Positions 1 to 64,000 of a stretch of DNA of 64,000 nucleotides are shown piece by piece. A model generated the notes under the pieces. The model searched no databases. It was not told the DNA's origin and worked only from the letters and a program-made list of their open reading frames with translations. The first letter of the stretch is position 1; each line of letters opens with the position of its first letter. The position numbers and the translations under genes were made by a program. This DNA is from Nitrosopumilus sp. (lineage in GTDB: Archaea > Thermoproteota > Nitrososphaeria > Nitrososphaerales > Nitrosopumilaceae): assembly GCA_965204345.1 (NCBI GenBank), contig OZ241981.1, positions 1,856,001 to 1,920,000 on the forward strand, in the 5' to 3' direction.

Positions 1-822
1 ATTGTAAAAAATGGACTAAAACATTTTGCAGGACAGCCCCTAGATGTAATTTTAATTGATACTGCAGGTCGTCATAAAGAAGAAAAGGATTTACTTGAAG
101 AAATGGACAAGATAAACAAAGTTACAGATCCTGATTTGGCTTTGCTTGTCATTGATGGCACCATTGGGCAACAGTGTTTTAGTCAAGCAGAAGCATTTCA
201 CAAGACGATTCCTGTGGGCGGCGTGGTTGTCACTAAATTGGATAGCTCTGCTAACGGTGGGGGTGCACTTGCTGCATCAGCTGCTACTGGTGCACAAATA
301 ATGTACATAGGAACCGGAGAACGAATTGATGATTTGGAAAAATTCTCTCCTACCAGATTTGTTGGGCGACTGCTTGGGATGGGTGATATTCAAGCTGTAT
401 TGGATTTGGCCAAGCGTTTGGAAGATGAGGGTAATGATGTCCGAATGAAAAGAATTTCCAGTGGAAAAATGAACATGGATGATTTCTTTTATCAGTTAGA
501 GGAAGTTACAAAGGTTGGTTCCTTACAAGGACTTCTTGATAGCATGCCTGGTCTTTCTGGAATGGTAAAAAATGATCAAGTAGATCAGCTGGAAGGCAGG
601 GTCTCAAAATGGCGATACATCATTCAAAGTATGACTATCGCAGAAAAGGCAGATCCTAGCTTATTAGGATCATCTCGAGTTAAAAGAATAGCTCGTGGAT
701 CTGGCTGGCCTGAAAGTGAAGTTAAAGAACTACTTAAAAATTACAAAAGTTCTAAGAACATGATGAAGGCCTCCAAAGGTCGTCAAATGCAAGGAACCCT
801 TAGAAAAATGGGTTTGGGGTAA
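1..822 (+). CDS. srp54: Signal recognition particle GTPase SRP54 (5'-partial; frame open from base 1)
   Basis: Frame 1 from base 1 reads ...[11 protein letters not shown] (GTPase G3). Also [29 protein letters not shown] and a Met-rich M domain ([11 protein letters not shown]). Confidence 0.97.
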
Positions 823-846
823 TTTTTTCATACTTTTTAATCAAGC

Positions 847-1989
847 ATGTCTAGTTATTCACAGATTGTTCCTCTTGCAAATAAAATTAGCAAGAAATAT
901 GACTTGTGTGATCATTGTCTGGGAAGATTGTTTTCAAAACAATTGCGCCTTTCATCAAACAGACTACTAGGCAAGAGATTAAAAAAAAGTATTTGTGCTA
1001 CCAAAAGGTGCTATATCTGTAAAAACCTGTTTGATAACCTAGGTTATTTCTTACAATTAATGCTTGATGCCTCGTATGGTTATTCCTTTTCTTCATTTGG
1101 TGTAGGTGCAATCATCAAACCCTCCATTGTTGATCGAGATGATCTTATCAGATCCCAATACAAACTCAAGGGCATTGATAGCATAAAGACTGACATTACT
1201 AAAGAACTGGGAAAATTATTTTCAAGGAAGACAAAAACAGTGCTTGATCATCTTGATTCTGAGATTACCTTTACTGTGAATTTCAAGGACGAATCATGCG
1301 AATTGCGCTCAAAGTCCATTACTATTTCGGGACGATATGTAAAAACACAACGCGGCTATCTGCAAAAACAAAAATCATGCGCTAATTGTTGGGGAAAGGG
1401 CTGCAGAATTTGTAACTTTCATGGCATTTCTGAATTTAACAGCGTTGAGGGAGTAATCTCTCAGTTTATCTTTAGCAAATTTGGAGGAACAACTGCCAAA
1501 TTTACCTGGATTGGTGGCGAAGATAAATCCAGTCTGGTTTTAGGACGTGGAAGACCGTTTTTTATCAAACTACAAAACCCTGTCAAAAGAAAAGCAAGAC
1601 TGTCTGATGCTGATTTTGCTCCAATAAAAATAACTAATTTAAAATTGGTTGCAGAATCCCCCAAAAGATCTCTATCCTTCATCTCCACTATACGCATAAA
1701 AATTTCTACAGAATCACAGCTTGATTCAGCATCTTTGAAAAAATTAAAGGATTTACCTATACATCCCACTATAGTTTATGATAAATCCGGTAAACGATCT
1801 GAGAAGAAAATTTTTGAGGTGCACTATAAGAGGAATTCGCCAAATCTTTTTACGTTAACTATTAGGGCTGAGGGAGGACTGCCTGTCAAAAAATTTGTAC
1901 AAAGTGACACTGTTGTTCCTGGAATCTCCCATATCCTTGGTGTTTCGTGCATGTGCCAGGAATTTGATTTTCTAGATGTTAAGGTGTAA
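847..1989 (+). CDS. pus10: Pus10-family tRNA pseudouridine(54/55) synthase-like protein (divergent active site)
   Basis: N-terminal CDHCLGR and CYIC Zn motifs, GRYVK, GGEDxxSLVLGRGRPF. Lies directly after srp54. Confidence 0.85.
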   Translation: MSSYSQIVPLANKISKKYDLCDHCLGRLFSKQLRLSSNRLLGKRLKKSICATKRCYICKNLFDNLGYFLQLMLDASYGYSFSSFGVGAIIKPSIVDRDDLIRSQYKLKGIDSIKTDITKELGKLFSRKTKTVLDHLDSEITFTVNFKDESCELRSKSITISGRYVKTQRGYLQKQKSCANCWGKGCRICNFHGISEFNSVEGVISQFIFSKFGGTTAKFTWIGGEDKSSLVLGRGRPFFIKLQNPVKRKARLSDADFAPIKITNLKLVAESPKRSLSFISTIRIKISTESQLDSASLKKLKDLPIHPTIVYDKSGKRSEKKIFEVHYKRNSPNLFTLTIRAEGGLPVKKFVQSDTVVPGISHILGVSCMCQEFDFLDVKV

Positions 1990-2026
1990 TGATAACAATT
2001 AACTAGCAGCAAATCCTGTCAATATC

Positions 2027-2119
2027 ATGCCAATGAGAAAAAAAGGTAAACATCAAAGACATGCTGATCAAAGAGCTGATACACGCAAAAAAAAGAAAGC
2101 CGGAAAACCACGTTCCTGA
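2027..2119 (+). CDS. 30-aa very basic micropeptide (MPMRKKGKHQRHADQRADTRKKKKAGKPRS)
   Basis: ATG at 2027, TGA at 2117-2119. Fills the gap between two co-oriented genes; strongly K/R/H biased. Confidence 0.55.
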   Translation: MPMRKKGKHQRHADQRADTRKKKKAGKPRS

Positions 2120-2158
2120 TCTAATCAACCTTTTTACATTCAAAATTATCGAGAGTTA

Positions 2159-2869
2159 GTGTTGGATCCCTTAGTACGTCTCAAGGATGCCCATTCTAAA
2201 GGAATTATTCCTGATGATGTTTTTGATTTGGCCATCAAGCGATTTCCCATCACTATTGCAGGAATCAATAGAATTGAAAAGGCATCCGGGATTCGGTATC
2301 CTGTAGCATATGTTGAACCTTCTCTTGTACTTTCCTCACCTAGCCCCAATTCGTATGAATTTGGAATTTTATTTGCAAGAACAATTCCTGTAGTGTTTGA
2401 AGAAAAGTTTCAGGTTGTAATTCAAATTTCTGCCCCCCTAATTGCATACGGACTCAAGGGTACCATCCATGCAATTTTGGCCCATGAGTTTTTACATTTT
2501 TTAGATTTGATGCGTAAAATATCAAAGATGGAGTTGGTATCTGATGAAATCTCTGGAAATTTATTTGAAAATGTGTACAGTGATGAAACTAGATTGTTTG
2601 AGCCTAGAGCAGTTTTCAAAGATCGTACGCTGTTAAATCACATCACAAAAAAATTCCCTGCAGGATTTCGTGATTTTAAGCTTGAAGACAAGGTTATGAA
2701 ATTTTGGGCCGATAGAAACCTTCCAAAATCTAACATATCTTTGGATGCTAATAATGTGAAATTATCTGCCGAATCCATCTCAAAAATTAAACTTGATCCT
2801 GCATTTGTTTCAAAGTTGGAGCAATTAAAAGTCAAAAGTTCCAAACTTCATAAAAAAAGACTCTACTAA
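2159..2869 (+). CDS. Hypothetical protein with HEXXH (zincin-like) motif
   Basis: 236-aa ORF containing ILAHEFLH. Confidence 0.75.
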   Translation: MLDPLVRLKDAHSKGIIPDDVFDLAIKRFPITIAGINRIEKASGIRYPVAYVEPSLVLSSPSPNSYEFGILFARTIPVVFEEKFQVVIQISAPLIAYGLKGTIHAILAHEFLHFLDLMRKISKMELVSDEISGNLFENVYSDETRLFEPRAVFKDRTLLNHITKKFPAGFRDFKLEDKVMKFWADRNLPKSNISLDANNVKLSAESISKIKLDPAFVSKLEQLKVKSSKLHKKRLY

Positions 2870-3263
2870 ACCTCATCAAAAATGAAAGTTTGTCTAAATG
2901 ACTTGAATCCTAATTTATGAAATGGTGGTGTTCATCGTCATCTTCTCTGATATGCCGAAACTTTTTCTGTACTCTGCAAAAAGCCACTTGGTTTCTTTAA
3001 AATTGGCATTCATGCCGATAAACGATGTGCCTTTATTGCATCCCAAAATGATGCTGATTCTTTTTTTAAGAAACTCAAAGAAACTGTCTCTTTATAATCT
3101 GCAATAGAATTATTTTCATATTTTTCTGTATATGACCCAAAACAGCTTCTGATTGAACTTGAACCAAAGCGCTCCAAACTAGATATGCATTGGGTTTTCA
3201 ATGCGTGATAATGTTTCCCACGAAAATGAAGATGACCGTTTTCTCTGAAATTATAAAATGATA

Positions 3264-3449
3264 CTATTGATTAAATTCTGTGAGTCCACATTTGCCACAG
3301 GTGTTTCTGTCTTTGTGCTGTGCCATAAAAGTCCCCTTTCCGCATCTGGAACAAACCTTTCTTGTTGCTGATGCCTTGTCTCCGTCTATTTTAAAATAAG
3401 ATGCGATACTGGGGCTGAAACCTTTCTTGCCCTTTTTTTCTACAGGCAT
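3264..3449 (-). CDS. rps27ae: 30S ribosomal protein S27ae
   Basis: CSRCGKGTFMAQHKDRNTCGKCG Zn ribbon; directly downstream of S24e. Confidence 0.96.
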   Translation of the reverse strand: MPVEKKGKKGFSPSIASYFKIDGDKASATRKVCSRCGKGTFMAQHKDRNTCGKCGLTEFNQ

Positions 3450-3922
3450 TATTCAGCTTTCTCCTCTGCCTTTGATTCTTTAGCTGGTGCATCCTCTGCC
3501 TTTGATTCTTTAGCTGGTGCATCCTCTGCCTTTGATTCTTTAGCTGGTGCATCCTCTGCCTTTGATTCTTTAGCTGGTGCATCCTCATCTGCTGCTGCTG
3601 CTGCATCTTTTGCTGCTGCTTCTGCCTCTGCAAGTTTTGCCTTGGTTTTTTCTAATCTTGAAAATATTGTTGGATTGATGTGTTTCTTGGCCAATCCCTC
3701 ATCCTCATAAACAAAGAATGTGCCCGTAACATGAGACTTGCCTACATGAGTCTTTAGTCTCATTGGAATCACCACTTTGCCGTCTAGCTTGAATTCCTTT
3801 GTAACCATGTCTGTTGCTTCAATACTTTTGAGCTTGCCTCCCAGCCCTGCAAAATTGCAAGTCAGTTCCCTTCTAGATAAAAAGCCGTTATCTACGTCTG
3901 TAACTGTCTCAATAATGGACAT
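3449..3922 (-). CDS. rps24e: 30S ribosomal protein S24e with repetitive acidic C-terminal tail
   Basis: NGFLSRRE N-terminal motif; S24e-S27ae gene pair; tail (EDAPAKESKA)x4. Confidence 0.9.
   Translation of the reverse strand: MSIIETVTDVDNGFLSRRELTCNFAGLGGKLKSIEATDMVTKEFKLDGKVVIPMRLKTHVGKSHVTGTFFVYEDEGLAKKHINPTIFSRLEKTKAKLAEAEAAAKDAAAAADEDAPAKESKAEDAPAKESKAEDAPAKESKAEDAPAKESKAEEKAE
3462..3586. repeat. Perfect 30-bp tandem repeat x4 in the S24e tail
   Basis: Unit TCCTCTGCCTTTGATTCTTTAGCTGGTGCA repeated four times. Confidence 0.97.
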
Positions 3923-4004
3923 GTATCAAAAATCTCTGGATATTTCATATAAATCTTGATTGTAATTGCAGAAGAAATTTAAGAAATTCCTTCAAAACTA
4001 TCTC

Positions 4005-4565
4005 ATGGAACGTTATTTGCTACATTACAAAAATAATGGTTACTTTCCTCAAAACTGCAGGGAGCTTGCACACAAAGCACGAGATCTTGCATCTGAGATG
4101 AATGTCTCAGTTAGGCTTGCTAGGGTTGCTACCAAGTTTATCGAATTTGATGTAGCTGCAAAAAAGGAAGACATAGATGCCCTAGTTAAAACACTGTCCC
4201 CTATTGGGGATATTGACAATGTCAGACATGTAGTTGAGGAGCATATTGAGAAGGACAAGGGTGTTGAAGACGGAATATTTTATTTTAACAATGAGCGGTT
4301 TTGGGAATGTCACGAGGCCTTTGAAGGCGTTTGGAACCAGTGCTATGGCAGGGAAAAAGAACTTGTTCAGGGTATTATTCTAGTTGCAGTTGCATTTGCT
4401 CATCAACAAGAAAACGAAGAGCACATCGGTATTGGAATGTTGCGCAGGGCTCTGGAAAAACTGGGTTCTTCTCCTTCAACATATCATTCAATAGACATTG
4501 ATATGATTAGACAAAATGCCATTAATATGCAGCAAGCAAACAAGCTAACTAGATTTGAGATTTAA
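4005..4565 (+). CDS. DUF309 family protein
   Basis: FNNERFWECHEAFEGVW and VQGIILVAVA are DUF309 signatures. ATG at 4005 preferred over the upstream TTG. Confidence 0.85.
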   Translation: MERYLLHYKNNGYFPQNCRELAHKARDLASEMNVSVRLARVATKFIEFDVAAKKEDIDALVKTLSPIGDIDNVRHVVEEHIEKDKGVEDGIFYFNNERFWECHEAFEGVWNQCYGREKELVQGIILVAVAFAHQQENEEHIGIGMLRRALEKLGSSPSTYHSIDIDMIRQNAINMQQANKLTRFEI

Positions 4566-5835
4566 TCAACTCTAAGGATTTTGTAACCACTTCTGCGCCT
4601 TCTAGCAGTCCAATGCTTCCTTTCCTTGCCTGTTCTTCAGTCATTCTGGTTGTTCCGTCTTTTTTGATAAAATCTCCTGAGACTACAACCGGAACCGGAT
4701 CATCGCTGTGTCCCTTGTTGATGCATGGTGTTGAATGATCAGCGGAAATTATAATTGCAACCTTGCCTGAATCAACGTTCTCAACTAGCGTTTTAAAGAA
4801 TCTCTGATCAATTTCTTCTATGTTTTTCATTTTGCCTATTGCATCGCCATCATGACCAAACTCATCTGGTCCCTTGAGGTGAACATAGATTGCGTTTTGA
4901 GTCTCCATTGCCTTTGCTGCAACTCGTGCCTTTTCTTCATAATCTGTCAATCCTCCTGCCTCAAATGCCTTCATTTTTAGAACGTCTGAAATCCCGATTT
5001 CCACTGGCATATCTACTATGCATGAGAAATTCATGCCATACTTTTCGTTGATTGGTATGACGTCCGGATACCTGTTGCCTGCATCCCTTAGCAGAATACA
5101 GCTTAGCTGTTTCTTGTCTTGATCTTTTCTTTTTTTGTTAATCAGGCTGTCTTTCATAATTTTTATTGATTTTTCTGAAAACTCATTAATCAGGCTGGCA
5201 GTAAACTTTGAATCCTCCGTATTTTCTAACGGCAGGCATTTCTCAATTTTTAAGAAATCTCCGACAGCCTTTGCCACTCCCATTCCCCCGATGTTACTAT
5301 ATGCCGGGTCCGTATTGGTAATCCTTGAGGATAATCTCTGTGATTCTTTTCTAATTCTTACTGTCACCCTGTGCCCTATTGTTGGGGATACTGCCACTGA
5401 TACGTCAGGTGCTGACAATCTGATTTTTTCCTCAATCTCCTTTGCAATTCCGTCTGCATCCTCTTTTTCAATGTGTCTTCCCGCCCTTCTGTCTATTATT
5501 ACTTGCTCGTCATTTAGTGTCGAATAATTTCCTCTTAATGCCAAGTCTCCGTCCTTAAAATCAATTCCAATGCCTATTGCCTCAATTACTCCTCTGCCGA
5601 CATAATCTGCATGCTTGAATTTGTATCCCAGCATATTAAAAACAGCAATATCTGACTCTGGAGCAATGCCCCTTCCTACCGAAATCACTTCTCCTATCGC
5701 TCCATTACTTGCAATTTTGTCCAGAGTCGGGGTATTTGCAGCCTCCAATGGCGTCTTTCCATCCAAATCCGGATGTGGCAAATCCCCTACTCCGTCTAAG
5801 AGAACATAGACCATCCGAATATCTGAATTATCCAA
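4549..5835 (-). CDS. apgM: 2,3-bisphosphoglycerate-independent phosphoglycerate mutase (archaeal type)
   Basis: LLDGVGD, GKTPLEAANTP, PESD, HLKGPDEFGHDGD, SADHSTP, HSDDPVP. Confidence 0.95.
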   Translation of the reverse strand: MDNSDIRMVYVLLDGVGDLPHPDLDGKTPLEAANTPTLDKIASNGAIGEVISVGRGIAPESDIAVFNMLGYKFKHADYVGRGVIEAIGIGIDFKDGDLALRGNYSTLNDEQVIIDRRAGRHIEKEDADGIAKEIEEKIRLSAPDVSVAVSPTIGHRVTVRIRKESQRLSSRITNTDPAYSNIGGMGVAKAVGDFLKIEKCLPLENTEDSKFTASLINEFSEKSIKIMKDSLINKKRKDQDKKQLSCILLRDAGNRYPDVIPINEKYGMNFSCIVDMPVEIGISDVLKMKAFEAGGLTDYEEKARVAAKAMETQNAIYVHLKGPDEFGHDGDAIGKMKNIEEIDQRFFKTLVENVDSGKVAIIISADHSTPCINKGHSDDPVPVVVSGDFIKKDGTTRMTEEQARKGSIGLLEGAEVVTKSLELIKSQI

Positions 5836-6061
5836 AATATTCCCTGTTTAGTGCAGATCCAATGCTCTCCTTTAAATCTTGCAACATTGTATGCGATCAA
5901 GATAAAATATCTTGCAAATTTGTTTTTGATGATACAAAAGACTGTTTTGATTAGCGTCGCAATCTTGTTTTTGTCTAAATTCCTCAAAGCTTTTTTTAAT
6001 ATTTTGCCTTCCCTTAGATCTTAGTAAACGTTTTAACATACATTTACCTCCATTAACCATT

Positions 6062-7081
6062 ATGGGGGATATGCGCAAGGATTATGTTTCTGAGCGTTTT
6101 ATGATTGTCTCAAAAAAGGGTGATAAAATTATTGATTCAAAGAAATCCCCCTTTGCCCCCGGCAATGAGGCAATGACTAATCCGTCTGTTTTGTCCCTTG
6201 TTGCAAAGGATGGAATGCTACAACGTCTCCAGGACAATGAAGACGAGTCATACGTCAAAGGCTGGGCCATTCGTGTCTTTGAAAGCAAAAATCCTATCGT
6301 CTCAATCAAGGCTGAAAATTCCTACAGTGACAAGCCATTTTACAGCGAACCTGCATATGGATACCATTACATCGTGGTTGCATCTCCTAACGAAAAGGAT
6401 GCTTTTGCAACTCTTGACACTGAGCAGTGGTCAAATGTTCTAGTGGTTGTTCAGGACAGATTAAGATGGCTTTATACACAAAAAGGCGTCACATATGTTT
6501 CAATTTACGGTGATCATGGTGATCTTGCAGGCAACACCAATCCCCACCCACACCTGAATCTGCTGACCTTTTCTACCATACCCCCAGTTATTGAAACAGA
6601 AGCCGAAGCATCCCACAAGATTTTGAATGAAAAAGGCGTCTGTCCCATGTGCCAAACCGTAAATGAAGAGATCGGCGGTCCTAGGCAGGTTCTTCAAACT
6701 GAAGGGTTTATTGCATTTTGTCCCTGGTCTCCTTCCTATCCTTACGAGTTTTGGATTTCTCCCAAAAAACATGCCACTAGCTTCTCAAAAATAACTCAAA
6801 AAGAAATCAATGACCTGTCTTTGATTTTACGCGCCACCTTGGGCGGCCTGTCCAAAACAATCAAAAACGTCTCATACAATCTGGTCTTTCATCTTTCCCC
6901 TGAAAAGAAAAACAGCCGGCAGATTCACTGGCATATTGAAATTTATCCTATCACAAAATCCTGGTCCGGATTGGAACGCGGGTATGGCATTTTTCTAAAT
7001 GACGTATCCCCAGAGCAGGCCGCAGAAAAACTTGGGGCTGCGTGCAGAAAGGAGCTGGCCAATCTTGTTGGAATAGTCTGA
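6062..7081 (+). CDS. GalT-like (HIT superfamily) nucleotidyltransferase
   Basis: SPFAPGNE, HPH motif, CPMC, FCPWSPSYPYEFWISP, HWHIEIYP, GLERGYG. Confidence 0.88.
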   Translation: MGDMRKDYVSERFMIVSKKGDKIIDSKKSPFAPGNEAMTNPSVLSLVAKDGMLQRLQDNEDESYVKGWAIRVFESKNPIVSIKAENSYSDKPFYSEPAYGYHYIVVASPNEKDAFATLDTEQWSNVLVVVQDRLRWLYTQKGVTYVSIYGDHGDLAGNTNPHPHLNLLTFSTIPPVIETEAEASHKILNEKGVCPMCQTVNEEIGGPRQVLQTEGFIAFCPWSPSYPYEFWISPKKHATSFSKITQKEINDLSLILRATLGGLSKTIKNVSYNLVFHLSPEKKNSRQIHWHIEIYPITKSWSGLERGYGIFLNDVSPEQAAEKLGAACRKELANLVGIV

Positions 7082-7123
7082 TCTTTTGAATGGTTTATTT
7101 ATCAACCAAATTAGGTTTAGGTT

Positions 7124-7564
7124 ATGGCAGTAGAAAAATGGCTTGCAGTTACCAGCGTGGCATTATTTGCAATGTTTGCAGGCGAAATGATATCCATCTA
7201 TAACTTTATGATTGTCGTACCTGATGACTTTGAATTTGCAAGGTCTTTTTCTGCTGATCCCAAAATAATCCAGTTTGTTTCAATTGGAGTTGCACCTGCA
7301 GGCGTTTTAGCTGCCGTTGCCTTTATCATGTCAAGACAGTACGGCTCACGACAAATTGGAGGATTGATAATGATTGGCGGCGTGATATTGCTTGCAAGCA
7401 TGCTGGTCTGCTATACCATGTTGGATAAAATTGACGAGATTTACCTTACTGACTCTGTCAAATATGTTCCAATCCTGTTTATTGCGCTCTCTTTTGTCGT
7501 AGTTGGTGTTGGTGCCTTTTTGACAAAACAGAAAAAAAGGCGTCCAAAAAAAGAGTTCTTCTAG
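7124..7564 (+). CDS. Hypothetical 4-TM membrane protein
   Basis: Four hydrophobic segments and a basic C-terminal tail. Confidence 0.75.
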   Translation: MAVEKWLAVTSVALFAMFAGEMISIYNFMIVVPDDFEFARSFSADPKIIQFVSIGVAPAGVLAAVAFIMSRQYGSRQIGGLIMIGGVILLASMLVCYTMLDKIDEIYLTDSVKYVPILFIALSFVVVGVGAFLTKQKKRRPKKEFF

Positions 7565-8001
7565 GCATTATCAAGTCTTAATTCACTGCCTGCTTTTTTA
7601 AATCCCAACTTTTCATAAAACGGCCTTGTGTCATCTGTGCAATCAAGAATTGTCTTGTAACAGCCCCCCCGGTCTCTTGAAATTTCTACTAGGTACTTCA
7701 TAATTTTTTCTCCGATTTTTTGTCCCTGACACTCCTTGCTGACTACAACATCCTCAATGTGTCCCACGGTCCCGCCATTATGGATAAATTTTGATTCTAT
7801 GATGAGTGTTGCAGACCCTACTATTTTTCCTTGCATTTCTGCAACTGCAATGATGTGGTCTGGATTTGCGCTAATCTTCTCAAATATCCTCTCTGCCTTG
7901 TCCCTGTCAATGTCACTTGCCTGTCTTAGCGAGTCCAGTGATTTTAAAAATCCATTCCAGAGATCCTCCTTTTTTAGTTCCCTGATGATTATCTCATTCA
8001 T
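7561..8001 (-). CDS. GNAT acetyltransferase (glucosamine-phosphate N-acetyltransferase-like)
   Basis: KFIHNGGTVGHIEDVVV, QGQKIG, CYKTILDC, FYEKLGF. Confidence 0.9.
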   Translation of the reverse strand: MNEIIIRELKKEDLWNGFLKSLDSLRQASDIDRDKAERIFEKISANPDHIIAVAEMQGKIVGSATLIIESKFIHNGGTVGHIEDVVVSKECQGQKIGEKIMKYLVEISRDRGGCYKTILDCTDDTRPFYEKLGFKKAGSELRLDNA

Positions 8002-8040
8002 TTCTTTCCTCGTTTTTGAGTGTGTTCTTTGGGTGCTTTT

Positions 8041-8638
8041 TCATATGATCATTATTTCCCATGTCTGTAAATCTCTTTTTGTAATGAGACTGGCATCTGA
8101 TTTTTTATTAGTCTTTGCTAGTTTCTTCAATCTTGGCAGAGTCAGGCCCCGGGTTTTGATTTGTATTTTATTAGCAGTTCATTTGTAATCTCTCTTTTTT
8201 CATAAAGCTCATCTATCATGTCTTTTAGCATTTGTGAACCCTCGTATCGTGGCGACGGGCGTATCTTATCCTCGTTATCCCATAGCAATAACAACAGCTT
8301 GCAAACTTGCTCTACGGTGATTGCATTTCCAAGTAGTAAGGTAATTTTATCATGCAGTTGTTTTGTTCCTCTAACCCGTGTCGTATTCATAAATCCAATT
8401 TTTTCATTGGCTGCCAAAATATCATCAGCAGGATGCTGTGAAATTTTGGGTTTAGAAATGCAAATTTTCCAGATGACAGCATTATTTCTTTTTCAAGCAG
8501 CTCCGTTATTGCAGGTTCAAATAACTCTCGTGATGTGTCCATAGTTAGCTTTGCATGCAGTTTGGCTATTGAAATACCTGCTCCATTTTGTAATGCTGTC
8601 TGCAATTCCCGAACTGATTTTTTGCTGATTTCATCCAT
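8041..8638 (-). pseudogene. Probable frameshifted hypothetical gene in three overlapping fragments
   Basis: ORFs 8387-8638 and 8142-8417 overlap, and a third frame ends at 8041. The reading can be joined as ...GKFAF/SKPKISQHPADDILAANEK...KYK/IKTRGLTLPRLKKL. Confidence 0.45.
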
Positions 8639-8729
8639 CCAAGATTCCTGCTAAAGCTGCTGCCCTCATAAATCCTATTTGAAATGTAATTATTTATGTT
8701 TGAAACTGACCTTACCTTAAACTCAAACC

Positions 8730-10031
8730 TTATCCTGTAATTTTTAATAGTTTTTTAATTGTATCCCCTGGCGTTTCTCCAAAAACAATTATCATCGGCT
8801 CTTTTCCAAAATCACCCCTGTGAAAGATTACGTCAGGCGGCATCCTCAATTTTTTGATTGAGTTTTTTACCCCCCATGCAACAGTTGATCCCCTTCTTTT
8901 GTTGTCCCCCGGTTCCTGGGTCCTGTCATAGCTGGTCATTACAAAGTTTGATTTCTTAATTTTATCAATTGTTGAATTTTGATATTTCAAATTTATTGCA
9001 GAGCAGGTCCCTGGAAATTTTTTATTTACTGCCAATAATGCCGTAGCAACGTGCTTGGAACCCCCGTATGCTAGATTGCCTGCAACTATGACCTCCCTTT
9101 CTGCCCTGACTATTCTTCCTGACAATCCCATTACGTCTTTTGTGGATTTGGGATCCCCTTTAGAGTATACAAAATTTGTCTGGCATTCGGGAATGTTCTT
9201 GTAGATATTTTTTATTCTTGTAAACTCGTTTATTGACTGGGCCAGTGCTGATCTTGTTTTATCCTCTTTGTGAATGTCTGTTATCTTGATTCCCCTTCCA
9301 ACTTTTTTTGCATTTCTAATCGAATTAAAAGTAAATTCCCTTGCAAATCTTACCGATTCACGTATGGTTTTCTTGTTTGCAACTGCAAATGTCATCGCTG
9401 CTGAGTAGTTGCATCCGCCTCCGTGGTTTGTATTGCTGATCTTCTCTCCCAAAATCCTGTATCTTTTGTCTTTCTCCAAAACAAGGTCTGCCATCTTGCC
9501 GTTTTTTTCTTCAATTCCCGTGATGACTATATTTTTTGCCCCCATCCCTTGGATATCTTTTGCAATTTTCTCTACTGTGTTTTTAGAGCTGCTTTTTGAG
9601 TTTGATAGTATCCCTGCCTCAAATTTGTTTGGAGTGATCACAGTAGCTAGTGGGATGATGTACTTCCGAAAATCCTTTACTGCCCTGCCTTCAATGAGCA
9701 TTCCGCCTGTTGTTGACTTGATTACTGGATCCACCACGATTGGAATCCTTAATTTTTTTAATTGCTGATGTATGATTTTGATTATCTCTGAATTAAACAC
9801 CATTCCAATTTTAATTCCGCCAACTTTAAAATCAGAGAGGACTGATTCAATCTGATTTTTTAGCATGCTGCTTGATACTGGCTCGACTAGCCCAAAACTT
9901 GACGTGTTCTGAGATGTAATTGCTGTAACTGCCGTTAATACGTGCGTTCCAAACTCCGTAAATGCCTTTACATCGCTTTGAATTCCCGCACCTGATGACG
10001 GATCAGACCCTCCTATGGATAACAGATTCAT
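8730..10031 (-). CDS. thiD: Bifunctional HMP(P) kinase / thiamine-phosphate synthase (ThiD-ThiN fusion)
   Basis: GGSDPSSGAGIQSD, VITPNKFEA, HGGGCNYS. The ThiN domain has IPECQTN, YGGSKHVA and GDFGKEPM. Start placed at MNLLSIGG. Confidence 0.93.
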   Translation of the reverse strand: MNLLSIGGSDPSSGAGIQSDVKAFTEFGTHVLTAVTAITSQNTSSFGLVEPVSSSMLKNQIESVLSDFKVGGIKIGMVFNSEIIKIIHQQLKKLRIPIVVDPVIKSTTGGMLIEGRAVKDFRKYIIPLATVITPNKFEAGILSNSKSSSKNTVEKIAKDIQGMGAKNIVITGIEEKNGKMADLVLEKDKRYRILGEKISNTNHGGGCNYSAAMTFAVANKKTIRESVRFAREFTFNSIRNAKKVGRGIKITDIHKEDKTRSALAQSINEFTRIKNIYKNIPECQTNFVYSKGDPKSTKDVMGLSGRIVRAEREVIVAGNLAYGGSKHVATALLAVNKKFPGTCSAINLKYQNSTIDKIKKSNFVMTSYDRTQEPGDNKRRGSTVAWGVKNSIKKLRMPPDVIFHRGDFGKEPMIIVFGETPGDTIKKLLKITG

Positions 10032-10127
10032 TGGTCTTTGTTGTTTTCTAGCACTAATCTGTATTTCCATTTTGCATGCATGATTTTGCAATACTTGTTT
10101 TATACTTGAAGAGATATCCATTCTCTG

Positions 10128-10322
10128 ATGACACAAGTCCCGATGACTCATTATGATAGTTCCGTTAAGAGGCCACGCTGCACAGCTTGCCTGTTGCCCA
10201 TACAATACCAGATGATTAAGGATGGCAAGTTTCTCTGGCAGTGCTTCAAGTGCGGCAAGCAGTATCTTGTCTCAAAAAATATGGATGATGCCGTGGAGGA
10301 GAGCTGGAGTCCGCCGCGATAA
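10128..10322 (+). CDS. Small Zn-ribbon protein
   Basis: CTAC...WQCFKCG pair. Confidence 0.6.
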   Translation: MTQVPMTHYDSSVKRPRCTACLLPIQYQMIKDGKFLWQCFKCGKQYLVSKNMDDAVEESWSPPR

Positions 10323-10549
10323 TGGATGCATCCGAATTAGATTCTTTAAAGTCTGAAAATAAGAGACTGCGAGACTATATCTCCCTAGTCTCAGCCGAGA
10401 TAGAACTATCCCAAAGGGCATACGAAATCAAGCAAAATTTTGCAGACGGTTCTCCTGATTCCAGGCGTCTAATTGTGCCTATCTTGGAGAGAATTGCCAA
10501 AATAAAATCAGAAAAATCTGTTTTGGAAAACGAACTAAATCTTGGTTAA
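10322..10549 (+). CDS. Small coiled-coil hypothetical protein
   Basis: 75-aa ORF; its start overlaps the upstream stop (TAATG). Confidence 0.65.
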   Translation: MDASELDSLKSENKRLRDYISLVSAEIELSQRAYEIKQNFADGSPDSRRLIVPILERIAKIKSEKSVLENELNLG

Positions 10550-10558
10550 TCTAAATGT

Positions 10559-10657
10559 CTATGTTGAGGTCTGGGTTATACAATCATTAGAACAAAACTC
10601 GCCCTTCATGCTGAGAAACTCCCTGCCACAATGTTTGCATTCTCTAATTGTTTGCAT
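10559..10657 (-). CDS. 32-aa Cys-rich metal-binding micro-protein (MQTIRECKHCGREFLSMKGEFCSNDCITQTST)
   Basis: CxxCG...FCSxxC pattern of TRASH/treble-clef type. Below the ORF-track length cutoff. Confidence 0.55.
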   Translation of the reverse strand: MQTIRECKHCGREFLSMKGEFCSNDCITQTST

Positions 10658-10788
10658 ATTATACTTGGCAGTTTATGACATAAAAGATCGATCATTTCTC
10701 TTAATATACTGCCAAGATATTTTCCTGCGATCAATATTTTTCATCCTTTTCACGATTGTTTAAATCAGGCAAAAACATAGAGTACGTC

Positions 10789-12117
10789 ATGGCTACTCAA
10801 ATGACTTCGGCTCGGCGAGGCGTTGCAACTGATGAAATGAAACAAGTGGCCAAGGATGAAGATGTCTCACTTGATTGGCTAATTCCAAAGATTGCAAAGG
10901 GCTCTGTCATTATTCCCAGCAACAACGTGAGGCCGCAAAAAATTCACAACGTTGGCATTGGCAACGGCCTGAAAACAAAGGTCAATGTAAACATTGGAAC
11001 CTCCACGTTAAACGTAAACATTGAGGAGGAAGTTGAAAAAGCAAAAGTTGCAATAAAATATCATGCAGATACCATAATGGATCTCAGCGATGGGGGAGAT
11101 GTCAAAAAAATCCGCAGGACTCTTTTGGATGTGGCACCCATTACTTTTGGAACCGTTCCAATCTATGAGGCATACAACTATGGCGTTGAGGTTCACAAAA
11201 ATCCCCTGAATCTGACTGAGGATGACTATATCAGGGCGTTTGAAAACAACGCAAAGGACGGAGTCGATTACACCACTGTTCACTGTGGGATTACAAAGGA
11301 TATTGCAAAGAGAATTCTCAAGGTTCAAAGATATGGCGGGGTCGTAAGCAAGGGCGGTACAATTACTGCTGCATGGATGCTAAAGCACGACAAGGAAAAT
11401 CCATACGTTACCCACTATGATTACATGATGGAAGTTGCCAAAAAATATGATGTGACATTTAGCCTTGGGGACGCACTAAGACCGGGCTCAATTTTAGACT
11501 CTCATGATGAATTGCAGGTCCAAGAGATGATCAACATATCTAGGCTAACCAAGCGTGCACACGAGCATGATGTTCAGGTTATGGTTGAAGGTCCGGGTCA
11601 TGTACCGCTAAATGAGGTTGCTGCAAATGTAAGATTGGCAAAATCCCTGATTGGCGATGTCCCATACTATGTTCTAGGTCCCCTGGTGACTGATATTGCA
11701 TCTGGCCATGATCATATTGCAAGTGCAATTGGTGCGGCAGTTTCTGCAAGCGAAGGCGTAGATCTCTTGTGTTACTTGACTCCTTCTGAGCATTTGGCAC
11801 TGCCAAACGCAGATGAGGTAAAATCCGGCTTGATAGCATATAGAATTGCAGCCCATGCAGGTGATCTTGTAAAAATTCGCGACAAGGTCATAAAGTGGGA
11901 CGTCCAAATGACTGAGGCTAGAAGGACACTGGATTGGGAAAGGCAGCTTGCTTTGTCAATTGATCCTGAGGAGGCAGCCAAAATTCACAGCAGAACCGGG
12001 CAACATCCTGGCAATAACGTGCCTTGTACCATGTGTGGCGGTGCATGCGTGTACATGATGCTGCCTCAGCAGAAAAAATATGATAAAGAAAATGAAAACC
12101 TACAACAGGCTGACTAG
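10789..12117 (+). CDS. thiC: Phosphomethylpyrimidine synthase
   Basis: KVNVNIGTS, DTIMDLS, SLGDALRPG, MVEGPGH, C-terminal CTMCGGAC Fe-S motif. Confidence 0.97.
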   Translation: MATQMTSARRGVATDEMKQVAKDEDVSLDWLIPKIAKGSVIIPSNNVRPQKIHNVGIGNGLKTKVNVNIGTSTLNVNIEEEVEKAKVAIKYHADTIMDLSDGGDVKKIRRTLLDVAPITFGTVPIYEAYNYGVEVHKNPLNLTEDDYIRAFENNAKDGVDYTTVHCGITKDIAKRILKVQRYGGVVSKGGTITAAWMLKHDKENPYVTHYDYMMEVAKKYDVTFSLGDALRPGSILDSHDELQVQEMINISRLTKRAHEHDVQVMVEGPGHVPLNEVAANVRLAKSLIGDVPYYVLGPLVTDIASGHDHIASAIGAAVSASEGVDLLCYLTPSEHLALPNADEVKSGLIAYRIAAHAGDLVKIRDKVIKWDVQMTEARRTLDWERQLALSIDPEEAAKIHSRTGQHPGNNVPCTMCGGACVYMMLPQQKKYDKENENLQQAD

Positions 12118-12510
12118 AATCTTTTCAAGGCTTGGAACTGTTTGATAATCTTTTAGCTCCTCTGTGCTGCCTATCCATCTAAAATCAGAGTTTTCCCAAT
12201 TTAGCCTGATTGTAGGATTTGCAGACTCGAACAGAAATGGGAATATCTCCCATTCGTGATTTTTGTATTGCGGGGAACTGACTTTCATCTCTTTTGCAGC
12301 CTTGCTTAGCGTAATTTGGTCCTCTGTTATGCCAACCTCTTCAAAAATCTCAATTTTTGCCCTTGAGAGTGGCTCCTCGTCGTTCTCTATGACCCCGCTG
12401 ACTCCTGCCCACAACCCCCTCATTGACCTTACTTTGTCACTTCGTCTTAGAATCAATATCTTGTCATTGTCCCTGATAAAGGATGTGACAATCTTCGTTG
12501 AGCGCAGCAT
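12100..12510 (-). CDS. NUDIX hydrolase
   Basis: GVIENDEEPLSRAKIEIFEEVG Nudix box; LNWEN. Confidence 0.88.
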   Translation of the reverse strand: MLRSTKIVTSFIRDNDKILILRRSDKVRSMRGLWAGVSGVIENDEEPLSRAKIEIFEEVGITEDQITLSKAAKEMKVSSPQYKNHEWEIFPFLFESANPTIRLNWENSDFRWIGSTEELKDYQTVPSLEKILVSLL

Positions 12511-12517
12511 TTTACTG

Positions 12518-13369
12518 CTACTTTTCGACTGCCTTTACCATTTTTGTCAGTTTTTTATATGACTCGCTTATGTCCGTATGCTTGCCTAGCCTTTCTTGGC
12601 ATTCTTTGATATAGTTTACCACCTCCTCGGTCTTTGACTCTTGGACTGATGTGAGCAATCTGCCGATATCCTTCCAAAGCTCCTCTGCCACTTTGCGAAT
12701 TTCTGGGTTTGCAATGATTGTCTCAATTAGTTCCGGGGATTCTGTCATGATGCTCTCTGCTAGTGTCTTTTGTACTCTAAAGGTGGTCCCTGACATTTTT
12801 TCTGTAAGGTTCATCTTTTCATCCTTTGAAATTATGCTTGCAAAAACCAAATTCATCAGATGTGTTAATCCTAAAATAACTGCAATTTTTTTGTCATGCT
12901 CTGCTGCATCAATTGTAACAAAGTTTGCCCCTGCAAACAGTGTCTTTGCAACTGTCAGCTCTTTTTTTGCATCTTTTATTGGGACTGAAATTATGTTTTG
13001 ACCCTTTATCGTCTTAATTCCCGGGCCAAACATTGGGTGTATGCAAATCGGATTTATTTTCGATGGCATCTTTGAGAGTGATGAGACTACCTTGGATTTT
13101 TCAGACGAAATTTCAATAAGGTATGTTCCGTGCTTCATCTCTTTTGCAATCAATCTTATTATTTCCGGGGTTCTCCGTGTGGGCGTACACAGTACCACGT
13201 AATCAGCCTTTAGTATTCCCCCCACTAGTGATTCTGTTACTATGACGTCTTTTTTTGAAACCTTGTTCTCCGGATCATAGCCTGTCACTTCAAATCCGTT
13301 ACCTGCAAAGTATTTTGAAAACCATTGTCCCATCTGACCCCCTGCACCGACTATTGTGATCTTTTTCAT
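12518..13369 (-). CDS. tyrA: Prephenate/arogenate dehydrogenase
   Basis: GAGGQMG Rossmann motif, HPMFGP, EHDK...GLTH. Confidence 0.93.
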   Translation of the reverse strand: MKKITIVGAGGQMGQWFSKYFAGNGFEVTGYDPENKVSKKDVIVTESLVGGILKADYVVLCTPTRRTPEIIRLIAKEMKHGTYLIEISSEKSKVVSSLSKMPSKINPICIHPMFGPGIKTIKGQNIISVPIKDAKKELTVAKTLFAGANFVTIDAAEHDKKIAVILGLTHLMNLVFASIISKDEKMNLTEKMSGTTFRVQKTLAESIMTESPELIETIIANPEIRKVAEELWKDIGRLLTSVQESKTEEVVNYIKECQERLGKHTDISESYKKLTKMVKAVEK

Positions 13370-14736
13370 TGCTTCTCACTCATCATGCTGCCTAGTATGC
13401 TCATTCCTTCCATCAATTTATTCTCATCCTGACATGCTGAAATCCTGATAAACTTTTTGTAATCTCCAAATCCTTCCCCCGGTGCCACTGCCAGTCCTTT
13501 CTCTAATGCGCTGTTGGCAAATTCTACCCCGTCAAATCCCTCCTGGTTAATTCTTGCAAAAAGATACATCGCCCCGTCTGGAACGACAAAATCCAAGCCC
13601 ATTTTAGCTGCTTTTTGCATCAACACATCTAGTCTGTTTTGTACCGTATTAGTATTATTGGTTGTGTCTGCCTCTAGGGCCCTCATGGCTATGTATTGGA
13701 TTGGTTCTGAAACACTTGTAAGGCATAATGCCCCTAATTTTGCCATTTTTTCAATAATTCCCTGGTCTGCTATGCCGTATCCCACCCTGAATCCTGTCAT
13801 GGCATGGGATTTTGAAAATGACTGGGTAACTATGCTTTTTTCATAGTTATAGCTTAGAATGCTCTTCCATCTGGTCTTTGCATACTGTGAATAAATCTCG
13901 TCACTTAGTATGTAGAGGTCGTTTTCCCTTGCCAGCCTGACAATCTCGTCTTGTGTTTTTTCACCTAGGATTTTTCCTGTTGGGTTGTTTGGATAGTTTA
14001 ACACGATCATTTTCGTATTTGAATTAACTGCATTTTTGATCTGCCCTATTGACGGTTCCCACTCTTTCTCAAGAGTCGTGCTGACGGTTCTTACCTTGAC
14101 TCCTGAATTTAATGCGCAGTCTTTGTATGCAGGCCATGCCGGCTCAATTACAATCATTTCATCACCTGGATTCAAGAGCGTCGTAATTGCAGCAAAGATT
14201 GAAAACCTTGCCCCCGGACTGACAATAATGTTGTCTTGGCTGATATCTGCATCAAATTTTTTGGATGTGTATTTTGCAAGTGCATCCCTGAATTCCGGCA
14301 TCCCCTTTGCCTGGCCATACTTTAAAAATCCCTTCTCAAAAACTTCCCCTAGCGCTTTTTTTACATTTTCTGGGGGCAAGAAATCCGGCTCTCCTACCTC
14401 CATGTGGATGATCTTTTTTCCTTGCGCCTCAAGTGATTTTGCCTTTGAGAAAACTGATAGGTGTGTCTGCTTGTTTGCTGACTGAACTTTGATTGATTCA
14501 TTTAGCAGAAAATTTAAAAATTTTGTAGCAATCGCCTCTTCCAGTCCTATTTTGTTGCACAGTGAAATCACTTTTGCACGCAAGTTATCTTCCCTTGTCT
14601 CATCTGTTATTCCCTTGCCGATATTTTTTTTGACCTTTCCTATCTCTTTTGCAATCTCTGTTCTTGTTTTTAGCAGCTCCATCATGCTCAGAGTAACCTC
14701 CTCCATCCTGTCTCGAAGATCATCAATGTCTGCCAT
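13366..14736 (-). CDS. Chorismate mutase / class I aminotransferase fusion
   Basis: N-terminal CM type II (LRDRM...IGKVKK...DETRE). PLP domain has NYPNNPTG, SDEIY, SFSKSHAMTGFRVG. Confidence 0.92.
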   Translation of the reverse strand: MADIDDLRDRMEEVTLSMMELLKTRTEIAKEIGKVKKNIGKGITDETREDNLRAKVISLCNKIGLEEAIATKFLNFLLNESIKVQSANKQTHLSVFSKAKSLEAQGKKIIHMEVGEPDFLPPENVKKALGEVFEKGFLKYGQAKGMPEFRDALAKYTSKKFDADISQDNIIVSPGARFSIFAAITTLLNPGDEMIVIEPAWPAYKDCALNSGVKVRTVSTTLEKEWEPSIGQIKNAVNSNTKMIVLNYPNNPTGKILGEKTQDEIVRLARENDLYILSDEIYSQYAKTRWKSILSYNYEKSIVTQSFSKSHAMTGFRVGYGIADQGIIEKMAKLGALCLTSVSEPIQYIAMRALEADTTNNTNTVQNRLDVLMQKAAKMGLDFVVPDGAMYLFARINQEGFDGVEFANSALEKGLAVAPGEGFGDYKKFIRISACQDENKLMEGMSILGSMMSEKQ

Positions 14737-14740
14737 TTTC

Positions 14741-15838
14741 TTACAGTGTCGGCTTTATTGCCCCTGAAAGGAGTGCATGGTCTGCTATGGTCAGTGCCAC
14801 AAGGGAGTCTACCACCGGTGGTGCCCTTGGCACTACGCACGGATCATGCCTGCCTTTGACCTGAAGGACTGCCTCTTTTTTGGTCTTGATATCTACAGTC
14901 TTTTGTTTTTGCGCAATTGATGATGCCGGCTTGAATGCGACCCTCATCGTAATTGGCATGCCGTTGGAAATTCCCCCCAAAATTCCCCCGGACCTGTTTG
15001 TTTCTGTTATTATTTTTCCTTTCCTTATTGCGTACAGGTCATTATTTTCTGAGCCGTAAAGCTCTGATCCCCTAAAACCTGAACCAAACTCAACTCCTTT
15101 TACTGACGGAATTGAAAAGATTGCCTTGCTCAAATCTGATTCCAATGAGCTGAAAATCGGTTCTCCTAGCCCTACTGGCACATTGGTTGTTACTGATTCA
15201 ATTATTCCCCCTAGCGAGTCTCCCATCTTTTTTGCATCTAGGATATCTGCCCTCATTATTTGTGCTGTTTTGTTCTCAGGGCATCTTACCTCGTTCTTGT
15301 AAATAGAACCAATCATATCTTCACTGAATTCTCCTTGCATCTTTGTTTTTCCAATCTGTGCTGTAAATGAATTCGTCTCAATACCAAGTGTGACTCTGAG
15401 CAGCTTTCTTGCAATGGCCCCGCCCATCACATGGGTTGCCGTCAGTCTCCCTGAAAACCTGCCTCCTCCCCTGTGATCATTGTAATGGTTGTATTTTGTC
15501 ATGGCCGGATAGTCTGAGTGCCCCGGTCTTAGTTTTGTTTTCAAATTCTCATAATCCCTTGATTTTTGATCACTATTGCAAACTATCATTGTAATTGGCG
15601 CACCTGTGGTATGGCCCCTGAATATTCCTGAAACAATCTCAACTACGTCTCCCTCCTTTCTCTGAGTTGAGATCATGTTTTGTCCTGGCCTTCTAAGGTC
15701 TAGCATCTTTTGAATATCTTTTTCATTTATCTCTAGTCCTGCAGGGCATCCGTCTAGTACTGCACCAATTGATCTTCCATGACTCTCACCAAAACTTGTC
15801 AATACAAGACGCTGACCAATAGAACTTCCCGGCAACAC
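14741..15838 (-). CDS. aroC: Chorismate synthase
   Basis: GESHG, RPGHSD, RGGGRFSGR, GRHDPCV. Confidence 0.97.
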   Translation of the reverse strand: MLPGSSIGQRLVLTSFGESHGRSIGAVLDGCPAGLEINEKDIQKMLDLRRPGQNMISTQRKEGDVVEIVSGIFRGHTTGAPITMIVCNSDQKSRDYENLKTKLRPGHSDYPAMTKYNHYNDHRGGGRFSGRLTATHVMGGAIARKLLRVTLGIETNSFTAQIGKTKMQGEFSEDMIGSIYKNEVRCPENKTAQIMRADILDAKKMGDSLGGIIESVTTNVPVGLGEPIFSSLESDLSKAIFSIPSVKGVEFGSGFRGSELYGSENNDLYAIRKGKIITETNRSGGILGGISNGMPITMRVAFKPASSIAQKQKTVDIKTKKEAVLQVKGRHDPCVVPRAPPVVDSLVALTIADHALLSGAIKPTL

Positions 15839-16006
15839 ACTATCAAAGCTAATCGATGTTTATAATTCCTCATTCTGAACTTTTTTAAAAATTATTTTGA
15901 TGTTTTTCATTATATTTTAACATCTGTTTAAAAATTATGGTATTATTAAATATTATTTGTAATAATTATAATATCTTCTTAAATATCTTAATTGCGTATG
16001 TAATGT

Positions 16007-16149
16007 GTGCAAAATCACGCAAGTACTAACAAATGATTTGCACGGCTCTGTGAAAAGTGGCAGGTTAGCATGCCAAGGCATGTGAGTGAGGAGGTTCTCT
16101 TTGCTCCATCACAGGGTTTACACTTTGATAGCTTGAATATTTTTTTTTT
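16007..16149 (+). ncRNA. Candidate structured small RNA in the aroA-aroC gap
   Basis: Four helices. The G-U pairs in three of them work only on the + strand. AT-rich upstream region and a T10 run at 16140-16149. Confidence 0.3.
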
Positions 16150-16158
16150 GAAGACTGT

Positions 16159-17427
16159 TTATACAATCTGGATTTTTGCGCCAATGCGGCTCATCTCTTC
16201 TATGAAATTTGGATATGATACCTTGACTGATTGAGGATCCGTCACCGTACAGTCTCCTATGTGCATTCCTGCAATGCAAAAGGCCATGAACAGTCTGTGG
16301 TCCTCCTCTGAGTTCAGATTTGCCCCTGACAGTCTTTCTGCGGGGTTTAGTATTAATCCGTCTTCTTTCTCCTGTATGATGATTCCAAGTTTTGATAGCT
16401 CCCTTGATATGATTGCAATTCTGTCTGTCTCCTTTAGTCTTGCATGCCTTACATTGAATATCTCAATTGGTTTTGTCGTGTTTAGTGCCAAGATTGCAAG
16501 AGGCGGAAGCAGGTCCGGGGAGTTGCTTAGATCAAATCTCCCGCCTGTCAGTTTTTTTGTTGATTTTACTGTTATCTCATCCTCTTCTATTGAGATGCCG
16601 ACTCCCATCTGTTCTAGGATGTCTATAAAGACCTCGTCGCCTTGAGGCAGGCTGCCTATGCTTCCCTTGATGGTTACATTCTCTCCGTTTAGTACCGCAG
16701 CTGAGAGAAGCAGTGCAAGACTTGAAAAATCAATTGGGACTGCAAACGCTGATTCTTTGTAGATTTGCGGTGCTATGCTGTATGTTTTGTATGGGATTAA
16801 TGTCTGTACTGTCGCGCCAAACTTTCTCATTGTAGCTATAGTTGCATCCAGATATGGCTTTGAAACTAGGTTTCCTTCAATGCTAAGATTGATTCCTTTC
16901 TCTGTAAGCGGCGCACTAATCATCAGTGCTGAGATAAATTGGCTGGAAAAATTGCCTGGAATTTTTACATCCCCGCCCGTAATTTTTCCCCTGATTTTGA
17001 TTGGAGGCTTGCCATCAGTTGACTCGCATTGTGCTCCCATGCTTGAGAGTGCGTCTAGGAGCGGCTGCATTGGTCTTTTTTGCAGGCTAGAGTCCCCCGT
17101 CAGAGTTATCTCCTCTGAGTACAAACTTGCAATCCCTGCTGCTATCCTGATTGTGGTCCCTGAATTTTCCGTGTTAATTTCAGGCACTTTTGTGCCTATT
17201 CTTATCGGATTTTTGACAGTGATTGACGAATCCCTAATCTCAATGTCTGCCCCAAATTTCTTACATGCATTGATTGTGGCAGCCGTATCTGCTGACAGCA
17301 GTACATTTTCCACCGTGCTGTTTCCTCCGGCAAGCGATGCCAGGAAAATTGCCCTGTGCGTGTAACTCTTGTTTGACGGGCAGGCTATCTGGCCTGAGAT
17401 CCTTGACTTTTGAATCTTACACTTCAT
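16159..17427 (-). CDS. aroA: EPSP synthase
   Basis: KSYTHRA, ENSGTTIR, SSQFISAL, RLKETDR, DHR. Confidence 0.97.
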   Translation of the reverse strand: MKCKIQKSRISGQIACPSNKSYTHRAIFLASLAGGNSTVENVLLSADTAATINACKKFGADIEIRDSSITVKNPIRIGTKVPEINTENSGTTIRIAAGIASLYSEEITLTGDSSLQKRPMQPLLDALSSMGAQCESTDGKPPIKIRGKITGGDVKIPGNFSSQFISALMISAPLTEKGINLSIEGNLVSKPYLDATIATMRKFGATVQTLIPYKTYSIAPQIYKESAFAVPIDFSSLALLLSAAVLNGENVTIKGSIGSLPQGDEVFIDILEQMGVGISIEEDEITVKSTKKLTGGRFDLSNSPDLLPPLAILALNTTKPIEIFNVRHARLKETDRIAIISRELSKLGIIIQEKEDGLILNPAERLSGANLNSEEDHRLFMAFCIAGMHIGDCTVTDPQSVKVSYPNFIEEMSRIGAKIQIV

Positions 17428-18271
17428 GAACTTCTGCCTTTTTGTTGCTAATCCCTGAAACAATTACGTCTCCCTCTAGTGATGAAAATACTTTTTTGAC
17501 GGCAGCCTCGCTCTCTTTTTTTGCTATTGCCGCAATCGATGGGCCGTTTCCAGACACTGATGCGCCTAGCGCCCCCTTTTCAACTAGTTCTGCAATGATT
17601 TTAGGATCTGAATTTAAAATTGATGCAGTTGCCAGTCCGTTAATTGTCATTGCCTCCCAGTAGTTTGCTTTTCTTGCAAGCTCCCATGCGCTTTCAAAGA
17701 CTGTTGATAGTATCTTGAGCTTTTTTAAATTTCCCCTCTTTCTATTTTTTGGAATAAATATTACTGCAACAAGATTTGCTGGTCCCTCCTCCCACTGAAC
17801 CCTCTTCTTCTTTGCATTGTCTGTCACGTTGAATCCCCCATAGTAACAGGAACACGCATCATCATATGCTCCTGTAATGCTGACTTTGGACTCTATTGAC
17901 GCATCCACACCTGTCAGCAGTATCTGCTGATCTGTTAATTTTGGTCTGAATACCTTTGCACATGCAAGAGCTACGGCAGATGATATTGCACTTGAGCTTT
18001 TTAATCCGTACCCCGTCGGGATTTCCGAGTCAAGCGTAACTGTTATCTTGTTTTGTCCCAAATCCCTTTTTGAAACAATCTTTTCAACTGTCTTGTTGAT
18101 TAATCTGGAACTGAGGCTCTTGTTTTCAGACCGAATTGAGATTCCTTTGCCCGGGCTGCTCTCTACTGTTGCCTCTACCCTTAGTGATATGCCCAAAGTT
18201 GCCCCCTTTTGGTTGGCAATTGCATTGACTATTGATACTGCCCCGTGTACTGTAGCCGTTGCCTTTGCCAT
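17417..18271 (-). CDS. aroK: Archaeal (GHMP-type) shikimate kinase
   Basis: IPTGYGLKSSSA, ITGAYDDA, SGNGPS. Confidence 0.95.
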   Translation of the reverse strand: MAKATATVHGAVSIVNAIANQKGATLGISLRVEATVESSPGKGISIRSENKSLSSRLINKTVEKIVSKRDLGQNKITVTLDSEIPTGYGLKSSSAISSAVALACAKVFRPKLTDQQILLTGVDASIESKVSITGAYDDACSCYYGGFNVTDNAKKKRVQWEEGPANLVAVIFIPKNRKRGNLKKLKILSTVFESAWELARKANYWEAMTINGLATASILNSDPKIIAELVEKGALGASVSGNGPSIAAIAKKESEAAVKKVFSSLEGDVIVSGISNKKAEVHEV

Positions 18272-19108
18272 TTAAAATCCCCCCAGCAGTGCTTTTTTCA
18301 TGGCATTATAAGGTGCTTTTATGCCATGCCAAATCTCAAAAGCTCCGGCTGCCTGGCCTAGCAGCATCTCATATCCGTAAATAATTGTCGCGTCTCTCTC
18401 TTTGGCCTTTTTGATAAAATCCGTATTCATTGGCATGTACACAATATCATAGACAACGGTTTCTTCCTTAATGTCCTCCAAATCAATTATGGTTGTCTCA
18501 TTTTTGAGGCCTATTGGAGTTGCATTGACAATGATGTCATAATCCCTTACTGTACCTACAGACTCTATTGCCGCAGATGCTGCAGCCAATCCGACTGTAT
18601 TTGCAAATTCTGCAAGCTCGTCTGCTTTTTGCAATGTCCTGTTTGCAATGGTTATTGTCTCTGCCTTCTCTTTGGCAAATCCTGCAACGATAGCTCTTGC
18701 GGCCCCTCCTGCACCAATCAGCAAAACACTGGCATCTTTTATCCCAAGTTCCCTTCTCTTAAATGGCTCTAAAAACCCGTCCATGTCAGTATTGTATCCC
18801 TTTAGGACTCCGTTCTCATTTGATACCGTGTTTACTGCCCCAATCAGGCTGCATGACTCGTCTGTTTTGTCCAGGTACCTCATCATCTCTATTTTGTGCG
18901 GGATGGTAATGTTGAATCCGTCGATTTTTATTTTTTTTAGTCCTCTGATGCCCTCTTCTAGCTCACCTTTTGGAATTCTGTATGCAATGTATGAAGAGTC
19001 CAAATTCATTTCTCTGAATGCCGCACTGTGGATGTTTGGAGACAGTGAATGATCAATAGGATCACCAATTACTGCAAATGACTTGCTCATCTTACTTTTC
19101 TGAGTCAT
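18272..19108 (-). CDS. aroE: Shikimate dehydrogenase
   Basis: HSLSP, NITIPHK, GAVNT, NTD, GAGGAA. Confidence 0.96.
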   Translation of the reverse strand: MTQKSKMSKSFAVIGDPIDHSLSPNIHSAAFREMNLDSSYIAYRIPKGELEEGIRGLKKIKIDGFNITIPHKIEMMRYLDKTDESCSLIGAVNTVSNENGVLKGYNTDMDGFLEPFKRRELGIKDASVLLIGAGGAARAIVAGFAKEKAETITIANRTLQKADELAEFANTVGLAAASAAIESVGTVRDYDIIVNATPIGLKNETTIIDLEDIKEETVVYDIVYMPMNTDFIKKAKERDATIIYGYEMLLGQAAGAFEIWHGIKAPYNAMKKALLGGF

Positions 19109-19140
19109 ATGATTGATTTAAACTCTCAAGTCTGCCCTTG

Positions 19141-19827
19141 CTACTTTTTTTTTCTCAAGCCTGTGATTTTTTTGACCTCATCTACGCTGAACTGCCCTGG
19201 TGCAACTGCTTTTCCCAACGATACATAGGTGTACGGACTTCCCAAGTACAGGCACAAAATTCTTGAAACTCTTCCAAAATCCCCCATGGCAAACGCAATC
19301 AGGGTGCTGATCTCCTTCCTTCCAATTTTGCCATACAATTCTAACATTCTAGTTGAATCATCAGTTGATCTTGCAGTACATACAATCTTGATGTTTGGCG
19401 AGAACCTGCCCATCTGATTCATCTTCATTTTTAATTCTGTGGATTTTGGGGTCTTTTTGAAATCATGCCATGATACTAGCAGCTTGGTCTTTGCTGATTT
19501 CAAATATCTTGCCAAGTCTGAATTTCTCCTCAACGTGTTAAATTCAACATCTAGCAGAAATGGATCATACTCTGCAACCAGTTTCAGAATTGCAACCCGC
19601 TCCTTTTCGCTGCCTGCAAACCTTCCCCCCTCCGTTTTTGGCCTTAGCGTGCATACGGTTCTGCCAAGATCCTTTTTGATCATCTCCAATGTCTCTGGAA
19701 TGTGTTTGGTCCTTAGGAAATCAAATCTGACTTCTGCAAAATCCGATTTTGCCAATGCGGCTTTTAGTGTCTTTTTGGTTCTTGCAGGTGTTGTCTCTGC
19801 TATTGACACGCATGTTTTGTATTTCAT
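19141..19827 (-). CDS. aroD: Type I 3-dehydroquinate dehydratase
   Basis: EVRFD, SWHDF, FAMG...SR, APGQ. Confidence 0.95.
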   Translation of the reverse strand: MKYKTCVSIAETTPARTKKTLKAALAKSDFAEVRFDFLRTKHIPETLEMIKKDLGRTVCTLRPKTEGGRFAGSEKERVAILKLVAEYDPFLLDVEFNTLRRNSDLARYLKSAKTKLLVSWHDFKKTPKSTELKMKMNQMGRFSPNIKIVCTARSTDDSTRMLELYGKIGRKEISTLIAFAMGDFGRVSRILCLYLGSPYTYVSLGKAVAPGQFSVDEVKKITGLRKKK

Positions 19828-20882
19828 TTTTCCAGGATGTATTCATCTGAGACTTCCATTCCAAAGTGTCTGCCTGTTGCAGGTTTTGAATGAACCATTA
19901 CGGTGTCTCCCTTTTTTAGATGAGTGACTGATACTAGCTGCCCGTTGGATTTTACAAAACGAATCGTCTCTGCATCCTGTGCTATGATTCCGCCTGTCTC
20001 ATTTCCTGCCGTGGCCTTGATCATCAGCATTGGCCTGCGCTCAATCTTTGATCTGCCCACAGTTGCTCTTCTTGCTTTGCCCTTTGAATTGAGAACTAGC
20101 ACCTCTGAGCCTGTCTCCACTTCTGAGAGATAGTTTGTTGTTCCATCCGGTGATAGCGTATAGCAGTGAACTGCTCCTGCATTTACCCTAAATGGCCTAG
20201 GTGACGTAAATGACGATCCCACTGATTCATTATGGACAAGAAACAAAAAGTTTGATCTGCTTCCAACTAGCATGCCTTCTCCTTTGTGAAGCATTGATGC
20301 CGTATCCACGCAGACCCTCTCCCCGTCTCCCACCTCCTTGATCTCTGTAATCTTTGCAGGCCTCATATCAAAATTCTTGGTTCCAAGGTATATCATGGCC
20401 TCCCTGACTTTGCTAATTGAGGATGTGCTGAAAATCACCCCGTCTACACCCACCTCTAAGATGGAGAACATCTTTCTAACCTCTTCTGGTGTTCTGGCAA
20501 TTGCAAATATTTTGGTGTGAATTTTGTGCAGTTTTGCAATAATGTTTTCCAACGGGATTACTTTCCAATCCTTTACCTCCACTATTACAAAGTCCAGTCC
20601 CTTTTTGGCAGTATCAAGAACGTTTTCGATATCCGAGTTTGAGAGTATCTGAAACTTTCTCCCAACTTTTTTGCCCCTTGGCTTTGTTCTGTCCTTCTCA
20701 AGGACTACATAGTCTGCTGCACTTGATGGAAACACTGTCTGAAGCCTTGTTTTTTTCTTGCCCATCTTTTTGGGATCAAGATACACCATCCTTATTCCTT
20801 CGTCCTGTATCTGAGGCAAGAGTCTGGCTAGCTGTTGCTGAGACGCCTTGGGTGAAATAATTAGCTCTCTTGTCTTACTCAA
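19824..20882 (-). CDS. 3-dehydroquinate synthase II (archaeal AroB')
   Basis: DWKVIPLENIIA, RVCVDT, RPFRVNAGAVH, GRHFG. Confidence 0.95.
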   Translation of the reverse strand: MSKTRELIISPKASQQQLARLLPQIQDEGIRMVYLDPKKMGKKKTRLQTVFPSSAADYVVLEKDRTKPRGKKVGRKFQILSNSDIENVLDTAKKGLDFVIVEVKDWKVIPLENIIAKLHKIHTKIFAIARTPEEVRKMFSILEVGVDGVIFSTSSISKVREAMIYLGTKNFDMRPAKITEIKEVGDGERVCVDTASMLHKGEGMLVGSRSNFLFLVHNESVGSSFTSPRPFRVNAGAVHCYTLSPDGTTNYLSEVETGSEVLVLNSKGKARRATVGRSKIERRPMLMIKATAGNETGGIIAQDAETIRFVKSNGQLVSVTHLKKGDTVMVHSKPATGRHFGMEVSDEYILEK

Positions 20883-21657
20883 TTTTCTTCATTGCTTCCT
20901 TTGCGGTTCCCTTTCTGAAAATTATCTCAGATAATGCTGCCACCATCTTTTCAGGAGTTTTGTGTGCAAAGATGTTTCTGCCATACGTTACTCCCTTGGC
21001 TCCTGCCGTCATTGCATCTTCAGTCATTTGAAGAATGTCCAGGTCTGTCTTTGCCTTGGGTCCGCCTGCAATAACAATGGGAACAGGCGTGCTCTTTACA
21101 ATCTTTGCAAACGAATCCACGTCTCCCGTGTACAGTGTTTTAACAATGTCTGCACCGCACTCTGCGCCTATACGTGCAACATGTCCTACAATTCCCGGGT
21201 CATGTGGGTTTTTGATGTTCTCTCCCCTCGGATACATCATTGCCAAAAGCGGCATTCCCCATTTGTGGCACTGGTCTGCTGTCATCCCAAGCTGCTCTAG
21301 CATCTCCGGCTCTTCTTTGCCTCCGATGTTGATGTGCAATGAAACGCCATCTGCCCCCATTGCAGCTGCCTCCTTTACTGTTCCAGTCAGCATCTTTCGG
21401 TTTGGTGATGATGACAATGACGTGCTGCTTGAAAAGTGAACCAGGATTCCTATCTTGGTGGGCTTTGGCAATGCTTTGAGAATTCCCTTGTTGATGATTA
21501 CGCTTGTGAGTCCGTGCCCTTCGCACTTGTAAATTGTGGATGCCGGGTTCTCAAGGCCCTCGATGGGTCCGTCTGAAACGCCGTGATCCATTGGAATGCA
21601 TAGCATTCTTCCTTTTCTGAGAATTCTGTTTAGTCTGATTTGATTTGCCGATACCAT
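20875..21657 (-). CDS. 2-amino-3,7-dideoxy-D-threo-hept-6-ulosonate synthase (AroA', DhnA-type aldolase)
   Basis: PMDHG, MMYPRG, GADIVKT, IAGGPK, GRNIF; heads the aro operon. Confidence 0.93.
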   Translation of the reverse strand: MVSANQIRLNRILRKGRMLCIPMDHGVSDGPIEGLENPASTIYKCEGHGLTSVIINKGILKALPKPTKIGILVHFSSSTSLSSSPNRKMLTGTVKEAAAMGADGVSLHINIGGKEEPEMLEQLGMTADQCHKWGMPLLAMMYPRGENIKNPHDPGIVGHVARIGAECGADIVKTLYTGDVDSFAKIVKSTPVPIVIAGGPKAKTDLDILQMTEDAMTAGAKGVTYGRNIFAHKTPEKMVAALSEIIFRKGTAKEAMKKIE

Positions 21658-22057
21658 GAATTGATCTGATTTTTGTACCCTACTTAAAATTAATGTGGCC
21701 CTAATGTACCATGCCTGACTCTGGTATTGATTATGATTTTTGGCATCTTGTGCCCATCCACTTGATGTGTACATCGCTTGGTAGGATATTTTCTGCTAAA
21801 AAATTCTAAATGAGACTCGTAAAAAAGATAGTCTGCAAACCTGCTCTCTCTTTCTCACAAACTAGAATCATGTCTTGCAAAAGATTTGACTTGAGCAAGG
21901 CACCTGCAGGATATATACTGTCTAATCCAAAAATAACACAATTCTCCAAGCCCCAACTTTTTAAAGATCGCACCCAAAGTCACCAATTTGGTCTGAGCTT
22001 TTTCTGTATGTTGTTTCTGTCAAGAATTAAATAGAAATTCTAAAGGATGAAGGTCAC

Positions 22058-23176
22058 TTGAGTCAGGCCACCAAACAGATACAAAAAAGCGACATTAGGG
22101 ACATCTTGGAGAATTCCCTTGATGGGAAGAGACCCGGTCCCAAAGACGTCTTGAGACTGTTGGAATCTGACGATGTCCATCTGATGGGCCTTGCTGCGGG
22201 CCACCTGACAAGAAAGCAGTTTGGCAAAAAGGCTTCTTTTGTAAATAATATAATTCTAAACTACACCAACGTATGCATTACTGATTGCAAATTTTGCGCC
22301 TTTTACAGATCTCCCGGAGCTGAGGACTCTTACACCCTGACTCTTGATGAAATTGAAGCTCGGGTAAAGACGTCCTGTGAGATGTTTAAGATTCGTCAAG
22401 TTCTGATTCAGGGCGGGCACAATCCGAATTTGAGAATAGAGTATTATGAGGATGCGTTTAAAATGATTAGGGCAAAGTTCCCCTCTGTTGGGGTTCATGG
22501 TCTGTCCACCTCTGAAATTGACATGATTGCAAGGGTTGAAAAGTCCTCCACCAAAGAGATTCTATCCCGACTAAGGGATGCCGGCTTGCAATCAATTCCC
22601 GGTGCGGGTGCTGAAATCCTGACTGACTCTGTCAAGGAAATTATCAGCCCTAAAAAAATCTCAAGTGATGCCTGGATTAGAATCATGGAAGAGTCCCACT
22701 CTCTTGGAATTCCCGGCTCTGCAACAATGATGTATGGTCATGTGGAAGACAACAATGACATTGTCGAGCACTTTGCTAAGATTGTAAGACTCCAAGAGAG
22801 AACCAAGGGCTTTATGGCATTTATTCCGTGGAATTTTGAGCCAAACAATACCCTGATGCATGAGCAAGGCGTTGTAGAGTATGGGACCGGCGGAATTCAG
22901 CTCTTGAAAATGATTGCAATTTCCAGGCTGGTTTTTAACGGACTGATTCCTCACATCCAATCCTCATGGCTGACCAACGGGGTTGGCATGGCCCAGCTTG
23001 CATTGCAGTATGGAGCCGACGACTTTGGGGGCACGCTCATTGGGGAGGAGGTCGTCTCCTGTACCGGAGCACGTTCTACTGAGCTTACTGATAAAATAAT
23101 TATAGATGCAATCCATCAGATTGGCTATCAGGTCGAGGAGAGGGACAACTTCTATAATCCTGTGTCCGTGTTATAA
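22058..23176 (+). CDS. mqnC: Radical SAM CofH/MqnC family (cyclic dehypoxanthine futalosine synthase-like)
   Basis: NYTNVCITDCKFCAF, QGGHNP, PGAGAEIL, AFIPW, GADDFGG; next to a UbiD-family gene. Confidence 0.85.
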   Translation: MSQATKQIQKSDIRDILENSLDGKRPGPKDVLRLLESDDVHLMGLAAGHLTRKQFGKKASFVNNIILNYTNVCITDCKFCAFYRSPGAEDSYTLTLDEIEARVKTSCEMFKIRQVLIQGGHNPNLRIEYYEDAFKMIRAKFPSVGVHGLSTSEIDMIARVEKSSTKEILSRLRDAGLQSIPGAGAEILTDSVKEIISPKKISSDAWIRIMEESHSLGIPGSATMMYGHVEDNNDIVEHFAKIVRLQERTKGFMAFIPWNFEPNNTLMHEQGVVEYGTGGIQLLKMIAISRLVFNGLIPHIQSSWLTNGVGMAQLALQYGADDFGGTLIGEEVVSCTGARSTELTDKIIIDAIHQIGYQVEERDNFYNPVSVL

Positions 23177-24613
23177 TCCGTAACTGGACCACTTGGAATC
23201 GACCAGCTCTCTTGTCTTCTCATCAACTCTGACCTGCTTTTGTATCTCCCTTTTGTATCCCTCCTCTCTTGTCTTCTGAGTTGCGTCTATTCCCATTTTT
23301 GAGCCTAGGTTGACAAGTGGCGATGCCGGGTCAAGCGTGTCTGTTGGGGCATCGTTGATTATCGTTGTGTCCCGTGCAGCGTCTGCCCTAGTCGTAATTG
23401 CCCAAATCACGTCATTGATGTCATGGACATTAATGTCCTCATCTACTACTACAAACATCTTTGTCAGGGAGAGCTGTCCCATTCCCCACAGTCCCATCAT
23501 GACCTTTTTTGCCTGTCCCGGGTATCTCTTCTTAATTGATATGATTGCAAATCCCTGGAACCATCCAGCTGCCGGCATGCCAAAGTCTACTACCTCCGGA
23601 TGGAACATCTGGATCAGGGGCAAAAATGAGCGCTCAATTACTTTGCCAATGTATGCATCCTCAAGTATTGGCTTTCCGACTACTGTTGTGACGTATATTG
23701 GATCCTTTCTTCGCATAACTCCTGTAAGTGTAAATGTTGGATATGGCTCAACTGGCGTATAGTATCCCGTATGATCCCCAAATGGGCCTTCGTCCCTGGT
23801 GTCTGCAGGATCCACATATCCTTCCAAGACAATTTCTGCATTAGCCGGGACATCCAGATCAACTGTTTTGCACTTTACAGTCTTGATTCCCTCCTTTCTT
23901 GCAATTCCTGCAAACAGATACTTGTCTAACCCTTCTGGAACCGGTGCAATTGATGAAAATATCGTGGCAGGCTCTCCTCCGATAATTACTGCAGCTGGAA
24001 TCCTCTCTCCCCTCTCTCTTGAGATATCGCCGTGATGTGCGCCGCGCTTGTGCTTTTGCCAGTGCACCAGTGCATGTGTCTTATCTACAATCTGCATCCT
24101 GTAGACTCCCAGGTTCCTAACCTTCGTTTCTGGATGCCTTGTTGCAACCAGTCCCAGTGTGATAAAACGCCCTGCATCCTCTGGCCATGATTTTAAGATT
24201 GGCAAGTCATCAAATGATGCATCCTGAGACGTAATTTCAGTTACCGGCCCACTGGCTTCTGTCTTTGGAAACGATGCCGTCATCTTTGTGAATTCTGGAA
24301 GCTTTTTAATCTTGTTTAGCAATCCTGACGGTACGTCCATCCTTGTCATATCTGCAATGCGCTGACCGATTTCCGTAAAATCCGTCATCTCCAGTCCTAT
24401 CTCCAATCTTTTCATAGAGCCAAACGCATTTCCTAAAACCGGCATGTCGTATCCTTTTACATTCTCAAAAAGTATTGCAGGGCCGTCTGCATACATTTGC
24501 CTTCTCATAATTTCGGCAATCTCCAAGTCCGAATCGACCTCTGTCTTGATCCTCCTTAGTTCACCGCACCTTTCAAGCTCTGCGATAAAATCCCTGATAT
24601 CCTCTATTCCCAC
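23171..24613 (-). CDS. ubiD: UbiD-family (menaquinone pathway) decarboxylase
   Basis: NLGVYR, EGPFGDHTGYY, VVVDEDI, KMGIDAT. Confidence 0.93.
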   Translation of the reverse strand: MGIEDIRDFIAELERCGELRRIKTEVDSDLEIAEIMRRQMYADGPAILFENVKGYDMPVLGNAFGSMKRLEIGLEMTDFTEIGQRIADMTRMDVPSGLLNKIKKLPEFTKMTASFPKTEASGPVTEITSQDASFDDLPILKSWPEDAGRFITLGLVATRHPETKVRNLGVYRMQIVDKTHALVHWQKHKRGAHHGDISRERGERIPAAVIIGGEPATIFSSIAPVPEGLDKYLFAGIARKEGIKTVKCKTVDLDVPANAEIVLEGYVDPADTRDEGPFGDHTGYYTPVEPYPTFTLTGVMRRKDPIYVTTVVGKPILEDAYIGKVIERSFLPLIQMFHPEVVDFGMPAAGWFQGFAIISIKKRYPGQAKKVMMGLWGMGQLSLTKMFVVVDEDINVHDINDVIWAITTRADAARDTTIINDAPTDTLDPASPLVNLGSKMGIDATQKTREEGYKREIQKQVRVDEKTRELVDSKWSSYGL

Positions 24614-24654
24614 ATTGGTTCTCCGCTCAGATCAAGTATAAGCTTAACTCGATT

Positions 24655-25029
24655 CTACATTGGCGGGAGTTCAGTCTTTTTGTCATGTCCGCCGGATCCG
24701 AATTTGCAGTAAAAGCACAGTTCTGATTCCATGTACTTTAGCTGCTCTATCTGGATTGCTCCAATCTTTAATGCGATCTTTGTGAGAATTCTGTACTTTA
24801 ACGGCATTGCAGGAATCACTTCCTCAATGTATACCTTGTAATGATCCGGACAAAATTTCAGGGTAACCTTTGATGGCTCTTTGCCTTTTTGGTTAACCTG
24901 CCTTGTAAAGTTTATCTGCTCTCTGATGTATTCGTGTTTTGGACATGGACAATTTCTGCCCCCAGGATGCTTGTAGGCTGGGGTGTTCTTCCAGTCAAAA
25001 TCTGGGAACTCTTTCTCAAAATCATCCAT
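24655..25029 (-). CDS. Hypothetical Cys/His-containing protein
   Basis: 124-aa ORF with CPCPKH, FCPDH, CFYC. Confidence 0.7.
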   Translation of the reverse strand: MDDFEKEFPDFDWKNTPAYKHPGGRNCPCPKHEYIREQINFTRQVNQKGKEPSKVTLKFCPDHYKVYIEEVIPAMPLKYRILTKIALKIGAIQIEQLKYMESELCFYCKFGSGGHDKKTELPPM

Positions 25030-25126
25030 GAGATCAATTATTTAATTTAGCATATAAAACTTGATCAAAATCAGCTGCTCAAATCAACCCAAATGTAAAT
25101 AAACCCCGGATTGACCATTCCAGATT

Positions 25127-25933
25127 ATGGCAGCTGCTAAAAAGCAAACAAAAAAAGATCTTGAAGACAAGATTGCCAAATTAGAAGCAAAGATAAACCA
25201 ACTTTCTACTCAGCTAGCCTCAAAGCCGGCAGAGACTCCAAAACCTGCCGCCAAGGCAAAGCCAGCTGAAAGGCCTGCTGCAACAACCAAGCCAAAGGGC
25301 ACACTGCCCAAAGGAATGGATGCAAAGCCTGCTGAGACAAAGCCTGCTGAAAGGCCCGCTGCAACAACCAAGCCAAAGGGCACACTGCCCAAAGGATTTG
25401 AAGCAAAGCCAGCTGAGGCAAAGCCAGCTGAGGCAAAGCCTGCTGAGGCAAAGCCAGCTGAAAGACCTGCTGCAACAACCAAGCCAAAGGGCACACTGCC
25501 CAAAGGATTTGAAGCAAAGCCAGCAGATGTCCCAAAGCCGGCTGAAACAACAACGTCACAGCCACCTGCAACTGTGCAAGAAGCACTAGAGGATGCATAC
25601 ATGACTGCCCCGACATCTGACTTTCATCAGTACAGGGCCAAAGTCACAGGTTATTCACCAGCTCCCAACAGATACTTTGTGAGACTGACTGCTCCTGTGG
25701 GCAAGGTTCCAACCACAAATTGGAATCTCCAAAAATCTAAAGTGACCGGCTATACTGCATGCTCAAACCAGTACTATGCAACAAGGGCAAGACTTGCATA
25801 TCATCCTGCCGATAAAACATTTGGAAGTTTTAGCGGGATCAACATGAGCGTTGAGGGAATCAAGGCACAGCAAGCTCCTCCGACACCAGAGCCACCAAAG
25901 CCCAAAAGAGGCACACTACCAAAAGGTTTCTAA
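25127..25933 (+). CDS. Pro/Lys/Ala-rich low-complexity protein, paralogue A
   Basis: N-terminal coiled coil, AKPAE and KGTLPKG repeats, two KVTGY repeats. Core nearly identical to 33111-34181. Confidence 0.85.
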   Translation: MAAAKKQTKKDLEDKIAKLEAKINQLSTQLASKPAETPKPAAKAKPAERPAATTKPKGTLPKGMDAKPAETKPAERPAATTKPKGTLPKGFEAKPAEAKPAEAKPAEAKPAERPAATTKPKGTLPKGFEAKPADVPKPAETTTSQPPATVQEALEDAYMTAPTSDFHQYRAKVTGYSPAPNRYFVRLTAPVGKVPTTNWNLQKSKVTGYTACSNQYYATRARLAYHPADKTFGSFSGINMSVEGIKAQQAPPTPEPPKPKRGTLPKGF

Positions 25934-26000
25934 TCCAACTATTTCCTTATTTTCTATTTTTAATAGCAATGTTCATCTTTGATGATGTTTTGTACAGTGT

Positions 26001-26192
26001 ATGGCTCCACAAATCCCGTGCCCTAATTGCCAGCAAACTGACTGGCTTGAAAGCGATGAGTTAAGCTATCTTCCCATTGTCATGAAAATGGAGGATGGAA
26101 CATATGCTGCAGACACTAACAATGGAATTCATGTTAGACTATGGAGATGTGACAACTGTCTGTATGTGATGCAGTTTTGGGAACCTGATTAG
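26001..26192 (+). CDS. Small Zn-ribbon protein
   Basis: CPNC...CDNC. Confidence 0.7.
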   Translation: MAPQIPCPNCQQTDWLESDELSYLPIVMKMEDGTYAADTNNGIHVRLWRCDNCLYVMQFWEPD

Positions 26193-26394
26193 GCGCTGTC
26201 TGGAAATTTAGTGCGACATCTGCATGATTTTTTTTTAAAATGGCATCATCTGTACATTTCAAATGCCGGGATTATTGCATCTTGTAAGCATATGTCAAAA
26301 ATATGACGATTGTAGTTACGACTATGGAGGGTTCTTTGTATGATATTGTTTTATGACACTAAGATTGAAAAGTGTACATGCAAGTCAGATTATC

Positions 26395-26506
26395 TTTGTA
26401 GCACAAACCCTTTGAGCTATACTTGAGACTGCAAGCTCACAGTGTTTGTAGCACAAACCCTTTGAGCTATACTTGAGACTGCAAGCTCACAGTGTTTGTA
26501 GCACAA
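26395..26506. repeat. 50-bp perfect tandem duplication (2.2 copies) just beyond the integrase 3' end
   Basis: Unit TTTGTAGCACAAACCCTTTGAGCTATACTTGAGACTGCAAGCTCACAGTG at 26395 and 26445, plus a 12-bp third start at 26495. Confidence 0.95.
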
Positions 26507-26555
26507 TCTCATTTCTTGCCAGAAAACAACACCATGACAAGAATGATGCAGAAAA

Positions 26556-28247
26556 TCACACCTTCTCTGTACCTGACTCGTAGATTCTCTTAAGCTTGGA
26601 ACCGCACGCAGGACACTTTTGCCTGTCATGAACCGTGCTGCATGAAATACAGCAAAATTCCACAGACTTTGCAATGTTTCCCGAGCTTTTTCCAGACAGC
26701 TCGTCAATCTGTCTTTGCATTTGACGTAGCATCTCAGACTGTCTTTCTCTAAACATATCCTCTCTTTTCTTTATTGCAAGCTCAGTTAGAAGATCCTCCT
26801 TGAGCCTTCCAATCTCTGAGATTTTTTCCCTTAACTCTAGCTTTAGCTCGTCTGCATCATCCTTTCCGGATGTTACGCTTGTAAACTTTGTAAATAGGTT
26901 TAATCTCTGGGATGCCTTTGCATACTCTTTTCGCAGGGTCTCTGGGTATAGCTTTGCCTGCTTTCCATACGAGTCCTTTGGCTTGTGGCCAATGACATGG
27001 TCTGCAACGTCTATTCTGCATCCAGAGTCAATCAGTGTGGATTTTAGTAAATCCCTTAGATCATGCGAGTCCATCCTGTATTGTTTTCTGCCGTTTGTCT
27101 CCACAAATTTTTGAACTCCTGATCTTTGTGCAATTCTTGAGAATTTTGTAAACACCCATCTAGGTGAAATTGGCTTTTGAAACTTGGTTAGAAACAGCGG
27201 CTGGTCGTCTTGCATGCTGTTTCCTGTCTTTTCCTTTCTAAAATCAAGGTATTTCTGCAATATGTCTACTGCATCCCTCTCCAGAAATCCGACATGCTTG
27301 TAGTCTGTCTTTATCCGAGTTAATGTTATTGGGACTGGACATTTCTCCAGATCCCACGAATCGTGGTTCTCAGAGCCAAACCACTTTGCCATCTGCGGCC
27401 ATGCCTCATAGTTGAACCTGTCAACCAGAGTAGAGACATCTAGTCCCCTGTGAAACTTGCACAGAAACACGGCGTGTTCTGTAATTGATGGCTTTCCAAT
27501 AGTTAAAAACTTCATTAGATCTGAGATGGTCATGTCCTGCTCCTCTAGTTCGGTGCTATGTGATGTCTTTGGATTGTAGTTGACCTGCAGTAGATATTCG
27601 TTTTTTTCAAAATATGACACTATGGCACTCTTTATCAAATTCATGTATGTTGCCTTTTTGTGCGAATGCATCTCATCGAGAAGATACTGCTTTATGATTC
27701 TTGTTACGTTCTTTTGATCGGCAAAAGGCTGTTCTAAAAGTTTTAGCAGTGATTCCACATTCTCAAATTTCTTTTGTTCTGTCTTTTGTACAAATGTGTT
27801 ATCACTGGTAGTCTGAAGCATATTTATCGCAAAGGCCTTTTCGGATATCCATCTGTTAAACTTCCATAGATGATGCAGGTACTGCAATTGTGTGCTATTG
27901 ATACTGGTACTGATTTTGTTCTGGTTTTTGAATTTGCTTCCGCGGAGCTGTGATGTCCAAAAGGACACGGTATCCAGACTTTTGAACCATTGAGGAATTG
28001 TGGCATTATTTGTCCTTTGGATCTTTTTTGATTCGCATGCCACTTTTAGTGCATGTGTAATATCGTTGATGACATACCGGTCATTTTTAAATCCAAGAAT
28101 GTCCTTATGCTTGGAGAAAAGTGATTTTACAGTTACTGTATCACCCACCTCCAACTCTGATAGTATGGGTCTTAGCTTCTTACTGATTCCAACAACATTT
28201 TTGTCAATTTTTGAAACAACAATGTATTCGTATTGGATCTTTGACAT
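26556..28247 (-). CDS. Tyrosine recombinase/integrase with C-terminal coiled coil and Zn ribbon
   Basis: RIKT (Lys), SHDLRD (HxLR), VIGHKPKDSY (GH...Y), terminal CISC...CPACG. Confidence 0.85.
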   Translation of the reverse strand: MSKIQYEYIVVSKIDKNVVGISKKLRPILSELEVGDTVTVKSLFSKHKDILGFKNDRYVINDITHALKVACESKKIQRTNNATIPQWFKSLDTVSFWTSQLRGSKFKNQNKISTSINSTQLQYLHHLWKFNRWISEKAFAINMLQTTSDNTFVQKTEQKKFENVESLLKLLEQPFADQKNVTRIIKQYLLDEMHSHKKATYMNLIKSAIVSYFEKNEYLLQVNYNPKTSHSTELEEQDMTISDLMKFLTIGKPSITEHAVFLCKFHRGLDVSTLVDRFNYEAWPQMAKWFGSENHDSWDLEKCPVPITLTRIKTDYKHVGFLERDAVDILQKYLDFRKEKTGNSMQDDQPLFLTKFQKPISPRWVFTKFSRIAQRSGVQKFVETNGRKQYRMDSHDLRDLLKSTLIDSGCRIDVADHVIGHKPKDSYGKQAKLYPETLRKEYAKASQRLNLFTKFTSVTSGKDDADELKLELREKISEIGRLKEDLLTELAIKKREDMFRERQSEMLRQMQRQIDELSGKSSGNIAKSVEFCCISCSTVHDRQKCPACGSKLKRIYESGTEKV

Positions 28248-28276
28248 GAATACTAAACTGTATTCTTGATAATTAA

Positions 28277-28672
28277 ATATATTGTAAACAGATAACTAAT
28301 GTAACATTTACAAAAAAGCAGCATACCATAACTGATGATATTACAACCTTTGAGTTTTGCTCTCCTTGGATTGCACTCAACCAGTCAAACTATGCAAAAT
28401 ACAACAATCTAGACAAGACATTTCGCAAAAAATTCCTTGAGCGTATACTTACTGCCAATCTGCTTAGCGCACTAAAGGGCCTTGGTTGCATGATTGACTA
28501 TGATCTGTATGTAAAGATAAAGTGGTTCAAGCACATGCCAGTTACGGCGCATGAGCATGGCTTTTCTGGTTTTTATGGAGCCTTTGTAGCTAATCTGTCA
28601 TTACCACAATATCTAGGCATAGGCAAAAGTGTCTCAAAAGGATTTGGCATACTAGAAAAAACACAACAATGA
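28277..28672 (+). pseudogene. cas6: 5'-truncated Cas6 (Cas6b, type I-B-like)
   Basis: Open frame without a start codon reads FEFCSPWIALNQSNY...RILTANLLSALKGLG...LPQYLGIGKSVSKGFG (Gly-rich loop). The N-terminal part is missing, with a stop at 28274-28276. Confidence 0.85.
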
Positions 28673-28718
28673 CAAAATTATCTTGTATTGATTTGGTTTT
28701 AGAAATATGTGGAGTTTT

Positions 28719-28826
28719 GTTTTGATCCTTATTATTTAGAGTTCTATCTATAGTTGATATGTGGGATTCACAATCGTACCATGAGATAAAGTTTCAATCC
28801 TTATTGTTTTAGAAATCCATTAAGAG
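28719..28826 (-). CRISPR. Degenerate CRISPR mini-array (2 repeats, 1 spacer)
   Basis: 28791-28826 GTTTCAATCCTTATTGTTTTAGAAATCCATTAAGAG differs at ~5/36 positions from the array repeat. 28719-28753 is more degenerate. Period is 72 bp, as in the main array. Confidence 0.75.
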
Positions 28827-28856
28827 CATGCATTCTAGTTTCATTGATCCCAATGT

Positions 28857-29066
28857 CTACAAAAATTTATCTTTTTCACGCTCTTCTTTAGAGAGTTCAT
28901 CTTGTTCATAATTTATGCCCTTAAAATAACTATGAATTTGGGATTGTTTTTTAATATACCATATTGCGATAAGCATTATACACACAGGAATACCCATAAT
29001 AGGCCACCATGAAGTCAACAATATAGCTAAAACAGGTGCTAAAAATAATCTCCGTGCTTTAATCAT
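28857..29066 (-). CDS. Small membrane protein (1-2 TM)
   Basis: Hydrophobic N-half (LFLAPVLAILLTSWWPIMGIPVCIMLIAIWYI) and charged C-terminus. Confidence 0.55.
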   Translation of the reverse strand: MIKARRLFLAPVLAILLTSWWPIMGIPVCIMLIAIWYIKKQSQIHSYFKGINYEQDELSKEEREKDKFL

Positions 29067-29449
29067 CTCTTACTTCAACTCTTGATGGAATTTTTGAAAT
29101 AATGTATTTTAATGTCACTACTAAACCAAGTTCAAAAATATTATCCCAGATTGTACCTGCATTCAATTAATATATTATCATGCCATCAGAGCTTGGGCAT
29201 CAAGACCTGAACCTGTCTATATTGTAAACAGATTCCCTCTGGCAATATCCTTTAGCGGAATGTCTGCATCGGAGAATCTCTTTGCAAACAGCTCGAAGAG
29301 TTTTGATGAACCTACAAAAAACGTTCCGTTGTGTATTGGATGGATTTTCGGCCCATGTCTCATTAATCTCAGTTAAGAATTTGACCCAATCCTGCCAAAC
29401 TGACAGAGTCAACGATCATAACTAATTTTAATATCTAATCTAATTAACT

Positions 29450-29950
29450 ATGCCAATTGGACCAGAAGTTTCCTCAAAGATAACTGTAAGTTTGGATTAG
29501 CAAGAAGCATTTGATAAAATAATTGGCATTATCAAAAAAGATACAAAGTTTTCCATACAGTCACAAGTTAGGCCAACAAAGATAACTGCATATGGTGGAC
29601 GTGGACCATCAAAACTTACAAAGGCAACGCTAGGAGCCGTAACCTTTGGGACGATTGCTATACTATCACACTACTCATCTCCAAAACGAATTGCCACCAT
29701 CTTCCTCAAGAAGCATACCAATGCAACAAAAATTACAATCCAAACAGAGGGATGGACAGATGGAGATTCAAGAGTCGCAACTTTTGTAAATATAATAATT
29801 GAGGAATTGATGAAATATGAAATAGATGATGATGAAAAAATCGTACAAAATGTACAAAGTGATGATCCGATAACAATTCTTAAGACAAGATATGCAAAGG
29901 GTGAAATAACAAAAGAAGAATTTGAGGAAATGAAAAAGAATTTAGAATAA
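29450..29950 (+). pseudogene. SHOCT-domain membrane-associated protein with in-frame TAG at codon 17
   Basis: ATG at 29450, TAG at 29498-29500. The same frame continues to DPITILKTRYAKGEITKEEFEEMKKNLE (SHOCT) and TAA at 29950. Confidence 0.8.
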
Positions 29951-30279
29951 AAAAGTCTCGTGATTGCCTTAAGAAAAGAATTTACAAAAATCGATTTTGA
30001 TTTTTTGGACTGGCTCTAGTTTCAGCAAAGCTGAAATCCACGATCAAATAATCATCATCAGGCATTTTGGGAAATCCAAGCAAGTACTATAAGAAAAAGA
30101 ATTTGAAAAACAAGTGACACAGAACGTCTTTTCTAAGTACTCATGCCGGATGAACTTGGACATGTCTAAAACTATCGGCAGGACACAATTTATGAAAATT
30201 CTACACTACACTCAAAAAAAAAACAAACGTATCGGCAGCTTCTCAAAAACGAAATCTGCATTTCTAGTTCCTTACAAGA

Positions 30280-30669
30280 GTTTCAATCTTTATAATTTTA
30301 GAATTCTATTCAAACAAGGGATGGATATGCCATTAGGATGAGTATGATAGAGTCTCAATCTTTATAATTTTAGAATTCTATTCAGTATGGAATAAATTGG
30401 ATGTAACAATGGATACAAAGTCTCAATCTTTATTATTTTAGAATTCTATTCAGACTTAGGTGTCCATGTTGCAGTAATATGTTACGAACGTTTCAATCTT
30501 TATTATTTTAGAATTCTATTCAGTTGAAAACTATGACATTAGCAAGGGTGGCATAGAAAACGTTTCAATCTTTATAATTTTAGAATTCCCCCACAGCATC
30601 AACTGTGTGACCATATGCAATGGCATAGAAAACGTTTCAATCTTTATAATTTTAGAATTCTATTCAGAG
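30280..30669 (-). CRISPR. CRISPR array, 6 repeats / 5 spacers
   Basis: Repeats start (+) at 30280, 30352, 30420, 30490, 30562, 30634. Core is GTTTCAATCTTTATAATTTTAGAATTCTATTCAG. The minus strand ends in the ATTGAAAC handle; leader and cas4 lie to the right. Confidence 0.97.
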
Positions 30670-30746
30670 CCTCACTTTTTCCTGCATTTGCATAATCAAG
30701 GACATATTTTAACTGTTTTTTCCTGCACGTGACAATTATCTGAAAA
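30670..30746 (-). promoter_or_regulatory. CRISPR leader with two TGCAGGAAAAA motifs
   Basis: Between the cas4 stop and the first repeat. TTTTTCCTGCA at 30676-30686 and 30717-30727. Confidence 0.7.
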
Positions 30747-31334
30747 TTATTGAGCGCTATTTAATGAGCCGACATCGCATACCTTGCGATAGCAGCAATC
30801 ATGGCACTTGCTGCCATAACTGGCATCAGGTATCAGGCCATCACCAATTACCTGCCGGGTCTGCTCTAGCATTTCCAAGGCAAACTTGCGCATCTTCTCA
30901 TCAATGTTTACCGTAACCTGCTTTCTGGTATTGTTGCTTGCATATATTAAAATCCCTACCTTTACGGGTTTGCCAAATGTCTCCTCTAAAGCAACTGCAA
31001 GCAATCCGAGCTGAACCCTTACTGTGTCATAAATTTTTACATATTTTGAGTACTTTCTCTCCACTATGATTATCTGGCTGTCAGTTATTATGGCGTGGTC
31101 TACAATGCCTACAAAGTCATGCTTTGATGAGTACATCTTGAGTGAAGTAACCTTTTTTCCGTCTAAATTTTTTGGAATATAGTCTCTGTTTATTGCCTCT
31201 GATGTCTTGTGATATTTTTTGCCAGCAGATACTGCCCCCCGTTTCTGCTCATACTGTGCAAGACCTGCAACTGTCTCAAAGTATGTAAATCTGTGACAAA
31301 AGACATATTCGACTACCATAGTTATATTGATCAT
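30747..31334 (-). CDS. cas4: CRISPR-associated Cas4
   Basis: YVFCHR, GIVD, VERK, C-terminal KCHDCCYRKVC Fe-S ligands; follows cas2. Confidence 0.93.
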   Translation of the reverse strand: MINITMVVEYVFCHRFTYFETVAGLAQYEQKRGAVSAGKKYHKTSEAINRDYIPKNLDGKKVTSLKMYSSKHDFVGIVDHAIITDSQIIIVERKYSKYVKIYDTVRVQLGLLAVALEETFGKPVKVGILIYASNNTRKQVTVNIDEKMRKFALEMLEQTRQVIGDGLIPDASYGSKCHDCCYRKVCDVGSLNSAQ

Positions 31335-31634
31335 TTAAAACACCATTGATGGCCTGTTGCCTGTTACATACTCTGCATCAAAGTCCCTTCCCAAGGTTAT
31401 GACCTTGCCAAAGCACTGGCTGCAGCTGGCAATTAGGTAAAAAGAGTCCTCCTCCTCGTTTATGACCGCCTTTATCTTCTCTAGCAGATCTGTTTTTTGC
31501 TGGTTGTTCATAATGCCACAAAAAACACTCTTTTGGATTCTGGTAAATCCCGCATCCTTTAAGATTTGGATGGTTGATTGGCGGGTGCTATCATCTACAA
31601 TATCGTATATTGCATAGTAAATCATCCTGCTCAT
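31335..31634 (-). CDS. cas2: CRISPR-associated Cas2
   Basis: YAIYDIVDD, GFTRIQKSVFCG, DSFYL; ATGA overlap with the cas1 stop. Confidence 0.95.
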   Translation of the reverse strand: MSRMIYYAIYDIVDDSTRQSTIQILKDAGFTRIQKSVFCGIMNNQQKTDLLEKIKAVINEEEDSFYLIASCSQCFGKVITLGRDFDAEYVTGNRPSMVF

Positions 31635-32701
31635 GATGCTGCTGCCCTGTCCAGTCTTAGCAAGTCTGCTGTCATATCCTTGCAGTACTTCCACACTGTC
31701 TTTTCCACTATTTTTTGGCAGTCTTGCTTATAGGATGAGATCAGACTGGTCCTGCCAGTCTTGCTTAGTTGCATGGATGCAGTTACTGTCAAATCTTTTG
31801 AAAACCACCCATCATTTACAATTTTTCTATTAAACAGTGATAGCAATACCCTGTCAATTACCGGTCTGCACGGCTCTATCAGGTCATAGGCAAGTGTCGG
31901 TTTGCCATAATGGTCCTTGTGATAGAATCCTGAATTGGGATCCAGTCCGCAGAGAATTATCACCTTCTCCACACTAGAGTATGTCAGGCCATACATGTAG
32001 TTTAGTGCCACGTTGAATTCATCGAGTCCCGGATTCTGCGTTCTTTTTTTAAACTGCCATTTCTTGGCAAGGCATGCAGATATCATCTGAAAGTATAATG
32101 TGGCACAGCTGCCTTCATGCCCTAGAAACTGCTGTGCGTAGTGCTTTTGGTACGGTTTTATTTTTATGACAATTATAGATGAAGATTATATGAGGTCTTA
32201 TTGTAGTGCGTAGTGCTTTTGGTACGGTTTTATTTTTATGACAGTCTCTGTGTCTGCAATAAACGATGCTGCATCGTGCAGCTTTGTTCTTAGCTGCTCT
32301 TGCTTTCTGTTTTGCCTTAAGGTTGTGAGGACCTGCCTCTGCTTTGATAGTTTTTCTGATAACAGCTTTTTTGTTAGACTGAATGCAAATTTTGTATCTG
32401 CATTTAGGTACTGTTGCCGCCTTATCTGAGTCTGGCGTCCAAGTGCACTTGACCAGATGCGTGCCAAGGGCTTGCCGGACCAGGATGTAATTACTAGCTG
32501 TATCTGCCTTTCTATGCACAGTCTGATTGCAGACGTGCTGATCATTGCATTTGAGCTGACCAGTATCGTGTCTGTCTTTTTAGCTGGAATTTCCGCGTCC
32601 TTTTGGTCCGGTGTTTTTATTACAAATCGCTCACGCCTTCTGTGTATGCTAGAGCCATGCGTGGTCAGTTCAATTATCATTTGTCTTGATCTTTGAGACA
32701 C
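31631..32701 (-). pseudogene. cas1: Cas1 interrupted by a 72-bp in-frame insertion carrying stop codons
   Basis: Both halves are in the same frame. Removing 72 bp gives a 332-aa Cas1 with LGHEGSCATLYF, NVALNYMY, GLDPNSGFYH and LAYDLIEPCR intact. Confidence 0.95.
32134..32243. repeat. 38-bp direct duplication flanking 34 unique bp (repeat-spacer-repeat geometry) inside cas1
   Basis: GTGCGTAGTGCTTTTGGTACGGTTTTATTTTTATGACA at 32134-32171 and 32206-32243; insert ATTATAGATGAAGATTATATGAGGTCTTATTGTA. Confidence 0.97.
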
Positions 32702-33110
32702 TTTGATATATCTTGATCATTTAATAATTTTAGAAATGACTGCTATGTGGCGTGACAAGCTATTTAGCTGATGGACTTTTTTTTACAAAAAAAAAAGCCA
32801 AAGCACAATGTGCAATCTAGCTAATCAGGTTCTTTTGAAGGAGATGAGAAATATGATATCTCAGCCAAATATATGAAATAACCATTATTCACAAAATGAT
32901 TTTTGGTGGTTAATGGCACAATGATGCCATCTGACATCGTCCATACTTGTTGGGTTTGATGGCATTTTAAAATAAACCCCAAAAAATACGTATAATCTGA
33001 TGATTTTAGTCATTAAATGGATAAAAAACCGCGCGATTATTGTTAAAATGCATGATAATAGTCGGTTTTATTCAAAATATAAATAAACAATGCAATATTA
33101 ACTCAAAGCA

Positions 33111-34181
33111 ATGGCAACAAAAAGCAAGGCAACAAAAAAAGATCTAGAGACAAAAATTGCTGAATTGGAGGCAAAGTTAAGCAAATTATCAACACAACTT
33201 AAAGCCAAACCAAAACCTGCTGAAACCAAACCTGCTGAAACCAAACCTGCTGAAACCAAACCTGCTGAAACCAAACCAGGTAAAGCAAAGCCGGCAGAAG
33301 CCAAACCCGCTGAAAGACCTGCTGCTGCAACAACCAAGCCAAAGGGCACACTGCCCAAAGGATTTGAAGCAAAGCCGGCAGAAGCCAAACCGGCAGAAGC
33401 CAAACCGGCAGAAGCCAAACCCGCTGAAAGACCTGCTGCTGCAACAACCAAGCCAAAGGGCACACTACCCAAAGGATTTGAAGCAAAGCCAGCAGATGTC
33501 CCAAAGCCGGCTGAAACAACAACGTCACAGCCACCTGCAACTGTGCAAGAAGCACTAGAGAATGCATACATGACTGCCCCGACATCTGACTTTCATCAGT
33601 ACAGAGCCAAAGTCACAGGTTACTCACCAGCTCCCAACAGATACTTTGTGAGACTGACTGCTCCTGTGGGAAAGGTTCCAACCACAAATTGGAATCTCCA
33701 AAAATCTAAAGTGACCGGCTATACTGCATGCTCAAACCAGTACTATGCAACAAGGGCAAGACTTGCATATCATCCTGCCGATAAAACATTTGGAAGTTTT
33801 AGCGGGATCAACATGAGCGTTGAGGGAATCAAGGCACAGCAAGCTCCTCCGACACCAGAGCCACCAAAGCCTGCAAAGGGAAAGCTCCCAAAAGGCATGG
33901 AACAGGCACAGCAAACTCCACCACCACAGCAACAACAGCAGTCCGCATATGGCGGTGATGCAAAGTCTAGAGAAGAAAAACTCGCAGACTATGAGGCAGA
34001 ATACTTGCAAAGAATAGAACAGCAAAAAATAGATGATGAGAAGGCCTACCAAGAACTGCTTGAATCCGAAGCAAAGGCTAGGCAAACAGCTAGTAGGGGT
34101 ACTTTGCCAAAAGGCTTTGAACCAAAACCAGAACCCAAGACACCAAAAGAGTCTAGGGGAACACTGCCAAAAGGTTTCTAA
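33111..34181 (+). CDS. Pro/Lys/Ala-rich low-complexity protein, paralogue B (longer C-terminus)
   Basis: Same core as 25127-25933; 15-bp KPAET/KPAEA repeats; extra acidic helix. Confidence 0.85.
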   Translation: MATKSKATKKDLETKIAELEAKLSKLSTQLKAKPKPAETKPAETKPAETKPAETKPGKAKPAEAKPAERPAAATTKPKGTLPKGFEAKPAEAKPAEAKPAEAKPAERPAAATTKPKGTLPKGFEAKPADVPKPAETTTSQPPATVQEALENAYMTAPTSDFHQYRAKVTGYSPAPNRYFVRLTAPVGKVPTTNWNLQKSKVTGYTACSNQYYATRARLAYHPADKTFGSFSGINMSVEGIKAQQAPPTPEPPKPAKGKLPKGMEQAQQTPPPQQQQQSAYGGDAKSREEKLADYEAEYLQRIEQQKIDDEKAYQELLESEAKARQTASRGTLPKGFEPKPEPKTPKESRGTLPKGF

Positions 34182-34209
34182 TCTATTTGCAATCTCTTCC
34201 TACTTATTT

Positions 34210-34674
34210 TTATTTCAAGCTTAGAAACTCTTCTAGCACTTCCTTGGAATGTCCTGCAGGCTTTACCTTGGGATATATCTTGAAAATCCTTCCCTCTTCG
34301 TTTACAAGAAATGTGCTTCTCATGACTCCCATGTATTCTCTGCCCATGAATTTCTTCTTGCCCCATACCCCAAACAGATTTGATATCTCCTTCTTGACAT
34401 CTGCCAGCAATGGATATTTGATTCCCATCTTGTCGCAGAACTTTCTATGGGATTTGACATCATCAGGACTGACCCCTATGATCTCAATTCCTTCCTCTTG
34501 GAATTTTTCATAGTCCCTGGAAAACTCGTCTGCCTCTGTGGTACATCCTGGGGTAAAGTCCTTTGGATAAAAGTAGATTGCATGTCTTTTGCCTTTAAAA
34601 TCATCTGATCTTACAATGTCTCCGTTTGCGTCGCTTGCTGCAAATTTTGGCACAGAATCGCCTTTAGAAACCAT
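34210..34674 (-). CDS. bcp: Peroxiredoxin BCP/PrxQ
   Basis: YFYPKDFTPGCTTEA, RSTF. Confidence 0.95.
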   Translation of the reverse strand: MVSKGDSVPKFAASDANGDIVRSDDFKGKRHAIYFYPKDFTPGCTTEADEFSRDYEKFQEEGIEIIGVSPDDVKSHRKFCDKMGIKYPLLADVKKEISNLFGVWGKKKFMGREYMGVMRSTFLVNEEGRIFKIYPKVKPAGHSKEVLEEFLSLK

Positions 34675-34774
34675 GCATTCTCAAAGAATCAGTCCGTAAT
34701 TAATTGCTTTTTAGATCAGCTTATCAAAAAATAAAGCCGAATGTTTTATATGGATACTGACAAGGCTTTGCTTA

Positions 34775-35488
34775 ATGGTCAATCCAAGGGCATATCTTGC
34801 AGAGGCAATTGCAACTTATGGACTGGTGTTCTTTGGCCCTCTTTCAGTAATTTTGGCAGTATCTGCATTTGGCGAGGAACTAACCACCCAGTCAGTACTG
34901 TTTATCTCCCTTGGACACGGCGGTGCCATTGCCCTGATGGTCTATGCGTTTGGGCATGTCTCTGGCGCCCACATTAATCCTGCCGTCACCATTCCAATGA
35001 TGATTACAAGAAAAATTGGAATCGCAGACGGGGTCGGATACATTGTCTCGCAGCTAATCGGTGCTGTGGCAGCAGCTGCAACACTTATGGTCATGCTGCC
35101 TGAACTTGGCTCCAAGGTCAACTTTGCAACCCAGGGCGGTCCAAGCGACCTTATCAATAACAGCATTGGTTCTGGATTTGCAATTGAGGCGATCCTGACA
35201 TTCTTCTTAGTTACTGTAATCTTTATGACTGCCGTTCACAAAAAGGCATCTCCCGGGCTGCACGGGCTGTCTATTGGCGGGATGGTCTTCCTAATTCACC
35301 TGATTGCCGTGCCCCTGACTGGCGCCTCTGTAAATCCTGCAAGGACATTTGGTCCTGCCTTGATCTCCGGATTTTGGGAGTTCCACTGGCTGTACTGGGC
35401 AGCACCAATTTTGGGTGGGGTTATTGCAGGGCTGATAATGAATTACGTGTATACAAAACCTGCAGAAGAAGAAAAAGAAGAGGCATAA
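34775..35488 (+). CDS. Aquaporin (MIP family)
   Basis: SGAHINPAVT and TGASVNPARTFGP; six TM segments. Confidence 0.96.
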   Translation: MVNPRAYLAEAIATYGLVFFGPLSVILAVSAFGEELTTQSVLFISLGHGGAIALMVYAFGHVSGAHINPAVTIPMMITRKIGIADGVGYIVSQLIGAVAAAATLMVMLPELGSKVNFATQGGPSDLINNSIGSGFAIEAILTFFLVTVIFMTAVHKKASPGLHGLSIGGMVFLIHLIAVPLTGASVNPARTFGPALISGFWEFHWLYWAAPILGGVIAGLIMNYVYTKPAEEEKEEA

Positions 35489-35528
35489 CCATAATGTTCT
35501 TTAAAAGTCCAAACCCTGGCTTTCTTGT

Positions 35529-35978
35529 ATGACTTTGTCATCATCATCATCATCAACTGACATCTTTGAAATGTTTGAAAATGAGTCTCAAAAGCTCAAA
35601 GACTTGATTAGTTCTACAGATGTGAGTTCTGGGCTGAGCATCTCTGAGATTGTTGAGACCTACCATAAGGTCATCAGTGTCTCATCTATTATTTCGGTGA
35701 TAAAACAGCAGCAGCATCCCAGCTCTGAGCAGCTCTTAGAGAAAATTCAGAAAACTCAGGCAATGATATCTGAAAAATTTGACTCTTGCATGCACCCTGA
35801 AATTTTGAAGCATCTGTCTGATTCAGTCAAAAGGGCTACTTGGGACCTGCAATCTGAAAATTCTGCTGAAAAATCAGTGGAGCAAACCCGGCAAGATGCA
35901 AAATTATTTGAGGAGCTGCGAGAGATTATGAGCACCCTGGAATTTGCCAAGCAGTATGATCGTGGACTGGCCAAATGA
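35529..35978 (+). CDS. Hypothetical helical protein
   Basis: 149-aa ORF; ATGA overlap with the next gene. Confidence 0.7.
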   Translation: MTLSSSSSSTDIFEMFENESQKLKDLISSTDVSSGLSISEIVETYHKVISVSSIISVIKQQQHPSSEQLLEKIQKTQAMISEKFDSCMHPEILKHLSDSVKRATWDLQSENSAEKSVEQTRQDAKLFEELREIMSTLEFAKQYDRGLAK

Positions 35979-36820
35979 TTCGGGAACTTGGAAAAAATTT
36001 AGTTGCCTTAAAAAAAGAATTTGCCAAGAAAGAAGAAGAAGAAGAAAAACCAGGTGACGGCAAAAGCCAGATTCAGGAGGTCATTCCAAAATCAAAATCC
36101 GAACTGTTTCCCATTGAGGATTCTCATCTGAAGCTGCTGCATAAATTTGCACAAGAAAATCCCATCTACTACAACTCCTTTGAGAGAATCATAGGTACCG
36201 TCAAGTGTACCGTATATGAGGGAGACATTAACAGATACTGGCTAAACAGTATCCAGCACGGCTCAAGCAAGGCCCCCTTTTCCCCTACCTGGATGATGTC
36301 CGGATATGTCTGCACGCTGCTTGCAAAGGAGCTTGGCTATTCTGAAATAATTGATGTCGGTTCAGGTGATGGACGCATTGCATTTTGCGCAAAAATTCTT
36401 GGCATGGATTCATCTAGCATCGAAATTGATCAAACGCTGGTGGAATTACAAAACCATTTGATCCCAATTTTGGATTTTAACCCGTACTGTTCTGATGCTG
36501 TCTCCTTTGAGTATTCTTCCCTGAATTTAACACGCCCGATTTTTTTTATTGGCGGCCTGGCCCAGATGGGCGGCACCTCTCTTGCCTCTGGTGTGCTAGA
36601 TAAAATAAAATCTATCTCTCATCTGAAAAACAAGTCTGGTTGGGCTTTTGCTGGAACCCTCTCAAAAAAATACTCCGTTGATCCTAAAAACGAGGCAGGC
36701 TGGGGCACCTTGTTATATGAGAACAATCTCAAGTGCGTCCAAAACATTCAGCTGCCTACTGCTTGGACATTTCGTGAGTCCGATGAGACCCCCTACATTT
36801 TTGCCGAACCGTCACAATAG
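35975..36820 (+). CDS. SAM-dependent methyltransferase-like protein
   Basis: IIDVGSGDGRI motif I followed by SIEID. Confidence 0.75.
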   Translation: MIRELGKNLVALKKEFAKKEEEEEKPGDGKSQIQEVIPKSKSELFPIEDSHLKLLHKFAQENPIYYNSFERIIGTVKCTVYEGDINRYWLNSIQHGSSKAPFSPTWMMSGYVCTLLAKELGYSEIIDVGSGDGRIAFCAKILGMDSSSIEIDQTLVELQNHLIPILDFNPYCSDAVSFEYSSLNLTRPIFFIGGLAQMGGTSLASGVLDKIKSISHLKNKSGWAFAGTLSKKYSVDPKNEAGWGTLLYENNLKCVQNIQLPTAWTFRESDETPYIFAEPSQ

Positions 36821-36855
36821 CAATCCAAATTAAGCCTAAATCTGCAAAACTTTTC

Positions 36856-36930
36856 GGACTCGTTGCATAGCTTGGATAGTGCGAACGCTTGCGGAGCGTT
36901 AGGTCACCGGTTCGAATCCGGTCGGGTCCG
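36856..36930 (+). tRNA. tRNA-Arg(GCG)
   Basis: Acceptor GGACTCG/CGGGTCC; anticodon arm AACGC-TTGCGGA-GCGTT; T arm ACCGG-TTCGAAT-CCGGT. No intron; CCA not encoded. Confidence 0.97.
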
Positions 36931-37079
36931 TATACCATCCTCCTAAAAACTAAACATTTTACCTATGAGATCAGTTACAGTCAGCAAGTCGTCATAGTGC
37001 AGATACGGACACTCAAGGATATACAAGGAACATGTCATCTGCAGGCAATAGAATATAAGCAAATTATTCAAAGCAGTCA

Positions 37080-38183
37080 TTGTTGTCAGCCAGCAAAGAA
37101 GTCAGGTGCATTACCATAAGTGACGGAAAACTGCGAATTGAGAACTGGGTTACAGATGATCCTGACATTGTAGGTTTTTTTCAGGACTTTGACGAATCTG
37201 ACAATCTTGAGGAAAGATTGACATCCTTGGTAAAGACTGGAATCAGTGTAGCCAAATCAGCAAAAACCCAAGACAACATAGATTATGTAGAGGCTGCATT
37301 TGAGAATCTCAATTCCAGATTTGATAAACGGATGAAAGACATCTTTGGGGATGACGGGGACTTTGCCAGCCTGATAAAGGATCACTTTGGCCAAGACGGT
37401 CGGATCATCAAGGAAGTGTTCAGTCCAAGCCGAGAGGAAAGTCCCCTGTACGTTCTAAAACAGGAACTGGGTGCAAGCCTCTCAGAAATTATGAATCAGC
37501 TGGCAGCCAACAAGGGAGCTGCCATAGAACGGGAAAAGGGAACGCAAAAAGGGTTTGACTTTGAGGATAGGTGCAGCAGACAACTTGAGATGATTGCCAG
37601 AACACACTCAGACAAGCTGGAGAAAACTGGAACTCTGTCCGGCAAATTGGGCAACTCAAAGAAAGGCGACTTTGTAATCACTCTTGGTGATACTGGGCAG
37701 GTGATAGTTTTTGAGGTCAAGGACAACAGGTCAGTCAGCCAAAATGCTATACAAAAAGAGATGTCTGAGGCCATGAAGAACAGAAATGCTGACTATGGAA
37801 TATTCATAATGAGAAAACGGTCAATGCTGCCAGATGCAGTGGGATGGTTCAACGAGTATGACGGAAATCATCTGATCTGTGCAGTCGAGGATGACGATGG
37901 AGTGATACTAGACCATGAGATAATTGAGATTGCATACAAGTGGGCAAGGGCCAGACTGCGTCTGACTGACATGGACGGTACAAAGTCAGACATATCATTT
38001 ATGCTCGAAAAGTCAAATGAGATCAAATTAAAGATAGCAGAGATGAAGCAGATAAGGCGCCAATGCACTATCATCGAAAATGCATCAGGTGAGATAAGGC
38101 ACACTGCCACTAGTGCAGAGAATGGGATCAAAAGTGATCTTGAAGAGATTATACAGTCTCTCTCAAAACAGCGCTCCTGCTAG
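37080..38183 (+). CDS. Coiled-coil protein with PD-(D/E)xK nuclease-like domain (RmuC/DUF2130-like)
   Basis: KGFDFED...KKGDFVI...IVFEVKD, flanked by helical regions. Start uncertain. Confidence 0.65.
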   Translation: MLSASKEVRCITISDGKLRIENWVTDDPDIVGFFQDFDESDNLEERLTSLVKTGISVAKSAKTQDNIDYVEAAFENLNSRFDKRMKDIFGDDGDFASLIKDHFGQDGRIIKEVFSPSREESPLYVLKQELGASLSEIMNQLAANKGAAIEREKGTQKGFDFEDRCSRQLEMIARTHSDKLEKTGTLSGKLGNSKKGDFVITLGDTGQVIVFEVKDNRSVSQNAIQKEMSEAMKNRNADYGIFIMRKRSMLPDAVGWFNEYDGNHLICAVEDDDGVILDHEIIEIAYKWARARLRLTDMDGTKSDISFMLEKSNEIKLKIAEMKQIRRQCTIIENASGEIRHTATSAENGIKSDLEEIIQSLSKQRSC

Positions 38184-38657
38184 CCTGCTCATAAGATCCA
38201 AAATAGCCGTCACCAGAAAGAATACTTGTTAAACAAGACGATAATTTTTGGGCGTTATGTCTAATGTACATCCTTTTAATACTCAGATGAAGACCTTCTT
38301 CCAATAGATCAACAATATGGGCAGGCAATTTCTGGCAAAAACGTCATGATTGGCGGCTTTTAATGGTATATTTCCAAGTATTGCATAATCATGCATCTTC
38401 TAAGCAAGGCATGCCTTCTGATGTGAATTTTTAGCATCCAAACAACCCAAAGATATTCCATATGCAGAAAATACGGATGGGCATATGTGGCTGTACAATC
38501 TGCAAAAATCTGTCAAATCCGAGAATTTGTAATCATTAAATACTCTTAATTTTTTTACAATGTGTTAATAGATGCTAATTATGATCTTGCTGTTAAATGG
38601 GGGGAGGGTTAACTGAGATATCCTTACTGTTCTAGGCATTGGCTCCTCCTGCTGGTT

Positions 38658-41600
38658 ATGATCCCGCTGCTAGTGGGAGGGGGAACTCTGATATCATCTG
38701 CACCCCCTGCATTTGCCCAGTCTATATCCATTGACGATGTCACCATTGCCGAGGGTGAATCTCTTTCGCATCCGATAACACTCTCTGGTTTCGGACCCAC
38801 TCCTGATATCTTTCTCTCATCTATTGTGGGTTCAGATTCTTCGATTCCTCTGTCCATATCTCAAGGTGGAATAATCACCGCTGACATATCTTTTGATGTA
38901 GTGGCTCATCCCTCAACTGGCACTGACATAAGAACAAACTTTGACCTCTCTAATGACATTCAGATACGCATAGGTGTAGATGGTAGTGGTGCTTTTAGGA
39001 CTAGTGCTTTTACACTGACTGTCACAGATGTCAACCGTATTCCTGCAGGAACTGCACCTAGTTTTTCATTGAATATTGGTGAGACACACACAGGCAACCT
39101 AGCTAGCAACATTGCAGATCCGGACGGTGATACCCTGTCCTATACCCTGACTAACAATGCATGCCAGTCATCTAGCGTAACTGTAAATCCGACGGGTGCC
39201 TTTACCGTTACTGCAACAAATAACAACGCGGTGACATATCCTGAAGACTGTAGCTTTACCTTTGAAGTGACAGACGGCTCTGCAACAGAGCAGTTTACAT
39301 CCTCATACCGTGTGTTATCTACTGTATCCAACTCCCTGCCACCAATACCTGCCTCCGTACCATCTGCAACAGTCGAATATCCAAACCTAACTGTTCCTCA
39401 AATTTCACTGCGTGATCACTTTGTGGATCCCGAATTTGACACGCTGTCTTTCAATAATTTCTCAAGCTGCGCTGCTGGTGTCACCTTGGATGTTACACTG
39501 GTAAACGCCACTATTATGCAAATTAATCCCGTCGCAAGTGATGTCGGCACTACATGTGTGGTATCCTTTGACATCTCAGACGGCACGACGCAAAGCACGG
39601 GACAGCCATATTCTTTTGAGCTGGTAATCACAGAAAACCCCGCACCCGTACGTACTGCAACACCGCTGGTAATTGATGTTCCAGCAGACCAGCCTCAGAC
39701 ATCTACAATTAACATTAACGATTATTACACAGATGACAAGCCACTATCAATAAATTCTGTCACCTCTGATGACTGTTCATTTAGACAGGTCATCGTGGAT
39801 GTTGGGATAATCGAGTTTACGCTTCTCGCTAATGATCCCGAGGGGGTAACATGCACAGTAGAGATGGATGTCTCTGATGGAAACCGATCGATAACTGCAA
39901 CGCTCACAATAAACCATCTGGAACGTGCAACCGCATCTCTGAATACAGATGCAAGTGATCCGACCAACCTTGAGGCCATACCATATACGGTAACATTTGG
40001 CAGAGATGTCACAGGTTTTGAGCTGGATGATATTATTGTGCGTCATGATGATGTCATCATCAGATCTGGCCTGATAACTTCCATTGCGGGAGAGGGAGAC
40101 GAATACACCTTTACAGTCACACACAGCTTCACAGAAGGACTGCTAGTAGTAATCGTATCTCAAGATGCAGTTGTTGGCGGCAATGATTCTGCTGTATCTC
40201 GTATTACGGTGGACAGGATAAAGCCAACAGTATCCATTGCACCTGTCGATGGTACCACCACAGGTGATGACCCGGTAACGTTTACTGCAACATTTAGCGA
40301 GGACGTTAGAAACTTTGTGCTAGGTGACATTACAGTATCTGGTACCGCAAACGACGGCAGTCCAGTAGCATCCAACCTTCTTGGAACAGGAAGTGTATAC
40401 ACATTTGATGTTGCTCGAGGCTCTACAGACGGAACCGTAATTGCCTCAATTGCAGCAGACGTAGCAGAAGATCTTGCAGGCAACCTCAATGAGGCATCTG
40501 CTCCGGTCACTGCCACCATATACACTGTTCCGGTGCCAACTATCACCTCCGTCAGGGGTCTCATTGATAGCACTGATCCGTCTGAAACATTTAGAGTAAC
40601 ATTTAGCAACCCTGTCACAGACTTTGTTGCCGATGACATTCTCATAACTGGTACCGCAAACGGCGGCAATCCTGAAATATCAAACTTTGCAGGTTCCGGA
40701 GATACGTACACCTTTGATGTCGCAGGTGGGGTCTCAGATGGAAGCGTAATAATATCCATACCTGCAGGCGTTGCAGTACATCACTTATCAGGTGCAGACA
40801 ATGCGGCATCTGCTCAGTTTGACTTTCTCTTTCTCTTTTTTGGCCCAACCACTACCATTAGTACGACTGCCGATCCCCTGACTCCTCTTCATACAGTACC
40901 ATTTATCGTGACATTCAGTCAGGATGTCTTCCCTCTTACCCTAAGTGACATTACAGTAACTGGTACCGCAAACGGCGGCAACCCGGTTGCATCAAACCTT
41001 CAGATACTTAATTCCCGTACAACTAGCGATGGTGAAACTGTTGCCCCGAGATTTAGCTTTGATGTTGTCCGCGGATCCTCAGACGGAACCGTAACTGTAT
41101 CCATACCTGCAGCCGCGGCAACAAGTAGTAATTTTGATTCCAATATTGCATCCAACGAGATCACCGTCACAATAGACACCACCATACTGCCACCGGTTCC
41201 TGCAGTAGCGCCAGTCATAAACCTAGAGCACCCTGTGCTAGACCCACACCAAGAGTTCTCACTTGATGACCACTTTACAGATCCTCAAGGTGATACGCTA
41301 TCGTACACCAATATATCAGATGACTGTACTGGAACCCTGACGCAGCAGTCACCAGCTGGCTCTGATACGTTCAGGTTTGTATCCTCTGCTGCTGAGACAT
41401 GTACGCTCTCCTTTGACATCTCTGATGGTACTGGTGCCAGCACAGGCGGTGCATACACTGTAAACATATCTGTGGTATTGGATGCCGCACCAGTACGTAC
41501 TGCAACACCCCTGACAGTTGATGTCCTATCAAGCCAGCCCAGAAAGGTTACACTTGACATTAACAATTATTACACAGATACCCAGACACTGACACTAGTC

Positions 41601-44600
41601 TCTGCCCCCACATCTAGTGACTGTACGGACTTTGTCTCTACCATCCTGTCAAACGGACAGTTTGACTTTGAGCCTATCAATGCTTTTGCCAGTGCATCAA
41701 CATGTACAGTACAGGCAACTTTCTCTGATGGAAACAGGCATACAACTGCAGAGCTTACAATAAACTATCTGGATGCTGCAACCGTATCCCTAGATACAGA
41801 TGTAACTGATCCTACCAACTCTGAGGCCATACAATTTACGGCAACATTTGGCAGTGACGTCACAGGATTTATCGCAGATGACATTGTAGTGACAATTGAT
41901 GGAAACCCCGCCACACCTGGCAGCCTGATATCTGCATTTAGTGGAAGCGGTGCTGACTATGCCTTTACAGTAACACACGGCATCACCGCAGAAGGACAGC
42001 TAACAGTTACCATACCTGCCAATGCGGTAGCAGAGGGTAACACAGCAAGTACTGTCACTACATTCACAGTGGACAGAATAGTCCCAACTGTAACCATCAC
42101 ACCTGCCGATGGCACTACCACCAGCGATGACCCAGTAACGTTTACGGCAACATTTAGCGAGGACGTTGTGAACTTTGAGATAGGTGACATTACAGTAACT
42201 GGCACTGCCAATGCCACCAATCCTGTAGCATCCAACCTTCTTGGAACAGGCAGTGTCTACACCTTTGATGTTGCTCGCGGCACCACAGACGGAACCGTAA
42301 CTGCATCAATAGATGCAGGTGTACTAGCAGACCTTGCAGGCAATCTTAACACTGCATCTAATTCAGTTACAGTTACCATAACTACCAACACACTGCCACC
42401 GGTTCCTGCTGTAACACCTGGCATAACCCTACAGCACCCAGTACTGGCCGCACACCAAGAGTTCTCACTTGATGACCACTTTACAGATCCCGAAGGTGAT
42501 ACGCTATCATACACCAATCCATCAGATGACTGTACTGGAACCCTGACGCAGCAGCCACCAGCTGGCTCTGATACGTTCAGGTTTGTATCCTCTGATGCTG
42601 AGACATGTACGCTCTCCTTTGACATCTCTGATGGCACTATTGCCAGCACTGGCAGTGCCTACACTGTAAACATATCTGTGGTATTGGATGCCGCACCAGT
42701 ACGTACTGCAACACCGCTGACAGTTGATGTACCTGTAGACCAGCCCCGAAAGGTTACACTTGACATTAACAATTATTACACCGATGACGGCACACTGACA
42801 CTAGTCTCTGCCCCCACATCTAGTGACTGTACGGACTTTGTCTCTACCATCCTGTCAAACGGACAGTTTGACTTTGAACCTATCAATGCTTTTGCTAGTG
42901 CATCAACATGTACAGTACAGGCAACCTTCTCTGATGGAAACAGGCACACAGATACAGAGATTACAATAAACTATCTTAGCCTTCCAACCGTAACTGTTGC
43001 AGAGGGTGAATCTCTTTCACATCAGGTATCATTACCTGCTAACTTTTTCCCCGCTGATGTCGGTCTCATAAGCACCGGTCATCGTTATCTAAGCATAAAT
43101 TTGGATGGACTAGTCACAGGCAACATACCTTTTGATGTAGTGACTCATCCCCCAACTGGCACCAGCATAAGGGATGACTTTGACCTCTCTACTGAAATCC
43201 AGGTAGAATATCAACTAGATGATGGTGCTGATATCATTACTGGGTCATTTACACTGACTGTCACAGATGTCAACCGTGTTCCTGCTGGAACTGTACCACC
43301 TAGTTTTTCATTTAATATTGATGAGACACACACAGGCAACCTAGCTACCAACATTGCAGATCCGGACGGTGATACCCTGTCCTATACCCTAGATAACAAT
43401 GCATGCCAGTCATCTAGCGTGACTGTAAATCCGACGGGTGCCTTTACCGTTACTGCAACGCCAAACAACGCGGTGACATATCCTGAAGACTGTAGCTTTA
43501 CCTTTGATGTGACAGACGGCTCTGCAACAGAACAGTTTACATCCTCATACCGTGTGTTATCTACCGTAACTAACCTACTGCCACCAATACCTGCCTCCGT
43601 ACCATCTGCAACAGTCGAATATCCAAGCATAACAGATCCGCAAATTTCACTGCGTGACCACTTTGAGGATCCCGAATTTGACACGCTGTCTTTCAATAAT
43701 TTCTCAAGCTGCGCTGCTGGTGTCACCTTGGATGTTACACTGCTAGACAATCATAACATGCAAATTGCTCCCTTCGCACGTGATGTCGGCACTACATGTG
43801 TGGTATCCTTTGACATCTCAGACGGCACGACGCAAAGCACGGGGCAGCCATACTCTTTTGAGCTGGTAGTCACAGAAAATCCCGCACCCGTACGAACTGC
43901 AACGCCTCTGGTAATTGACGTCCTATCAGACCAGTCTAGGACAGTTACAATTGACATTAACGACTATTACACAGATGACAAGTCACTGTCAATATTTAGT
44001 ACTATAACCTCTGATGACTGTACATTTAGATCTACCTCACCAGACAGTGGCGTGTTTACATTTGAGGCCATAGAAGACTCTACTGGCGGGCTAACATGCA
44101 CAGTACAGACAACCTTCTCTGATGGAAACTACCTTACACCTGTAGCGTTTACAATAAACTATCTGGATCGTACATCCGTATCTCTGACTACGGATGTAGG
44201 CGATCTCACCAACCTTGAGGCCATACCATATACGGTAACATTTGGCAGAGCTGTCACAGGATTTGATCAGGATGATATTATAGTGCGTATTGATGAAACC
44301 ACCACCACACCTGGCCTGATAACTTCCTTTGCGGGAGAGGGAGCCCAATACACCTTTACAGTCACACACGGCCTCACAGAAAGCCTGCTAGTAGTAGTCA
44401 TACCTGCTGATGCAGCTGATGGTGGCAGTGCTAGTGATATATCTCGTATTACGGTGGACAGGGCAAACCCCACAGTATCCATTACGCCTGCCGATGGCAC
44501 CATCACTAGTGATGACCCAGTAACATTTACTGCAACATTTAGCGAGGATGTCCAGAACTTTATCCTATCTGACATTACAGTAACAGGCACCGCAAACGGC

Positions 44601-47600
44601 ACCAATCCGGCAGCAGCCAACTTTGTAACAGTTGATGCCCGCACATACACCTTTGATGTTGCTCGCGGAACCTCAGACGGAACCGTAACTGCATCCATAG
44701 CAGCAGATGTAGCAACAGACCTTGCAGGCAACCTCAACGCCGCATCTGCCCCGGTTACCGTCACCATAGACACCACTGTCCCATCAGTATCCCTGGACAC
44801 AACTGCTGCTGATACTACCAACTCTGAGGCCATCGAATTTACTGCAACATTTGACAGGGATGTCACACAATTCGTCCAAGAGGACATTGTCGTGGCAATT
44901 AACGGAACCGACACATCTGGCCTGATATCTGCATTTAGTGGAAGCGGTGCTGACTATGCCTTTACAGTAACACACGGCATCGCCACACAAGGTGAACTAG
45001 CAGTAACAATACCTGACGGTGTGGTAGCAGAGGGCAACACGGCAAGTACTCATACACTTACCGTGGACAGAATAAGACCATCAGTATCCATTACACCTGC
45101 CGATGGTACCACCACCAGTGATAACTCAGTAACATTTACTGCAACATTTAGCGAGGACGTCGAAGACTTTGAACTAACTGACATTACAGTAACGGGCACT
45201 GCAAACGGTGGTGTTCCGGCAGCAGCCAACTTTGTAACAGTTGATGCCAGCACATACACCTTTGATGTGGCTCGAGGCTCTACAGACGGAACCGTAATTC
45301 CATCCATTGCAGCAGACATAGCAACAGACCTTGCAGGCAACCTCAACACTGCATCTAATTCAGTTACAGTTACCATAACTACCAACACACTGCCACCAGT
45401 TCCTGCTGTAACACCGGGCATAACCCTACAGCATCCTGTATTGGCTGCACACCAAGAGTTCTCACTTGATGCCCACTTTACAGATCCCGAAGGTGATACG
45501 CTATCATACACCAACATATCAGATGACTGTACTGGAACCCTGACGCAGCAGCCACCAGCTGGCTCTGATACGTTCAGGTTTGTATCCTCAACTGCTGAGA
45601 CATGTACGCTCTCCTTTGACATCTCTGATGGCACTGATGCCAGCACTGGTGCTGCCTACACTGTAAACATATCTGTGGTATTGGATGCCGCACCAGTACG
45701 TACTGCAACACCGCTGACAGTTGATGTCCTATCAAGCCAGCCCAGAAAGGTTACACTTGACATTAACAATTATTACACAGATGACGGCACACTGACACTA
45801 GTCTCTGCCCCCACATCTAGTGACTGTACGGACTTTACCTCTACCATCCTGTCAAACGGACAGTTTGACTTTGAGCCTATCAATGCTTTTGCTGGTGCAT
45901 CAACATGTACAGTACAGGCAACCTTCTCTGATGGAAACAGGCATACGACTGCAGAGCTTACAATAAACTATCTGGATGCTGCAACCGTATCCCTAGATAC
46001 AGATGTAACTGATCCTACCAACTCTGAGGCCATACAATTTACGGCAACATTTGGCAGTGACGTCACAGGATTTATCGCAGATGACATTGTAGTGACAATT
46101 GACGGAAACCCCGCCACACCTGGCAGCCTGATATCTGCCTTTAATGGAAGCGGTGCTGACTATACCTTTACAGTAACACACGGCATCACCGCAGAAGGAC
46201 AGCTAACAGTAACCATACCTGCCAATGCGGTCGTAGAGGGTAACACAGCAAGTGCTACGACTACACTCACAGTAGACAGAATAGTCCCAACTGTAACTAT
46301 CACACCTGCCGATGGTACTACCACTGGCGATGACCCAGTAACGTTTACGGCAACATTTAGCGAGGACGTCGAGGACTTTGAACTAACTGACATTACAGTA
46401 ACTGGTACCGCAAACGGCGGCAGTCCTGAGGCATCCAACCTTCTTGGAACAGGAAGTGTCTACACCTTTGATGTTGCTCGAGGCTCCACAGACGGAACCG
46501 TAATTCCATCCATTGCAGCAGACGTAGCAACAGATCTTGCAGGCAACTCCAACACCGCATCTGCCCCAGTTACTGTCACAATAGACACCGTTCCCCTAAC
46601 AGTCTCTGTGACTACAACTGTAGGAGAGAACACCAACTCTGATACGGTAACATTTACGGCAACATTTAGCAAGGACGTTGAGGACTTTATCCTTACTGAC
46701 ATTACAGTAACTGGTACCGCAAACGGCGGCAGTCCCGCAGCATCCAACCTTCTTGGAACAGGAAGTGTCTACACCTTTGATGTTGCTCGAGGCTCCACAG
46801 ACGGAACCGTAATTCCATCCATTGCAGCAGACGTAGCAACAGACCTTGCAGGCAACCCCAACACCGCATCTGCCCCAGTTACTGTCATAATAGACACTCT
46901 TGCCCCAACTGTCTCTGTCAGTTCATCTACAGGCAGTAGCACCGGACTTGATACGGTACCATTTAGAGTAACATTTGACGAAGACGTTGAGAACTTTGTC
47001 CTAGATGACATTACAGTAGCTGGTACCGCAAACGGCGGCACCCTCACAGCATCCGGCTTTGCAACAGTTGATGCCCGCACATACACCTTTAACGTTGCAG
47101 GCATATCTTCTGACGGAACAGTAATTGCATCCATTGCAGCAGATGTGGCAACAGACCTTGCAGGCAACCCCAACACCGCATCTGCTCCAGTTACCGTCAC
47201 CGTAGACACCACTGTCCCATCAGTATTCTTGGACACAACTGCTACTGATCCTACCAACTCTGATACCGTCAACTTTACTGCAACATTTGACGAGGATGTC
47301 ACAGGATTTGTGCAATCTGACATCGTTGTAGCAATTGACGGAACCCCAGCAGCTAATAGCCTGATAACTGCCTTTAGTGGGAGCGGTGCTGACTATACCT
47401 TTACAGTAACACACGGCATCGCCGCAGAAGGACAGCTGACAGTAACCATACCTGACGATGCGGTAGTAGAGGGCAACACAGCAAATACTCGTACACTTAC
47501 AGTGGACAGAATAGATCCAACTGTAACCATCACACCTGTCGATGGTACTATCACTGGCGATGACCCCGTAACCTTTACGGCAACCTTTAGTGAGGATGTT

Positions 47601-50600
47601 GAGAACTTTGTCCTAGCTGACATTACAGTAACTGGTACTGTCAACGGCGGCAGTCCAGTAGCATCCAACCTTCTTGGAGACGGCAGTGTCTACACCTTTG
47701 ATGTTGCTCGCGGCTCGACAGACGGAACCGTAACCGTATCAATTGCAGGAGATGTGGCAAGAGATCTTGCAGACAATCCCAACACTGCATCTAATTCAGT
47801 TACCATAACTATTACAACACTGCCTCCGGTTCCTGCGGTATCGCCTGGCATAACCCTGCAGCATCCTGTATTAGACCCACACCAAGAGTTCTCACTTGAT
47901 GACCACTTTACAGATCCTAATGGTGATACGCTATCATACACCAACATATCAGATGACTGTACTGGAACCCTGACGCAGCAGCCACCAGCTGGCTCTGATA
48001 CGTTCAGGTTTGTATCCTCAGATGCTGAGACATGTACGCTCTCCTTTGACATCTCTGATGGCACATATACCAGCACAGGCGGTGCATACACTGTAAACAT
48101 ATCTGTGGTATTGGATGCCGCACCAGTACGTACTGCAACACCGCTGACAGTTGATGTCCTATCAAGCCAGCCCAGAAAGGTTACACTTGACATTAACAAT
48201 TATTACACAGATACCCAGACACTGACACTAGTCTCTGCCCCCACATCTAGTGATTGTACGGACTTTACCTCTACCATCCTGTCAAACGGACAGTTTGACT
48301 TTGAGCCTATCAATGCTTTTGCCAGTGCATCAACATGTACAGTACAAGCAACTTTCTCTGATGGAAACAGGCATACAACAGCAGATCTTACAATAAACTA
48401 TCTGGATGCTGCAACCGTATCCCTAGATACGGATGTAACTGATCCTACCAACTCTGAGGCCATACCATTTACGGCAACATTTGGCAGTGACGTCACAGGA
48501 TTTATCGCAGATGACATTGTAGTGACAATTGATGGAAACTCCGCCACACCTGGCAGCCTGATAACTGCCTTTAGTGGAAGCGGTGCTGACTATGCCTTTA
48601 CAGTCACACACGGCATCGCCGCAGAAGGACAGCTAGCAGTAACCATACCTGCCAATGCGGTAGTAGAGGGTAACACAGCAAGTGCTACGACTACACTCAC
48701 AGTGGACAGAATAGATCCAACTGTAACTATCACACCTGCCGATGGTACTACCACTGGCGATGACCCAGTAACGTTTACGGCAACATTTAGCGAGGACGTT
48801 GAGAACTTTGAGCTAGCTGACATTACAGTAACTGGCACTGCCAATGGCGGCAGTCCAGTAGCATCCAACTTTGTAACCCTTGATGCCCGCACATACACCT
48901 TTGATGTTGCTCGCGGCACCACAGACGGAACCGTAATTGCGTCCATTGCAGCAGACGTAGCAACAGACCTTGCAGGCAACTCCAACACCGCATCTAATTC
49001 AGTTACCGTCACCGTAGACACCACTGTCTCATCAGTATCCCTGGACACAACTGCTGCTGATCCTACCAACTCTGAGGCCATCGAATTTACTGCAACATTT
49101 GACAGGGATGTCACACAATTCACCCTAGAGGACATTGTCGTGGCAATTAACGGAACTGACACATCTGGCCTGATATCTGCATTTAGTGGAAGCGGTGCTG
49201 ACTATGCCTTTACAGTAACACACGGCATCACCACACAAGGTGAACTAACAGTAACAATACCTGCCAATGCGGTCGTAGAGGGCAACACGGCAAGTACTCA
49301 TACACTTACCGTGGACAGAATAAGACCATCAGTATCCATTACACCTGCCGATGGTACCACCACCAGCGATAACTCAGTAACATTTACTGCAACCTTTAGT
49401 GAGGACGTCGAGGACTTTGAACTAGCTGACATTAGAGTAACTGGTACTGCCAATGGCACCAATCCAGTAGCATCCAACCTTCTTGGAACAGGAAATGTCT
49501 ACACCTTTGATGTTGCTCGAGGCACCACAGACGGAACCATAATTCCATCCATTGCAGCAGACGTAGCAACAGACCTTGCAGGTAACCTCAACACTGCATC
49601 TAATTTAGTTACAGTTACCATAACTACCAACACACTGCCACCAGTTCCTGCTGTAACACCGGGCATAACCCTACAGCATCCTGTACTGGCCGCACACCAA
49701 GAGTTTTCACTTGATGCCCACTTTACAGACCCCGAAGGTGATACGCTATCATACACCAACATATCAGATGACTGTACTGGAACCCTGACGCAGCAGCCAC
49801 CAGCTGGCTCTGATACGTTCAGGTTTGCATCCTCTGCTGCTGAGACATGTACGCTCTCCTTTGACATCTCTGATGGCACTGATGCCAGCACTGGTGCTGC
49901 CTACACTGTAAACATATCTGTGGTATTGGATGCCGCACCAGTACGTACTGCAACACCGCTGACAGTTGATGTCCTATCAAGCCAGCCCAGAAAGGTTACA
50001 CTTGACATTAACAATTATTACACAGATACCCAGACACTGACACTAGTCTCTGCTCCCACATCTAGTGACTGTACGGACTTTACCTCTACCATCCTGTCAA
50101 ACGGACAGTTTGACTTTGAGCCTATCAATGCTTTTGCCAGTGCATCAACATGTACAGTACAGGCAACCTTCTCTGATGGAAACAGGCATACAACAGCAGA
50201 TCTTACAATAAACTATCTGGATGCTGCAACCGTATCCCTAGATACGGATGTAACTGATCCTACCAACTCTGAGGCCATACCATTTACGGCAACATTTGGC
50301 AGTGACGTCACAGGATTTATCGCAGATGACATTGTAGTGACAATTGATGGAAACTCCGCCACACCTGGCAGCCTGATATCTACCTTTAGTGGAAGCGGTG
50401 CTGACTATGCCTTTACAGTCACACACGGCATCACCGCAGAAGGACAGCTAACAGTAACCATACCTACCAATGCGGTAGTAGAGGGTAACACAGCAAGTGC
50501 TACGACTACACTCACAGTAGACAGAATAGTCCCAACTGTAACTATCACACCTGCCGATGGTACTACCACTGGCGATGACCCAGTAACGTTTACGGCAACA

Positions 50601-53600
50601 TTTAGCGAGGACGTTGAGAACTTTGTTCTGGCTGACATTACAGTAGCAGGCACCGCAAACGGCGGCACTCCAACAGCATCCAACTTTGTAACCCTTGATG
50701 CCCGCACATACACCTTTGATGTTGCTCGCGGCACCACAGACGGAACCGTAATTGCGTCCATTGCAGCAGACGTAGCAACAGACCTTGCAGGCAACTCCAA
50801 CACCGCATCTAATTCAGTTACCGTCACCGTAGACACCACTGTCTCATCAGTATCCCTGGACACAACTGCTGCTGATCCTACCAACTCTGAGGCCATCGAA
50901 TTTACTGCAACATTTGACAGGGATGTCACACAATTCACCCTAGAGGACATTGTCGTGGCAATTAACGGAACTGACACATCTGGCCTGATATCTGCATTTA
51001 GTGGAAGCGGTGCTGACTATGCCTTTACAGTAACACACGGCATCACCACACAAGGTGAACTAACAGTAACAATACCTGCCAATGCGGTCGTAGAGGGCAA
51101 CACGGCAAGTACTCATACACTTACCGTGGACAGAATAAGACCATCAGTATCCATTACACCTGCCGATGGTACCACCACCAGCGATAACTCAGTAACATTT
51201 ACTGCAACCTTTAGTGAGGACGTCGAGGACTTTGAACTAGCTGACATTAGAGTAACTGGTACTGCCAATGGCACCAATCCAGTAGCATCCAACCTTCTTG
51301 GAACAGGAAATGTCTACACCTTTGATGTTGCTCGAGGCACCACAGACGGAACCATAATTCCATCCATTGCAGCAGACGTAGCAACAGACCTTGCAGGTAA
51401 CCTCAACACTGCATCTAATTTAGTTACAGTTACCATAACTACCAACACACTGCCACCAGTTCCTGCTGTAACACCGGGCATAACCCTACAGCATCCTGTA
51501 CTGGCCGCACACCAAGAGTTTTCACTTGATGCCCACTTTACAGACCCCGAAGGTGATACGCTATCATACACCAACATATCAGATGACTGTACTGGAACCC
51601 TGACGCAGCAGCCACCAGCTGGCTCTGATACGTTCAGGTTTGCATCCTCTGCTGCTGAGACATGTACGCTCTCCTTTGACATCTCTGATGGCACTGATGC
51701 CAGCACTGGTGCTGCCTACACTGTAAACATATCTGTGGTATTGGATGCCGCACCAGTACGTACTGCAACACCCCTGACAGTTGATGTCCTATCAAGCCAG
51801 CCCAGAAAGGTTACACTTGACATTAACAATTATTACACAGATACCCAGACACTGACACTAGTCTCTGCCCCCACATCTAGTGATTGTACGGACTTTACCT
51901 CTACCATCCTGTCAAACGGACAGTTTGACTTTGAGCCTATCAATGCTTTTGCCAGTGCATCAACATGTACAGTACAAGCAACTTTCTCTGATGGAAACAG
52001 GCATACAACAGCAGATCTTACAATAAACTATCTGGATGCTGCAACCGTATCCCTGAGTACTGATGTAACTGATCCTACCAACTCTGAGGCCATACCATTT
52101 ACGGCAACATTTGGCAGTGACGTCACAGGATTTATCGCAGATGACATTGTAGTGACAATTGATGGAAACTCCGCCACACCTGGCAGCCTGATAACTGCCT
52201 TTAGTGGAAGCGGTGCTGACTATGCCTTTACAGTCACACACGGCATCGCCGCAGAAGGACAGCTAGCAGTAACCATACCTGCCAATGCGGTAGTAGAGGG
52301 TAACACAGCAAGTGCTACGACTACACTCACAGTGGACAGAATAGATCCAACTGTAACTATCACACCTGCCGATGGTACTACCACTGGCGATGACCCAGTA
52401 ACGTTTACGGCAACATTTAGCGAGGACGTTGAGAACTTTGAGCTAGCTGACATTACAGTAACTGGCACTGCCAATGGCGGCAGTCCTGAGGCAACCAACC
52501 TTAATGGTGAAGGAAGTGTCTACACCTTTGATGTTGCTCGCGGCTCCACAGACGGAACCGTAACTCCATCCATTGCAGCAAATGTGGCAACAGACCTTGC
52601 AGGCAACTCCAACACCGCATCTGCCCCAGTTACTGTCACCGTAGACACCACTGTTCCATCAGTATCCCTGGACACAACTGCTGCTGATCCTACCAACTCT
52701 GAGGCCATCGAATTTACTGCAACATTTAACGAGGATGTCACAGGATTTATCGCAGATGACATTGTCGTGGCAATTAACGGAACTGACACATCTGGCCTGA
52801 TATCTGCATTTAGTGGAAGCGGTGCTGACTATGCCTTTACAGTAACACACGACATCACCACACAAGGCGAACTAACAGTAACAATACCTGACGGTGCTGT
52901 AGCAGAGGGCAACACGGCAAGTATTCATACACTCACAGTGGACAGAATAGATCCATCTGTAACTATTACACCAGCCGATGGTACCACCACCAGCGATAAC
53001 TCAGTAACATTTACTGCAACCTTTAGTGAGGACGTCGAGGACTTTGAACTAGCTGACATTACAGTAACTGGTACCGCAAACGGCGGCAATCCAGTGGCAG
53101 ACAACTTTGTAACAGTTGATGACCGCACATACACCTTTGATGTTGCTCGCGGTTCCTCAGACGGAACCGTATCTCCATCCATAGGAGCAAATGTGGCAAC
53201 AGACCTTGCAGGCAACTCCAACACCGCATCTGCCCCAGTTACCGTCACAATAGACACCATTGTCCCAACCGTATCCATTACACCTGCCGATGGCACCATC
53301 ACTGGTGATGACCCCGTAACCTTTACGGCAACCTTTAGCGAGGATGTCCAGAACTTTGTCCTAGCTGATATTACAATAACTGGTACTGCCAACGACGGCA
53401 ATCCAGCAGCAGCCAACTTTGTAACAGTTGATGACCGCACATACACCTTTGATGTTGCTCGCGGTTCCTCAGACGGAACCGTAACTTCATCCATAGCAGC
53501 AGACGTAGCAACAGACCTTGCAGGCAATTCCAACACCGCATCTGCCCCAGTTACCGTCACAATAGATACTACTGCCCTAACCGTATCCATTACACCTGCC

Positions 53601-56600
53601 GATGGCACCATCACTGGTGATGACCCCGTAACCTTTACGGCAACCTTTAGCGAGGATGTCCAAGACTTTGTCCTAGCTGACATTACAATAACTGGTACTG
53701 CCAACGACGGCAATCCAGTAGCAACCAACTTTGCAACAGTTGATGCCCGCACATACACCTTTGATGTTGCTCGCGGCTCTACAGACGGAACCGTATCTCC
53801 ATCCATTGCAGCAAATGTGGCAACAGACCTTGCAGGCAACTCCAACACCGCATCTGCCCCAGTTACTGTCACAATAGACACTATTGTCCCAACCGTATCC
53901 ATTACACCTGCCGATGGCACCATCACTGGTGATGACCCCGTAACCTTTACGGCAACCTTTAGCGAGGATGTCCAGAACTTTGTTCTGGCTGACATTACAG
54001 TAACGGGCACTGCCAACGGAGATGCTCCAGCAGCAACCAACTTTGCAACAGTTGATGCCCGCACATACACCTTTGATGTTGCTCGCGGCACCACAGACGG
54101 AACCGTAACTCCATCCATAGCAGTAGACGTAGCAACAGACCTTGCAGGCAACTCCAACACCGCATCTGCCCCAGTTACCGTCACAATAGACACTCTTGTT
54201 CCAACTGTCTCTGTAACTACAACTGCCAATGATCTCACCAACTCTGATACCATAACCTTTACGGCAACCTTTAACGAGGATGTCCAGAACTTTGTTCTGG
54301 CTGACATTACAGTGGCAGGCACCGCAAACGACGGCGCCCCAGCAGCAGCCAACCTTGTAACAGTTGGTGCCCGCACATACACCTTTGATGTTGCTCGCGG
54401 CTCCTCAGACGGAACCGTAACTGCATCAATAGATGCTGGTGCGCTAACAGACCTTGCAGGCAACTCCAACACCGCATCTAATTTAGTCACCGTCACAATA
54501 GACACCACTGCCCCAACAGTCTCTGTCAGTTCACCTGCTGGCAGCAGCACCGGACTTGATACGGTACCATTTATAGTAGAATTTAGAGAGGATGTTGAAG
54601 AGTTTATCCTAACTGACATTACAGTAACAGGCACTGCCAACAACGGCACCCTCACAGCAACTGACTTTGTAGCAGTTGATGCCAGCACATACACCTTTAA
54701 CGTTGCAGGCATATCCTCTGACGGAACAGTAATTATATCCATTGCAGCAGACGTGGCAGCAGACCTTGCAGGCAACCCCAACACCGCATCTGCTCCAGTT
54801 ACCGTTACCATAAACACCGATGTCCCATACGTATCCCTGAGCACAGATGCTGCTGATCCTACAAACTCTGAGGCCATCTCATTTACTGCAACCTTTAGCG
54901 AGGATGTCACAGGATTTGTACAATCTGACATCGGTGTGGAAATTGACGGAACCCCAGCAGCTAATAGCCTGATAACTGCCTTTACTGAAACCAGTGGTAT
55001 CCAATACGACTTTACAGTCGCACACGGCATCACTCTAGAAGGTCAGCTGACAGTAAGAATACCTGACAATGTAGTAGAGGGTGACAACACCGATGCTGTA
55101 CATATTATCACTGTGGACATGGTAAGGCCATCCGTAACCATCACGTCTGCTGATGGCACCACCACTGGTGATGATCCAGTAACCTTTACTGCAACCTTTA
55201 ACGAGGATGTCCAGAACTTTGAACTAGGTGACATTACAGTAGAAGGCACTGCCAACGGCGGCAGTCCCACAGCATCCAACATTGGTGGTACTGGCAGTGT
55301 CTACACCTTTAATGTGGCACGCGGCTCATCAGACGGAACCGTAATTGTATCAATAGCAGCAGACGTAGCAACAGACCTTGCAGGCAACCCCAACACCGCA
55401 TCTGCTCCAGTTACTGTCACCATCAACACTACAGGAGATGACATTGAGGATAATATCCCGCTTGGAGGTCCTGATGGCCAACCTACATACGAGCCATCCT
55501 CAAATCTGATCACCCTTAATGTAATACATGACACATTACCTGACACAATTATTGCCACTGATGGCCAACTGATTAACTTTAATGGCGCACCAACATTTGC
55601 TGATGATAGTGCAAACGGAGTAAAGAGTGTGACAATCTCTAATTCTACAACTGTTGTTACTTCTGCTGTCTCTAATTCTCAAACAGTAACTGTCACTTAT
55701 CCAGCTAATGTCGTTGTAACCGGTTCATTTGGTGATTGGACTGGCCGTATTGCCGTTCCATCACTTTCTACTGGTACTGCTACTCCTCCAACACCAAATG
55801 ATGAGATAGGACTGGCATTCTCTGTAGGTGATGACAACACTAGACTAACATTTGATCAGGCAGTCAGGTTACTATTGCCTGGACAAGCAAGCCATGATGG
55901 TGCCTTCTTCCAAGGAGAAGATGCTGATGGCGTTATAGATTCACGACCACTAGTTGTATGTCCGTTTGTTCCTGTCAATCAGGCTACTGCCAATGATAAT
56001 CTTGAAGCTGGCAGCGCACTGGAATCCTGTTTTACTCGTCCTGGCTCTGATATGATCATCTGGACCACACACTTTAGCTCATTTGGCTCATTCTCTGTAT
56101 CTGATGATCAGCCTGCTGTTACACCATCCGCATCTTCTGGCGGTAACCGCGGTGGCGGTGGCGGCGGTGGCGGCGGAGGAGGAGGAGGCAACAGCGGCCA
56201 GTCTCCTGACTCGCGCATATGTGGCCTCCAGCTTTGCAGTGAGATCAACACAGGAACGGGCTCTTCATCTGGTTCTAGCATATCTACAAACAATACTCAG
56301 ACTGGAGCAGGACAAGATCTGATGGATCCAGAACCACAGGTACCCGGTCTGAATGAGGCAGAGGAGGAGAAGAAGGAAGAAGGGCTGATAAAGATGGACC
56401 CAGAACCAGCTATGGAAACTCAGATGGACCCAGAACCAGCTATGGAAACTGATATGGACCCAGAACCAGCTATGGAAACCCAGATGGACCCAGAACCATC
56501 TATGGAAATTGAGATGGATCCAGAACCACAGGTACCAGGTTTGAATGAAAAGACAGACCCAGAACCAACAGCAGAAGCAGGAACGTCTACAATGATGGAT

Positions 56601-56780
56601 TCAGAACCACCTCAAACCGGCACAGATAAGAACAATGATCAAGAGTCAACATGCGGCCCCGGAACACAGCTGGTAGACGGAAAATGCGTGCCTGCTGATT
56701 CACAGAGCAGCTCCGAGGATCAAAAGGGCTTCTTTGCTGCAATCCAAGACTTTTTTAGCTCCCTGTTTGGATTTGCATAA
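38658..56780 (+). CDS. Giant (~6,040 aa) secreted surface protein with bacterial Ig-like and cadherin-like repeats
   Basis: Signal-peptide-like N-terminus ending AFA-Q. Dozens of TFTATFSEDV...DLAGNxN Ig-like modules and DP(D/E)GDTLSY cadherin-like modules, Gly linker, acidic repeats, amphipathic C-terminus. Confidence 0.9.
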   Translation: MIPLLVGGGTLISSAPPAFAQSISIDDVTIAEGESLSHPITLSGFGPTPDIFLSSIVGSDSSIPLSISQGGIITADISFDVVAHPSTGTDIRTNFDLSNDIQIRIGVDGSGAFRTSAFTLTVTDVNRIPAGTAPSFSLNIGETHTGNLASNIADPDGDTLSYTLTNNACQSSSVTVNPTGAFTVTATNNNAVTYPEDCSFTFEVTDGSATEQFTSSYRVLSTVSNSLPPIPASVPSATVEYPNLTVPQISLRDHFVDPEFDTLSFNNFSSCAAGVTLDVTLVNATIMQINPVASDVGTTCVVSFDISDGTTQSTGQPYSFELVITENPAPVRTATPLVIDVPADQPQTSTININDYYTDDKPLSINSVTSDDCSFRQVIVDVGIIEFTLLANDPEGVTCTVEMDVSDGNRSITATLTINHLERATASLNTDASDPTNLEAIPYTVTFGRDVTGFELDDIIVRHDDVIIRSGLITSIAGEGDEYTFTVTHSFTEGLLVVIVSQDAVVGGNDSAVSRITVDRIKPTVSIAPVDGTTTGDDPVTFTATFSEDVRNFVLGDITVSGTANDGSPVASNLLGTGSVYTFDVARGSTDGTVIASIAADVAEDLAGNLNEASAPVTATIYTVPVPTITSVRGLIDSTDPSETFRVTFSNPVTDFVADDILITGTANGGNPEISNFAGSGDTYTFDVAGGVSDGSVIISIPAGVAVHHLSGADNAASAQFDFLFLFFGPTTTISTTADPLTPLHTVPFIVTFSQDVFPLTLSDITVTGTANGGNPVASNLQILNSRTTSDGETVAPRFSFDVVRGSSDGTVTVSIPAAAATSSNFDSNIASNEITVTIDTTILPPVPAVAPVINLEHPVLDPHQEFSLDDHFTDPQGDTLSYTNISDDCTGTLTQQSPAGSDTFRFVSSAAETCTLSFDISDGTGASTGGAYTVNISVVLDAAPVRTATPLTVDVLSSQPRKVTLDINNYYTDTQTLTLVSAPTSSDCTDFVSTILSNGQFDFEPINAFASASTCTVQATFSDGNRHTTAELTINYLDAATVSLDTDVTDPTNSEAIQFTATFGSDVTGFIADDIVVTIDGNPATPGSLISAFSGSGADYAFTVTHGITAEGQLTVTIPANAVAEGNTASTVTTFTVDRIVPTVTITPADGTTTSDDPVTFTATFSEDVVNFEIGDITVTGTANATNPVASNLLGTGSVYTFDVARGTTDGTVTASIDAGVLADLAGNLNTASNSVTVTITTNTLPPVPAVTPGITLQHPVLAAHQEFSLDDHFTDPEGDTLSYTNPSDDCTGTLTQQPPAGSDTFRFVSSDAETCTLSFDISDGTIASTGSAYTVNISVVLDAAPVRTATPLTVDVPVDQPRKVTLDINNYYTDDGTLTLVSAPTSSDCTDFVSTILSNGQFDFEPINAFASASTCTVQATFSDGNRHTDTEITINYLSLPTVTVAEGESLSHQVSLPANFFPADVGLISTGHRYLSINLDGLVTGNIPFDVVTHPPTGTSIRDDFDLSTEIQVEYQLDDGADIITGSFTLTVTDVNRVPAGTVPPSFSFNIDETHTGNLATNIADPDGDTLSYTLDNNACQSSSVTVNPTGAFTVTATPNNAVTYPEDCSFTFDVTDGSATEQFTSSYRVLSTVTNLLPPIPASVPSATVEYPSITDPQISLRDHFEDPEFDTLSFNNFSSCAAGVTLDVTLLDNHNMQIAPFARDVGTTCVVSFDISDGTTQSTGQPYSFELVVTENPAPVRTATPLVIDVLSDQSRTVTIDINDYYTDDKSLSIFSTITSDDCTFRSTSPDSGVFTFEAIEDSTGGLTCTVQTTFSDGNYLTPVAFTINYLDRTSVSLTTDVGDLTNLEAIPYTVTFGRAVTGFDQDDIIVRIDETTTTPGLITSFAGEGAQYTFTVTHGLTESLLVVVIPADAADGGSASDISRITVDRANPTVSITPADGTITSDDPVTFTATFSEDVQNFILSDITVTGTANGTNPAAANFVTVDARTYTFDVARGTSDGTVTASIAADVATDLAGNLNAASAPVTVTIDTTVPSVSLDTTAADTTNSEAIEFTATFDRDVTQFVQEDIVVAINGTDTSGLISAFSGSGADYAFTVTHGIATQGELAVTIPDGVVAEGNTASTHTLTVDRIRPSVSITPADGTTTSDNSVTFTATFSEDVEDFELTDITVTGTANGGVPAAANFVTVDASTYTFDVARGSTDGTVIPSIAADIATDLAGNLNTASNSVTVTITTNTLPPVPAVTPGITLQHPVLAAHQEFSLDAHFTDPEGDTLSYTNISDDCTGTLTQQPPAGSDTFRFVSSTAETCTLSFDISDGTDASTGAAYTVNISVVLDAAPVRTATPLTVDVLSSQPRKVTLDINNYYTDDGTLTLVSAPTSSDCTDFTSTILSNGQFDFEPINAFAGASTCTVQATFSDGNRHTTAELTINYLDAATVSLDTDVTDPTNSEAIQFTATFGSDVTGFIADDIVVTIDGNPATPGSLISAFNGSGADYTFTVTHGITAEGQLTVTIPANAVVEGNTASATTTLTVDRIVPTVTITPADGTTTGDDPVTFTATFSEDVEDFELTDITVTGTANGGSPEASNLLGTGSVYTFDVARGSTDGTVIPSIAADVATDLAGNSNTASAPVTVTIDTVPLTVSVTTTVGENTNSDTVTFTATFSKDVEDFILTDITVTGTANGGSPAASNLLGTGSVYTFDVARGSTDGTVIPSIAADVATDLAGNPNTASAPVTVIIDTLAPTVSVSSSTGSSTGLDTVPFRVTFDEDVENFVLDDITVAGTANGGTLTASGFATVDARTYTFNVAGISSDGTVIASIAADVATDLAGNPNTASAPVTVTVDTTVPSVFLDTTATDPTNSDTVNFTATFDEDVTGFVQSDIVVAIDGTPAANSLITAFSGSGADYTFTVTHGIAAEGQLTVTIPDDAVVEGNTANTRTLTVDRIDPTVTITPVDGTITGDDPVTFTATFSEDVENFVLADITVTGTVNGGSPVASNLLGDGSVYTFDVARGSTDGTVTVSIAGDVARDLADNPNTASNSVTITITTLPPVPAVSPGITLQHPVLDPHQEFSLDDHFTDPNGDTLSYTNISDDCTGTLTQQPPAGSDTFRFVSSDAETCTLSFDISDGTYTSTGGAYTVNISVVLDAAPVRTATPLTVDVLSSQPRKVTLDINNYYTDTQTLTLVSAPTSSDCTDFTSTILSNGQFDFEPINAFASASTCTVQATFSDGNRHTTADLTINYLDAATVSLDTDVTDPTNSEAIPFTATFGSDVTGFIADDIVVTIDGNSATPGSLITAFSGSGADYAFTVTHGIAAEGQLAVTIPANAVVEGNTASATTTLTVDRIDPTVTITPADGTTTGDDPVTFTATFSEDVENFELADITVTGTANGGSPVASNFVTLDARTYTFDVARGTTDGTVIASIAADVATDLAGNSNTASNSVTVTVDTTVSSVSLDTTAADPTNSEAIEFTATFDRDVTQFTLEDIVVAINGTDTSGLISAFSGSGADYAFTVTHGITTQGELTVTIPANAVVEGNTASTHTLTVDRIRPSVSITPADGTTTSDNSVTFTATFSEDVEDFELADIRVTGTANGTNPVASNLLGTGNVYTFDVARGTTDGTIIPSIAADVATDLAGNLNTASNLVTVTITTNTLPPVPAVTPGITLQHPVLAAHQEFSLDAHFTDPEGDTLSYTNISDDCTGTLTQQPPAGSDTFRFASSAAETCTLSFDISDGTDASTGAAYTVNISVVLDAAPVRTATPLTVDVLSSQPRKVTLDINNYYTDTQTLTLVSAPTSSDCTDFTSTILSNGQFDFEPINAFASASTCTVQATFSDGNRHTTADLTINYLDAATVSLDTDVTDPTNSEAIPFTATFGSDVTGFIADDIVVTIDGNSATPGSLISTFSGSGADYAFTVTHGITAEGQLTVTIPTNAVVEGNTASATTTLTVDRIVPTVTITPADGTTTGDDPVTFTATFSEDVENFVLADITVAGTANGGTPTASNFVTLDARTYTFDVARGTTDGTVIASIAADVATDLAGNSNTASNSVTVTVDTTVSSVSLDTTAADPTNSEAIEFTATFDRDVTQFTLEDIVVAINGTDTSGLISAFSGSGADYAFTVTHGITTQGELTVTIPANAVVEGNTASTHTLTVDRIRPSVSITPADGTTTSDNSVTFTATFSEDVEDFELADIRVTGTANGTNPVASNLLGTGNVYTFDVARGTTDGTIIPSIAADVATDLAGNLNTASNLVTVTITTNTLPPVPAVTPGITLQHPVLAAHQEFSLDAHFTDPEGDTLSYTNISDDCTGTLTQQPPAGSDTFRFASSAAETCTLSFDISDGTDASTGAAYTVNISVVLDAAPVRTATPLTVDVLSSQPRKVTLDINNYYTDTQTLTLVSAPTSSDCTDFTSTILSNGQFDFEPINAFASASTCTVQATFSDGNRHTTADLTINYLDAATVSLSTDVTDPTNSEAIPFTATFGSDVTGFIADDIVVTIDGNSATPGSLITAFSGSGADYAFTVTHGIAAEGQLAVTIPANAVVEGNTASATTTLTVDRIDPTVTITPADGTTTGDDPVTFTATFSEDVENFELADITVTGTANGGSPEATNLNGEGSVYTFDVARGSTDGTVTPSIAANVATDLAGNSNTASAPVTVTVDTTVPSVSLDTTAADPTNSEAIEFTATFNEDVTGFIADDIVVAINGTDTSGLISAFSGSGADYAFTVTHDITTQGELTVTIPDGAVAEGNTASIHTLTVDRIDPSVTITPADGTTTSDNSVTFTATFSEDVEDFELADITVTGTANGGNPVADNFVTVDDRTYTFDVARGSSDGTVSPSIGANVATDLAGNSNTASAPVTVTIDTIVPTVSITPADGTITGDDPVTFTATFSEDVQNFVLADITITGTANDGNPAAANFVTVDDRTYTFDVARGSSDGTVTSSIAADVATDLAGNSNTASAPVTVTIDTTALTVSITPADGTITGDDPVTFTATFSEDVQDFVLADITITGTANDGNPVATNFATVDARTYTFDVARGSTDGTVSPSIAANVATDLAGNSNTASAPVTVTIDTIVPTVSITPADGTITGDDPVTFTATFSEDVQNFVLADITVTGTANGDAPAATNFATVDARTYTFDVARGTTDGTVTPSIAVDVATDLAGNSNTASAPVTVTIDTLVPTVSVTTTANDLTNSDTITFTATFNEDVQNFVLADITVAGTANDGAPAAANLVTVGARTYTFDVARGSSDGTVTASIDAGALTDLAGNSNTASNLVTVTIDTTAPTVSVSSPAGSSTGLDTVPFIVEFREDVEEFILTDITVTGTANNGTLTATDFVAVDASTYTFNVAGISSDGTVIISIAADVAADLAGNPNTASAPVTVTINTDVPYVSLSTDAADPTNSEAISFTATFSEDVTGFVQSDIGVEIDGTPAANSLITAFTETSGIQYDFTVAHGITLEGQLTVRIPDNVVEGDNTDAVHIITVDMVRPSVTITSADGTTTGDDPVTFTATFNEDVQNFELGDITVEGTANGGSPTASNIGGTGSVYTFNVARGSSDGTVIVSIAADVATDLAGNPNTASAPVTVTINTTGDDIEDNIPLGGPDGQPTYEPSSNLITLNVIHDTLPDTIIATDGQLINFNGAPTFADDSANGVKSVTISNSTTVVTSAVSNSQTVTVTYPANVVVTGSFGDWTGRIAVPSLSTGTATPPTPNDEIGLAFSVGDDNTRLTFDQAVRLLLPGQASHDGAFFQGEDADGVIDSRPLVVCPFVPVNQATANDNLEAGSALESCFTRPGSDMIIWTTHFSSFGSFSVSDDQPAVTPSASSGGNRGGGGGGGGGGGGGNSGQSPDSRICGLQLCSEINTGTGSSSGSSISTNNTQTGAGQDLMDPEPQVPGLNEAEEEKKEEGLIKMDPEPAMETQMDPEPAMETDMDPEPAMETQMDPEPSMEIEMDPEPQVPGLNEKTDPEPTAEAGTSTMMDSEPPQTGTDKNNDQESTCGPGTQLVDGKCVPADSQSSSEDQKGFFAAIQDFFSSLFGFA
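47820..52490. repeat. Near-perfect 1,815-bp (605-aa) tandem duplication, ~2.6 copies (ends approximate)
   Basis: Matching sequence and shadow ORFs recur at offset 1815 (48590/50405/52220; 49499/51314). Confidence 0.9.
56393..56530. repeat. 30-bp tandem repeat encoding MDPEPAMETQ-like units
   Basis: ATGGACCCAGAACCAGCTATGGAAACxxxx, about 4.5 copies. Confidence 0.9.
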
Positions 56781-57572
56781 TTACTGGGACAAACAAGTCA
56801 GGATGATTCTATTGAAACACTACCATGTACAACTTGTTTGCCACCAATGCAATACTTTGAACCAATTGGCTCCAAATGACTTGAGAGACCTGTGAAGATA
56901 ATAGCAAGCCACGGATCAAACATCTCAGAATCTGCAGAAATGCATGACAGAAATGCCCTTAGGCCTGCAGGCGAGGAAATAAAATCTGCCAACATACTTT
57001 CTTTCAATACTCAAATCATTCTAATTTTTGTTACCTCAGATGAAAGATTAAAAATCCTCCTCAATACTGCCTTGATGTAAAATACAGTCCATTTCCGTAT
57101 TGGTTGTTGAAGAAATGCTAGAGGATTCAAACATAAAACAAAAACTAAAATCATAAAAGATTTAAAATTTCAGACTAGTCTTGCCCGAAAGAATACTAGA
57201 GAATTAAACTCTATGACAAAAAAAAAACACAGACTGATTGGGATGTTGCCATGCAAAAATCTGAAGAAATAATTTTACATGCCGGGAAAAAAGGATACAA
57301 AATAAGTGAAAAAATTGCCATACAATGCGGATCACTTGGCCCTAAATTCAAAAGAAAAACAAAGGCAAGCATAAAAGCCGGAAAGATACAGCTGACTTTT
57401 AAAGTGATGATTTGGATTTGCTAAAAAAACTTGTAGATTTCCAAAAAGCAGAAATCATCACAAACAAGGCATTCCAAGAAAAAAAATAAAGGCAATCCTT
57501 TCAAAAATTCAGATCTCTTTTCAGGCTCATTTTTTATAAACTTCTTAAATATTGCAATCTCTTAACTATGTG

Positions 57573-57971
57573 ATGAGTCGTGAGGATTTCAACTATGCTT
57601 CTATTTTGGTGCAAGATATTATGACTAGGGCACTAATTACCGTAAACTTATCCACTACTGCATTACAGATTGCAAAAATGATGGAACAAGGAGGAATTGG
57701 TGCAATTATTGTGCAGGAAAACAACAATCCTGTCGGAATTATAACTGATAGAGACTTTGCAACAAGGCTTGCTGCAAACAATCTTCCATTTGATACTCCT
57801 GTTGAAAAAATAATGTCTGCACCGCTGATCACAATTAATCACAATGAGCCCATCTCTGCTGCTGCTCAAAGAATGACTAGCAAAAAAATACGAAAACTTG
57901 CCGTTACTGAAAATGGCAGGGTAATTGGAATAATCACTTCTACTGACTTGGTCACTCAGCTGGCAAAATAG
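57573..57971 (+). CDS. CBS-domain pair protein
   Basis: VQDIMT...VGIITDRD and VEKIMS...IGIITSTD. Confidence 0.93.
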   Translation: MSREDFNYASILVQDIMTRALITVNLSTTALQIAKMMEQGGIGAIIVQENNNPVGIITDRDFATRLAANNLPFDTPVEKIMSAPLITINHNEPISAAAQRMTSKKIRKLAVTENGRVIGIITSTDLVTQLAK

Positions 57972-58453
57972 CTGGAATGTTTTTGTCTCTCTCTGCGAAA
58001 GACTGACTCAAACATGTGGCAGCCTGCTAAATGACTCTTGGGAACAATGATGACAATGACAATACTGTTCTGCTTTTATTTTCAGAAAACAAGGCAACGC
58101 AGGCCTTTATTGCCAAATATACCGTTTACTGCCCCAAGTGATCAAACCAGTGTCTCATTTTCACCTGTGATTGCCTTTGATTCATCAAATTACATCCTTT
58201 TTTTATTATCAAAATAAAATATCATGAAAAAAAAAATTCCAAAATAAATTACGCATCCTATAACATCTGCAATTATGACACTATTTGGGCAACTCTTGTT
58301 CTTCTCTAGTTGTAACACTGCAGGTGATGCTCAGATGACAAAGCAAATCAGGGAATAAAGCCCCTATGCTACATGCAATGATTGCGGACTTGGCTTATGG
58401 TGTGCTTTTGTCTAGCTAACAACTAATATCTTGCATCATTTCATAACTAGGCT

Positions 58454-59008
58454 ATGAAAAAAAGATGCAGGTGGGCAAAAGGTGATCTCAATATCTCTTA
58501 CCATGATGCTGAATGGGGTGTGCCCCAGCACGATGATCAAAAACTGTTTGAATTTCTGATATTGGAAGGCGCACAAGCTGGATTGGCCTGGGTTACCATT
58601 CTTAGTCGCAGAGAAGGCTATAGGAAGGCCTTTTCTGACTTTGATGCATCCAAAGTCTCAAAATACACTAAAAGACACGTAAGAAGACTGCTTGAGGATG
58701 AGGGCATTATTCGTAATAAGCTAAAGATTCATTCTGCAATTAACAACGCAAAGCAATTTCTCAAGGTCCAATCCGAATTTGGCACCTTTGATCAGTATCT
58801 GTGGTCTTTTGTAAATTACAAGCCAGTCAAAAACAAATTCAAAAAACACTCTGATCTGCCTGCATCTACTCTGCTATCTGAAAAATTAAGCGCGGATCTT
58901 AAGAAGCGCGGATTTAGTTTTGTCGGTCCTACAATATGCTATGCCTTAATGCAGGCCGTAGGAATGGTAAATGATCATACTTCTGAGTGTTTTTTGTTTA
59001 AAAATTAA
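58454..59008 (+). CDS. tag: DNA-3-methyladenine glycosylase I
   Basis: RCRW, YHDAEWG, LEGAQAGL, IIRNKLKI, GMVNDH..EC. Confidence 0.96.
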   Translation: MKKRCRWAKGDLNISYHDAEWGVPQHDDQKLFEFLILEGAQAGLAWVTILSRREGYRKAFSDFDASKVSKYTKRHVRRLLEDEGIIRNKLKIHSAINNAKQFLKVQSEFGTFDQYLWSFVNYKPVKNKFKKHSDLPASTLLSEKLSADLKKRGFSFVGPTICYALMQAVGMVNDHTSECFLFKN

Positions 59009-59038
59009 TTTTTAAGGAGGATTTATCCTTCTCTATAT

Positions 59039-59410
59039 ATGGCAGAAGGAAAGTTTGCAACGTCTGTGTCCTGTATGGATGGGAGGATACAGCTGCCCTT
59101 GGCAAGATGGATCAAAGAAAACCACTCTGTAGACTTTGTTGATGCAATTACAGAGCCTGGGATTGATAGGAAAGTTGCAGACGACTCTGACCTTGAGTCA
59201 GTTAGGGCCAAAATTGATATCTCAATTAATGCCCATAAATCCGAACTAGTTGTGGTGTCTGGCCATTATGACTGTGCTGGTAACCCTGTATCTGATGAGG
59301 AACATATTTCACACATCAAAAAAAGCGTTAAAGTAATTTCATCATGGAATCTAAACGCCAGGGTCATAGGCCTTTGGGTTGACGCCTCTTGGAACGTTCA
59401 CCCTGTTTGA
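59039..59410 (+). CDS. Small beta-class-like carbonic anhydrase
   Basis: CMDGR and HYDCAG metal ligands; DAITEPG. Confidence 0.8.
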   Translation: MAEGKFATSVSCMDGRIQLPLARWIKENHSVDFVDAITEPGIDRKVADDSDLESVRAKIDISINAHKSELVVVSGHYDCAGNPVSDEEHISHIKKSVKVISSWNLNARVIGLWVDASWNVHPV

Positions 59411-59414
59411 TGCC

Positions 59415-60683
59415 ATGAATCAAAAATTAGCCCAATTCTCAAAAACTGCTGGTCCGGGAATTTTGTTTGCCAGTACCGCCATTGGCGTTTCTCATCTAAT
59501 ACAATCCACAAGGGCAGGTGCAGATTTTGGATTGTTAATTATGGGGTTTGTAGTTTTAGCCATGGTCTTAAAATACCCGTTCTTTGAATACGGTTCCCGC
59601 TATGCAAGTTCCACGCAAACAAGCATAATTGACGGATACAAAAAGCTTGGCAAGCCTGCACTCTCCTTGTATTTTGTACTGATAGTATCCTCCATGTTCT
59701 TTGTCACCGGAGCAGTCGGCTTTGTCACTGCCGGCTTTTTTGAAAATCTTTTTGGCATAGATTTTCTTGGCAAATGGACTGTTGTTATCTTGTTTGCAGT
59801 GTGTGTGATAATTTTGGCTGTTGGAAAATACAATGCCCTTGATAGCCTAATCAAAATAGTCGCAATAGTGATGCTAGTATCCACCGTGACTGCATTTGTC
59901 TTGGTACTGTATGACGGGCCCATAGAGCCAGTAGAGGGATTCGTACCTGCGGACCTGCTGACCGTATCTGGCGTCTTCTTTTTGCTTGCACTGATGGGCT
60001 GGATGCCTGCACCCCTGGAAATCTCTAGCTGGAACAGCCTGTGGACACTGGAGAGAATCAGGCAATCCCGTTACAAGCCAAAACTAAAGGAGACGATATT
60101 TGAATTCAAGTTTGCATATGTGATTACGGGCATTCTTGCTGTGATGTTTGTAACTTTGGGCTCTTACATGTTCTTTGGCTCAGGCGAGCAGCTCCCAAAC
60201 AACAACGCACAATTTGCACACAAGGTGATCACTTTGTATACTAGTACCATTGGGGACTGGAGCCATCTTATCATCTCTGCATCTGCCTTTGCAATAATGT
60301 TTGGAACCATTATTGCCGTCTTTGATGGGTATTCCAGATCCCTGAGAAGAACCATTGAGTTGCTTTTTACCTCAAATGAGGGCGGTATCCAGGGAACAAA
60401 ATCCCGAGTTTTGTATGTTGTGCTGCTCTTGATAATTGCCATTGGCTCGCTTACCGTAATATTCCAATTCGGCGACAATCTAAAGGCACTAGTTGACTTT
60501 GCCACCGTCCTGTCTTTTGTTGTTGCGCCAGTAATTGCCATCTTTAATTTTAGGCTGGTCACTGGAAGGTTTCTCCCAGAGTCAGAGCACCCCTCCCTGC
60601 TGATGAGAATTATCAGTGCTGTTGGGATTGCATTTCTGATTGGTTTTGCACTGTTATTTTTAATAGTAAAGTTTGGCACATGA
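59415..60683 (+). CDS. NRAMP-like divalent metal transporter
   Basis: GPGILFASTAIGVSHL...RAGA, KYPFFEYG, LMGWMP; about 11 TM segments. Confidence 0.85.
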   Translation: MNQKLAQFSKTAGPGILFASTAIGVSHLIQSTRAGADFGLLIMGFVVLAMVLKYPFFEYGSRYASSTQTSIIDGYKKLGKPALSLYFVLIVSSMFFVTGAVGFVTAGFFENLFGIDFLGKWTVVILFAVCVIILAVGKYNALDSLIKIVAIVMLVSTVTAFVLVLYDGPIEPVEGFVPADLLTVSGVFFLLALMGWMPAPLEISSWNSLWTLERIRQSRYKPKLKETIFEFKFAYVITGILAVMFVTLGSYMFFGSGEQLPNNNAQFAHKVITLYTSTIGDWSHLIISASAFAIMFGTIIAVFDGYSRSLRRTIELLFTSNEGGIQGTKSRVLYVVLLLIIAIGSLTVIFQFGDNLKALVDFATVLSFVVAPVIAIFNFRLVTGRFLPESEHPSLLMRIISAVGIAFLIGFALLFLIVKFGT

Positions 60684-60715
60684 TCCTTTAAATTTGACGA
60701 ATCCAAATTCCTTTT

Positions 60716-61234
60716 ATGAAAATCTCAGCTAAAATAAAAAAATCCCTAAACGATCAGGTTCTGCTTGAGGCCTCTGCATCCAACAGCTATCTTGCAATGG
60801 CCTCTTGGTGTGAAGTCACCGGGTATCAGGGCGCCGCAAGTTACTTTTATGCCCAGTCCGATGAGGAACGAGCCCACATGCTAAAGATTGTTCATTACCT
60901 TAATGACGTGGGTGCAGCTGCCGTAATTCCTGCAACCAAAGCTCCTGCTGTCTCTTCCTACAAATCCCTTGAGGGACTAGTCAAGGCAGCACTAAAAAAT
61001 GAGCAGGCTGTAACTGCGGCCATTTACAATATCCTTGAAGTTGCACAAAAAGAAAAGGATCACTCGACATGTGTCTTTCTGGAATGGTTTGTCAATGAGC
61101 AAGTTCAGGAAGAAACAAAGTTTGAGACTCTCTTACAAAAGTTTGATCTGATTGGACGCGACAAACTGGCCATAAACGAGATTGACAAAATTCTTGCAGC
61201 AGAGGCTGCTGCACCTGCAGACCCTGCCGTCTAG
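60716..61234 (+). CDS. ftn: Ferritin
   Basis: EASAS..YLAM, EERAH, FLEWFVNEQVQEE. Confidence 0.93.
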   Translation: MKISAKIKKSLNDQVLLEASASNSYLAMASWCEVTGYQGAASYFYAQSDEERAHMLKIVHYLNDVGAAAVIPATKAPAVSSYKSLEGLVKAALKNEQAVTAAIYNILEVAQKEKDHSTCVFLEWFVNEQVQEETKFETLLQKFDLIGRDKLAINEIDKILAAEAAAPADPAV

Positions 61235-61280
61235 ATGTGCGTTCTAAAATAATTAATACTGCGTTATTTTAATTTTTTTT

Positions 61281-61613
61281 ATGACAGTTACCGTTACAAG
61301 AAAGCCCGGCGGGATTACTCAGTTGTTTAACACTGACACCGGCCGTGTTACCTACAAGTGCAAGGCAGAATCTGCATATATGCTCATAGAGGCATTTGGC
61401 GGCATTGTAAAATTTAATCAGAAAGGGGCAATGGCTACCGTCACGGGGCATACTACATCCCTTGAGTCCTGTGATGTTATCAAAAAGGGACACTCCGATT
61501 ACAAAGAGGCACTAGATGCAATCATTTGGTCTCACAAGGAATTTGCCCAAGGCGTTTCTGATGCATATCAGAATGAAATCCAAGAGTTGGAAGACAAGCT
61601 GTCTGAAACATGA
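61281..61613 (+). CDS. Hypothetical protein
   Basis: 110-aa ORF co-oriented with ferritin. Confidence 0.6.
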   Translation: MTVTVTRKPGGITQLFNTDTGRVTYKCKAESAYMLIEAFGGIVKFNQKGAMATVTGHTTSLESCDVIKKGHSDYKEALDAIIWSHKEFAQGVSDAYQNEIQELEDKLSET

Positions 61614-61663
61614 TTTTTTAGCATCATCATCTTTTTTTTAGAGCTGCTGCTGCTTTTTTTGTT

Positions 61664-61837
61664 TTAGCCATAAATCATACAGTGCTCACACTCGCAGGCC
61701 TCTTGTTCTTTTGATTTTTTAAGACATTTTTTGTGCTGACCTGCCTGGCACTGAACGCAAATCTCTTCAATGTTTTCCACACTTGTGTACTTTTTTGATT
61801 GGTCAAAACCAAATCCCCCGTCCTGTGGTCCTACCAT
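61664..61837 (-). CDS. Small Cys/His-rich metal-binding protein
   Basis: Start at MVGPQDGG; CVQC...H..C...CECEHC. Confidence 0.6.
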   Translation of the reverse strand: MVGPQDGGFGFDQSKKYTSVENIEEICVQCQAGQHKKCLKKSKEQEACECEHCMIYG

Positions 61838-61871
61838 GATTTTCTTTGATTGACGTTCTATTTCTACCTCA

Positions 61872-62171
61872 CTAATTGATGGCAGATCTAATCGTATCCT
61901 GCAATTCTTTTTTGTGCGTTTCAATAATCCCTCGTATCTCAAAGGTATCTACGTATCCTCCTGCTGAAGCCCTTGTGGCCTTTAGTAAGTAATGCAGGGC
62001 TCCCTCCTCGATCTTTCCTACATAATACCCGTATAGGAAATCTGATTCTGCATCACATCTCCAAATTTGCTTGACTGTGGGAAATGTCTGCCTGATTTCA
62101 GTTGGTATCTCCCTGATTCTTCTCTGAATGTATTGGTCAAGCGATCTTCTGATTGTAGAGTCCTCTAACAA
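61872..62171 (-). CDS. Hypothetical protein
   Basis: About 99 aa from a TTG start; DFLYGYYVGKIEEG core. Confidence 0.7.
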   Translation of the reverse strand: MLEDSTIRRSLDQYIQRRIREIPTEIRQTFPTVKQIWRCDAESDFLYGYYVGKIEEGALHYLLKATRASAGGYVDTFEIRGIIETHKKELQDTIRSAIN

Positions 62172-62200
62172 CTTGTTTCTGGTTGTACATACTCTCTTTT

Positions 62201-62347
62201 TTAGTCCTTTTTTTCCTTGTCTGTCTTTTCTCCCGGCTTGTCCCACATGTGCATGGTGCCCCTGATCATAAATGAGCCTACTATTATTGCAACTAGCCCC
62301 CCTGCTATGAACAAAAAGAATCTCCCAATATCCTTAATGCCTGCCAT
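62201..62347 (-). CDS. 48-aa single-TM membrane peptide
   Basis: MAGIKDIGRFFLFIAGGLVAIIVGSFMIRG...; co-oriented with the downstream gene. Confidence 0.6.
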   Translation of the reverse strand: MAGIKDIGRFFLFIAGGLVAIIVGSFMIRGTMHMWDKPGEKTDKEKKD

Positions 62348-62427
62348 ACTGGTATTTACGGCCTGACTAGTTATAACTGTCTAAACATTTCAATTAGATT
62401 CAATAATGAGTCTGCAGGCCTCTTTTC

Positions 62428-62526
62428 ATGTCTAAAATTAAACAAATTGCTGCCTGGGTTGCAATTATCGGGGGAGGAATTGGATTTTTCTTCTTCTCCA
62501 TTGAAATGGCAGAATTCATGCGCTAG
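62428..62526 (+). CDS. 32-aa single-TM membrane peptide
   Basis: MSKIKQIAAWVAIIGGGIGFFFFSIEMAEFMR. Confidence 0.5.
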   Translation: MSKIKQIAAWVAIIGGGIGFFFFSIEMAEFMR

Positions 62527-62571
62527 GCATGAAACCTAAATACGTTCTTGCCCCTTGCAATATTGCGTCTG

Positions 62572-63012
62572 ATGATCACCCCTGAAATCTCCGATTTTCT
62601 GAATTTACAGAGACTGGGGTATGTTGCAACTGTAGCCCCTGATGGCAAACCAAACATCTCTCCAAAGGGTACCATAATTGGCTGGGATGCCAAAACACTT
62701 GCCTTTGCAGATATCCGTTCCCCTGATACTGTGAAAAACCTGCAAAGCAATCCTGATGTGGAGATCAACGTAATTGATCCCATTCTTCGAAGAGGCTACC
62801 TGTTCCAAGGCACATCTAGAATTATCACAAACGGAACTCTTTATGACCAAATACTGAGCCGCTATAGAGGCTGCGGCATCAAAAGTCCGATAAGTTCCAT
62901 CGTTTTAGTTGACGTCTCAAGGGTATCTAAAGTGACCTCTCCATTGTATGATCTTGGGATTTCAGAGTCTGAGATAAAATCAAAATGGAAAAAGCATTTT
63001 ACAGATTTATGA
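62572..63012 (+). CDS. Pyridoxamine 5'-phosphate oxidase-family FMN-binding protein
   Basis: YVATVAPDGKPNISPKG, TVKNLQSNP, RRGY. Confidence 0.9.
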   Translation: MITPEISDFLNLQRLGYVATVAPDGKPNISPKGTIIGWDAKTLAFADIRSPDTVKNLQSNPDVEINVIDPILRRGYLFQGTSRIITNGTLYDQILSRYRGCGIKSPISSIVLVDVSRVSKVTSPLYDLGISESEIKSKWKKHFTDL

Positions 63013-63018
63013 TCCGTC

Positions 63019-63804
63019 CTAGCTCCTTGCTAGCTTTTTTTCCATTTCGATTAATTCTTCTTTTGTTCTTCTGTGTTCCTCACGTTCCTTTTCTAATAGC
63101 GCCTGAAGCGTTTCTAGCTCCTTTTGTGTCATGTTGAGTTTTGATTTTAGCGAGCCTACCACTACACTTGCAGCCTCAATTATGCCTGCCGAACTCTTTT
63201 GGCCGTCATTTCTCCCCTCTTCTTCTTCTTCTATGAACTTCTTTTCTGAGGGGGTTAGGATGCTTGGGTCTTGAAAATGATCCTTTTTGTCTAGCTCCTG
63301 CTTTGCATTGTACAGCCTTGCATTTGCCTCATCCAATTCTTTTCGGACTTCGACTTGCTGCTTTCTGGCATTATGAAGCGATGCCTGTTGCTGTGCTATC
63401 TGCTCCTTGACCTTATCGCGCTCTTTTTTTGCCTCCTCCAACTCTAGTCTTATCTGCGAGCGTTCTCCCTCTGTTTTTTTGACATCGATGATGGCCTCTG
63501 CATCCTTGATCACTCTTTCTTTTTTGCTCTGTTCGCTGATCTCTTTGTATTCTCGCCGAATGACATCAAGCTCCATTCTTTTCTGGTTTAATTCTCTTTT
63601 GACTGTCATTAAATTTCCAACAGTCACATCGTATTCTTCCCTTACCGTCTGAACCCTTTGTGTAACGTCGTCTAGCTCTCTTTGCTTTTCTGCGGACTCT
63701 GTTTGCAACTTTTGGACTTTAGATTCAAGATCCTCCGTTACCGTGTCATTCTCAGTTGGTTCTGCCGCTTTCTCTTCTTTCTTCTTTTTACTAAAAAATC
63801 CCAT
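63019..63804 (-). CDS. Long coiled-coil protein
   Basis: MGFFSKKKK start; E/K/Q-rich heptads throughout. Confidence 0.8.
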   Translation of the reverse strand: MGFFSKKKKEEKAAEPTENDTVTEDLESKVQKLQTESAEKQRELDDVTQRVQTVREEYDVTVGNLMTVKRELNQKRMELDVIRREYKEISEQSKKERVIKDAEAIIDVKKTEGERSQIRLELEEAKKERDKVKEQIAQQQASLHNARKQQVEVRKELDEANARLYNAKQELDKKDHFQDPSILTPSEKKFIEEEEEGRNDGQKSSAGIIEAASVVVGSLKSKLNMTQKELETLQALLEKEREEHRRTKEELIEMEKKLARS

Positions 63805-64000
63805 ACTTACCAACACTTTTTCCCAAAAGATGAACCTTTCTTTACTCTTGCCTGACTCGTCCTCTCAGGAATTTCAAATAAAACCCGATGCTGCCAACAA
63901 CTATTCCCCCAAACAGCGACATTGTGCCCAGTTCCCGCATGTCCTGATAGATGTTTGGCGCAAGAAATAGCAACAGTGCGCCTAGTATGATTAGTGCAAA

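Follow-up and report, generated by a model that had tools for sequence, protein, structure and literature searches.

The integration of spacer-sized DNA outside a CRISPR array, with duplication of a repeat-length stretch of the target, was reportedly described by Nivala, Shipman and Church (2018) in E. coli cells over-producing Cas1–Cas2, and the resulting structures were called neo-CRISPR. According to papers that cite this work, the evidence for the phenomenon in two other species is circumstantial. More generally, as far as the passages cited here describe it, off-target spacer integration is known mainly from over-producing E. coli and from test-tube reactions.

The choice of the two attack sites has been studied in the type I-B system of Haloarcula hispanica. 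According to the sections of Wang et al. (2016, PMC4872114) considered here, the cuts are set by the leader–repeat junction and by rulers that act from motifs in the repeat, and alteration of these motifs gives duplications of 29–33 instead of 30 bp. The discussion of the same paper mentions that, when the Cas proteins of E. coli K-12 act on a non-K-12 array, the register is shifted by 2 nt towards the leader. The off-target plasmid sites used in vitro by the Cas1–Cas2 of Pyrococcus furiosus share features of the repeat, in the portion of Grainy et al. (2019, PMC6698737) that we cite. In cas4 mutants of Sulfolobus islandicus, the account given in 10.1101/486738, in its cited part, is one of slipped or flipped spacers that do not guide interference.

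Here we analyse a CRISPR locus of a sponge-associated Nitrosopumilus. All positions given without a contig name refer to the window, that is, the whole stretch of 64,000 nucleotides that was analysed, and the features are collected in Table 1. The genes cas1, cas2 and cas4 are adjacent, and a leader lies between the cas genes and the array, which is the layout of an adaptation module. The same order (cas1-cas2-cas4-leader-array) and the same orientation of the repeat are seen in relatives, Nitrosopumilus MAGs whose Cas1 is 60–61% identical and whose repeats, 36–37 nt long, recur with periods of 71–74.

In the relative G014, homologous adaptation genes stand beside cas3, cas5b, cas7/Csh2 and a full-length cas6b, so the locus of G014 is of type I-B. 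In the genome studied here (G000), profile searches for effectors over the whole genome found no RAMP and no DevR, and the best match to the Cas3 core scored 74.3 bits against a cut-off of 102.45. A tblastn search with the Cas3, Cas5 and Cas7 of G014 and with a 571-aa protein of that relative gave no match in this genome, the only G014 proteins that did being Cas1, Cas4 and the C-terminal half of Cas6b. The set of genes that makes a complete type I-B system (cas8b, cas7/Csh2, cas5, cas3 and a full cas6b) was not found. Its gene content marks the locus as an adaptation module that has been orphaned and is decaying, left over from a type I-B system.

Table 1. Features of the locus, in window coordinates.
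Feature	Coordinates	Strand	Remarks
Truncated cas6b	28349..28672	+	C-terminal domain only
Decayed second array	28685..28826	+	Degenerate repeats 28719-28753 and 28791-28826 (spacing 72) plus a preceding fragment
CRISPR array	30280..30669	- (crRNA sense)	5 spacers between 6 repeats of 36 nt, one of which is truncated
Old spacer S4, 36 nt	30524..30559	-	Bounded by the protospacer (X6 loose ends 30524 and 30559)
Older copy of the 40-bp duplication	30549..30588	-	Includes the truncated repeat 30562-30588
Insert (new spacer), at least 32 nt	30589..30620	-	Source-derived stretch possibly 30585-30621 (37 nt)
Leader-side copy of the 40-bp duplication	30621..30660	-	Old-spacer part 13 nt, repeat part 27 nt
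Leader-proximal repeat R6	30634..30669	-	Full length by the count of the original prediction
Leader, 77 bp	30670..30746	-	From the cas4 stop to the first repeat; minus-strand end ...GAGGCT
cas4, intact, 195 aa	30747..31334	-	Pfam/NCBIfam matches above curated cut-offs
cas2, intact	31335..31694	-	Pfam/NCBIfam matches above curated cut-offs
cas1, sole copy in the genome	31631..32701	-	Split by a 72-bp scar; Pfam/NCBIfam matches above curated cut-offs
First copy of the 38-bp target duplication in cas1	32134..32171		
34-bp insert in cas1	32172..32205		X6 protospacer match 32171-32205 (35 bp)
Second copy of the 38-bp target duplication in cas1	32206..32243		

Regularly spaced, near-identical repeats and unique spacers identify the array as such. 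The six copies of the repeat start 72, 68, 70, 72 and 72 nt apart, the period of 72 being the sum of a 36-nt repeat and a 36-nt spacer, and the window contains the 24-nt core of the repeat six times, compared to none in 100 shuffles. Over the whole genome (2.12 Mb), this core is confined to the array and to one degenerate copy at 28794-28817, 1.5 kb away. No Rfam CRISPR-DR family matches the repeat at E ≤ 1 over 28500-30800, which is not required of a CRISPR array. In the crRNA sense (minus strand) the repeat ends in ATTGAAAC, and the ends of the repeats differ by 2–3 nt from unit to unit.

Trailer-end repeats often carry changes, and here the repeat farthest from cas4 has a point change. Because of this changed cas4-distal repeat, and because cas4, leader and array follow one another in the same way in the relatives, with the repeat oriented alike, the high-coordinate end of the array, at 30634, is the newest, leader-proximal end, in agreement with what the original prediction had assumed. 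At this end, repeat R6 lacks the first two repeat bases (GT) when compared with the allele found in run X8 and with repeat R3. Run X8, and part of run X6, have two extra bases at the leader–repeat junction ('AC put in behind 30667'), which makes it GAGGCT|GTC.

It is the newest unit that is abnormal. The two copies of the duplication are 100% identical over 40 nt, they start 72 nt apart and there are 32 nt between them, exactly as the original prediction had it (a 40-bp duplication around a 32-bp insert, 72 bp in total). The fifth repeat copy stops after GAATTC, its nine leader-side nucleotides being gone, and the spacer-side part of the duplication is a 13-mer (30549-30561, identical to 30621-30633). 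The prediction had offered a single off-register integration as the reason for both the truncated repeat and the 13 shared nucleotides, and this explanation is supported; staggered cuts, joining and gap filling reproduce exactly the observed order.

The insert has an exact source on the organism's own chromosome: all 37 nucleotides of window 30585-30621 (ATTC, the 32 nt and T) are found at C1:1209414-1209450, 677 kb away, within an open frame of 222 codons to which no Pfam family was matched. Three relatives keep this stretch at 89% identity, which identifies the chromosomal gene as the donor and the new spacer as self-derived.

The old spacer has another origin. In run X6, a sponge metagenome, a foreign contig matches 30524-30559 between unrelated flanks and covers 11 of the 13 letters of the 13-mer. 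The last two, 30560-30561, are the first two bases found after the next older repeat and are best read as a carry-over from the previous integration. Exact-pattern scans of viral and metagenome collections for the old spacer gave 0 matches; the foreign sources of this spacer and of the insert in cas1 (see below) are known from loose ends in run X6 alone. A single natural protospacer extending over the insert and the 13-mer had been named as the result to be feared. There is none: insert and old spacer have separate sources, and the match of the insert ends one base into the 13-mer, which assigns the 13-mer to the older protospacer only.

At its two edges the donor has ATTC and T, respectively, in common with the flanks (4+1 bases), so the lengths are not unique: the duplication may be 35–40 bp long, the insert 32–37 bp, and the displacement 9–13 nt. 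Within these limits, a duplication of 36 bp and an insert of 36 bp, displaced by 12–13 nt, are most likely. This combination is favoured by the sizes that donors define in G014 (see below), and by the fact that the shortest apparent inserts of this genome (30 and 32 bp) belong to the two events with the longest donor microhomology (9 and 5 nt). The original prediction put the attack about 9 nt inside the repeat; that the attack was off register stands, while the figure is refined to the above range.

The CT|G/C motif discussed below is not seen at any of the attack points that the 5-nt ambiguity allows for the array unit. Docking on a second AATT-like pentamer of the repeat was considered and rejected, because the shift would then be 8 nt and the allowed range is 9–13. 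No consistent PAM was seen in the flanks of ten donors (five per genome). TT occurs at positions -3/-2 in about half of the oriented donors, which is only suggestive.

The unit had also been described as a chimeric guide, with an old seed and a new tail. It is chimeric as a sequence but not as a guide: only the C-terminal domain of cas6b is left, and no cas3, cas5, cas7 or cas8 was found, so the chimera would be structural only. Insertion off register does not appear to be routine in these organisms, since none of the 171 repeats in the arrays of the relatives is truncated (0/171).

We propose the following sequence of events. The start state would have been leader, repeat and old spacer. A pair of staggered attacks, separated by roughly the usual distance (35–40 bp, most likely 36) and displaced by 9–13 nt away from the leader, would have fallen one inside the first repeat and the other 12–13 nt into the then-first spacer. 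A spacer-sized fragment of the organism's own chromosome would have been joined there, and gap filling would have duplicated part of the repeat and part of the spacer. The resulting order would be a full repeat, the 13-mer, the insert, a repeat without its leader-side end, the 13-mer again and the rest of the old spacer. In such an event the ruler would be intact, the anchor would have failed, and the choice of the target would be relaxed. As there is no effector, a self-derived spacer may have been cost-free. It may be that the leader–repeat junction, which is 2 bp shorter than that of the X8 allele (CT|GT minus GT), weakened the anchor, a suggestion that we regard as doubtful. In the unit before, the integration seems to have been anchored at the leader with a stagger of 36 bp, which counts against this suggestion.

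The scar inside cas1 has the same form. Its period is 72, like that of the array, and the limits are 37–38 bp for the duplication and 34–35 bp for the insert. Two in-frame stops, both TAA, interrupt the gene; they lie in the insert and there are no others. Removal of 72 bp gives an open frame of 332 aa that aligns from end to end with the Cas1 of G014. An uninterrupted allele is at hand: a contig of 2523 bp in run X5 joins 32133 to 32206. Runs X1 and X6 carry the insert. Its source is a foreign contig of X6 with unrelated flanks; none was found in the organism's own genome, and exact-pattern scans of viral, metagenome and genome collections gave 0 matches.

On the minus strand, the target in cas1 reads GAGACT|GTC, which agrees at 8 of 9 positions with the leader–repeat junction of the X8 allele, GAGGCT|GTC; the leaders of three relatives end in RCT. 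Since X5 holds both junction unitigs of the array (see below) besides the uninterrupted cas1, the array event would have come before the cas1 event, and the latter would have occurred in part of the population only. In X6, the depth of the insert unitigs is about 92 and that of the flanks 206–256; on a rough reading of contig depth, this may point to a mixed population.

The original prediction spoke of a second footprint of an imprecise integrase. The footprint is real and larger, as it extends to cas1 and to about 19 further sites. We scanned for isolated exact direct repeats that are 25 bp or longer but do not reach the length of their period, with periods of 30–300 and none other within 400 bp. 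The whole genome contains 73 of them; 25 have periods of 70–74 and 7 have periods of 75–79, compared to 0–5 in every other 5-bp bin. When up to 4 mismatches in 34 are allowed, period 72 alone accounts for 15. A list of 25 candidates (duplication of 30–45 bp, period of 66–80), from which one low-complexity sequence and four additional copies lying in repeated elements were removed, left 20 distinct events, cas1 included.

Duplications in these 20 events are 31–42 bp long (median 37.5), inserts 30–38 bp (median 35), and periods run from 69 to 75, with 72 found seven times. All inserts differ. Own-chromosome donors (94–100% identity) were found for 4 of the 20, besides that of the array insert, and the donor of one event shares 4+5 nt of microhomology with the flanks. 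Uninterrupted paralogous sites exist in the same genome for six of the 20 events, one of them identical at 85 of 85 positions and another at 87 of 88. The footprint is that of a repeat-length duplication around a spacer-sized unique insert; for the array insert, the cas1 insert and the four others with donors, the source does not include the duplicated part.

CT[GC] is found 0–3 nt inside the boundary of the repeat at 18 of 40 ends, against an expectation of 10.8% (P = 4e-8), and at least one end of this type is present in 15 of the 20 events. A motif search performed de novo gave 3.92 bits, compared to 2.53 ± 0.21 in 200 control sets whose maximum was 3.5. The far end often reads AC|, as does the repeat's own end (by eye). 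The off-target sites resemble the leader–repeat junction or the ends of the repeat.

Several scars are in frame within long open frames, which have 686, 313 and 1101 codons with the scar vs 662, 290 and 1076. Another duplicates the 3' end of a tRNA-Ser(cga), whose T-arm resembles the end of the repeat. An ortholog of the scar gene at C1:1546947 was not found in the 40 other genomes of the genus that were searched. No scar has a second unit, and nowhere on contig C1 of G000, apart from the array, does one unit directly follow another; on this contig, no off-target unit has grown into an array in the way expected of a neo-CRISPR.

Two relatives serve as controls. The whole contig C1 of G014 (1.86 Mb) contains 41 isolated repeats, among which 16 have periods of 70–74, mostly 73, and this period fits its 37-nt type I-B repeat. 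For the motif test we used 15 of these 16 (one being of low complexity) plus one event at period 67: CT[GC] is present at 13 of 32 ends, where 8.9% would be expected (P = 1.5e-6). Donors on the same contig exist for five inserts, four of these donors being exact over 37–38 nt, and the events with exact donors have inserts of 36–38 bp and duplications of 35–38 bp. In two pairs of events (identified by eye), different copies of a repeated element were hit at an identical position but carry different inserts, which argues for site preference. With four to five cas1 genes and three types of array in G014, its scars are not assignable to one integrase.

In the other relative, G010, no match to Cas1 was found. 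The scan covered 960,076 of its 1,360,076 bp (71%) and returned 18 isolated repeats, none of which has the form of a scar; those with periods of 70–74 are two low-complexity sequences and one 56-bp repeat with a gap of 16 bp. It is important to note that this control is a smaller genome which differs from G000 in more than cas1.

We conclude, with a probability of roughly 0.88, that the array unit and the scars result from mis-integration by Cas1–Cas2. We infer both the enzyme and its exact attack points, the former from a correlation: cas1 is present as a single copy here, and the relative that is free of cas1 has no such scars in the 71% that was scanned. The simplest account would be that one enzyme, the Cas1–Cas2 integrase of this locus, made all the scars of this genome. 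The same enzyme would then have integrated spacer-sized DNA at about 20 non-array sites that resemble the leader–repeat junction (...CT|G/C...AC|), and one of these off-target events would have split cas1, which would have ended adaptation in this lineage.

Among the other mechanisms that could be considered, the one that survives best, improbable as it is, would not involve Cas proteins at all: template switching, a copied insertion mediated by microhomology, or an unknown mobile element that makes a target duplication of about 37 bp. Repair polymerases can make templated insertions, and the microhomology at the array insert (4+1 nt) and at another event (4+5 nt) would be in keeping with such a process. 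However, the sizes of the duplications and of the inserts are as narrow as those of repeats and spacers, and the period tracks each genome's own sum of repeat and spacer, 72 here and 73 in G014. A mobile element should be copied, whereas every insert is different. Nor would a Cas-independent process explain that the ends of the scars resemble the leader–repeat junction, and that none was found in the 71% of the cas1-free relative that was scanned.

Arrays lose and shuffle units through recombination between repeats, and the ends of the repeats vary here by 2–3 nt among units. It could be argued on these grounds that two acquisitions occurred in register and were followed by a local rearrangement (a deletion and gene conversion, or unequal recombination), the truncated repeat and the 13-mer being due to chance. 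We consider this very unlikely, because recombination between repeats cannot copy 13 nt of a spacer across a new spacer, and because at least three events are needed instead of one staggered integration. The length of the unit, exactly 72, also speaks against it, as does the presence of the same A-B-A form in cas1 and at 19 other sites, which offer no repeats for recombination.

A check of the assembly had been called for with the original prediction. Exact unitigs over both new junctions (30559-30614 and 30592-30660) were found in runs X1 and X5, which come from two studies, so the array unit is not a mis-assembly. These unitigs are short, with 30+26 and 29+40 letters beside the junctions, just under the 31+31 bridging rule; the repeat-to-insert combination in each of them is unique in the genome. 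The least credible alternative, a collapsed or mis-joined repeat region, could be put forward since arrays are hard to assemble and the run support consists of short unitigs, but it is at odds with the exact junctions in the runs of two studies, with a cas1 scar that two studies have and a third does not, and with the fact that the sources of the insert and of the old spacer are separate sequences. Taken together, the three alternatives leave unaccounted for the narrow sizes, the period, the unique inserts with sources of their own, the end motif and the empty alleles. Empty versions of the target are available for cas1 and for 6 of the 20 scars (as paralogous copies); none was seen for the array unit, which k=31 unitigs are unable to resolve. 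There are gaps in the cover of X5 over about 30385-30558 and of X8 over the cas1 scar, neither of which is interpretable.

Beyond this locus, we consider it likely, with all of the following parts taken jointly, that the CRISPR integrase of Nitrosopumilus is a chronic, sequence-biased insertional mutagen. Spacer-sized fragments would be inserted at sites of the CT|G/C type all over the chromosome, leaving about 9 scars per Mb, and the organism's own DNA would supply a quarter to a third of these fragments. The same site would be hit repeatedly in different copies of a repeated element. Open genes would acquire in-frame insertions of 23–25 residues, and the 3' ends of tRNA genes would be duplicated. 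The integrase could stop itself by landing in cas1, and the loss of 2 bp at the leader–repeat junction may have pushed the last event in the array off register. If this is true, off-target integration is a measurable evolutionary cost and a natural route to the loss of CRISPR, and the scars are a free in vivo map of the target rules of the integrase.

The array unit and the scars would be a rare natural record of the enzyme of CRISPR memory missing its target. For one event there is a before/after pair, as one run has an intact cas1 and two others have the split gene. The event in the array would show the ruler working while the anchor failed, and about twenty further scars share a motif at their ends. 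There is also a pair of controls, a cas1-bearing relative with scars and a cas1-free relative without (71% scanned). These natural data could be used to test how a type I-B integrase chooses its two attack sites, how often adaptation damages the genome of the host, and whether adaptation modules destroy themselves after interference has been lost.

What we describe is a natural variant of a known reaction, off-target integration by Cas1–Cas2. As in neo-CRISPR (Nivala, Shipman and Church 2018), spacer-sized inserts are found outside the array together with repeat-length duplications of the target. The present case differs in being natural, archaeal and derived from a type I-B system, with about 20 scars (16 in the relative), one of which is in cas1. 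Unlike in neo-CRISPR, there is also one near-cognate, out-of-register event inside the array, and no scar has grown a second unit.

The Haloarcula hispanica system is of the same subtype (I-B). With the engineered repeats reported in the cited sections, the leader-side cut is fixed and the far cut is moved by 1–3 bp, whereas here both cuts appear to have moved by 9–13 nt, in a natural array. The case of E. coli K-12 is closer in this respect, as the discussion cited above presents it: the whole duplicated window is shifted, and the new repeat is a chimera of repeat and neighbouring sequence. However, the shift is 2 nt towards the leader and is made by non-cognate proteins, while here it would be 9–13 nt away from the leader and made by the organism's own proteins.

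As with the Pyrococcus furiosus enzyme, the off-target sites are repeat-like: one end has CT|G/C, and AC| is frequent at the opposite end. The targets reported in the cited portion of that study are plasmids used in vitro, and here they are chromosomal scars fixed in nature. Like the cas4 mutants of Sulfolobus islandicus, as they are presented in the cited text, this organism shows imprecise adaptation with spacers that are unable to guide interference. The term 'slipped' refers there to a protospacer a few nt off the PAM, whereas here it is the target in the array that is off register.

In the literature searched, there is no report of many natural off-target scars in one genome, nor of a cas1 split by such a scar. 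What is new, to that extent, is a natural array event that is out of register and whose two protospacers have been identified, a cas1 split by the very reaction that it catalyses with the intact allele in hand, and dozens of scars in two Nitrosopumilus genomes.

Self-targeting spacers in degraded CRISPR loci were reportedly described by Stern et al. in 2010. As in those loci, the spacer here is self-derived and interference has been lost. What differs is that the loss is documented here gene by gene, and that the integrase would have been inactivated by its own type of reaction.

At the leader-repeat junction of the CRISPR array (window 30667-30669), two extra bases are found in the sequencing run X8 and in part of the sponge metagenome X6 (AC inserted behind 30667); they are absent from the strain of the window and from the runs X1 and X5. 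In the alleles that carry these two bases, the first repeat has the full GTC start. Among the older units of the array, the leader-facing ends of the repeats differ by 2-3 nt.

The repeat variants found at window 30420-30523, which are repeats 3 and 4, also occur on other contigs in X1 and X8. These contigs run on into different spacers, with loose ends at 30455-30457, 30461, 30486 and 30490, and the depth of X8 is very high over the same two repeats. The samples seem to contain, side by side, related strains whose arrays are larger or different.

The degenerate repeats that follow the truncated cas6b gene (see the table) are a second, decayed array. Beside this remnant lies the tyrosine-recombinase gene of the table, and it may be that the effector genes have been replaced by an integrated element.

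Features of the window near the array and in repeat-bearing open frames
Feature	Window position	Strand	Remarks
Truncated cas6b, then two or three degenerate repeat copies	28349-28826		C-terminal domain of cas6b only; repeat spacing 72 bp
Tyrosine-recombinase (phage integrase family) gene	26556-28247	-	563 aa; adjoins the decayed CRISPR remnant
Perfect 50-bp tandem repeat	26395-26506		2.2 copies; overlaps the 3' end of the recombinase gene
Two open frames with KPAE-rich repeats	33111-34181 and 25127-25933	+ (both)	15-bp and 81-114-bp tandem repeats
6040-codon open frame	38658-56780	+	309-312-bp tandem repeat blocks at 46338-47210 and 52965-54836

Regarding the other open frames that bear repeats, the longest probably codes for a giant surface protein, and the KPAE-rich tandem repeats of the two shorter frames have in common the unit '...TTKPKGTLPKGFE...'.

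Scars, which are isolated direct duplications around a spacer-sized insert, are also seen elsewhere on the chromosome (G000:C1). At 486377-486486, the duplicated stretch consists of the final 23 nt of tRNA-Ser(cga) and the 15 nt that follow, and the tRNA gene is whole; a similar scar is present at a tRNA-like 3' end in the relative G014 (C1:1737748). An element of ~2.4 kb or more, around 1763400-1765800, is multi-copy, with copies near 1729500-1730800, 1848700-1851100 and 1401000-1414200, among others; four different scar sites are spread over different copies, and other copies are uninterrupted.

Another scar of G014 (C1:1747638, about 15639-15750 of its locus L030) lies ~400 bp upstream of the type I-B cas1. 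This genome has four to five cas1 genes and two further arrays (C1:88793-98200 and 1756044-1760500) with different repeats, of 36-37 nt and 30 nt. No Cas1 match was found in the relative G007, although this genome has arrays; the G007 array repeat is almost identical to that of the window.

Follow-up and report, generated by a model that had tools for sequence, protein, structure and literature searches.

Probable off-target CRISPR integration into the cas1 integrase gene of a Nitrosopumilus genome that carries a series of similar insertions

The CRISPR adaptation integrase Cas1-Cas2 can insert spacers away from its own array. In Escherichia coli, such off-target integration gives rise to neo-CRISPRs (Nivala, Shipman & Church 2018, Nat Microbiol); those events are reported to have required overproduction of Cas1-Cas2 and the addition of oligonucleotides. 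Evidence for natural off-target integration has been called circumstantial in two other species. Further reports describe ectopic spacer acquisition inside type II-A arrays (McGinn & Marraffini; S. thermophilus CRISPR3), in vitro off-target and ruler work on P. furiosus Cas1-Cas2 (PMC6698737) and repeat motifs in Haloarcula hispanica (PMC4872114). Off-target integration has so far been a laboratory phenomenon, and its natural role, whether as a cost of adaptation or as an origin of arrays, is largely conjecture.

Here we analyze a stretch of 64,000 nucleotides from Nitrosopumilus sp. (contig OZ241981.1, positions 1,856,001 to 1,920,000 of the forward strand; hereafter the window), in which the genome's cas1 gene is interrupted by a short duplication and insert, and we compare this interruption with the systems above.

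A decayed CRISPR locus and its interrupted cas1 gene

The CRISPR locus is flanked by housekeeping genes and consists of an array with an adaptation module, cas1 (now broken), cas2 and cas4, beside it (Table 1). Successive repeats of the array start 72, 68, 70, 72 and 72 nt apart, giving a modal period of 72 nt. We took the minus strand as the probable sense strand because the repeat ends ...ATTGAAAC there. Repeat 3, which the first-pass annotation had given as GTCTG...AC, actually reads GTCTC...CAGAC (36 nt) on the plus strand. In related arrays the repeats belong to the same GTTTCAATC family and are 36-37 nt long, with a modal period of 71-72. In public sequencing runs, other spacers are attached to the same repeats, and the assembled array looks collapsed when compared with these runs (loose ends at 30455-30490).

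We found no complete type I-B system. Among the four Pfam families searched (DevR, RAMPs, Cas6_C and Cas3_HD), none gave an effector match, and only half of cas6b is left. The DevR, RAMP and Cas6_C profiles had no match in the genome; the sole weak Cas3_HD match was rejected as a cas3 candidate, being a generic HD protein beside the subtilase insertion described below, and no credible Cas3 was found. As judged by these four families, the CRISPR locus is decayed and without effector genes. The tyrosine recombinase gene that abuts the truncated cas6b may mark a rearrangement that removed them. Self-derived spacers would be harmless in a cell without interference.

Table 1. Features of the CRISPR locus and of the interrupted cas1 gene (window coordinates)
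Feature	Position	Strand	Basis
Tyrosine recombinase gene, 563 aa, abuts truncated cas6b	26556..28247	-	Pfam Phage_integrase 2.3e-08
cas6b remnant, C-terminal domain only	28277..28672	+	Pfam Cas6b_C 6.5e-36, positions 2-113 of 114; upstream stop closes frame
Degenerate solitary CRISPR repeat, 4 of 27 positions changed	28791..28817	.	Genome C1:1884791-1884817
CRISPR array, six repeats of ~34-37 nt (GTTTCAATC...TTCAG on + strand), five spacers	30280..30670	-	Repeat search
Out-of-register integration within array	30549..30660	.	40-nt perfect duplication around 32 nt, offset 72 nt; in all four runs compared
Presumed leader between cas4 and first repeat	30671..30746	-	Position; relatives' degenerate repeat at array's opposite end
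cas4, open 195-aa ORF	30747..31334	-	Pfam Cas_Cas4 3.7e-16; TIGR00372
cas2, open 119-aa ORF	31335..31694	-	Pfam CRISPR_Cas2 3.2e-16; TIGR01573
cas1, interrupted; genome's only Cas1-family gene	31631..32701	-	Pfam Cas1 profile, homologue alignment
Target-site duplication copy 1, 38 bp of cas1 coding sequence	32134..32171	.	Perfect repeat; foreign-context match in run X2 begins at 32171
Inserted spacer-like DNA, 34 nt (35 with 32171)	32172..32205	.	Genome-unique; two TAA in cas1 frame; loose ends at 32171 and 32205 in run X2
Target-site duplication copy 2	32206..32243	.	Perfect repeat; collapsed 38-nt unitig at depth 381 in run X10, about twice flanks

Comparison of the window with itself showed that the two 38-nt copies in cas1 are 100% identical, start 72 nt apart and enclose 34 nt of unique sequence. 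For a perfect 38-mer, chance is no issue. When up to six substitutions were allowed, the 38-mer was found at these two places only in the whole 2.12-Mb genome, and the insert occurred once; the insert is therefore neither a copy of adjacent DNA nor a multicopy element. These comparisons bear out the earlier description of a perfect 38-bp cas1 duplication around 34 foreign bp, and they speak against a copy of neighboring DNA or an IS or MITE footprint, two of the findings that had been named as able to overturn it. The duplication of 38 bp and the insert of 34-35 nt together span 72, the modal period of the array, as the first-pass annotation had pointed out. The last base of copy 1 (32171) may belong to the spacer, in which case the duplication is 37 bp and the insert 35 nt. 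Taken as 38 bp, the duplication exceeds the repeat (36-37 nt) by 1-2 nt.

Read through its two TAA codons, cas1 encodes a 356-aa protein with X at residues 168 and 172, which matches the Pfam Cas1 profile (PF01867) over positions 3-282 of 283 with 230.5 bits against a cut-off of 22.3 and is the sole match in the genome. The intact allele described below scores 226 bits with NCBIfam TIGR00287 (cut-off 71.7), and a Cas1 is also the closest match of the cas1 product among solved structures. Both stops lie between the two copies of the duplicated peptide VIKIKPYQKHYA, and removal of the 24 extra residues leaves 332 aa, precisely the protein that excision of the insert had been predicted to restore. 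In an alignment of 25 sequences (the window Cas1 and 24 homologues), E196, H261, D273 and E276, which we take to be the catalytic residues, are invariant, and the inserted columns are empty in 24 of 24 homologues; the survey of cas1 homologues that had been suggested for this site thus found the extra residues in none of them. The two in-frame TAA codons have been added just before the catalytic Glu. The N-terminal ORF (32198-32701), which matches positions 3-145 of the Pfam Cas_Cas1 profile, ends before this residue, and the C-terminal ORF (31631-32086), which matches positions 167-282, begins after it. Because neither ORF has the full set of conserved residues, the predicted knock-out of cas1, already proposed in the first-pass annotation, is secure.

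Alleles with and without the insertion, and the source of the insert

Thirteen public runs from four studies contain the stretch or part of it, and four of these (X1, X2, X4 and X10) were compared. All runs were compared as 31-mer contigs, which do not phase across the 38-nt repeat, so that allele shares reflect depth only. Run X1 has a 2523-nt contig in which 32133 is followed immediately by 32206, with precisely the 72 bp missing. Run X10, possibly the source of the assembly, contains a 94-nt unitig (32142-32235) that passes through copy 1, the insert and copy 2 at a depth of 182, compared with 194-200 in the flanks; the collapsed 38-mer has a depth of 381. Run X2, from another study, has the same junctions as X10, with insert unitigs at a depth of 91-92 and flanks at 206-256, which suggests from depth alone a mixed population of both alleles with the insertion at about 40% of flank depth. 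The depth share of the insertion allele is hence nil in X1, about 40% in X2 and about 92% in X10. Cover of run X4 is missing from 32097 to 32502, and this run is thus uninformative at the cas1 site.

Protein records agree with these contigs. P0002 (Logan, 2523-nt contig) and P0091 (ENA, 38,220-nt contig) are 325-aa Cas1 proteins without the 24 residues. Apart from a single 24-residue gap, P0002 agrees with the read-through protein in all but one of 325 aligned residues (324 identical), and P0091 has one difference more. The empty target site is therefore present in the X1 contig, P0002 and P0091, the insertion in X2 and X10, and the search for alleles with and without the 72 bp that had been proposed as a check found both in public data. 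The insertion is real and polymorphic. At position 32581, X1, X2 and X4 have C where the window has T. Because of this C, the intact cas1 alleles look ancestral rather than revertant, and the Lys codon of the window looks like a later change.

The insert could be placed in a second context in run X2 only, where contigs share 32171-32205 with the window but differ from it on both sides over more than 250 nt. The 35-nt insert thus also sits in a foreign context in X2, a candidate protospacer, both flanks of which presumably belong to one molecule. One forward frame, read by hand, is open through all 95 nt examined of this foreign context. Exact scans for the 34-mer gave no match in viral, metagenome or genome contig collections, two 30-letter flanks from X2 had no match in viral contigs, and blastn of the insert against phage records returned chance-level hits only (best E = 0.4). 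The search of virus, mobile-element and self sequences that had been recommended for the insert was accordingly successful in part: it produced the foreign context in X2 and no second genomic copy, but the viral and phage searches gave no donor. No shared PAM could be made out, either with the array spacers or among the six visible protospacer contexts, which have no trinucleotide in common when compared with the orientation of each event not fixed.

A genome-wide series of similar insertions

A scan of the whole genome for exact direct repeats (minimum length 25 nt, offsets 26-300) yielded 516 raw hits, of which 72 were isolated. Of the latter, 30 were at offsets of 69-75, 14 of them at exactly 72. 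A mismatch-tolerant scan (at least 29 of 32) placed 42 of 62 isolated repeats with offsets of 40-110 at offsets of 66-78. Curation started from 33 rows at offsets of 64-80; removal of nine with duplications below 31 nt and four that merely copy an event within larger duplicated regions left 20 clean events, and the genome scan at 68-74-bp offsets proposed in the first-pass annotation thus turned up a whole series. These 20 events have duplications of 31-42 nt, inserts of 30-38 nt and offsets of 69-75. The duplication is 38 nt long in eight events, 36 in four, 35 in three, and 31, 33, 37, 39 and 42 in one each. Roughly eight more sites, whose duplications are shorter or contain mismatches, have the look of older events.

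No two of the 20 events have the same insert, and each insert is single-copy except for those that copy a chromosomal source. When 28 inserts were tested, four could be traced to a second place in the chromosome, with 0-2 mismatches (37 nt with two mismatches, 33 nt with two, 35 nt with one and 39 nt exact); the remaining ones were unique or matched only copies of their own event. One of the five array spacers has a source in its own chromosome. The out-of-register unit in the array can be counted as a twenty-first event: its 40-nt duplication is composed of 13 nt of an older spacer and 27 nt of repeat, and 37 nt of the unit (30585-30621) are an exact copy of C1:1209414-1209450 in the same chromosome. 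The in-array event predates the cas1 hit, because it is present in all four runs, X1 included. In a scan for the pattern A-X-A-Y-A, the true array alone had X and Y that differed; the off-target sites are all singletons, and none has grown into an array.

Aligned at the boundaries of their duplications, the 20 events share a target-site motif. Of their 40 half-sites, 25 have G at -3, three bases beyond the edge of the duplication (P = 2.9e-9), and 23 have T at +2, its second base; enrichment of A is seen at +4, +6 and +7. GT or CT opens the duplication in 16 of 40 half-sites against a background of 0.106 (P = 1.3e-6). The site preference read from these chromosomal scars is G-S-Y/S-T-N-A, the slash marking the boundary, with the two half-sites about 36-38 bp apart. 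The repeat of this CRISPR family starts with GT on one strand and, in the window, with CT or GT on the other, and the leader-repeat junction of a relative (..GGCT/GTCG) fits the half-site motif. At the cas1 site, the plus side (GCT/GT) fits the motif and the minus side does so only with a one-base shift; the register of the genome's own repeat is uncertain. Over their whole length, targets resemble the 36-nt repeat consensus little (13-15 identities for cas1, 12-17 for the others), and the signal is at the ends only.

We looked for similar sites in related genomes. Cas1 matches are present in 52 of 121 genomes of the genus; at the DNA level, three of 61 genomes match (the genome itself, G000, included) with 66-80% identity, and there is no near-identical cas1 among them. 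One 400-kb sample from each of five relatives was scanned. G140, which has a related cas1, a 37-nt repeat and a modal period of 72, had four clean events with duplications of 32-37 nt and offsets of 67-73, and three looser ones. G014, with a related cas1, had three events (37-39 nt, offsets 73-74). G088, with a related array, had no event in its 400-kb sample. Of the two genomes lacking a Cas1 match, G002 had one marginal event (30 of 42 at offset 72) and G018 none in samples of the same size. Equal-sized pieces of the Nitrosopumilus sp. genome contained seven and nine events. The motif recurred in the 16 half-sites from G140 and G014, with C at -1 in 11, T at +2 in 10 and GT or CT first in eight. 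These samples are small, and the similar sites in related genomes are suggestive support for the pattern.

The events are not spread evenly over the genome. Once the insert was removed, eight of 20 lay in an open frame of at least 100 codons, compared with 2508 of 3000 random windows (83.6%; P = 1.3e-5). Selection thus appears to have filtered the events, which are depleted in coding DNA. Three long genes carry an insertion that is in frame and open, namely those for a subtilase, a D12 DNA methyltransferase and an SNF2/PLD helicase. The subtilase P0094 and its related allele P0136 differ by a single 24-residue gap, P0136 being the one that lacks the residues, making this the second event with an empty-site allele; exact look-ups for empty-site alleles of three other interrupted ORFs gave no informative allele. 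One event lies at the 3' end of tRNA-Ser(CGA), where the duplication preserves the whole tRNA. cas1 is among the few genes actually broken by events. For 20-28 retained events, the chance of a random hit on cas1 is about 1%. The closeness of the array, 1.5 kb away, and selection against an integrase that causes mutations could each plausibly lie behind the hit on cas1.

Origin of the cas1 insertion and comparison with known systems

We consider it highly probable that the cas1 insertion is an off-target integration by the genome's own Cas1-Cas2, perhaps with Cas4, at a non-repeat site. The build of the scar, the two alleles, the genome-wide series, the inserts of self origin and the cut-site motif are direct observations; the catalysis itself we infer. 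In this mechanism, Cas1-Cas2, encoded with Cas4, would have loaded a 34-35-nt prespacer from foreign DNA, and the integrase would have cut into its own gene on both strands, at points some 37 bp from each other. Repair of the gaps would then have duplicated the 37-38 bp between the cuts, just as the repeat is duplicated in normal spacer acquisition. With the two stops of the insert ahead of the catalytic Glu, the sole integrase gene is dead in this lineage. The cas1 event would be one of at least 20 misfires that were kept, the survivors lying in dispensable or tolerant places. To our knowledge, no reaction other than off-target integration by Cas1-Cas2 combines a repeat-length duplication, a spacer-length insert, a different insert at every site and a total equal to the array period. 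The proposal of a natural neo-CRISPR-type integration into cas1, made in the first-pass annotation, is therefore supported by the empty-site alleles, the foreign context in X2 and the 20-event series.

Other origins of the 72 bp fare less well. An artefact of assembly or polishing, such as array-like reads misplaced into cas1, might be suspected from the 38-nt repeat, which exceeds the 31-mers used for the contigs, and from the collapsed look of the assembled array, but we regard it as scarcely credible: the X10 unitig runs through copy 1, insert and copy 2 at nearly the depth of its flanks (182 compared with 194-200), the same junctions occur in X2 from a different study, and the two cas1 half-ORFs are recorded as separate proteins of a 2,038,535-bp contig. 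The 72 bp could be real and yet have arisen independently of Cas1, as a transposon or MITE footprint, by replication slippage with template switching, or as filler DNA at a repaired break. At C1:1947301 the insert and duplication overlap by 4 and 5 nt, possibly hinting at microhomology. Still, 20 unlike inserts that are single-copy save for self-copies rule against an element with fixed ends, the offset peak coincides with the array period, the inserts of 30-38 nt have the lengths of spacers, the cut-site motif appears to resemble the repeat ends, and the same build is found within the array; an origin without Cas1 is therefore very unlikely. The transposon, IS or MITE version in particular was rejected, with a single-copy insert, 20 unrelated inserts and duplications of 31-42 bp, and we know of no transposase that makes duplications of 35-38 bp. 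Casposons are common in the genus and produce duplications of about 14-15 bp, against 35-38 bp here. Insertion of short DNA by a casposase, a Cas1-like transposase, could draw on Cas1-family ORFs some 410-420 aa long that several genomes of the genus encode, and on published work on a casposase from this group; in this genome, the single Cas1-family match is the interrupted cas1 and there is no casposase, and we give this origin practically no credence.

A further reading, put forward in the first-pass annotation, accepts the same mechanism and holds that the cas1 hit is a self-limiting, reversible switch, in which recombination between the 38-bp repeats restores cas1. Excision would be exact, both alleles seem to coexist in X2 (insert at about 92, flanks at 206-256), off-target events look costly (8 of 20 in open frames, compared with 83.6%), so that stopping the integrase could be favored, and a random hit on cas1 has a chance of about 1% for 20-28 events. 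The mixture of alleles in X2 would fit ancestral polymorphism as well as reversion. Against a switch, there is no evidence of reversion among the alleles compared, where the intact ones with C at 32581 look ancestral; none of 24 homologues has an insertion at the site, and there is thus no sign of a recurrent, evolved target; and the locus had already decayed (cas6b truncated; DevR, RAMP, Cas6_C and a credible Cas3 not found), which points to loss rather than regulation. We therefore hold a switch to be unlikely. Returning to off-target integration as an accident of Cas1-Cas2, any selective benefit of the knock-out is something we infer with more reserve. It is a tentative idea, rather doubtful as it stands, that an integrase without interference acted as an endogenous mutagen, scattering spacers through the genome, and that the self-hit allele spread by stopping the damage. 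If this were true, a natural genome-editing enzyme would have ended its own activity, with the 38-bp repeats leaving a way back by precise deletion, and the same process would supply raw material for the birth of new CRISPR arrays.

This genome is a natural record of off-target integration: about 20 scars dated by divergence, a target motif, self and foreign sources, empty-site alleles and a pattern of survival, with events depleted in coding DNA, in frame in long genes and, in cas1, polymorphic among public samples. The specificity of the integrase in vivo, the cost of adaptation to the host and the reason for the loss of an adaptation module can now be counted, and the scan is applicable to any genome. 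In a literature search of full texts, with subscription journals and supplements outside its scope, we found no report of natural genome-wide events or of a cas1 so interrupted; within the same scope, an in vivo target motif, self-derived inserts and empty-site alleles were not found reported. The mechanism is known; what appears to be new is the scale at which it occurs in nature, together with a hit on the very gene that encodes the integrase.

The closest described system is the E. coli neo-CRISPR, which shares with the events described here a spacer-length insert, a repeat-length duplication, a non-repeat chromosomal site and the adaptation integrase. In contrast to those events, the present ones are natural and archaeal, fixed or polymorphic in the wild and at least 20 per genome; one of them breaks the integrase gene, and none has grown to a second spacer. 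Ectopic acquisition in type II-A systems is similar in that integration takes place away from the leader-proximal repeat, and in this broad sense the out-of-register unit at 30549-30660 is an event of that kind. The type II-A events use a genuine downstream repeat, however, whereas the in-array event here is shifted 13 nt into a spacer and the others lie outside arrays. As in the P. furiosus (PMC6698737) and Haloarcula hispanica (PMC4872114) studies, short elements at and near the cut sites and a fixed spacing of attack set the target, and it is the off-target sites that bring these elements to light; those sites come from test-tube or plasmid substrates, and ours from natural chromosome scars.

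Casposons, which measure kilobases, are bounded by terminal inverted repeats and give short duplications. They have in common with the insertions described here a Cas1-family integrase, staggered cuts and a target-site duplication.

Isolated sites with the cas1-like build across the genome

We found that nineteen more isolated sites share the build of the cas1 site in a scan of its own genome, all of them outside the window (Table). Each consists of a unique insert of 30-38 bp inside a perfect duplication of 31-42 bp, with offsets of 69-75. Three of these off-target events, which we read as stray integrations of spacer-like DNA by Cas1-Cas2, subsequently multiplied within larger duplications: one set of three direct copies at a spacing of 3598 bp, and two inverted pairs. 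The target of one event (C1:486377-486486) is the 3' end of tRNA-Ser(CGA), and the complete tRNA gene was kept thanks to the duplication. A tRNA-like target resembling this site (..GAGTCGAACCCCC..) was also struck in G014, a related genome.

Table. Off-target sites in the genome (C1, own-genome coordinates) and repeat-rich open reading frames in the window
Feature	Position	Strand	Remark
Off-target sites	C1:162808, 179899, 330574, 368743, 382764, 486377, 499885		
Off-target sites (continued, 2)	C1:500922, 718691, 801852, 1045502, 1064050, 1385280		
Off-target sites (continued, 3)	C1:1406775, 1419699, 1539958, 1546947, 1765720, 1947301		
6040-aa single open reading frame	window 38658-56780	+	repeat arrays inside
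Repeat-rich ORF	window 25127-25933	+	tandem repeats
Repeat-rich ORF	window 33111-34181	+	tandem repeats

Array content and the broken cas1 allele in public runs

The array repeats near window positions 30455-30490 and 30585-30621 have several differing continuations in public sequencing runs, seen as loose ends, and the depth of X10, a run with the cas1 insertion, is 16 at positions 30464-30554 against about 200. Compared with the assembly, the true array is likely to contain additional or different spacers. Within cas1, the window has T (Lys) at position 32581, where the two intact alleles in the database and three further runs have C (Glu); the T appears to be a later substitution in the already broken gene.

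Other repeats in the window

Positions 26395-26506, directly past the recombinase gene at its 3' end, hold 2.2 tandem copies of a 50-nt unit with 100% identity, and a shorter tandem of the unit's reverse complement lies about 157 kb away, at C1:1725516. An integrated element may have these tandems as its attachment sites. The 6040-aa ORF contains arrays of 309-312-nt repeats (46338-47210 and 52965-54836), and its product is probably a giant surface protein. Tandem repeats of 15 nt (KPAE-like) and of 81-114 nt abound in both shorter ORFs, which have repeat units in common.

CRISPR repeats and Cas1-family genes in the genus

A lone copy of the G088 CRISPR repeat, with 1 mismatch, was observed at position 62555-62590 of the 400-kb sample of that genome (L081-L100), far from its 158-repeat array. 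The genus survey also showed that many members carry several Cas1-family genes per genome, among them ORFs about 410-420 aa and 557-578 aa long, and that stop codons occur within a few other cas1 matches, such as G122:C5, G143:C32, and G111:C5.
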